Assembly (NCBI GenBank): GCA_964636085.1
Contig: CAZWPQ010000029.1
Span: forward strand, 1 to 27,510
Direction of reading: 5' to 3'
Source: an uncultured Nitrososphaerota archaeon
Lineage (GTDB): Archaea; Asgardarchaeota; Njordarchaeia; Njordarchaeales; Panguiarchaeaceae
DNA: 27,510 nt
The notes below the pieces were generated by a model. It was not told the origin of the DNA, searched no databases, and saw nothing but the letters and a program-made list of their open reading frames with translations. Of this stretch, positions 1 through 27,510 are shown piece by piece. Within the stretch, counting starts at the first letter, position 1, and each line of letters starts with the position of its first letter. The position numbers and the translations under genes are program-made.

Positions 1-17
1 GGCTGAGAAGGCCTACG

Positions 18-3000
18 GTGGCATTAAAAACTAATAAAAAACTCGATTCACTCTCGGTTAAGGGGCCAAAATACCAAGTTCTTAGCCTTTCAGGACTTAG
101 ATATATCGACTATGTCTGGCATAATGGAAGAGTAATAGCATTGGAAGATACGGACACTGTGACAAACTTTGACTCATTCTATCAGCATAAGATTTGGTCC
201 TATGGTATACATCCACTCTTAAATAACAGTACGAAGATTATAGAGGCAAACAAATTATGGGGCCTAGGATATAACGGTTCTGGAATAGTTATTGCAATAC
301 TGGACACAGGCATCGACAAAAATCACCCAGACTTAGACGACTTAGACGACAATCCCTTGACAAATGACCCAAAAGTCATTTATGAGGTAAGCTTTGTGGA
401 TTATGACTACGACGGAATACCAGACGAAGACCCAATGGATTACCATGGCCATGGGACACATTGTGCGGGAATAGCAGCGGGCACTGGAGAGGCCTCAGGA
501 TACACCTATGTAGGAGTTGCCCCAGGGGCATACCTAATGAATGTGAAGGTGCTAGACAGCAGTGGCGGTGGTTATTGGGACTGGATAATTAGTGGTATTG
601 AGTATGCAACCTTCGGCCCCGACGGTATCGCAAATACGGGGGATGAGGCAGACATTATCAGCATGAGTCTAGGTGGGGCTGGATCACCTAGGGATCCCGT
701 GAGCATGGCCGTTAATAATGCTTGGGACTATGGTATTATTGTTGTTGTTGCAGCTGGGAATAGTGGCTCGCAATACTATACGGTAGCTTCCCCTGCAGGA
801 GCCTCGAAGGTAATTACGGTCGGTGCAACTGATAAATCTGGCAACTTAGCCTCATTCTCCAGCAGGGGGCCAAGTATCGAGTTGAGAATGAAACCAGACA
901 TCGTCGCTCCAGGCGTCAGTATAATTGCGCCACGGGCAAACAATACATATATGGGTAGTGTAATTAATGACTACTATACTTCTGCATCTGGAACAAGCAT
1001 GGCAACGCCCCATGTGGCTGGAGCATCAGCACTGTTATTACAAGCTTTCCCCACTTCAAGTAACAATGAAATAAAAGTAGCAATTATGTCTAGTGCTGTT
1101 GATTTAGGCTATCCTTCGTATGCTCAGGGTGCGGGTCTACTAGATGTATATGCGGCCTATTGTTTCCTTAATGGAACATGGAATACTGTTCCTGTTAGTG
1201 TTGGGGAGAGATCTGCATATGAAGGTAGCGGAGGGGGTTTGGTTACGATAGAAAATAATTGGTATGTAGCTTCATTTGACTCATATCTGGCTTCTGATTA
1301 TTTCTATTATAAACCAGTCGCTGCAGATAATGTATTCTATGAATCGTTTGCGATTAGATATGGTACAGGCTCTGGTACATATTTTTACTGGTTTTTCGAC
1401 TTATTGGTTGAGTCGCCACTTAGCATCATATATAGTGATGAAAATGCCACTGTTGCATTTGGCTCATTGCTCACTCCGGATAATTCATTAAGGATTAAAT
1501 TTTATCTATTTAGCACAAACGAAAAATGGTTGAATGCGTACTTCTTCATAGAAGACATTTCTGTGGGGGTTAGCTGGGTCGCTTTGTATGAGGGTATTGA
1601 TGCAGACGTTTATTATAGTGCAAGCAATAATCAGGGCATATATAACAGTACTTATGACGCTATCTATCAGTACTATGTCCCTAATCCCATTGTCTACTTT
1701 GGATTTTCGGCTGTTAACCATAGTAACGCTCATCATCTATCATCTTGTGGAGATATGTGGGACGCCATAGACATGGATACGTTGAATAATGCTAATTCGT
1801 ATTATGGAGATTGTGGAATGGCTCTCAAATGGAACACCACAAAGATAGCTACTGCTGGTAGTGTACACTTCCAAGTGGTATGGGGCGTTGGGGATAATGC
1901 TGATGATTTCCTCGCAAGTGTCAATGAAGGAAAAGCCATCGATTTTAGCCAAGTAGAATCATATCTAACGTCCACAAAAACAGTCCTTAAAGTAGTATCT
2001 ATAGGCTACATGATCCCTATGTATACTGGCGATAACACGTTTAACATAACAATCAGCAATCTGGGGAATGCTACTGCATATAATGTTAATGTGAGCATAT
2101 TCATAGATAATAGCTACACATATAGTACAACCCTCGACATTCCTGGCTCCTCATCTATAACCCTTCAAACAAGTATATCCATCATTATCCCTGGCGTACA
2201 TATTTTCGAGGTATTCGTCATATACAATGACAGTATTGTGGATGACTTAAAGAGGCCTATCATCATAAATGGGCCAAGAGACATAATAGTCACTCCCATA
2301 GAGCTAAACTCGTATCCACTGTCGATTATCTATGGTGGCCAACGCGTCCCATATAACCTGACAATCGTGTTGGGAGAGGATCTTTCCGACATATCGATAG
2401 GTATAACATATCCTAGCGATATAATATTAACTGCGAATATCATTAATCTAGACAATACCACTGGCCAATACTTTGTGAATCTAGTGATAGAAACAAATGC
2501 TTCTATGTCCCCAGGTACATATGCGGTAGTTATAGATGTTATTGAGTCATCAGTGGTTGTGTATCGATTGAATATTCTATTTGAAATTGTTGGGATGCTT
2601 CCATACTCATACAGCTATAGTGTATATTACTATGAGGAATCTCAATACCTGGGTACCTCTGATTATGATGGAGTGATTGAGGGAGACGAGGATGTCGGGA
2701 TAGATATATCCATAAGTAATGATGGAAACATATCATTTGTTCCTACACTCGTCTTTGGATCAACCAATGACTCTGACATCCTTATATGGGATACTATGGG
2801 TACTGGATATAGTGTATCCCCAGGTTACTCAGATTCGCCTGATGATGTAGACTGCTATATAATGCCCCGACACCCAAATGGTACTCTATGGATGATGGGG
2901 CTTATATATCTGTCAAATGGTACTAGTTATCCCTATAATCTTGGAGTACCCGTGGATTACTTTGAGCTAAATATCTCTGTCCGTGGGAGGATTAATGGTA

Positions 3001-5633
3001 CTCCCTACATAGAATTTGTAAATATGACATATTATGACGATGATAACGATGGGTATTGGGAGCCAGAAGAATATCTCTATGTCGACATTACCGTTATGAA
3101 TAGTGGCAATGGTTCTGCAGTAAGCATATGGATATATGGATATGATAACTACTCCGAGGCGGATATATATACCCCCGGAAGCATTCCAGCTATGGATCCT
3201 GGCGATAGCAGAACATTTACGGTGGAGCATTATGCATATTCTAGTGCGACCTCTGGGACTGTTGTACATGCGACTATATACATCTACTACTACGATATAG
3301 ATTTGAAACATTTGTATACAACAATTATAGAGTATGACCTCCTCATAATGGCTGCTGGGTTGAATATAAATTATATAGAGGTTCCCAGCTACGCTATTGT
3401 GGGAACCACAGTAATGCTTAATGCATCAGTAACTTATGGTGGGCCCGATAACACAACAACAGTAACAATTAGGTGGCTAGCAAATGGAAGCATAATTTGC
3501 GATCATACTTATGTAATCAACATAAATGAGACAATAATAGATAGTTGCTACTGGACTCCCAGCGACTATGGCCACTACAAGATCGAAGTCATTGTTGAGG
3601 ATCCCAATGTTACTTTGAATTCCTCCAAATGGATACCGACAGGATATAGATTACTTTCTGGCCCTATAGACCCATCCGTTGGACAGTATCATAACTATTA
3701 CCTATATGAGGTCGATCCCTACGACCCGACCATAATATTGGATTACATTGGATGGTTCAATATTTCATATGTGGATAGAATATCGACAGATCTCATAAAT
3801 GCCACAAAGACAGTATCCTATTATGGTAGCTATGATTATTACTGGATGACGATAAATACAACAGATAGACATATTGTTGAAGGTACAAGTTGGTGGCTAG
3901 ACAGTTATTATATTCTATGGTATCCACTAGATTGCCAAGTAGGCGACATAATCACATATTGGAGAGGCTATGGAGTTATTGTTGATATCGACGACATAAA
4001 TGTTATGGGACAAACATTCTCGGCATATAGACTAGTATATTTGGACCTCCCAATGTACATGGATATTGCCTGGATAGATGCCGACACGAATATCGTTCTT
4101 AATGTTCTTGAGAAGAGCGATTATTGGGCATATAGACTTGAGTTAAAGGATACAAATATATTTACTATTATCGATACACAGCCACCAGATATAAATATAT
4201 ATAGCCCAACTAATAACTCTTACGTGGGCACATCTGATGTGACCATCTATTGGTATGGATATGATGCATCTGGGATAGACCATTATGAAGTGAAATTAGA
4301 TGATGGTTCTTGGATAAATGTTGGGTTATCGACAAGCTATACCTTCTATAACCTGCAATGCGGGGAACACATCGTATATGTAAAGGCCATAGACAATAAT
4401 AATAATGTAGGAGTCGTATCCATCATATTTACTGTAGATACCACTCCGCCTAGCATTTCAATTACGGCACCACTAAACAACTCCGAGGTAGGAGACACAT
4501 TAAGTGTGTACTGGGAAGCATCGGATGATATATCATATGTCTTCGAGGTAAAGGTCTATCTGAATGACAGTCTTGTCGCTACATTTGTTAAAGATGTAAA
4601 CATGACCGACCATCTAAAATTAACTGGGCTACAAACATCAAAATATTACGTTATAAAGGTAGTAGTATATGATGCTGTTGGATTGTTCTCCTGTAAACGC
4701 GTCATTATAAAGACAAATGCATATGGAGTCTTCATAACATTTCCAGGAGATGAAGCCATGATCAATGTTACATATTTAAGACTCATATGGAGCTATGGGG
4801 GCTCACCGGATAACTTTACTATAAGGGTGAACGGATCATTGTATGCTTTTCTTTTGGCCCCAGCTGATAACGTTAATATTACTGGACTATACGAGGGTGC
4901 ATGGACAATAACTATTACTGCAAAGTATAAAACGGGCACTTATACAGATAGCGTGATGGTTTATGTTGACCTGACACAACCAACAGTCACTATAACATAT
5001 CCTCTTAATGGAGATTTCCTCAATACCTCCGATGTAACATTGACATGGAATATGGATGACCAGCTGACTGGAATAGACTACTGCGAGATTATCGTAGATG
5101 GCTCTGTGTATAATGTTGGTGCTTTAACAGAATATACAATATATGGGCTAAGAGAGGGACTACATACGGTAACCGTTAAGGTATTTGATAGGGCAGGAAA
5201 CTCGGACTCAGATATGATAACCTTTACCATCGACCTTACACCTCCAACAATAGTAATTATATCACCTGAAAACAACACAGAAATCAACACTAATACAATA
5301 ACCATATCGTGGGACATAACCGACAACTATGGCATAGCATACATTAAATACAGGGTGGATCAAGGCGTATGGAATAATGTAGGAATAGTAGATGGGGTAA
5401 CCATAGAGCTCTCCGATGGAACACATAGTATATCGATAGTGGCAGTAGATTTGGCTGGAAATACCAAAATTGTCACTCTCGTTATAACCGTATCGACAGG
5501 GATGAAACTCGGATATTTACTCCCATTGGTAATCGCGGCTGCATTGGCTAGCGTAATTATTATTATGTTCTACAGATCAAGAAAGAGAAAAATAGAGTTC
5601 GGGTATGGGTTTGAGGAGGAGTTTTATCTATAG
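18..5633 (+). CDS. Large membrane-anchored S8 (subtilisin-family) serine protease with CARDB/Ig-like domains; probably 5'-truncated by the window edge
   Basis: Intact catalytic triad motifs VIAILDTGID (Asp), HGHGTHCAGIAAG (His), SGTSMATPHVAG (Ser), and oxyanion AAGNSG. Repeated C-terminal Ig-like units (DTQPPDINIYSP, DTTPPSISITAP, DLTQPTVTITYP, DLTPPTIVIISP). C-terminal TM LLPLVIAAALASVIIIMFY followed by RSRKRK. The frame is open from position 3 and no signal peptide is visible, so the true start is likely upstream. Confidence 0.93.
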   Translation: MALKTNKKLDSLSVKGPKYQVLSLSGLRYIDYVWHNGRVIALEDTDTVTNFDSFYQHKIWSYGIHPLLNNSTKIIEANKLWGLGYNGSGIVIAILDTGIDKNHPDLDDLDDNPLTNDPKVIYEVSFVDYDYDGIPDEDPMDYHGHGTHCAGIAAGTGEASGYTYVGVAPGAYLMNVKVLDSSGGGYWDWIISGIEYATFGPDGIANTGDEADIISMSLGGAGSPRDPVSMAVNNAWDYGIIVVVAAGNSGSQYYTVASPAGASKVITVGATDKSGNLASFSSRGPSIELRMKPDIVAPGVSIIAPRANNTYMGSVINDYYTSASGTSMATPHVAGASALLLQAFPTSSNNEIKVAIMSSAVDLGYPSYAQGAGLLDVYAAYCFLNGTWNTVPVSVGERSAYEGSGGGLVTIENNWYVASFDSYLASDYFYYKPVAADNVFYESFAIRYGTGSGTYFYWFFDLLVESPLSIIYSDENATVAFGSLLTPDNSLRIKFYLFSTNEKWLNAYFFIEDISVGVSWVALYEGIDADVYYSASNNQGIYNSTYDAIYQYYVPNPIVYFGFSAVNHSNAHHLSSCGDMWDAIDMDTLNNANSYYGDCGMALKWNTTKIATAGSVHFQVVWGVGDNADDFLASVNEGKAIDFSQVESYLTSTKTVLKVVSIGYMIPMYTGDNTFNITISNLGNATAYNVNVSIFIDNSYTYSTTLDIPGSSSITLQTSISIIIPGVHIFEVFVIYNDSIVDDLKRPIIINGPRDIIVTPIELNSYPLSIIYGGQRVPYNLTIVLGEDLSDISIGITYPSDIILTANIINLDNTTGQYFVNLVIETNASMSPGTYAVVIDVIESSVVVYRLNILFEIVGMLPYSYSYSVYYYEESQYLGTSDYDGVIEGDEDVGIDISISNDGNISFVPTLVFGSTNDSDILIWDTMGTGYSVSPGYSDSPDDVDCYIMPRHPNGTLWMMGLIYLSNGTSYPYNLGVPVDYFELNISVRGRINGTPYIEFVNMTYYDDDNDGYWEPEEYLYVDITVMNSGNGSAVSIWIYGYDNYSEADIYTPGSIPAMDPGDSRTFTVEHYAYSSATSGTVVHATIYIYYYDIDLKHLYTTIIEYDLLIMAAGLNINYIEVPSYAIVGTTVMLNASVTYGGPDNTTTVTIRWLANGSIICDHTYVININETIIDSCYWTPSDYGHYKIEVIVEDPNVTLNSSKWIPTGYRLLSGPIDPSVGQYHNYYLYEVDPYDPTIILDYIGWFNISYVDRISTDLINATKTVSYYGSYDYYWMTINTTDRHIVEGTSWWLDSYYILWYPLDCQVGDIITYWRGYGVIVDIDDINVMGQTFSAYRLVYLDLPMYMDIAWIDADTNIVLNVLEKSDYWAYRLELKDTNIFTIIDTQPPDINIYSPTNNSYVGTSDVTIYWYGYDASGIDHYEVKLDDGSWINVGLSTSYTFYNLQCGEHIVYVKAIDNNNNVGVVSIIFTVDTTPPSISITAPLNNSEVGDTLSVYWEASDDISYVFEVKVYLNDSLVATFVKDVNMTDHLKLTGLQTSKYYVIKVVVYDAVGLFSCKRVIIKTNAYGVFITFPGDEAMINVTYLRLIWSYGGSPDNFTIRVNGSLYAFLLAPADNVNITGLYEGAWTITITAKYKTGTYTDSVMVYVDLTQPTVTITYPLNGDFLNTSDVTLTWNMDDQLTGIDYCEIIVDGSVYNVGALTEYTIYGLREGLHTVTVKVFDRAGNSDSDMITFTIDLTPPTIVIISPENNTEINTNTITISWDITDNYGIAYIKYRVDQGVWNNVGIVDGVTIELSDGTHSISIVAVDLAGNTKIVTLVITVSTGMKLGYLLPLVIAAALASVIIIMFYRSRKRKIEFGYGFEEEFYL

Positions 5634-5660
5634 ATGTCTGAGTCCCGTATCAGATTTCTA

Positions 5661-5667
5661 TTTTTTT
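5661..5667 (+). terminator. Possible archaeal oligo-T terminator after the subtilase
   Basis: T7 run about 28 nt after the stop codon. Confidence 0.3.
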
Positions 5668-5825
5668 CCTATTGAGGAGCAATCATCGCTGTTTTTAGCT
5701 ATAATATCTTTACCTGATTTCTTCCAATTAATTCTAAATATCAATAAGCAATAGCTGTTTGGCTGAACTTTTATTTTATTTTTTTTATTCTACATCACTT
5801 ATTTGTGGTGGGTTGGTGTTTAAAA

Positions 5826-8330
5826 ATGTTTAAAGAGTTTTTGTTGCTTGTCTTGGCCACCCTATCTTTTCCAAGCACCTATTTAGGCCAAGGCGCCACT
5901 GTAAATTTCTCCAGGCGAAACGTACATATCGCTACAGCGATTATAGATTATGATAGTACTCCTAGAGACATGCCTACCCATATTTGGCATCCCAAATATA
6001 ATGAGAATCCAGATATACCAGGATTTCTATGGATGGATAAACAACACATTTATTTAGAATTATGGAGACAGAATATCGTCCAGACAACAATGGTAAATGT
6101 GGGAAGAATAACTGGCATAGCCCCACCACAGGAAGGGGACTGGATAATTGATAATCTAACAGTTGTCGAGGATTCCACCCTAATAATTAATGGTAGCATA
6201 ATAGTAGAGCCGTCTGGACAATTAGTGCTCAATAATACGACCATCCTTATGAATCTAAGTTATGATGGGCAACACTATATAGAGGTCCTAGGAAATCTAA
6301 CTGCTTTTAACACGAGAATAACGGCCTACAATACATCGAATAATTATTATATTGTTGTTGAGGATGGAGCAAAATTTCTTTTGGATAGATGCGAAATAGA
6401 CTATGCGGGCTATAGTATTGGGGATAACGGACGATACTCAGGATTATGGATAAATACAAACAATGCAAAAATTATCGCGACCAAACTCGCCAATAACTAC
6501 ATTGGCATTGTGGCATACGAGGTCTTAGGGCTTGAGCTCATTAATTGTACCATAGAAAACAATGGAGATGGTGTAATAATACATGAATCTATGGATAGTA
6601 TCATTCACAATAATACGATTGCTAACAATAGCTGGACTGGCCTGACATGCTATTTTTCCAATTCCAGCCATGTAGAGGAAAACATGATCTATAATAATAA
6701 AGAGGGTATTGTGATGTACAGGTCAACAGATTATGTAATTGCTAATAATTCTATTGGCAGGAATAGAGAGGCAGGACTTATGCTCATGTATTCCTACGGA
6801 AATAATATCAGTAACAACACGTTCATTCATAGTGGGTTATGGGTGACTGGTTCATATGATAATATCGTCGTTAATAACACAGTGAATAGCAAACCGCTTG
6901 TTTATCTTGAAAATCAAAGTGATGTTACGATAAATGATGCTGGACAGATAATATTGGTAAAATGTAGTAACATAATAGTTACCGATCTAGAAATTACTGA
7001 TACAACCATAGCGATAGAGCTGTACGAATCAAATAATGTGGAGATATACAATAATACGATTGCTAATAATTTCCATGGGATCTATATTGTCTACTCAACA
7101 AATAACCATATCCACGATAATGTATTGATAAATAATGGTCTTAGATTATATGAATCCTACAACAATATTATTGAAAACAACACTGTGAATGGCAAACCAC
7201 TCGCATATCTAGAGAATCGGTCAAACGCCATCATTACTAATGCTGGCCAAGTAATATTGGTAAGATGCAATAACATAACGGTTAGGAGTATAGAATTAAA
7301 CAATGTCACGATCGGAATAGAATTATATGACTCCACAAATATTTATGTATACAACAGCACCATAATCAACAATCTGCACGGGTTTTATATCTATTACTCA
7401 ACCAATGTTACAATAAGAGACAATATAATCAAGAATAATCGCTGGGACGGAATATTTATGCATTCGTCATCGTATATCAATGCATCCTATAACTTGATTG
7501 CACACTCCTACTACGAATCAATATACATGAAGTACTCATCGAGAAATTACATTTTTAACAATACAATATCAAACAACACCCATGATGGAATAACACTGGA
7601 GTATTCTTCATGGAATATGATATTTGAAAATACAATCGAGAATAATGGCGATACTGGCATAGGACTCGTTGGATCTAATTACAACAACATCTATATCAAC
7701 AACTTTATCAATAACACAGTACAATACGATTTCCTATATTCCGACTCCACACTATATTCCCCCAACCCCCTAATATACACATATAGGGGTACAATACATA
7801 AAAGCTTCCTTGGCAACTACTGGAGCGATTATAATGGAACAGATGATGATGCGGATGGAATAGGGGATATCCCCTATGGTTTAGACGAATACCCCTTGAT
7901 GGAACCATGGAATTCTCCAGTTGGCATTGTTCTGGTCAGAGATAGACAGCCTCCAACAATCTCAATAACAACACCCACTAATGGGTCTAATGTGAACACG
8001 ACATTTTCTGTCGTATGGGATGCCAATGATGATGTCCAGCTGGTAAAGTTTGAAGTTTTTATGGATGATGAATTTATTACAGATACGAGTAACTATAGCT
8101 ATCAATTCATAGATGTAGAGGTTGGTTGGCATAGCGTCACGATCGTAGCCCTGGATCTCTCAGACAAATACTCCTCAGATACAATATATGTTCATGTCAT
8201 AATTTTAAACGAGACCACCACATCTAAACCTACATCCAAATGGTTCAACATATACATACCTATCGCATTTGGATTAATTGGTGTATCCGTCGCGATCATC
8301 ATCATACTAAAGCGAAAGGAAAATAAATAG
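5826..8330 (+). CDS. Secreted, C-terminally anchored right-handed parallel beta-helix (NosD/CASH-like) protein with an Ig-like domain
   Basis: ATG at 5826 follows GGTG and starts a signal-like MFKEFLLLVLATLSF (ORF track starts at GTG 5805). Many N-x-I-x-x-N-x-I / GI-x-L repeats. NosD-type C-terminal motif GNYWSDYNGTDDDADGIGDIPY...DEYPL. Ig-like DRQPPTISITTP. TM IYIPIAFGLIGVSVAIIIIL followed by KRK. Confidence 0.88.
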   Translation: MFKEFLLLVLATLSFPSTYLGQGATVNFSRRNVHIATAIIDYDSTPRDMPTHIWHPKYNENPDIPGFLWMDKQHIYLELWRQNIVQTTMVNVGRITGIAPPQEGDWIIDNLTVVEDSTLIINGSIIVEPSGQLVLNNTTILMNLSYDGQHYIEVLGNLTAFNTRITAYNTSNNYYIVVEDGAKFLLDRCEIDYAGYSIGDNGRYSGLWINTNNAKIIATKLANNYIGIVAYEVLGLELINCTIENNGDGVIIHESMDSIIHNNTIANNSWTGLTCYFSNSSHVEENMIYNNKEGIVMYRSTDYVIANNSIGRNREAGLMLMYSYGNNISNNTFIHSGLWVTGSYDNIVVNNTVNSKPLVYLENQSDVTINDAGQIILVKCSNIIVTDLEITDTTIAIELYESNNVEIYNNTIANNFHGIYIVYSTNNHIHDNVLINNGLRLYESYNNIIENNTVNGKPLAYLENRSNAIITNAGQVILVRCNNITVRSIELNNVTIGIELYDSTNIYVYNSTIINNLHGFYIYYSTNVTIRDNIIKNNRWDGIFMHSSSYINASYNLIAHSYYESIYMKYSSRNYIFNNTISNNTHDGITLEYSSWNMIFENTIENNGDTGIGLVGSNYNNIYINNFINNTVQYDFLYSDSTLYSPNPLIYTYRGTIHKSFLGNYWSDYNGTDDDADGIGDIPYGLDEYPLMEPWNSPVGIVLVRDRQPPTISITTPTNGSNVNTTFSVVWDANDDVQLVKFEVFMDDEFITDTSNYSYQFIDVEVGWHSVTIVALDLSDKYSSDTIYVHVIILNETTTSKPTSKWFNIYIPIAFGLIGVSVAIIIILKRKENK
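6798..7403 (+). repeat. Diverged 303-bp (101-aa) tandem duplication inside the beta-helix gene
   Basis: NNTVNSKPLVYLENQS..AGQIILVKCSNI..IELYES..HGIYIVYST versus NNTVNGKPLAYLENRS..AGQVILVRCNNI..IELYDS..HGFYIYYST, offset 303 nt. Confidence 0.85.
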
Positions 8331-8899
8331 AATCATTAAGTCACGACATCTTAGTTATCCATCTATCGTCACTATTCATTCTTTTTAATGTGATTGGTAT
8401 AATATTCATCCACTAAAAAACTCAATTTAGCATCACACAATATCCTAGAATTAAAAAAACAAGCACAAGCTACAAGAGATTTGGCAACACCTTTCGCTTC
8501 CATATGTATCATCTATAACATCAAATGCTTTTGTTAGTCTTAGCGAAGAGATCGAATAAAAGTGTTATTTAGTAGTACAATCCGAACAAATGAAAATGCG
8601 ATAAACCCCCCACTAACCATTAGTGTTATCTAGGCATTATGGCACGCGTCAGATAATACTATTAGACTGTATGAATATCTCGACACTAAGTATCATAGTA
8701 GTCTTAACCATGATTGTACCGTTTCAATGTTAACGGCGCAAGAACGGGCATCATCCATAAAACACCAAAATTCTAAACACTCCAGTTTATAGCGTACAAA
8801 ACCATGATTATTTAAAATATAGAAGACACATCGTTTACATAAAGGTGTTCCCTTAGGCTAGTGAAGAAAAAAGAGAGGATATAGCCCCAGTTTATCCAT

Positions 8900-9323
8900 C
8901 TAGCGGTCATGGTCAGCAGGGCAATTATCTAGGCTCCAATAAATCACGGGCATGTCTGCGATGTATGCTCCCCTTAAAATCTTTGGTAAGTACACCAGTA
9001 TTGGCCCAAATGTAGGGCCTCTCACTTTTACCCTGTAAGGCTTACTATCACCTGTACTTACAACATGGAACATTAGTTCGCCTCTCGCATTTTCAACGAA
9101 GTGAAACGCTTCATCTTTTGGCATTTTTGAGAATGGAGTAAGTCTTTTCCCATCCTCTATAGTTGTCGCTCTTACTGGGCCCTCTGGAAGATTATCTATG
9201 GCATTTTCTATTATGTGTAGGCCTTCCTCTATCCCCTTTATCTGGACTATTGTTCTGGGGGGCATCTACAGCATTTTGGATCTGTACAGTAAAGTCAATT
9301 TTGCCATATGCCTCATATGGATA
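8900..9323 (-). pseudogene. mbxL: Frameshifted 3' remnant of an MbxL/MbsL-like (NuoD / group-4 hydrogenase large-subunit family) gene
   Basis: C-terminal motifs ENARGEL...KPYRVKVRGPTF...IADMPVIYWSLDNCPADHDR; the DxCxxD end has one Cys, typical of MbxL/MbsL rather than the CxxC of NiFe enzymes. Upstream, in a different frame (9323-9264), YPYEAYGKIDFTVQIQNAVDA matches the family PY..Y..LDF.V.....GD.. segment. The frameshift is near the G6 run at 9257-9262. The N-terminal part and partner subunits are absent. Confidence 0.82.
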
Positions 9324-9525
9324 ACTCCCAAGGAAGTTAGAAAGAACATACCTATCGATCTGTCATGTCTTTATGTATCTTAGTTGTTACATTGCTAAAA
9401 TACCATATCGGTAGCATTAGTCAAACAGGAGATAAAATTTTAACAACTATGATTTATCTGCAGGGACATCCCCTTTTTTTAACCAAAATATTAGATGATT
9501 AGAATAGCATCTATTGGTGTTGTCT

Positions 9526-10257
9526 ATGGTTGGAGAAGAAGAAACTATGAAAGAGGAAAAACCCGAGGTGGCTCCAGAAAAAGTTGAAGTTACTCCCGAA
9601 GAGAGATTGATCATTCGCTCGTATCCCCACGTAACGGTCGAACTGTATATTCTGGGAATACTCGCCCTCATATTCGGTGCCGTAGAAAAAATTCTGGACA
9701 TTTCCCAACACCCCGAAATAATGAAGGCACTGGGAATAGTATTTGTGCTTACATATATTTTCCTTGCACTTATCGTGGCATTTGAATTTCCAGAGACAAA
9801 ATTCTTCCTGCTTATAGCACTTGTAATGATTCTAATACTTGTATATGTCTTACTGAGTTCAACGGGCCATGCATACAGTCCAGGCGGCCTCAAAGAAATT
9901 TATGAACGGCTAAATATTATCCTATCTGCCGATGCATTCTTGGCATTTGGGCTTGGCTCATTTGTTGTGCTATTTATAATATGGCTAAGCAGGAGGTTTA
10001 ACTATTGGGTCATTGAACCAAACCAAGTTCTACACAAGACAGGACTATTTGGTAAGGTGGAGAGATATCCAACAAGGAGCCTACGTTTCAGCATAGATAT
10101 ATCTGATGTATTTGAGTATATCCTATTCTTTAGGAGTGGAAAAGTTGTTTTGGACTTCCCAGACGAGAAAAAGACAATTGTTTTATCCATGGTGCCTAAT
10201 GTTAAACGTGTTGAGAAAAAGATACAGGAAATCCTAGGATACGTCGAAGTGGAGTAA
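9526..10257 (+). CDS. Integral membrane protein (about 4 TM) with a probable C-terminal bacterial PH-like (bPH) domain
   Basis: Four hydrophobic segments followed by YWVIEPNQVLHKTGLFGKVERYP...DVFEYILFFRSGKVVL...SMVPNVKRVEKKI, resembling bPH_2/DUF304. ATG 9526 follows GGTG. Confidence 0.7.
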   Translation: MVGEEETMKEEKPEVAPEKVEVTPEERLIIRSYPHVTVELYILGILALIFGAVEKILDISQHPEIMKALGIVFVLTYIFLALIVAFEFPETKFFLLIALVMILILVYVLLSSTGHAYSPGGLKEIYERLNIILSADAFLAFGLGSFVVLFIIWLSRRFNYWVIEPNQVLHKTGLFGKVERYPTRSLRFSIDISDVFEYILFFRSGKVVLDFPDEKKTIVLSMVPNVKRVEKKIQEILGYVEVE

Positions 10258-10495
10258 AATTCTTAATTTTTTATCGCTCCTTCCTATAAGCATCAATATT
10301 TTTTTAATCCCAAACCTAGGCGCTTCCTGAGGCTTTCTCCTGAGCCTATTATCAGCAGTTTTTGCCTCTAGATCACCGTCTTTGCTATGAGAGAGCATAG
10401 TTATACAGATGCCTTATCTAGGATCTTCATGTAGATTTGAGTCCAATATATTGTTGTTATCTCTATTAAATCTTTAAATATATTTTTGTAACAAA

Positions 10496-10543
10496 TTTAT
10501 ATTTGATAGCCAAAGCAGGAAACTGCTTCCTTCTTTGGCTATC
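10496..10543 (+). promoter_or_regulatory. TATA-like box followed by a 17-bp inverted repeat (operator or leader hairpin) upstream of the 1835-aa gene
   Basis: TTTATATT at 10496-10503. Arms GATAGCCAAAGCAGGAA (10505-10521) and TTCCTTCTTTGGCTATC (10527-10543) are 16/17 complementary with a 5-nt loop. Confidence 0.6.
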
Positions 10544-10557
10544 CCAACTACCGAAGG

Positions 10558-13500
10558 ATGTCTATATTGGCTGGTGAAAATAAAAAGGCTAAATTATCTA
10601 CAAGAAAAAAGCTCATAGTAGTTGTAATAGTAGTGCTCCTAATTGGGACGACTTTATTTTATGTATTATACCTCCGCATCCCGAAGGAAGCCAAACCAGA
10701 CACGTCGTTAAATCCGCCAGAATACTCCCCATTACCCGAGGATTGGGATGGTGATGGAATAAAAAATGCTTTGGAGGCTCTCTACGGTACTGATCCATAC
10801 AATCCTGATTCGGATGGCGATGGTATATGGGATGGATATGAGATCAATTGGAATATTGATATTGATGGGGATGGCTACATAAACGCTCTAGATATGGATT
10901 CTGATGGTGACGATTTATTAGATGGCGTGGAGGATAAAAATCTTAATGGTATTGTAGATGTTGGTGAGACAAGCTATGTTTTAGCTGATACGGATAGCGA
11001 TTGCTTACTTGATGGAGTCGAGGACTTCAACCTTAATGGGATTGTCGATGAGGGGGAGCCAAACCCTCTTGATAATGATACGGACGACGATGGATTGATG
11101 GATGGATTGGAGATAGATTGGAATGCTGATAGTGATAATGATACCATAATAAACGTTCTGGACCTAGACTCCGATTCGGATACACTACTTGACGGGGATG
11201 AGTTTTATGTATACAACACAAGCCCCATTAATAATGATACTGATTACGATGGAGTGGCAGACAATGTAGAGCTCATAAAAGGGACGAATCCGCTGGATTC
11301 GGATACAGATAACGACGGATTAATTGATGGAATAGAAGCCACCAATGATGCATATTGGATAGAGGCCGAGCAGTACGTAATTGATCCAGATATGCAGTTA
11401 GAGGAGGATATAAACGCAACAAATAATCTAACCGTACAATCACTTCCGGATGGGAGACTAATAGAGGGAGATCTACCAATAAATCTCACTGCTGGGCACT
11501 ACAAATTATTCCTCAGAGTAAAAGCTGTGTATTCTATCTATGGCGCCCCATACATCGATATTGGAATTATTGGGGATAATGTGGATTATTCGGACAGGAT
11601 ATTTTTGACATATGTTAATGTTTCAGCATATCTGAATGTTACGGACCCGAACATATATAGATGGTATTCAACACGACTCCTAAATGTATCCCAGAATGAG
11701 AGCCTACACCTTGTAGTAAATGCGAGTCTAAATGACGTTATCTTTATAGACAGACTGCTCCTATATAAGATAAAAACAATAAAGTATATCCCGACGGATC
11801 CACTAGTAAACGATACGGATATGGACGGCTTATTGGATGGGGATGAAGAAACAATCGAGTCATATTGGTGGGAAGCCGAAGATTATGCCTACGATGAAAC
11901 CCAGATAATTGATAACTCGGACTGGAGCAATGGGAAGGGGGTCATAAATCTCGAAAATGGTAGTATATGCAGGATAGAGGATGAAAACGCTGTATTTATG
12001 CCTAGTGACTACTCAATATATGCAAGAATAATAGAGGAGGATCCCTACAACGACACATTCCCGAATGTTTGTGTTGTGCTACATATAGACTATATTGGGG
12101 GAGGAGAAAAAATTATCCCAGGAATCATGCAGGCCAAGGGTCCATATCCTAGGGGGAGGTGGATAGTAGCATATTTTAATGGTTGCATGGGAATAAGCTT
12201 TTTTACATTAGATAAACCAGCAAAGCTAACAATAGAGCTAGATATTGTATCCACCGCATGGGAACATGTATTTGTTGACAAAATAGCACTAATGAACCTA
12301 CGTTTCAATAGATCTAGATATCTGGGCCATATCTATGATTATGATTTAGTGCCAAGAGCTAAGGATCCAATGGATCCCGACACAGATGGTGATCAATATA
12401 GGGTGCTTGATGGTGTGCTTCCTAACTCAACGGGTTACCTTACCGATGGATTCGAATGGAATTTGGGTATGAATCCTATGGGTATCGATACGGACTTTGA
12501 TAATCTGTTTAATTTTTCTGCATTTTTGACCGACGATTTTGATCCAAACCCATTTGATAGCGATTCTGACGGGGATGGACTATTTGACTGGATTGAAGAT
12601 TTTAATTTGGATGGAAAGTGGAATGCATCACATGGAGAGACAAATTACCTCGACGCGGACACAGATGATGATGGAATCATAGATGGAAACGAAGATTGGA
12701 ATTACGATGGCCTATGCGAGTTTTGGGAGACAGACCCATTGCTGAACGATACTGATTATGACCACTTGATAGATGGTTATGAGATAGGATTATGGAGACC
12801 ACAGAAATACGGTATAGGCACAAGTAATTGGCCATATAGATCCATAGCAAATAGAACTATACACAAAACGAATCCTACTAATTGGGATACGGATGGGGAT
12901 GGCCTTCCTGACGGATGGGTAGACTTTAACAACAATAGCATCATGGATCCCGGAGAATATGAGGATAAGGATCTTGACGGCATGACGAATTATGGAGCAT
13001 GGAGAAATGGCACAGGATTCGGTGAAACCGATCCTACATCGCCAGATTCTGATGGGGATTATATCTGGGATAACGAGGAAATAGACCAGGGACTAAACCC
13101 AATAGTTTTTGACTATCCAGACCTAGAAATAACACCCAGCGACCTGAAGGTTATTCCTAAGCGCCCTACCACTCCAAAGCGTTGGGAATACATAGGGTTT
13201 ACCATAGGGGTAACCATTGGGAATATTGGCAACAACTCTATGCCCTCATGGAGACATAAAAGACTTTTCAAGATCGAGGTTCTTGCATTTAATAATGTCA
13301 GTGGCTATTTAAGTAGTATTGGATACAGTAGCTCATCCATTAACAAAATAGAGCCGGGAGGATCCGTATACATGGAGGTACAGGTATGCCTCAGGGGAGG
13401 ATATTATAACATAACCATAGAGGTAAAAGCGAGAGCAAGGGAAAAATCAAAAACCAACAATAGAGCAACTATTCAGATCCATGTATATAGCCCGCCTGAA

Positions 13501-16065
13501 GCATATCCATATCTCGATCTTGAGGGATATAATAAGTATGGATATGCCGTTATTGAGGAAAATCGAACTAACGTTAGTGTGATAGGTATTGGGGAGGATC
13601 TAGACGGGGAGATCGCTTATTATATGTGGGACTTCGATATGGATGGGATATGGGACTTTGTTAGTAATGAAACTGGAAATACAACAATAGTAATTAGCCA
13701 ACCCGGAAAATACACATTCAGGTTTAGAGTCGTCGATAATGATGGTCTATTTGATGAGAGCTCAGTTACTTTTCAGCTGGTTAATCCATCGGAGGTAGAT
13801 TCCGATGGGGATGGCCTAACTGATAAGGAAGAAGCTGATGTATATGGTACAGATATTTATAACGCGGATACGGATGGCGATGGGCTTAGCGATTCTTATG
13901 AGATAGAGATAGACTCCAGTCCTGTTAGCATGGACACCGATAGTGATGGTATTGATGATTGGTTAGAGACAGCTCTATTCGTAGCATTTGGCTATAATGC
14001 CTCACAGAAAAGGGATAATGATGGTGATGGATTAATAGACATTAGAGATAACGATTCTGATAATGACGGGCTATTGGATGGTTACGAGATTAGATGTATT
14101 GATTATAGCAATCCGTTCGACATAAGAAACTGGATTGGCATGAACCCATACCTGAATGATTCTGATTATGATGGACTTAGTGACTATCAGGAAAATAAGA
14201 CATATAGGTCGAATCCGTTGAATCCAGACAGCGATGGCGATGGCTTAACGGATTATGAGGAGGTAGTATTTGGAACAAATATTTGGAATCAAGACACCGA
14301 TAATGATGGGGTTAAGGATGGTTATGATATACAGCCATTCCTGAATTATCCATATCAGCCATTCACATTTACTTATGCTACAGGCGAAATAAGATATAAT
14401 ACAACAATACATGTTTTTGGTTTCAATGGATCAGCATGGAAAGATGTTGGCTATGGTTGGATACCTGTTGATCCGCCCCCAGGAAATGTAAAGACAAGCA
14501 AAATAAACCCAGCTTCCATCGGTAGTCTAGAGGCTTGGGGAAGTTTCGCCATCGAAGACCTAACATATATCGGTAGGGAATTAAAACACCGTGTCATGGG
14601 TATTAGTTGCACGGTTCCAGTAAACTGGAAAGTGATATATTATCTCTATAGCTATAATTATAATGCCTCTTTCTATAATAAGGAACCTATATGGCTATGG
14701 GCGGAGTCACATGCGATATTTCCAGTATACCTATACAACGGCAGAAATCAGACCGTTTCGATCCAGTTTATAGCGATCAATGATGAATCATTCGTAGGTG
14801 ATGGCAACTATAGATATATCGCATTTACCTACGACATATTTAAATATGAGGACATAGAGATATCCAACGGAAAAATTTCTGAGGTCTATTCTTGGCCCCT
14901 ATATTCCGAAACGACACCTGCAACTAGATTATATGGAAATGTTTATCAGGTAGACATAAGCATCCCGATCGAATATACACATCTGGGTAGGGTCTATCTA
15001 AGGATAAAGCCTATATGGATTGAGCATTTTAGAAACAAGACAAGAATAATCACAGTTCCCTACTGGAGGATAAATATAACATCCATGGCTCACCAAGTTT
15101 TCCTACCAAACGGCAAACTAGTTATCGGCAGAAAGACACTTAGAGATTTCAATAATACAATAGACACAAGATATTTCGAGCCCTCAACATATCAAAAACA
15201 TATACATAAGGAATCTGATATGCTATCATACGCCAATGATACGTACCTATATGAGGTACATGCATCAGACACATATTTCCTAAAGAACCAAGACGCATCC
15301 ACAGTTATGCTCTTATTTACTTCTAAAGACACAGTCTCTCAGTCTACGTCCGTGGAAACATTCATAAATTCGCTCCCAAGTAAGGTTAAGTCTAGAGAAA
15401 CAACAATAAATCTATTTAGGACTAAAGTAAATGAGATGTTAAGTAAGGCATCTAAAAAATACACAGTCCAAGTAATTGCGGCAATTACTAAGCATATAGA
15501 ATCCCTATCCTTCACATATGACAATGTGAAAATGCCATCAATACTCGAATTGGCATTCGATATGACTGGTGATATTCTTGGTTATTCTGAGGATATCTGT
15601 GATGTTTTGGCCGAGAGGTTCATCAAATATGCGGACACATTCGAAAAAGCCGCCAAAATAATAGGAAAAATTTCTTTTGGATTAGAAATAGCCGAGACCG
15701 CAATATATATTGGTCTACTGGCACAAAAAATCATGGAGACAAACGACCCCCACCTCCAGAAATACTACGCAGTTAAGATGATGTTTGCTATTGCAAGAAT
15801 CGCGATAGAGGTAGCATTAGAGATAATACTTCCAGAAATAGGCGGATACATAATCGCCGCCATAGACATTATAATTGAGGTATTCGGCCTAGACGAATAC
15901 ATAGAGCAATTCCAAAGATGGATAGTTGCATGTTGGGAGGCACTTACTGGAGAATGTCCAGAGGAATTCGCAAGACAAATGTATGAAAAAGCATGCAGAA
16001 AAATAATCGATCTAGTATCAAAGGGCCCGGACATCTCCGTTATGATAGTCCCCAGATACAAATAA
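10558..16065 (+). CDS. Giant N-terminally anchored surface protein with about 30 DxDxDG Ca-binding (TSP3-like) repeats, two CBM-like inserts, CARDB and PKD domains, and a hydrophobic helical C-terminal domain
   Basis: N-terminal TM RKKLIVVVIVVLLIGTTLFYVLYL. About 30 D-x-[DN]-x-[DN]-G-type motifs counted by eye. Two modules start WIEAEQY / WWEAEDY (CBM6/35-like). CARDB-like PDLEIT...IGNIGN...EKSKTNN. PKD-like YMWDFDMDG...PGKYTFRFRVVDNDG. Confidence 0.8.
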   Translation: MSILAGENKKAKLSTRKKLIVVVIVVLLIGTTLFYVLYLRIPKEAKPDTSLNPPEYSPLPEDWDGDGIKNALEALYGTDPYNPDSDGDGIWDGYEINWNIDIDGDGYINALDMDSDGDDLLDGVEDKNLNGIVDVGETSYVLADTDSDCLLDGVEDFNLNGIVDEGEPNPLDNDTDDDGLMDGLEIDWNADSDNDTIINVLDLDSDSDTLLDGDEFYVYNTSPINNDTDYDGVADNVELIKGTNPLDSDTDNDGLIDGIEATNDAYWIEAEQYVIDPDMQLEEDINATNNLTVQSLPDGRLIEGDLPINLTAGHYKLFLRVKAVYSIYGAPYIDIGIIGDNVDYSDRIFLTYVNVSAYLNVTDPNIYRWYSTRLLNVSQNESLHLVVNASLNDVIFIDRLLLYKIKTIKYIPTDPLVNDTDMDGLLDGDEETIESYWWEAEDYAYDETQIIDNSDWSNGKGVINLENGSICRIEDENAVFMPSDYSIYARIIEEDPYNDTFPNVCVVLHIDYIGGGEKIIPGIMQAKGPYPRGRWIVAYFNGCMGISFFTLDKPAKLTIELDIVSTAWEHVFVDKIALMNLRFNRSRYLGHIYDYDLVPRAKDPMDPDTDGDQYRVLDGVLPNSTGYLTDGFEWNLGMNPMGIDTDFDNLFNFSAFLTDDFDPNPFDSDSDGDGLFDWIEDFNLDGKWNASHGETNYLDADTDDDGIIDGNEDWNYDGLCEFWETDPLLNDTDYDHLIDGYEIGLWRPQKYGIGTSNWPYRSIANRTIHKTNPTNWDTDGDGLPDGWVDFNNNSIMDPGEYEDKDLDGMTNYGAWRNGTGFGETDPTSPDSDGDYIWDNEEIDQGLNPIVFDYPDLEITPSDLKVIPKRPTTPKRWEYIGFTIGVTIGNIGNNSMPSWRHKRLFKIEVLAFNNVSGYLSSIGYSSSSINKIEPGGSVYMEVQVCLRGGYYNITIEVKARAREKSKTNNRATIQIHVYSPPEAYPYLDLEGYNKYGYAVIEENRTNVSVIGIGEDLDGEIAYYMWDFDMDGIWDFVSNETGNTTIVISQPGKYTFRFRVVDNDGLFDESSVTFQLVNPSEVDSDGDGLTDKEEADVYGTDIYNADTDGDGLSDSYEIEIDSSPVSMDTDSDGIDDWLETALFVAFGYNASQKRDNDGDGLIDIRDNDSDNDGLLDGYEIRCIDYSNPFDIRNWIGMNPYLNDSDYDGLSDYQENKTYRSNPLNPDSDGDGLTDYEEVVFGTNIWNQDTDNDGVKDGYDIQPFLNYPYQPFTFTYATGEIRYNTTIHVFGFNGSAWKDVGYGWIPVDPPPGNVKTSKINPASIGSLEAWGSFAIEDLTYIGRELKHRVMGISCTVPVNWKVIYYLYSYNYNASFYNKEPIWLWAESHAIFPVYLYNGRNQTVSIQFIAINDESFVGDGNYRYIAFTYDIFKYEDIEISNGKISEVYSWPLYSETTPATRLYGNVYQVDISIPIEYTHLGRVYLRIKPIWIEHFRNKTRIITVPYWRINITSMAHQVFLPNGKLVIGRKTLRDFNNTIDTRYFEPSTYQKHIHKESDMLSYANDTYLYEVHASDTYFLKNQDASTVMLLFTSKDTVSQSTSVETFINSLPSKVKSRETTINLFRTKVNEMLSKASKKYTVQVIAAITKHIESLSFTYDNVKMPSILELAFDMTGDILGYSEDICDVLAERFIKYADTFEKAAKIIGKISFGLEIAETAIYIGLLAQKIMETNDPHLQKYYAVKMMFAIARIAIEVALEIILPEIGGYIIAAIDIIIEVFGLDEYIEQFQRWIVACWEALTGECPEEFARQMYEKACRKIIDLVSKGPDISVMIVPRYK

Positions 16066-16390
16066 TTATAATCACATAGAACCCACTTTCCTATTTTTGG
16101 CCTACAGAACAGTTTGCTTTATCATTTGATGATATAGGGCGTATTTAGCTGGGCCTCCAAGAATCCCGATATGTGTCGTTGTTTTCTTATATTTTTTATA
16201 TAAGTGGAATAAAATATAATTGTTAGGGCCTCGAGCATACATGTTAGGTATCCTTCATATGGTTTAACTTTATTTTTTAGGAGCAGTGAAAAATGAGGCA
16301 AGATAAACCACCGAATAGTTATGTGTGGGGCTTCAAGAACATGCTTCAATAACTTTTGCTATATTGTGTAATTTGTAGTGGTGTTTTGTC

Positions 16391-19300
16391 TTGGCTCCTA
16401 AGCTGATAAGAATATTAAGGAATGGATTAAGAAAAATTAAGGAGAAAGTATCAGGCTTTTTTGAGAGACATCCAACACTCACGAGGATTCTGGTATTTAC
16501 GCTTAGCTTCCTGCCCTTTGTCCCCTCCATAATCCAAACAGCAAAATCTAGTGCGATAGGGTCAGTACTCGTTAAAAGAAGAGAATCCATAGAGCAGGGG
16601 CAGATCGATGACGACTTTTGGGGAGATATATCCACGATACTGAACGATAGAAACATTGTAGAGATAACAAAGTTTATAAGAATGGCACTAGAGAGGATCC
16701 TAGAAGAGCGAAAATTGAAGGAAATTATTGGCGAGGCCGTGGCTGGCCTTGCAACAAGGGATGATGTCGAGCTCTTGCGCTCCGAGTTATTCCTCCTGAA
16801 GGAATACATGGGGAAGAATCTTGAGGATCTATACACAAAATATAGGGCCATGGTGGAGTCTTCAATAGACCTAATAGAAAACTACCTATCTGTGCATACC
16901 GAGATATCGACAATACCATATATTATACCCACAGCCTTCATGAGGTATGTTGAGGATCCATCTACAGGGATAAAACTTATCGAAAGAACCACAAGCATTA
17001 TCGAGAAATATGTTAAGCTTGCGGCTCCGGAGAAACTGGAGGAATATAGGACATGCATAAAGAATGACATTAGCATGCTTTTCCAATATCTCTTCGATGG
17101 CGATCTTACTGGGGCATTAGATGTGGCCAGAACCATTGAGAATAGAGCCAAGGATATACTAGGGGAGAAGGCCTCATTAATAATGGATGTTATCTATGCC
17201 GCAGAGGGAGAAATAAGAAAAATCTTGGGTTCGATTAGGAACAAGAAGCAGATATTAGACGCAATAGATGAATTAAGGGCACAACTCAAAAAACACAGAG
17301 CAGAACCCGAACTAATAAATAGCCTCAATGCCAGCATAATTAGAGTAGAGGGCATCCTCGAAAAATTCGAGACCACACTAAGAACCGTAGAGAACATAAT
17401 CGAGACAAACCTAAAGAACCCACCCATGATAAGTCCCCTAACATACTCGAGAAACCAGGTAAACAACGCAATTATCCTAGCCAAAAAACCGGGCGACCAA
17501 GAATTCAGCCAGGAACTCCACGTGGATAGAGGAAAAGTCCAGAGGAAAATAATGGAGCATGTACAAAAGGAGACAAGAAAAAACATACTCATAGTAACAG
17601 GCAGAGTGGGTGTAGGGAAGACATGGCTACTATCATATATAGCCAAGTATTCACTCGAAAAGCTAAATAAAATAACATTCCTCGTACCACTAGGCAAAAT
17701 AGATGACCCAGAGGAATATATTAGGCAGTTGCTCTATAAAATAAATCCAAAATATGTAAGCCTGGAGACACAACTCGAAGAAATATCCAACAAATACAAT
17801 GGGACAATAATAATATTGGATGCACTGGACGAGCACAAGCAGGACAAATACAGAATAATAAGACTGTTATCAAGAATGCGGGGAATACCAAAGACAAGAG
17901 TGATCATGAGTACTTGGGAGGGAACAATAAGGCTAAGCCCCGCCATACAGAGGGAGCTACAAGATCTTGAGAGCCATGGCTACCTAGAAACAATAAGGAT
18001 AGGGGGATTCACGTCGTCTGAGATAAAACAGGCACAGCAAAAATATGGGACAGAAATCCCTAGGAGCCTCATCGAACTCACAAAGGAGTACCCGTTCTTG
18101 ATAAACATAGTAAGAAAACTTAAGCAAAAGGGAGAGCAACCAGAGATCCATACACCAGAGATATATGACGAAATACTGATGAGGCTAAATATTGATCCAC
18201 AGAGCGTGGAGGTTGCGGAAACAGGAAAACTGTTCAACATAGTCGCTACAGGCCAGATTGATGCGTCAACATTCATACCGTACCAAGACAGAAACGAGAA
18301 GGTGGAGACAATATTCCATACCCACGAGATCCCTAGAAGATTGCTGGAGGCGGGAATAATCACTAAGATGGGGAGAAAATATAGATGTAAAAACCCTTGG
18401 ATAACAGCATACCTAATAGCTAAGGGCATACTGGAGGGAAGAAGGGAGGATATACAGAAACCCCAAACAGAACCACAGATCCTGAGTATACCACAATACG
18501 TGGAGCAGAAAACAAACTATAGAAACAAAACCATCGTAGCGGAAATAGCCAAGAGAATCGGAGAAAAAACAGCACAAATAGAGTACATAGAGGCATCCAC
18601 ACAACACAACCACTATGAAGCGGCGGGGGCAACAGCAATTATACATGGCCTCCTACACCTAGCACCCGGCCTAATACAGCAGGCACATCAGATCCTTCAA
18701 AATACACCACCAACAAAAAGGCTTATTCCCGAAGGAATTATAGAGGAGGCCTATAGAAATGAACAAATAGATGTCCTAAGGGTCATAGGTAGGCAAATAT
18801 TGGAGGCACTTAAAACAAGGGCCACATGGAATAAAACGATACAACAAATACAACAAATAACCCCGGCACCCACAATACCAACAACAGCGCCAGCAATAAC
18901 CATAAACCAGATAAACATACAGATAGAGGAACAAACAATAACACTATATAGGGGAGAAACAGCAATAATTGGGAGAATACCTAAAAGCCAAATACAGACC
19001 CTAGAAGACGCCTACAGACTAGCAGCCCTGATCACGAGAAGGGACGGAAACCAACAACTAGTAAAACTAGACATTACAAATCCACTAATAACGAGGCTAC
19101 CACCAGACAAGAGGGGACACGTAAAAATCCAGCTAACACAAGAAGGACAAATAATAGTGATGGATCTAGGATCAACAAACAGGACGGCAATCAATGGAAA
19201 AATAATACCGCCGAACAAAGAAACAACAACAAGACCAAACACAGAAATAGTTTTAGCTCCAGAAACAACAAATGCGGTAAAAATAAAACTAAGAACATGA
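16391..19300 (+). CDS. STAND/NACHT-like P-loop NTPase with N-terminal helical domain and C-terminal FHA domain
   Basis: Walker A ILIVTGRVGVGKT and Walker B TIIILDALDE. Downstream RVIMST...IGGFTSSEI...PFLI pattern resembles STAND NTPases. FHA motifs GETAIIGR...ITR..GH..IIVMDLGSTNRTAING. TTG start follows GGTG. Confidence 0.82.
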   Translation: MAPKLIRILRNGLRKIKEKVSGFFERHPTLTRILVFTLSFLPFVPSIIQTAKSSAIGSVLVKRRESIEQGQIDDDFWGDISTILNDRNIVEITKFIRMALERILEERKLKEIIGEAVAGLATRDDVELLRSELFLLKEYMGKNLEDLYTKYRAMVESSIDLIENYLSVHTEISTIPYIIPTAFMRYVEDPSTGIKLIERTTSIIEKYVKLAAPEKLEEYRTCIKNDISMLFQYLFDGDLTGALDVARTIENRAKDILGEKASLIMDVIYAAEGEIRKILGSIRNKKQILDAIDELRAQLKKHRAEPELINSLNASIIRVEGILEKFETTLRTVENIIETNLKNPPMISPLTYSRNQVNNAIILAKKPGDQEFSQELHVDRGKVQRKIMEHVQKETRKNILIVTGRVGVGKTWLLSYIAKYSLEKLNKITFLVPLGKIDDPEEYIRQLLYKINPKYVSLETQLEEISNKYNGTIIILDALDEHKQDKYRIIRLLSRMRGIPKTRVIMSTWEGTIRLSPAIQRELQDLESHGYLETIRIGGFTSSEIKQAQQKYGTEIPRSLIELTKEYPFLINIVRKLKQKGEQPEIHTPEIYDEILMRLNIDPQSVEVAETGKLFNIVATGQIDASTFIPYQDRNEKVETIFHTHEIPRRLLEAGIITKMGRKYRCKNPWITAYLIAKGILEGRREDIQKPQTEPQILSIPQYVEQKTNYRNKTIVAEIAKRIGEKTAQIEYIEASTQHNHYEAAGATAIIHGLLHLAPGLIQQAHQILQNTPPTKRLIPEGIIEEAYRNEQIDVLRVIGRQILEALKTRATWNKTIQQIQQITPAPTIPTTAPAITINQINIQIEEQTITLYRGETAIIGRIPKSQIQTLEDAYRLAALITRRDGNQQLVKLDITNPLITRLPPDKRGHVKIQLTQEGQIIVMDLGSTNRTAINGKIIPPNKETTTRPNTEIVLAPETTNAVKIKLRT

Positions 19301-19503
19301 TACCAACAAAAAACATAATCGAGATAGGGCCTAATTTTGCATTAGTGTATGGATGACTTTCCTACCACACCAAGCAGACATGGAAGAACCACTAGCAAAA
19401 AAGTAGTTGTATCCTCCTTCGATGCCTTAACTCATTATATAGCTGCAAAAGCGACTCTTATACCTTTATGCTTTATTGCTTTGGAGAAGATAAATTTATT
19501 TGG

Positions 19504-19824
19504 CTATATTTCCTCCAGTTCTTGTGGATCTATAAATCTTAGGTACCAATTATTCAGTTGTTTCTGAGTTATTATGTGTAGCTCTATCGGAGCGTCTATT
19601 GATTTATAGACTTCGGTCATGATCTCGTACTTCATATCTATTTTCTCCGTAATAACCAATATATCTATATCGCTCGTAGCGGTAAATTTGCCCCTAACAA
19701 CAGAACCAAAAACAAATACTCTGGCCCTAGAATCAAATTTTTTCACTATCTCTTTGACCTTCCTCGCGATTCTCCTATAATCCCTTAGCATATCAAGAAC
19801 GCTACTGCCGTATCTTCTCGACAA
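19504..19824 (-). CDS. Minimal nucleotidyltransferase (MNT), antitoxin of a HEPN-MNT pair
   Basis: VFVFGSVVRGKFTATSDIDILVI (GS...DxD motif); overlaps the HEPN stop codon region. Confidence 0.92.
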   Translation of the reverse strand: MSRRYGSSVLDMLRDYRRIARKVKEIVKKFDSRARVFVFGSVVRGKFTATSDIDILVITEKIDMKYEIMTEVYKSIDAPIELHIITQKQLNNWYLRFIDPQELEEI

Positions 19825-20194
19825 GGCTTCTGAACACCTCTACAACAAACCTATACAGATCCCTAACCTCCTTCTCCTCATAGACATATGGGAGATATCT
19901 TGATGCGATATAGGCCTCCTCAAGTCTTGCTATATAGTGGATATATCTTGTATCCTCAACAAGACTCAAGATACTCTGATCAAATTCTCCTAGCTCCCTT
20001 ATTAGTCTCCTTAGAGAGTGAGTGCGTGGATAGCTACCTCGCAGGACAAGTAGTTTATACTTTATTATCAATTGACAATATTGCTCCAAATTAAACATTG
20101 CCAAGTCCCATTCGCCCTCCTCCATAAGTCTTTCCGCATTCTTAAGGAAGGCTTCTGCACGCCTTTTCAAAATCTCAGCCTCCTCAAACGCCAA
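19802..20194 (-). CDS. HEPN domain protein (COG2250-type), putative toxin of a HEPN-MNT pair
   Basis: RAEAFLKNAERL..G.WDLAMF..EQ..QL..K...YPRTHSL..L...YIASRY signature; directly upstream of the MNT gene. Confidence 0.92.
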   Translation of the reverse strand: MAFEEAEILKRRAEAFLKNAERLMEEGEWDLAMFNLEQYCQLIIKYKLLVLRGSYPRTHSLRRLIRELGEFDQSILSLVEDTRYIHYIARLEEAYIASRYLPYVYEEKEVRDLYRFVVEVFRSLVEKIRQ

Positions 20195-20545
20195 AGCATA
20201 CCCCTAAATATCAAATATAATGGACTTATTCAAAATTGGTATTTTTTTGAATATAAAGCTTAGATAAAAACAACAGTAACAATGAACAAAAATTAAACAT
20301 AGTAAATCAAAGAAAAACATCATTAATCGTTGAGTGTATCAGAAACTCTTCCTTTTCATCAATCTAGAGTTGCCATATAAGAAACCCATAGACAACAATT
20401 CACTACTCGAGATGAAGTCAAAGATAAGAGGCCCCTTGTGGAAGATCCTCTACCAACACTCCAAACATCAACAAACATCTAATTCGTGAACGTAACTCAA
20501 CCTATCCATATAGCCAAATACAATCAATGAATGCTACAACACAAG

Positions 20546-22714
20546 CTAGATTATAACATCGATAAAACTAAACACCCTAAGCATATAGTCCCAACTTCCC
20601 GTTGCTAGAAGTTTACCATCTGGAGAAAAAGCCACTGACACCACACCACCTACGTGTTTATACTCAAATATCCTTCTCCATGAGTTTACCTCGAATACTC
20701 TAAGCATTTTATCCTTGCTTCCAGTTGCTAGAAGTCTACCATCGGGCGAAAATGCCACAGAATACACGGGGCTTTTATGTTTATATTCGAATATTATCTC
20801 CCACGACCCAATTTTGAATACTCTAAGTATACCGTCCCAACTTCCAGTTGCGAGATATTTATTCTCTGGTGAGAAAGCAACAGAAAAAATATCGTACTCA
20901 TGATTGTGTTTATATATAATCCTCCATGTAGTAGTTTCAAATACTCTAAGCATATTATCTCTACCTCCCGTTGCTAAATATTTACTATCAGGCGAAAAGG
21001 ATAGGGATAATATTGCAGCTCCATGTTTATGTCTATATACTTTTTTCCACGAACCAATCTCGAAGACCCTAAGTATGTTATCAGCGCATCCCATCGCTAG
21101 ATACATATTGTCTGGCGAGAATGCTACAGAACATACGGAGCCTCCGTACCCCTTTATAAATATTGCTGTCCATGTAGTAGTTTCAAATACTCTAAGCATA
21201 TTATCTCTACCTCCCGTTGCTAAATATTTACTATCAGGCGAAAAGGATAGGGATAATATTGCAGCTCCATGTTTATGTCTATATACTTTTTTCCACGAAC
21301 CAATCTCGAAGACCCTAAGTACATTGCCCCAGCTTCCAGTTGCGAGATATCTACCATCAGGTGAGAATGCTACGGAGAGCACGGTACCTTCACACTTATA
21401 CTCGAATATTCTTTCCAATATTGTTTCTACTTTATTGTGGGCACGCAATATCTTTTGTATTGTTTGTGGTGTTGTTTGGTATAGTTTTGCTATTTTCTGC
21501 ACTATGTCTTGTACTAATTGTCCTCTGTATTTTTCTGTTGTTTGTAGTATATGTTGGAGCGTTATTTTTGGGATTGCTGTGTCTCCAATGATTTCTATGT
21601 TTGTTGGTGGCTCTATGTTTATTGTTCCAAGCGTCACTATGGTTCCTGTTTTCCCTATTATTTGTAGTGCCTGTAGTATTAGCTGTGGTTTTCTCAGTGT
21701 GTGTGCTAGTGGTGTTCCTTTTGTAGCAAGTCTTATTGCCTCCACTATTAGTTCTTGTGTTGGGTTGTCTAGGTAGTAGATTTTTTCTCCTATGGCTACT
21801 ATGTCTTGTCTTGGTATTTCTCTTATTATATCTACTACCGTTTGCGGTTCTAGGCCCGTGTTTTCCGCTATTTCTCCTATTGTTGTGTATCCTCTATTCT
21901 TGTATGTTTCTAGGATTCTCAATACCCTCTCTATGGGTGGTAGTAGGTCTATACCTATTGGTATTGATTGTCTTTCTGTAGCTTTTTTTGTGGCTATTTT
22001 CAGTGCTTTCTTTAGGAGCATTGTGTTTGGCCATCTCTTTTCCTGTTCTGGCTGCAGACACTTGTCTATTACTTTTCTTATGGGTTCTGGGGTTTTTCTG
22101 TATGGCTGGTGTTCTCCCAGGAGTATTTCCGCCTCCCAGTCCTCTGTGAACGCCTGTTTTCCTTCATATATTTCGTATATTATTGTTCCGAGCTGGAATA
22201 TGTCTGTCTTCTCGCTTATTTCTCCATATTCCCCATATATTTGTTCTGGGGCGGCATATTTTGGCGTGTATGTCTTTTTTCCCATGCTCCTTAGTGCTGC
22301 ACCTTCGAAGTCTATTATTCTTATTTTCCCGTCTTCCCCAATGAGTATGTTGTTTGTGTTTAGGTCTCCATGGACTATCCCCCTTCTATGCATGCATTCT
22401 ATTGCCTCGATGATCTGCATTATTATGTTCCCTGCTTCCGCCAGAGATATTTTCGGTATTATTTCCCTGAGTGTAGTTGGTGCATATTCGAATATTAATG
22501 TTGGGTTTTGTTGTGTTGGTTTGTTGAGGAGTCTTATTATTCCTGGACAGTCCGCTAGTTTTTCCAGAATCCTTGCCTCAAGCAGTAATAGATTCATTAT
22601 TTCTGGCTTTACTGTCTCCTCGATCCTCTTGACAACGTATTTTTCTCCATCCTTCTCTATGAGGAGTACCGATATGCCTAATGGGCTCCTCTTCAGAACC
22701 CTAAGAACCCTCAT
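20546..22714 (-). CDS. Hanks-type Ser/Thr protein kinase - winged helix - 7x WD40 repeat protein (kinase A)
   Basis: YVVKR (beta3 Lys), LLEARIL (alphaC Glu), HGDLNTNN, IIDFE, YAAPEQ, KTDIFQLG. wHTH-like TTIGEIAENTGLEPQTVVDII. Seven 41-aa WD40 units (SVAFSPDG.YLATGS.D..LRVF). Likely start is ATG 22714, aligning with the paralogue (ORF track starts 22756). Confidence 0.92.
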   Translation of the reverse strand: MRVLRVLKRSPLGISVLLIEKDGEKYVVKRIEETVKPEIMNLLLLEARILEKLADCPGIIRLLNKPTQQNPTLIFEYAPTTLREIIPKISLAEAGNIIMQIIEAIECMHRRGIVHGDLNTNNILIGEDGKIRIIDFEGAALRSMGKKTYTPKYAAPEQIYGEYGEISEKTDIFQLGTIIYEIYEGKQAFTEDWEAEILLGEHQPYRKTPEPIRKVIDKCLQPEQEKRWPNTMLLKKALKIATKKATERQSIPIGIDLLPPIERVLRILETYKNRGYTTIGEIAENTGLEPQTVVDIIREIPRQDIVAIGEKIYYLDNPTQELIVEAIRLATKGTPLAHTLRKPQLILQALQIIGKTGTIVTLGTINIEPPTNIEIIGDTAIPKITLQHILQTTEKYRGQLVQDIVQKIAKLYQTTPQTIQKILRAHNKVETILERIFEYKCEGTVLSVAFSPDGRYLATGSWGNVLRVFEIGSWKKVYRHKHGAAILSLSFSPDSKYLATGGRDNMLRVFETTTWTAIFIKGYGGSVCSVAFSPDNMYLAMGCADNILRVFEIGSWKKVYRHKHGAAILSLSFSPDSKYLATGGRDNMLRVFETTTWRIIYKHNHEYDIFSVAFSPENKYLATGSWDGILRVFKIGSWEIIFEYKHKSPVYSVAFSPDGRLLATGSKDKMLRVFEVNSWRRIFEYKHVGGVVSVAFSPDGKLLATGSWDYMLRVFSFIDVII
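20923..21321. repeat. Exact 153-bp direct repeat (20923-21075 = 21169-21321) within the WD40 array of kinase A
   Basis: Base-by-base identity; spacing of 246 bp equals two 123-bp WD40 units (WD2 and WD4 nearly identical). Confidence 0.95.
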
Positions 22715-23418
22715 TGCGTCGTCCCAGAGACACCAGGAATACATATAGAAATCCATTATAAAAAAGTTGTGGAGACAAAATATTGTTTCCCTAACTCCAT
22801 AGATTTGGTGTGGCTGTCTGCCATTTTTAACTCAAATTTGCATATATGTAAAGGTCTCTTGAGTTTATTGGGGAGGCTGTGGGGAGCCTAATGAGAAAAT
22901 TAAGGACCCTCACAATAAACCCTTCCAAGAACAGGGAAGTTATACTTGCCGAAATGAATGGGAAAAAAGTCGTAGTGAAGCAACCCATAGGGACTGTTAG
23001 CCCAAGCGAAATAAACATATTTCTTGGCGAGGCAGAAATACTAACGAAAGTACAGGAATGCCCCGGAATAATCAGACTTATGAACCCCCCAGGCAATATA
23101 CCAATGATAATCTATGAGTATGCACCAAAGACACTAAGAGAGATAATACCAAGCCTAGGGCCGGACCGAGCAAGTGAGATAATAAGACAGATAGTGGATG
23201 CAATAGAATGCATACACAATAGGGGAATAATCCATGGTGATCTGAACCCAGACAACATACTCATTGGGGAAGACGGGAAAATAAGAATAATAGACTTCGA
23301 AAGCTCGGCAAGAAGAAATCTTGGCCAGAGGACATTCACACCAAAGTATGCGGCCCCAGAACAAATAAGCAGCGAGTATGGAGAAATAAGCGAGAAGACA
23401 GACATATTCCAGCTCGGA
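22187..23418. repeat. Inverted repeats formed by the two divergent kinase domains
   Basis: 22304-22353 is the exact reverse complement of 23252-23301 (50 bp). 22187-22228 is the exact reverse complement of 23377-23418 (42 bp). Confidence 0.9.
22715..22890. promoter_or_regulatory. Divergent promoter region shared by the two kinase-WD40 genes
   Basis: 176-bp gap between head-to-head ATGs. Minus-strand TTTTATAA near 22755-22762. GGGGAG RBS before ATG 22891. Confidence 0.5.
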
Positions 23419-24441
23419 GCAATAATATATGAAATATACGAGGGAAGGACAGCATTCACTGAGGAATGGTATAACGAGATAACACAGGGAAAACATAGAC
23501 TATTTCAAAAAACACCACCACAGATAAGAGAGATAATAGATATGTGCCTAGAGCCAGACCCGGAGGATAGACCAACAATAAAACAGCTAAAAAGAATGCT
23601 GAAGATAGCTATGACGGCACAACTAGCAATAACAATAGACATGAAAAAACCGCCAATAGAGAGGGTGAGAGAATACATTGAAAAAATAATAGACAAGCCC
23701 ATAGCAATAGGAATAGAAAAACTAGCCCAACAACTAGGACTAACACCACAACAAATAAATGCAGCAATAAACATACTTACAGCAGAATACCCCATCGTAA
23801 TCATAGAACAAAGAATAGTCACACCAAAAGCACTAATAAGAATAGCGACAAAGACACAGAAGCCCCTAGCAGAAATGCTCGCAGGGAAAATGCTGCCAAC
23901 AACATACTGGCAGGCAATACTAAAACAGATAGAGGATATGGGAACAGTAGTACCATTCGGAGACCCACTAGAAACAAGAGCGGCAGAAAAAACAGAAAAA
24001 ATAAAAGCAAACGTAGATATTATAGCGGGGTATGCAGTACCAAAAACAACACAACAAACAATAAGAAAATACCTCCAAAACAGAACAATAACACAACAAC
24101 TAATACAACAAACAGCAACAGCACTAAACATACCGCCACAAATAATACAACCAACAACAAACCCACCACCAACAACAATATTCGAGCACGAGCACGGAGA
24201 CGCTGTGTTGTCTGTGGCCTTCTCACCAGATGGCAGACTCCTAGCAACAGGAAGCTACGACAAGATGCTCAGGGTGTTCGAGGTTGGGTCATGGAGAACA
24301 ATACAAGAGCACAGGCACAGAGGCGTTGTGTTGTCTGTGGCCTTCTCACCAGATGGCAGACTCCTAGCAACAGGAAGCTCGGACAAGATGCTCAGGGTGT
24401 TTAGTGCTGTGTTTTTGGGTGTTATTCGTGGTTTCATATGA
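22891..24441 (+). CDS. Hanks-type Ser/Thr protein kinase - winged helix - WD40 protein with only 2 WD40 repeats (kinase B)
   Basis: VVVKQ, LGEAEIL, HGDLNPDN, IIDFE, YAAPEQ, KTDIFQLG. wHTH-like IGIEKLAQQLGLTPQQINAAI. Two units VLSVAFSPDGRLLATGS.DKMLRVF. ATG 22891 follows GGGGAG (ORF track starts 22879). Confidence 0.9.
   Translation: MRKLRTLTINPSKNREVILAEMNGKKVVVKQPIGTVSPSEINIFLGEAEILTKVQECPGIIRLMNPPGNIPMIIYEYAPKTLREIIPSLGPDRASEIIRQIVDAIECIHNRGIIHGDLNPDNILIGEDGKIRIIDFESSARRNLGQRTFTPKYAAPEQISSEYGEISEKTDIFQLGAIIYEIYEGRTAFTEEWYNEITQGKHRLFQKTPPQIREIIDMCLEPDPEDRPTIKQLKRMLKIAMTAQLAITIDMKKPPIERVREYIEKIIDKPIAIGIEKLAQQLGLTPQQINAAINILTAEYPIVIIEQRIVTPKALIRIATKTQKPLAEMLAGKMLPTTYWQAILKQIEDMGTVVPFGDPLETRAAEKTEKIKANVDIIAGYAVPKTTQQTIRKYLQNRTITQQLIQQTATALNIPPQIIQPTTNPPPTTIFEHEHGDAVLSVAFSPDGRLLATGSYDKMLRVFEVGSWRTIQEHRHRGVVLSVAFSPDGRLLATGSSDKMLRVFSAVFLGVIRGFI
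24204..24401 (+). repeat. Near-identical 123-bp-period WD40 tandem repeat in kinase B
   Basis: 24204-24278 versus 24327-24401 match at 73 of 75 bases; the two mismatches fall in one codon (TAC/TCG, Y/S in GS-x-D). Confidence 0.95.
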
Positions 24442-24997
24442 TTTGACTTGTGTTGGTGTTTGTTTTGGTGTTTTTGTCTATTACTTCTTTTTTGTTTTTT
24501 ATCCGTTTTTATGGGAATAATGCGGTATTTGTGGGGTGGGTACTTAGTGATGTTGGTTTTTTCTGCTGTAAAGTTTTTTGTTCTTAATACACGTAGGCTG
24601 CATTGATCTATTTTTCGCTTATATGTGTTGTTCTGTGCTTATCATGCTTGTTGGAGTGTGGGGCCTTCTTTTTTCTGGTGCTCTCAGGTTGTAGCTTTAA
24701 ATGTGCTCTTTTTGGTGGATCCTGCGGTGTGGGGTGGGTGTTTTGTTGTTGCATCTTTGTGTATGCTTTTTTCCTTTGTTTTTAGGGTTTGAGTGTAATA
24801 TTTATTGTGTTTTTTGTCTTGCTTATAGTATCATGTTTTATTTGATCCTGTTTTGGGTGTGGGGTTATTTTTTCTTGGCTTTGCTTTTAGGCCGAATATG
24901 GTGGATTCTATGTAGATTTGGTGCAATTTTGTAGCTTCTACTATTTGCTCGTGGAGAGAAATTATATAAAAAACCACTATTATTGGTGAAGGATTCT

Positions 24998-25475
24998 ATG
25001 GAATCAGAATATGTTGAGGGTATAGTAGTTTATGCTAGGATTCATACTTCATATCGTTCTGGATATTCCACGGGTATTGGACATGAGTGTGGTATAGTAA
25101 AAATACGTGCCGCGGGGGGCTTCTTTATCGGAATGAGGTTTAAAGGTTATACAGGATTCGTCACAATATCAAAACTCCACAGTATAAGGGCATATTGAGG
25201 GTATCTTACAAGGTACATCTTTGAAAGGAAAAATTGAAGACCTAACAACGGGTGAATATTGGACATTCGTATCTCGATTCAATGCAGACATTCTGCTGGG
25301 GACATTATTAACATTTCTAGTAACATTCATTTCACTTAGATTTTTTGCAATAATGGAGACATCTTCTTTCTTTCTCTAATTTTTCCCATCACCAATCCTC
25401 ATTCTAATGATAAAAGTAGTTGTTTATCAAATGCTCCTTCAAGTCAAGATAAGGGAATCATATGAGACATTATAG
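24998..25475 (+). pseudogene. Probable frameshifted small membrane-protein gene of unknown family
   Basis: TATA-like ATTATATAAA (24961-24970), GGTGAAGGA RBS and ATG 24998. The ORF stops at 25198, but protein-like reading continues in other frames: GHIEGILQG...ADILLGTLLTFLVTFISLRFF, then PILILMIKVVVYQMLLQVKIRESYETL*. Confidence 0.4.
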
Positions 25476-25751
25476 TGGAGACTTAACCCCTAAAACTCCT
25501 AAATAGGGATAGGTCGTGAAAGTGCATTGGTTTAGAGTAACAGGCTCCTACAACACGGAGGCTAGACTTGGCACCACCATTGGTTTAAAAGCGTATTTTT
25601 TATATATTATAGGGGGAGAAAACCCCAAACATACGACCTAGAAAACCCTGATGAAAGTAAGAGAGATATCATTTTTAAACCCCAATCATTAACACTTGGC
25701 GTCTGGGTGTCGAAATATCCGCAGTATTGTTGCATGATCTTCTAGTAGTGA

Positions 25752-26075
25752 TTATTCTCTCTTTATAGCTATGGTCGTATTATTTTTGGTGGCTATCTCT
25801 AGGGCTTTACTAAATTGTGACTTGACGAGCTCGAGCATATTTTTTGGGTCATTTAATTGCTCCAAATATATTATTGGATGGATATTAATGTATCTTAGAA
25901 AGTCGGAGTCGCATGTCAAGAGAACAGCTTGTTTCTCTTTCGCAAGCTTTAGGAGTTCTTTATTTTTTATGCCTCTAAGCGACGGATCTTCCGCTATAAA
26001 CATTACATGATGACCGATTCCTCGGAGATATCTGACTATTACTCTAGGTACATTTTCGTCGGCGATAATATACAT
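25752..26075 (-). CDS. DUF5615 / Mut7-C-type PIN-like toxin (VapC45-like)
   Basis: IIADENVP...LRGIGHHV...A...AVLLTCDSDF; directly downstream of DUF433. Confidence 0.88.
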   Translation of the reverse strand: MYIIADENVPRVIVRYLRGIGHHVMFIAEDPSLRGIKNKELLKLAKEKQAVLLTCDSDFLRYINIHPIIYLEQLNDPKNMLELVKSQFSKALEIATKNNTTIAIKRE

Positions 26076-26076
26076 G

Positions 26077-26304
26077 CTAGGAAACCTTTACCTCCGCCAA
26101 TAGTTTCTCCCCCTTTTTCAGTTTCTTGTATATGGTCTCGATTATATGGAGTGAGACCGATGGGTATTCCTCATGAACCTGCTTCGGGGTATAGCCATTC
26201 TTCAACATCCCAATTATTACGCTTACTGGAACCCTTGTCCCCCTAATCACAGGCTTTCCATGGCAAATTTCTGGGTCAGAAACAACGAATACCTCATCAC
26301 TCAT
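26077..26304 (-). CDS. DUF433 antitoxin (VapB45-like)
   Basis: VVSDPEICHGKPVIRGTRVPVSVIIGMLKNGYTPKQVHEEYPSVS signature; GGGGGT RBS. Confidence 0.93.
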   Translation of the reverse strand: MSDEVFVVSDPEICHGKPVIRGTRVPVSVIIGMLKNGYTPKQVHEEYPSVSLHIIETIYKKLKKGEKLLAEVKVS

Positions 26305-26609
26305 ATGTACCCCCTATATCGAAGACATGGCCTATATTAAGAATATATTAAATAACTATAGATATAATATAAAATTTACCAGTCTCAATTAGGACTCTTG
26401 TACATACACCATGGCCTCAATTATGGTTTCTTTCCGCTTCATTGTACCCCGCCAACCATAGATGCTGTTTCACTCAACCATATAACCAATAACCCTTAGA
26501 TCTGAACACATAAATAATCGACCTAGACCACACTAATCTCCCTCAGGAATCCTCGAACGACAACTCTTCCCAGCCATTTTCACTGCACATACTATATCGG
26601 TCTAGATAT

Positions 26610-27070
26610 TTATGACTTCGCACTTTTAGAGATCTGTACTTGGAACCAAAAACTCAAGCATTCCCACGTCGAGCCTATGTTCCTCAGCCACCCAGCCCAG
26701 CTATTCTGAATCCTAAGCCAATCCCATAAACATTTAGTTATTATTGTTGCTATATTATTTCTCATCACCATAGCAACGTGAACCGTGTCATAGGTAACTC
26801 TAGATTTTATCGCAATATCCCTCGCAATCTCAAGGGCTTCCCTATCCATATCTAAACTTTTTAGGGGTAAGTTGAGATAATGCTATGATGCTTCATAGGC
26901 TACTATGGGATTTATTTTTGATAATGCCCAAAGAGCTCGAAGAGGATAAATTTCGAGCCATATCCCCTCCTACTCTTCACCCATGAGCATTTGGAGAACT
27001 TTATAACACTTGTCGAGGAATTCCGGGTGATTATCGCCACGTAAACATAGATGTTTGTGTCAATAAGCAC
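26610..27070 (-). pseudogene. vapC: Degraded PIN-domain (VapC) toxin gene
   Basis: Reconstructed across frames: VLIDTNIYVYVAI / HPEFLDKCYKVLQML / GYGSKFILFELFG / ALSKINPIVAYEAS*HYLNLPLKSLDMDREALEIARDIAIKSRVTYDTVHVAMVMRNNIATIIT. At least three frameshifts plus in-frame stops. Confidence 0.8.
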
Positions 27071-27321
27071 TCGCTTCCCTCTCAAGGTTTTCTTCAACAA
27101 GCTTCACCGCATTAATCCTTTTTAGTCAACCAAGGATACGATTAGCTATCGTTGCAAGACCTTCTAGCATCTTTCTATAGTTTATAGGTTTAATCACGAT
27201 CCTATCCCCATCTACTTCTACTAACAATCTATCGCCTATTTTTATGCCCAGTTTCTCCCCTAACACCTTTAGGGATCGTTATTTGGTATCTTCTAGTAAC
27301 AATAACTTTTTTAATCTCCAT
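27060..27321 (-). pseudogene. vapB: Degraded AbrB/MazE-family (VapB) antitoxin gene, absent from the ORF track
   Basis: MEIKKVIVTRRYQITIPKGVR, then a frameshift at a G4 run, then EKLGIKIGDRLLVEVDGDRIVIKPI...RILG*LKRINAVKLVEENLEREASAY*. Overlaps the PIN GTG start. Confidence 0.85.
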
Positions 27322-27510
27322 AACATACTACCGTAGAACATGAATAAAATTGAGGAATAAAAAAGCACACATTGAACAAACCATATAGAGTATCATGCAT
27401 CTTACGATCCCATATGAGTTTTCTAGATAGGATAAACTGTTCTTTCATCAATCCGTTAATATGGATGATATAGTCATCACGAAAAAACAACACTTAGAAT
27501 TAATATTTTG

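Follow-up and report, generated by a model that had tools for sequence, protein, structure and literature searches.

In Mycobacterium tuberculosis the FHA domain of EmbR reads its phosphorylated partner kinase PknH, and in Sulfolobus acidocaldarius ArnA and ArnB, together with the kinases ArnC and ArnD, form an archaeal Ser/Thr kinase-to-FHA reader system. In ALPK1-TIFA, phosphothreonine written by the kinase is read by an FHA domain and drives TIFA oligomerisation, and in RKS1-ZAR1 recognition is supplied to the NLR ZAR1 by a kinase-family adaptor. The kinase AfsK has a C-terminal repeat domain of the beta-propeller type. Its substrate is the STAND (NOD) regulator AfsR, whose gene lies two genes away; conserved Ser/Thr residues of both the NOD and the sensor are phosphorylated, reportedly with hardly any change in AfsR activity (PMC10936776). 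Fusions of FHA and S/T/Y-kinase domains to NACHT, MNS and nSTAND NTPases have also been catalogued, in surveys of bacterial conflict systems (Kaur et al. 2020, 2021; Kibby et al. 2022).

The locus described here lies in a window (i.e. the whole stretch of DNA that was analysed) of 27,510 nucleotides from an uncultured Asgard archaeon of hydrothermal vents, of which the MAG amounts to 2.4 Mb and is 83% complete. P0001, P0002, P0003 and a HEPN/MNT pair all fall within 16391-24441, and every gene is an open frame at the coordinates below:

16391-19300, plus strand: P0001 (969 aa), NACHT-type STAND NTPase with C-terminal FHA domain
18899-19297, plus strand: FHA domain of P0001 (Pfam, AF2 fold)
19349-19567, plus strand: 72-aa ORF directly 3' of P0001, overlapping the end of the MNT gene; no family match, may be no gene
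19504-19824, minus strand: MNT (minimal nucleotidyltransferase), antitoxin-type HEPN partner (NTP_transf_2, E 5e-13)
19802-20194, minus strand: HEPN-domain protein, toxin-type MNT partner (HEPN, E 2e-26)
20546-22756, minus strand: P0002 (736 aa), Pkinase, HTH-like module and 7 WD40 repeats
22757-22878, no strand: divergent intergenic region between the kinase genes P0002 and P0003 (from gene coordinates)
22879-24441, plus strand: P0003 (520 aa), Pkinase, HTH-like module and 2 WD40 repeats
25752-26075, minus strand: PIN-like DUF5615 of a downstream TA-like pair (context; module membership putative)
26077-26304, minus strand: DUF433 of the same downstream TA-like pair (context; module membership putative)

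The original prediction of a helical / P-loop NTPase / FHA protein and two kinase-WD40 paralogues within 8 kb was right in its domain calls. TA modules had been described as both interleaved with and flanking these genes; the former holds (HEPN/MNT lies between them), while flanking applies to one side only (DUF433/DUF5615, downstream), because the upstream neighbour is a giant surface protein gene, with no TA module. Moreover, the genome contains 17 MNT-type TA genes, and TA adjacency is therefore weak evidence.

P0001, with TTG as its putative start codon, comprises an N-terminal region of helices (1-~370), one of them hydrophobic (~30-52), the NTPase (~378-552), a poorly modelled helical middle (~553-835), a Thr/Pro-rich linker (~824-838) and the FHA domain (~836-968). 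Pfam matches over their cut-offs are NACHT (34.1 bits, cut-off 26.7) and NPHP3_N (31.2 bits, cut-off 24.8), with weaker matches to nSTAND3, nSTAND5 and ATPase_2 that stay under theirs. Walker A reads GRVGVGKT (404-411; consensus GxxxxGK[ST]) and Walker B IIILDALDE (473-481; NACHT-type consensus hhhhDxxDE). The best Foldseek matches of the model are Dark/Apaf-1-like (E 2.5e-7) and Avs5, at a TM of 0.2 on a low-confidence model, and for the NTPase part VIA finds generic Rossmann-like folds; in the AF2 model of residues 340-969, pLDDT is below 50 across ~551-729, the region following the NTPase core, where a NOD architecture would have its helical and winged-helix modules. Judged by sequence, with NACHT over its cut-off, the NTPase belongs among the STAND-class families, in agreement with its earlier assignment. 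At the C-terminus, where WD40, TPR or LRR sensor repeats were looked for, there are none; a single FHA domain is found instead, and the repeats are carried by the neighbouring kinases. Residues 1-375 (helical, in a low-confidence model) gave no Pfam or Atlas match, no recognisable effector, and no match to SARP/BTAD or another DNA-binding domain. In fact, P0001 is a near-orphan, having only 10 hits, all weak, among 1.84 billion representative proteins.

Profile and predicted fold agree that the C-terminus of P0001 is an FHA domain. The Pfam match reaches 26.2 bits (cut-off 20.7, residues 908-955), the closest solved relatives of the profile being the phosphopeptide-binding FHA domains of DgcB and ArnA (E 3e-11), and the confident part of the AF2 model (pLDDT mostly 80-87) matches the 11-strand beta-sandwich of solved FHA domains, archaeal ArnA and EmbR included, at a VIA Z of about 10-12 and an rmsd of 2.1-2.6 Å over 93-106 residues. 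Of the putative phosphothreonine-contacting residues, R862 (GR), R902, H910 and S928-T929-N930 (GSTN, 927-930) are present, with T901-R902 in place of the canonical Ser-Arg (SR) and a loop insertion of 5-6 residues (LPPDKRG) between Thr901 and H910. This is the only FHA domain in the 83%-complete MAG, and it sits less than 4 kb from two of the roughly 10 kinases.

Both of these kinases, which are divergently transcribed, have clear Pkinase domains (P0002: 113.9 bits, E 1e-32; P0003: 116.5 bits, E 2e-33; cut-off 31.7). The likely true start of P0002 is residue 15 (MRVLRVLK), and that of P0003 residue 5 (MRKLRTL). The core catalytic residues are intact in both (the VVVK Lys, EAEIL Glu, HGD Asp, Asn, DFE Asp and APE), but the catalytic loop is HGDLN(P/T)(D/N)N rather than HRDLKxxN (HGDLNTNN in P0002, HGDLNPDN in P0003). 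By these motifs they are atypical Hanks-type Ser/Thr kinases. Since the GxGxxG glycine-rich loop is absent upstream of the VVVK Lys, as is the catalytic-loop Lys, kinase activity is plausible rather than assured. A PP2C_2-family phosphatase was not found in the 83%-complete genome.

The kinase and WD40 parts of the predicted kinase-wHTH-WD40 architecture stand (Pkinase and WD40 matches), whereas 'wHTH' is weakly supported: HTH_3 matches the middle module of P0003 at 24.3 bits (cut-off 23), and in four homologues several HTH and wHTH families give hits that stay under threshold. In P0003 a Thr/Pro-rich linker accompanies the module. P0002 has seven WD40 repeats of 41 aa, enough for a closed propeller, with a between-blade similarity of 43-83%; blades 1/3 and 2/4 stem from a recent 246-bp duplication, and among the columns that vary most is the position just ahead of the conserved B-C turn Asp, a top-face site in WD40 structures. 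P0003 has two blades only, too few alone to close a propeller. Nevertheless, this form is evidently not a truncation, because its C-terminal end matches that of P0002 and the two-blade layout is kept in its orthologue P0018 (60% identical). The sensors had been called variable, and repeat number indeed differs among paralogues and among assemblies (7, 5 or 2 blades; LRR proteins of 561 and 501 aa), although assembly collapse could account for such variants.

The closest relative of the P0001 FHA domain belongs to P0005, itself a STAND NTPase, at a distant metagenomic locus (L025). The two FHA domains are 32% identical over 154 aa (BLASTP, E 3e-19; 37% in the HMMER stretch) and have the loop ITRLPPDK[RK]GHV in common, with the GR Arg replaced by Lys in P0005. 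The NTPase parts, in contrast, hardly align beyond Walker A (E 0.01) and carry different Pfam names (NACHT in P0001, nSTAND5 in P0005). Kinase genes lie on both sides of the P0005 gene: P0014 shares 53% identity with P0003 (E 1e-78) and P0015 has a canonical HRDLKPEN, while both bear LRR repeats rather than WD40. TA modules are present at both loci. The recurrence of the trio at an independent locus argues for a functional linkage of the FHA-STAND protein with the kinases. However, with two loci in existence, the conserved linkage that had been proposed rests on a single comparison: no third locus was found, and the NTPase-FHA/kinase arrangement is absent from 399 other Asgard genomes (4 congeneric and 395 others). 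No kinase was found near two other STAND-FHA proteins (G001, 10 kb on both sides; L022, 10 kb downstream). Across the 400 Asgard genomes, an FHA protein is present in three of the four with this kinase clade (membership at E<=1e-30) versus 26 of the 396 others, a co-occurrence (Fisher p = 0.0013) that is overstated in that three of the four genomes belong to one genus. Kinase-FHA gene pairs do recur elsewhere among Asgard genomes, namely in G044 (FHA-FHA-ABC plus kinase; trypsin-FHA plus kinase).

The trio is probably a rare phospho-relay. As to its working, we offer a Ser/Thr-phosphorylation relay among P0001, P0002 and P0003 as a tentative first choice, in which we infer the phosphorylated protein, FHA engagement, NTPase activation, oligomerisation, output and biological role as follows. 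The input side would consist of the two repeat-bearing kinases, whose WD40 face may bind a ligand or partner, and which would place phosphothreonine marks either on their own chains or on Thr/Pro-rich linkers. P0001 would read this mark via its C-terminal FHA domain, which occupies the place of the usual STAND repeat sensor, and phosphopeptide binding would release the NTPase switch, possibly with oligomerisation. The helical, possibly membrane-associated, N-terminal region would then act as the putative effector.

Regarding the use of such a relay, we think a conflict or defence role the more likely. The patchy distribution, the TA modules at both loci, the similar blades and the variable repeat number are features seen in conflict systems. 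The immune role that the original prediction favoured did not gain a family-level match in PADLOC or NCBIfam, where similarity to defence families is at the domain level only and far under the cut-offs. PADLOC Avs2 matches P0001 in the NTPase region only (E 1.4e-5), and membership of the Avs family is not indicated by NCBIfam Avs2 on P0001 (20.2 bits, cut-off 1000) or Avs5 on P0005 (24.9 bits, cut-off 1000). The PADLOC matches of P0002 and P0003 are likewise limited to the kinase domain, and similarity to MADS mad6, PD-T4-6, Stk2, Mokosh MkoA and BREX PglW is of this kind, below family level (NCBIfam MAD6 77-85 bits, cut-off 460; PglW 24-31 bits, cut-off 990); none of the partner genes of these five systems occurs in the window.

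It is conceivable, if less likely, that the genes are coupled for ordinary intracellular signalling or gene regulation. The locus would then correspond to AfsK-AfsR or PknH-EmbR in an archaeal setting, and either the NTPase or the kinases' HTH-like modules would affect transcription or some cellular process. The nearest characterised systems are regulatory (AfsK-AfsR, PMC10936776; EmbR, by its FHA fold match), and the many kinase-repeat fusions in the genome (TPR, LRR, WD40) resemble a general signalling repertoire. The HTH-like module is kept in P0018 and in the C32 paralogue, but it is absent from the L025 kinases, and although P0001 has no recognisable toxic effector, it lacks a DNA-binding output domain as well. 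A core regulatory circuit would not usually be so extremely rare or missing from congeneric genomes, and the TA-rich surroundings with variable, internally similar repeats suit conflict systems better.

Least probable is a non-functional adjacency, in which the STAND-FHA gene simply shares a variable, TA-rich region with a kinase gene that was duplicated in tandem: the genes are not one operon, given the intervening TA pair and the differing strands, and neither most kinase paralogues of the genome (including other fusions with TPR, LRR or other modules) and related kinases of sister genomes have an FHA neighbour, nor most broader STAND-FHA proteins a kinase neighbour in the available DNA, yet L025 repeats the combination of orthologous kinase and FHA domain with all else changed, and a kinase locus within 5 kb on either side of the genome's only FHA domain would be expected by chance in about 3% of cases (a rough estimate).

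Compared with known systems, the phospho-relay proposed for this locus is composed of parts that have described precedents. The earlier suggestion that no described prokaryotic system has this layout is too strong, since AfsK-AfsR, PknH-EmbR and the NACHT-FHA fusions listed in the surveys precede parts of it. AfsK-AfsR of Streptomyces coelicolor is alike in having a Hanks-type kinase gene near a STAND ATPase gene, but AfsR lacks an FHA domain and combines a SARP DNA-binding effector at its N-terminus with a TPR sensor of its own, whereas in P0001 a DNA-binding domain is not recognisable and FHA takes the place of the repeats. The window kinases are not of the AfsK family, scoring 35-41 bits against the NCBIfam cut-off of 1300. 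An AfsK/AfsR-type pair was accordingly rejected, on this score and on the lack of a SARP effector (OmpR-type wHTH plus BTAD) in residues 1-375 of P0001. EmbR shares the C-terminal FHA domain of a multidomain protein and matches the P0001 model (Foldseek E 1.5e-5, VIA Z 10.4), but it carries SARP/BTAD domains and lacks a P-loop NTPase. PknH, without WD40, is a receptor kinase of the membrane, and at this locus no clear transmembrane receptor is seen. The ArnA FHA domain is among the best matches of P0001 in both sequence (E 2.9e-11) and fold (Z 9.9), but ArnA combines it with a zinc finger and a vWA partner, without STAND NTPase or repeat-bearing kinase; the window genes, for their part, showed no vWA domain. 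ALPK1-TIFA and RKS1-ZAR1 serve as analogy only, homology being limited to shared domain superfamilies with no indication of common descent: TIFA lacks an NTPase, and ZAR1 carries an LRR of its own but not an FHA domain. A split in which kinases bear the repeats and the NTPase has FHA at its sensor position was not found described in the literature covered, which for the surveys means selected passages. In the bacterial fusions of those passages, FHA and kinase domains are N-terminal, effector-type domains of proteins that keep their own repeat sensors, whereas the Asgard protein of the window has a C-terminal FHA domain and leaves the repeats to separate kinases.

The window makes up an entire contig (C29) of the MAG, which comprises 2.41 Mb in 102 contigs and is 83% complete, and the same stretch is present in three hydrothermal-vent/sediment metagenome DNA runs, while no RNA run containing it is listed. 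A mis-binned or foreign origin of the contig was rejected on composition, its GC content being 0.393 versus a genome mean of 0.392 and its tetranucleotide distance being unremarkable (rank 37 of 46). Within the interval 16391-24441, the gene of an NTPase-FHA protein (P0001) lies beside those of two divergently transcribed Ser/Thr kinases (P0002 and P0003), with giant surface-type proteins upstream and a further toxin-antitoxin-like pair downstream:

3-5633, + strand: surface/adhesin-like giant, 1876 aa, open at the contig start
5805-8330, + strand: surface/adhesin-like, 841 aa, with a NosD/right-handed beta-helix and a Big_7 domain
8900-9265, - strand: 121-aa ORF, its sole match being the C-terminal part of a Complex1_49kDa/NuoD-type subunit (profile positions 137-271 of 271)
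10558-16065, + strand: surface/adhesin-like giant, 1835 aa, containing bacterial TSP3 repeats and PKD
16391-19300, + strand: P0001 gene, 969 aa
19504-20194, - strand: MNT/HEPN toxin-antitoxin pair (MNT, minimal nucleotidyltransferase)
20546-22756, - strand: P0002 gene, 736 aa
22879-24441, + strand: P0003 gene, 520 aa
within 16391-24441: 72-aa ORF, unsupported
25752-26304, downstream of the interval: DUF433 / PIN-like pair

The 121-aa ORF looks like a gene remnant stranded among the surface-protein genes. A common operator or promoter motif was not found upstream of the P0001, P0002 and P0003 genes, nor was a PP2C_2 phosphatase found in the 83%-complete genome.

The original prediction placed the NTPase among the STAND-class enzymes, which is borne out by a Pfam NACHT match of 34.1 bits (cut-off 26.7), a match to NPHP3_N, weaker ones to nSTAND3, nSTAND5 and archaeal ATPase_2, a Walker A motif (GRVGVGKT, 404-411) and a NACHT-like Walker B motif (IIILDALDE, 473-481). 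The AF2 model of residues 340-969, built from a six-sequence alignment, has an overall pLDDT of 49, at which the NOD architecture cannot be judged, and its best Foldseek matches as a whole (the Apaf-1-like Dark and the SIR2-STAND protein Avs5) have low TM-scores, so that profile match and motifs are the chief basis of the assignment. The C-terminal domain of the same model is confident (mostly 80-87) and resembles solved FHA domains, including those of Sulfolobus ArnA and of M. tuberculosis EmbR and Rv1747, with Z of 10-12 and an rmsd of 2.1-2.6 Å; the FHA profile matches residues 908-955 at 26.2 bits (cut-off 20.7). Arg862 (in a GR motif), Arg902, His910 and Ser-Thr-Asn 928-930 are kept, Thr901 stands where the canonical residue is Ser, and a loop (LPPDKRG), which is a low-confidence segment of the model, is inserted between Thr901 and His910. 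Residues 1-375, modelled as all-helical (pLDDT 53) and with a single hydrophobic helix at ~30-52 (Kyte-Doolittle 1.83), matched nothing in Pfam or in a feature search of the ESM Atlas, so that no effector can be named.

The two kinases are paralogues, 50% identical in the genome search and 59% identical when their kinase domains are aligned. Each has the catalytic Lys, the alphaC Glu, the Asp of HGD, the Asn, the Asp of DFE and the APE motif, lacks the GxGxxG loop and carries HGDLN in place of HRDLK; they are classed here as atypical Hanks-type kinases, probably with catalytic activity. The kinase domain is separated from the repeats by a module of ~180 aa, conserved in P0003, in its metagenomic orthologue P0018 and in a paralogue on contig C32 (P0020), and more distantly in P0002. 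It gave weak HTH/wHTH matches (the best, HTH_3, at 24.3 bits versus a cut-off of 23) and no usable match in the ESM Atlas feature search, which makes the label 'wHTH' of the original prediction plausible, though not established.

The C-terminal part of P0002 consists of seven 41-aa WD40 repeats (20554-21389) with 43-83% mutual identity, including a recent two-blade (246-bp) duplication. P0003 has two blades only; its end falls at the same position within the repeat as that of P0002 (LRVFS, then a short hydrophobic tail), and the same two-blade layout is found in P0018 (L109:97-1641), which is 60% identical to P0003. The two-blade form is thus a conserved architecture and not a broken gene, a frameshift or truncation being ruled out by the homology of its C-terminus to that of P0002 and by the layout of P0018. 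Two blades may function by forming an oligomeric propeller or by complementing another protein. Repeat number also varies between records: a P0002 variant (P0019) is otherwise 100% identical and lacks exactly two blades (leaving five), and an LRR kinase of the second locus described below is on record in forms of 561 and 501 aa (L025 and L026), differing by two LRR units. Such forms may be real alleles or the result of assembly collapse, and in the three vent/sediment runs the stretch occurs as short contigs that break within the WD40 repeats and so cannot reveal polymorphism in repeat number.

The two head-to-head kinase genes also contain a 471-nt inverted repeat of 75% identity (22034-22504 / 23101-23571), the arms of which have a 42-bp stretch in common (22187-22228 and 23376-23417; the 42-nt windows are identical when offset by one base). 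One public contig (run X1) joins both kinase genes on opposite strands at this stretch, which could reflect gene conversion, inversion of the intervening segment or an artefact of the assembly graph. About ten kinase genes are present in the genome, among them further ones that carry TPR, LRR or unknown modules and lack an FHA neighbour. The gene of P0020 (C32:9785-12253), with a P0003-type HTH-like middle module and no WD40 repeats, adjoins an MNT-type gene, and TA-rich surroundings seem to be shared by kinases of this clade. On contig C7 (37507-45087), WD40-like sequence (42446-42997) overlaps the 3' end of a kinase gene (42418-45087, - strand, an 890-aa frame) in another frame, 3 kb from a 696-aa multi-WD40 gene; the kinase gene may be a frameshifted kinase-WD40 fusion.

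Conserved linkage of the NTPase-FHA and kinase genes, the absence of which would have counted against the original prediction, was recovered at one other locus. P0001 itself is a near-orphan, a HMMER search against 1.84 billion representatives giving ten matches at E < 1e-3 and none of full length. The best of them is P0005 (587 aa), an NTPase of the nSTAND5 type whose FHA domain is of the same subtype (32% identity over 154 aa, E 3e-19) and includes the common loop ITRLPPDK[RK]GHV. On its 12.8-kb metagenomic contig (L025), P0005 is flanked by kinase genes on both sides, and one of the kinases (P0014) is 53% identical to P0003 across the whole kinase domain (E 1e-78). Both L025 kinases carry ribonuclease-inhibitor-like LRRs in place of the HTH-like module and WD40 repeats, and HEPN/MNT pairs lie a few kb from the trio. 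What chiefly speaks for a functional pair is therefore that kinase and FHA have remained neighbours, whereas the NTPase sequence, the N-terminal part and the type of repeat have all changed.

A third locus was not found among 400 Asgard genomes, in viral contig scans (which gave nothing relevant) or in metagenomes scanned with the alignment of the FHA subfamily, where only the L025 contig was recovered. The genome-collection scan with the kinase alignment returned generic kinases only (≤40% identity), and word-indexed searches with P0001 and with the STAND-FHA alignment returned the query itself alone, probably because they were swamped by low-complexity words. The FHA domain of P0001 is the only one in its genome. 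A wider group of STAND-FHA proteins (P0007, P0009, P0010, P0011 and a 1012-aa protein of the Asgard genome G001) has the canonical FHA loop and no kinase in the accessible flanking DNA, which for the G001 protein means 10 kb on either side. On the P0007 contig (L022:1-7563; P0007 has 699 aa), a TPR-repeat gene truncated by the end of the contig precedes P0007, an Apyc1-like metallo-beta-lactamase gene follows it, and cas6, cas1 and cas2 lie within a few kb. Across the Asgard genomes, an FHA protein of any kind accompanies this kinase clade in 3/4 genomes versus 26/396 of the rest (Fisher p = 0.0013), which is weak support because three of the four are congeneric. Kinase-FHA pairing is by itself ordinary, as is shown by two classical kinase-FHA operons of a different Asgard genome (G044). 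In one (L106:501-5910), the genes of a vWA protein and of an FHA-FHA-ABC transporter with an Rv1747-like layout precede that of a kinase; in the other (L107:417-3313), the kinase gene comes after one that joins FHA to a trypsin-like peptidase.

The reading favoured here is a relay from kinase to FHA to NTPase. The repeat-bearing kinases would form the input side and write phosphothreonine, which would be read by the FHA domain that takes the place of the sensor in the STAND NTPase, thereby gating the NTPase switch. Candidate acceptors would be the kinase activation loops, with the sequence R-T-F-T-P-K-Y, and the Thr/Pro/Gln-rich linkers of P0001 (residues ~824-838) and P0003 (residues ~414-433). 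These linkers are encoded by A/C-rich DNA directly before the FHA domain of P0001 (18841-18905) and directly before the WD40 repeats of P0003 (24096-24178), stretches that are 67-74% similar; they are possible phospho-acceptor segments or merely have a low-complexity composition in common. Complex prediction of the kinase domain with the FHA domain scored 0.00, which speaks neither for nor against binding; phospho-dependence lies beyond such modelling.

A more far-reaching reading is that of a 'split NLR', a STAND switch triggered by phosphothreonine from dedicated sensor kinases with exchangeable WD40 or LRR repeats instead of by repeats of its own, and used against viruses or mobile elements; this is conceivable, though rather unlikely. 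The patchy distribution, the TA-rich surroundings, the internally similar and number-variable repeats and the swap of WD40 for LRR all lean toward a role in conflict or defence. Leaning away from defence are the lack of a recognisable effector, the lack of a family-level match among PADLOC and NCBIfam defence proteins, and the abundance of MNT genes in this genome (17 copies). A serious rival reading is that the role is purely regulatory; chance adjacency is a lesser rival.

If the relay is real, a STAND/NLR-type switch can use a phosphopeptide as its activating ligand, with recognition outsourced to interchangeable sensor kinases, and its Asgard host would bear on how signalling by kinases and NLR-type proteins could come together prior to eukaryotes or apart from them; none of the findings argues that eukaryotic pathways descend from this module. 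Its general importance is limited by its rarity (two loci in all data searched) and by the lack of a recognisable output domain. The trio is compact and testable, with clear mutation sites in the kinase (Asp121/Asp139, P0003 numbering), the FHA domain (Arg862/His910) and Walker A (Lys410). The idea of this wiring is attractive, but it draws on two loci.

Kinases that act on FHA readers are familiar from PknH-EmbR and ArnC/D-ArnA, and the FHA domains of both EmbR and ArnA are among the structural matches of the P0001 domain. The kinase-to-STAND part of the proposed wiring has its counterpart in AfsK and the STAND regulator AfsR, which AfsK phosphorylates and whose gene lies two genes from its own (PMC10936776). 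Fusions of NACHT and other STAND NTPases with FHA or S/T kinase domains appear in the accessible parts of published surveys (Kaur et al. 2020, 2021; Kibby et al. 2022), where the fused domains are listed among the effector domains (N-terminal in Kaur et al. 2021). The claim that the layout lacks precedent thus has to be narrowed: the wiring is known piecewise (kinase to STAND, kinase to FHA in many systems, NACHT-FHA fusions), whereas no description was found, in the literature searched, of its combination in one module, with FHA standing in for the NTPase's repeat sensor and the repeats placed on partner kinases in an archaeon. If the split-NLR reading were true, the module would be, in a prokaryote, a functional counterpart of the kinase-guarded NLRs (RKS1-ZAR1) and of assembly driven by phosphothreonine and FHA (ALPK1-TIFA).

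Follow-up and report, generated by a model that had tools for sequence, protein, structure and literature searches.

Organization of the locus and the kinase domain

The window, i.e. the whole stretch of 27,510 nucleotides that was analysed, derives from an uncultured archaeon that shares its genus with a metagenome-assembled genome (MAG) labelled Candidatus Njordarchaeota. It contains two head-to-head paralogous genes, here referred to as kinase A and kinase B, and a HEPN/nucleotidyltransferase pair (19504..20194) sits between kinase A and a gene encoding a NACHT-FHA protein. The relevant features are listed below.

16391..19300, forward strand: protein of 969 aa, with a P-loop NTPase of the NACHT type and an FHA domain at its C-terminus
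19504-19824, reverse strand: nucleotidyltransferase
19802-20194, reverse strand: HEPN
20546-22756, reverse strand: kinase A open reading frame, 736 aa, comprising kinase, HTH-like linker and seven WD40 blades
22010..22657, reverse strand: protein kinase domain of kinase A, aa 34-249 (Pfam PF00069, E 1.1e-32)
22187..22353, reverse strand: segment of the catalytic core of kinase A in which blocks common to kinase B are found
21410..21994, reverse strand: linker of kinase A, aa 255-449, where helix-turn-helix matches are weak and sub-threshold
20549-21409, reverse strand: C-terminal WD40 units A1-A7 of kinase A, 41 aa / 123 nt each, in register
22879..24441, forward strand: kinase B, the head-to-head paralogue of kinase A, with two WD40 blades only
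24178-24300 and 24301-24423, forward strand: blades B1 and B2 of kinase B

The start assigned by NCBI lies four codons downstream and yields a kinase A protein of 732 aa. In a five-sequence alignment of the family, Lys43, His129-Gly130-Asp131, Asn136, Asp149 and the APE motif do not vary; HGD stands in place of HRD, DFE in place of DFG, and the Gly-rich loop is degenerate. Possessing the catalytic Lys, Asp and Asn as well as the metal-binding Asp, kinase A is, as judged from these motifs, a Hanks-type Ser/Thr protein kinase. The two kinases are 50% identical over kinase and linker, and the linker of kinase A has diverged from the one common to kinase B and other family members.

The seven-bladed propeller

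Pfam PF00400 detects seven WD40 stretches in kinase A (E 3.2e-64, 211 bits compared to a cut-off of 27), and the seven 41-aa blades reported in the initial annotation are confirmed, with the residue strings given there matching the translation exactly. The individual units are positioned as follows.

21287-21409, reverse strand: blade A1
21164-21286, reverse strand: blade A2
21041-21163, reverse strand: blade A3
20918-21040, reverse strand: blade A4
20795-20917, reverse strand: blade A5
20672-20794, reverse strand: blade A6
20549-20671, reverse strand: blade A7

AlphaFold2 prediction from the single propeller sequence was unusable (pLDDT 41), and 31 stand-alone WD40 homologues were added instead. 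The model obtained from the resulting 32-sequence alignment comprises 28 strands with a mean pLDDT of 97.4 and a pTM of 0.93, and the propeller is accordingly predicted to be closed and seven-bladed, the first strand d serving to complete the last blade. Blade faces were assigned through the strand order of the model combined with published WD40 geometry, rather than through measured distances. The hydrogen-bond tetrad of Asp, His, Ser/Thr and Trp is incomplete: His (column 6) is present in five of the seven blades, Thr (column 24) and Asp (column 28) in six each, while the Trp position (column 34) is Phe throughout (7/7), and the GH dipeptide appears as K/N-H. The tetrad and the GH and WD dipeptides are common in WD40 proteins, but membership does not need them.

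Divergence among the blades

Outside an exact tract described below, the blades share 52-70% DNA identity (96% for A2 and A4), and pS between the unique blades ranges from 0.53 to 0.78 with a mean of 0.66, i.e. near saturation. The constancy of the scaffold is therefore due to selection on the fold and not to homogenization. At this level of identity and with this mean pS, the repeat homogenization that had been proposed for the array does not extend beyond the tract, and general concerted evolution in kinase A is rejected because synonymous sites between unique blades are saturated.

A column was considered variable at a mean pairwise mismatch of at least 0.6 across blades, a measure that is statistically weak as it draws on six independent blades only. 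By this definition 20 of the 41 columns are variable, eight to nine of which belong to the top face (6-9, 11, 26, 27 and 29). The remaining 11-12 are located in strand d (3-5, 40 and 41), the a-b loop (19 and 20), the c-d loop (36-38) and strand c (30 and 35). Among the most variable are columns 9, 11 and 27, which correspond to the published top-face hotspots R1-2, R1 and D-1, respectively (PMC3419727). The proposed variation at ligand-face positions thus holds for the columns originally named, which are these hotspots, but 11-12 of the 20 variable columns are found elsewhere. The pN is 0.12 for the core and, on average, similar for the top-face set (0.48) and the set in the c-d loop and strand d (0.42). 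The per-column variability correlates with the profile seen in 85 unrelated WD40 proteins, at a Spearman coefficient of 0.63 (p 6e-5). Over 41 columns, the repeats share a mean identity of 0.54 when all seven blades are considered and of 0.53 when only the six unique ones are; over columns 9-35 the value is 0.64, which is in the top 13% of the 85 comparison proteins.

An exact tract shared by non-adjacent blades

The exact 153-bp duplicate at non-adjacent blades described previously is indeed present, at the following positions.

21169-21321, reverse strand: tract copy 1, the last 35 nt of A1 and 118 of the 123 nt of A2, exact match to copy 2
21076..21168, reverse strand: unique 93-nt spacer between the copies, formed by the last 5 nt of A2 and the A3 head
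20923-21075, reverse strand: tract copy 2, the last 35 nt of A3 and 118 nt of A4, exact match to copy 1

The copies are identical at 153/153 nt and offset by 246 nt, equivalent to two blades; at a background identity of about 62%, the chance of such a tract is approximately 1.7e-32, although its exactness is possibly overstated by bubble-popping in short-read assembly. Nowhere else in the genome does the spacer occur, and the other blade heads include no close relative of it. Only 51 of the 88 nt preceding each copy are identical (A1 head compared to A3 head), and the A3 head matches every other blade head at 48-54/88 positions, so a two-blade tandem duplication alone cannot explain A3.

Of the recent gene conversion or unequal crossover suggested initially, recent recombination is upheld, with gene conversion as the best fit, whereas tandem duplication cannot yield the A3 head. 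The most plausible origin of the tract is one recent gene-conversion event within the gene. A single conversion of at least 153 nt would have overwritten the end of A3 plus A4 with the end of A1 plus A2, or the other way round. Blades 2 and 4 have the same surface residues because of this tract and, having made two blades identical, the conversion lowered rather than raised the diversity among blades.

Blade number in a second assembly

The JGI/IMG protein P0002, whose contig measures 3484 bp, is identical to kinase A except that it lacks 82 aa, exactly two blades, i.e. two independent assemblies provide seven (here) and five blades. Apart from this, the assemblies differ across kinases A and B at one position only, R481G of kinase B, in the loop immediately past the His of the blade. 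The five-blade form represents either a real deletion between the tract copies or an assembly collapse. The two exact copies would permit recombination in register as well as assembly collapse, and either process would explain why P0002 lacks exactly these two blades. The count of seven, as opposed to five or nine (turns round the R-B-R loop), depends on the assembler.

Kinase B and related proteins

Two exact blocks are present in both kinases, of 50 nt (22304-22353 in kinase A, 23252-23301 in kinase B) and of 42 nt (22187-22228 and 23377-23418, respectively), which therefore point to conversion between the paralogues. In L020, a homologue from the same genus, adjacent blades share an exact 46-nt duplicate. 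Conversion thus appears, from these shared blocks, to act also elsewhere at the locus, in the kinase domains of A and B, and in relatives. Exchange between the blade arrays of A and B was rejected as the longest shared run is 12 nt.

True homogenization is seen in paralogues, namely the kinase of contig C7 and partly kinase B. Blades B1 and B2 share 80% DNA identity with a nearly identical core (core pS 0.06), and the 120-nt units of the C7 kinase are identical or 6 nt apart in four neighbouring codons, D-1 and D+1 included, in an array that is interrupted by a 100-N assembly gap. The two blades of P0011 differ at columns 7, 11, 27 and 29 only. Across the paralogues of the kinase family, the sensors are WD40, TPR or LRR.

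The kinase-plus-linker family is small, with about six clusters among 1.84 billion representatives, and searches of proteins, contigs and metagenomes recovered no close kinase A orthologue from other genomes. A kinase-plus-linker profile run against genome contigs recovered one family member (L020), the rest being generic bacterial kinases, and the metagenome search, from which the window's own or nearest genome was possibly left out, returned one distant locus only. The linker in a word-based search matched the kinase A protein itself and nothing else, and the propeller on its own returned no close variants, the best matches being 26-41% identical.

Discussion

Based on the divergence of the blades and the single exact tract, we propose that kinase A probably carries an ordinary, differentiated WD40 propeller on a Hanks-type kinase, with one recent conversion tract. 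The seven blades would be old and differentiated, with a shared scaffold held by purifying selection on the fold, and their loops would vary in the manner usual for asymmetric WD40 propellers with a single specific binding partner. Presumably, the top face of the propeller serves to bring a substrate or a protein partner to the kinase.

Could the array instead have been amplified recently, from an ancestral five-bladed form, as in the JGI assembly, to seven blades through a 246-nt tandem duplication by unequal crossover? The offset of exactly two blades and the existence of P0002 agree with such a scenario; however, it cannot create the 88-nt A3 head, which has no recent donor among the blade heads (51/88 compared to the A1 head and nothing closer), and the distant family member P0030 also carries seven diverged blades. 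We consequently rule out this route, to which we assign a negligible likelihood. The duplicate or the blade count may also originate from the assembly, through a mis-traversed loop, merged near-identical copies or a strain chimera. The window is an entire 27.5-kb contig of an 83%-complete MAG of 102 contigs, some of them redundant (over 5 kb, C73 and C74 share 99.8% identity), the related array on contig C7 holds the 100-N gap, and the independent assembly encodes five blades. Yet the 93-nt spacer, being unique in the genome, must join the tract on both sides in reads, the array is in frame with exactly seven blades and a closing strand (model pLDDT 97), and other exact intragenic repeats of 154-201 nt are unbroken in the same assembly. 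Moreover, copies differing by a few bases would still require recent conversion, and we deem an artefact improbable.

Diversification of the kind known from HNWD proteins would entail that recombination reshuffles blades and that positive selection acts on top-face residues, generating new binding specificities in the population. The conversion tract, the difference in blade number between two assemblies and R481G just past the His of a kinase B blade are compatible with this, as are the near-identical C7 units with codon changes at D-1 and D+1, in an array that broke the assembly, the restriction of P0011 differences to four columns, and the different sensors on different paralogues. However, synonymous sites between the kinase A blades are saturated, about half of the columns that vary fall outside the top face, the variability profile is that of generic WD40 proteins, the single tract seen made two blades identical, and the five-blade form may be an assembly collapse. 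We consider this explanation unlikely, and no evidence was found that the kinase A propeller evolves new specificities. It is similarly doubtful that the tract and the five/seven difference are snapshots of a family-wide process, in which the expanded set of Ser/Thr kinases of this archaeon, with recombination-prone WD40, TPR or LRR sensors, forms a fast-evolving recognition repertoire. Such a system would be immune-like, with the kinase in the place that NACHT occupies in HNWD proteins, and the NACHT-FHA protein encoded nearby could serve as its readout through phosphothreonine binding. Kinase A alone does not demonstrate a recognition repertoire.

An old propeller with one recent conversion tract makes kinase A a clean natural case of partial-blade gene conversion within a differentiated propeller, accompanied, in a second assembly, by a corresponding form that lacks two blades, and hence one data point on propeller remodelling. 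It also calls for caution with blade counts, which may be artefactual, when repeat proteins from MAGs are annotated. The larger interest lies beyond kinase A, in the same-genome paralogues with truly homogenized WD40 arrays that vary only at binding-face codons. Should these arrays amount to a recognition repertoire, in an archaeon placed within or close to the Asgard group, they would be informative about the age of kinase- and NLR-type surveillance.

Comparison with known systems

The closest counterpart in architecture is PkwA of Thermomonospora curvata (PDB 5YZV; PMC6113231), which likewise combines an N-terminal Hanks-type kinase and a C-terminal seven-bladed WD40 propeller in one chain; prokaryotic Ser/Thr kinase-WD40 proteins have been surveyed previously (PMC5587647). 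PkwA is the best fold match of the kinase A model (Foldseek, TM 0.92/0.94, rmsd 1.5 A, 288 residues) and is matched at E 5e-41 in a sequence search of solved structures. In contrast to PkwA, kinase A has an archaeal host, an HTH-like linker of about 195 aa between kinase and propeller, and 'VF-E' where the WD dipeptide stands, and belongs to the tiny kinase-plus-linker family.

The best sequence match among solved structures is WRAP (Npun_R6612, PDB 2YMU, E 1.9e-83; PMC6805158, PMC9218822, PMC5587647), which shares the consensus-like 'SVAFSPDG..LATGS.D' blades. As in recently amplified propellers of the WRAP type, residual variation in kinase A peaks at the hotspots, and blade numbers other than the canonical seven also occur in that family. 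However, synonymous differences between blades are saturated in kinase A and absent in WRAP, and the one tract with a two-blade offset is the sole young part of kinase A. The Highly-Repetitive WD40 class is defined by an internal identity of at least 0.7 (PMC5587647), while the 0.54 of kinase A, by a measure not exactly that of the survey, is within its 'moderately repetitive' band of 0.4-0.7.

With the HET-E/HET-D/HNWD NLRs of Podospora anserina (PMC1805685, PMC2873952), kinase A shares WD40 exchange by gene conversion or unequal crossing-over, key variable residues on the top face and differences in repeat number (seven and five across two assemblies, with P0002 perhaps a collapse). Nevertheless, HNWD repeats are up to 100% identical in DNA, compared to 52-70% in kinase A, the kinase replaces NACHT, which is encoded by a separate gene (16391-19300), and there is no array exchange with paralogue B (longest shared run 12 nt). 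The HET-E/HNWD analogy drawn at the outset consequently fails for kinase A, since synonymous sites are saturated and the blades are not highly conserved in DNA, with a pN of 0.48 compared to 0.42 and a generic WD40 profile.

Domain architecture and genomic setting of kinase A

The stretch under study spans contig C29 from end to end, in a 2.41 Mb MAG (102 contigs, 83% complete), and carries the kinase A gene together with its head-to-head paralogue, kinase B. The closest outside relative of the kinase and linker is the locus L020, on a contig of 'Candidatus Njordarchaeota archaeon isolate GB_136', with a sequence identical to that of L013 in G003, a genome of the same genus as the one analysed here. 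Hence, the host is an uncultured archaeon of the GB_136 genus, from a lineage that has been assigned to the Asgard archaea or their vicinity, the position of which is debated in the literature. The following features are relevant.

20546-22756, minus strand: kinase A open reading frame, 736 aa
22010-22657, minus strand: protein kinase domain of kinase A (aa 34-249; PF00069, E 1.1e-32)
Minus strand, ~195 aa between kinase domain and WD40 array: linker, with weak helix-turn-helix matches only
20549-21409, minus strand: WD40 array of kinase A, seven in-register 41-aa units (aa 450 to the C-terminus)
16391-19300, plus strand: upstream 969-aa protein with a NACHT-type NTPase domain (aa 400-552) and a C-terminal FHA domain (aa 908-955)
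19504-20194, minus strand: HEPN/nucleotidyltransferase pair, between the NACHT-FHA gene and kinase A
24178-24423, plus strand: WD40 blades of kinase B, two only
25752-26304, minus strand: DUF5615 (PIN-like)/DUF433 pair, downstream of kinase B

The kinase motifs (22010-22657, minus strand) are atypical, with HGD for HRD, DFE for DFG and a Gly-rich loop that is not recognisable; despite this, the catalytic Lys, Asp, Asn and Asp are invariant across the kinase A family. FHA domains bind phosphothreonine, making a functional link between kinase and FHA protein plausible, and the NACHT-FHA protein is possibly a phospho-reader located beside both kinases. The two small gene pairs flanking the kinases are of toxin-antitoxin type.

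Pfam detects seven WD40 stretches in kinase A. Modelled by AlphaFold2 with 31 aligned stand-alone WD40 homologues (a single sequence gave pLDDT 41), the propeller comprises 28 strands, with a mean pLDDT of 97.4 and pTM of 0.93. Among PDB structures, it matches best the WD40 domain of PkwA, a bacterial kinase (5YZV; TM 0.92/0.94, rmsd 1.5 A). In the model, the array opens with a strand d ahead of the first a-b-c set and finishes past the seventh strand c, so that the propeller has exactly seven blades, all complete, and closes in the usual way.

A probable conversion tract in a diverged array

Within the array, 21169-21321 is identical base for base to 20923-21075, at an offset of 246 nt, i.e. 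two blades. Numbering the 123-nt units A1 to A7, this 153-nt tract begins within codon 30 of A1 and A3, passes through the common 'LRVFEIGSWKK' and takes in 118 of the 123 nt of A2 and A4, halting 5 nt short of the blade end, where A2 reads CAGCA and A4 GGATT. At ~62% background identity, 153 consecutive matches would arise by chance with a probability of ~1.7e-32. The 88 nt preceding the tract are identical between A1 and A3 at 51 positions, and this head of A3 matches every other blade head of kinases A and B at 48-54/88. A tandem duplication of two blades was considered and rejected, as it would give similar A1 and A3 heads and cannot make a new one. In the simplest history, the ancestor would already have been seven-bladed, and a single conversion tract, templated by sequence lying two blades off, would have overwritten the last part of one blade and the bulk of the following one. 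Conversion may have run either way, since the collections searched contain no close orthologue of kinase A. The duplicate at non-adjacent blades reported in the initial annotation is real, and its attribution to recent gene conversion is well supported.

Repeat homogenisation, claimed for the array as a whole, is contradicted outside the tract. Pairwise, the unique blades are 52-70% identical in DNA with a synonymous difference proportion of 0.53-0.78 (mean 0.66), near saturation, while the non-synonymous proportion in the a/b/c core is 0.12. Identical amino acids are encoded by different codons in different blades, and the near-constant scaffold is therefore maintained by selection at the protein level. 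The array beyond the tract is not homogenised, and concerted evolution is not what keeps the scaffold. In contrast, Podospora HNWD genes undergo concerted evolution, with repeats up to 100% identical within and between genes (PMC1805685). With an internal identity of 0.54 over all columns, kinase A is 'moderately repetitive' in the published bands, cut at 0.4 and 0.7 (PMC5587647).

Seven and five blades in different assemblies

The 90% cluster of kinase A has two members in the protein collection.

NCBI call on the 27,510-bp contig: 732 aa
P0002, JGI/IMG, on a 3484-bp contig: 594 aa

From aa 61 onwards, P0002 is identical to kinase A save for its first residue and 82 missing amino acids, exactly two blades, and is the product expected of recombination between the two tract copies. 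P0007, the kinase B counterpart, differs from kinase B by R481G alone, at the first loop residue past the His of the second blade. Both differences fall in the WD40 arrays, which account for ~29% of residues, a concentration that is suggestive with two events only.

The five-bladed form could be either a real deletion allele or the result of an assembler with k-mers below 153 having collapsed the tract-spacer-tract loop, the two being about equally likely. Three points speak for the seven-bladed form as real: the 93-nt spacer occurs nowhere else in the genome, so that the tract must adjoin both its sides; the modelled propeller closes with seven blades; and the same assembly has further intragenic repeats that are exact over 154-201 nt. 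Direct repeats within genes, exact over 154-197 nt, lie at C59:2485/2779, C37:57/201 and C32:17809/18070, in surface-protein and TSP3-type repeat genes, hence long exact repeats are not peculiar to kinase arrays. The MAG also includes redundant or strain-variant contigs, C73 and C74 being 99.8% identical across 5 kb with a WD40 protein on each.

Location of the variable positions

Columns of the 41-aa unit in the AlphaFold2 model, with mean pairwise mismatch between blades
40-41 and 1-5: strand d, 0.69
6-9: d-a loop, 0.82
10-15: strand a
16-20: a-b loop, 0.36
21-26: strand b
27-29: b-c turn, 0.64
30-35: strand c
36-39: c-d loop, 0.63

The bulge motif (V/L/I)-R1-R2-(V/L/I) sets the hotspot positions R1 and R1-2, columns 11 and 9 in kinase A, and the hotspot D-1 is column 27 (PMC3419727); pairwise mismatch at these columns (1.00, 0.93 and 0.80) is among the highest. 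The columns named in the initial annotation coincide with these published hotspots, but mismatch is at least 0.6 in twenty columns, of which 11 lie elsewhere, in strand d, the a-b loop, the c-d loop and strand c. Clustering on one face, the absence of which the initial annotation counted as a refutation, is partial on the modelled strands. Mean pN is 0.48 in the top-face set and 0.42 in the c-d loop/strand d set.

The same within-protein profile was computed for 85 unrelated WD40 proteins from sequence searches, each with at least six usable blades. The kinase A profile correlates with this control (Spearman 0.63, p 6e-5), and columns 7, 8, 9, 11, 27, 29 and 37 top both rankings. The pattern is therefore a general signature of WD40 propellers, and not in itself evidence of diversifying selection.

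Exchange and repeat turnover in the kinase family

Kinases A and B share two exact blocks in their catalytic cores.

22304-22353 and 23252-23301, inverted orientation: 50 nt
22187-22228 and 23377-23418, inverted orientation: 42 nt

At residues identical between the two, codon identity is 80-86% over aa 120-195 and 23-50% nearer the N-terminus. Together, these observations indicate gene conversion between the head-to-head paralogues, which hence also acts on the catalytic core and is not directed at the ligand face. The two blades of kinase B are almost the same in DNA across the core (core pS 0.06, longest exact run 53 nt), and P0007, from the second assembly, and P0011, a relative of different origin with 44% identity, are likewise two-bladed. 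The second half of blade 1 resembles A6 (18/21), its first half is equally near A1 and A6 (14/20), and the tail of blade 2 is similar to A7. Such similarities are compatible with, though no proof of, an old in-register loss of five blades.

L020 carries an exact 46-nt duplicate in its adjacent blades 4 and 5 (L020:4012-4057 and 4135-4180) within an otherwise diverged array, an independent partial-blade conversion. The kinase and linker family amounts to about six clusters among 1.84 billion representatives, with blade counts of 0, 2, 2, 4, 7 and at least 6, and one leucine-rich repeat member. In members with few blades, these closely resemble one another and differ mostly at columns 7-9, 11, 27 and 29. 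Fragments of two and four WD40 blades can assemble as eight-bladed oligomeric propellers in vitro (PMC6805158), and arrays this short are therefore not necessarily artefacts. Same-family kinases also carry TPR (L009 on C38 of the same genome; L012 on C26 of G002) or leucine-rich repeats (P0127; L019 on C46) in place of WD40, and P0123 has no repeat domain.

A further paralogue lies outside the window.

C7:42407-45087, minus strand: same-family kinase ending in 120-nt WD40 units
C7:42888-42987: 100-N gap within the array

Past the gap, blade 1 matches blade 3 at 120/120 nt and blade 2 is the same as blade 4 as far as the stop, giving two blade types in ABAB order; 201 nt are repeated exactly at a spacing of 240 nt. 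The types are 6 nt apart, in four neighbouring codons (D/Y at D-1, R/N at D+1, K/R and one synonymous). This array is truly homogenised and presents the HNWD/WRAP-like picture and, with it, the pattern proposed for kinase A.

Conclusion

In conclusion, the observation that prompted this analysis is real, while the reading of kinase A as a HET-E-like, homogenised and hypervariable generator of specificities is unsupported, given synonymous differences close to saturation and a variability profile shared with the control proteins. Specificity generation of the HET-E type is a possible reading for the kinase family as a whole. Kinase A itself falls among known prokaryotic kinase-WD40 proteins with repeat recombination.
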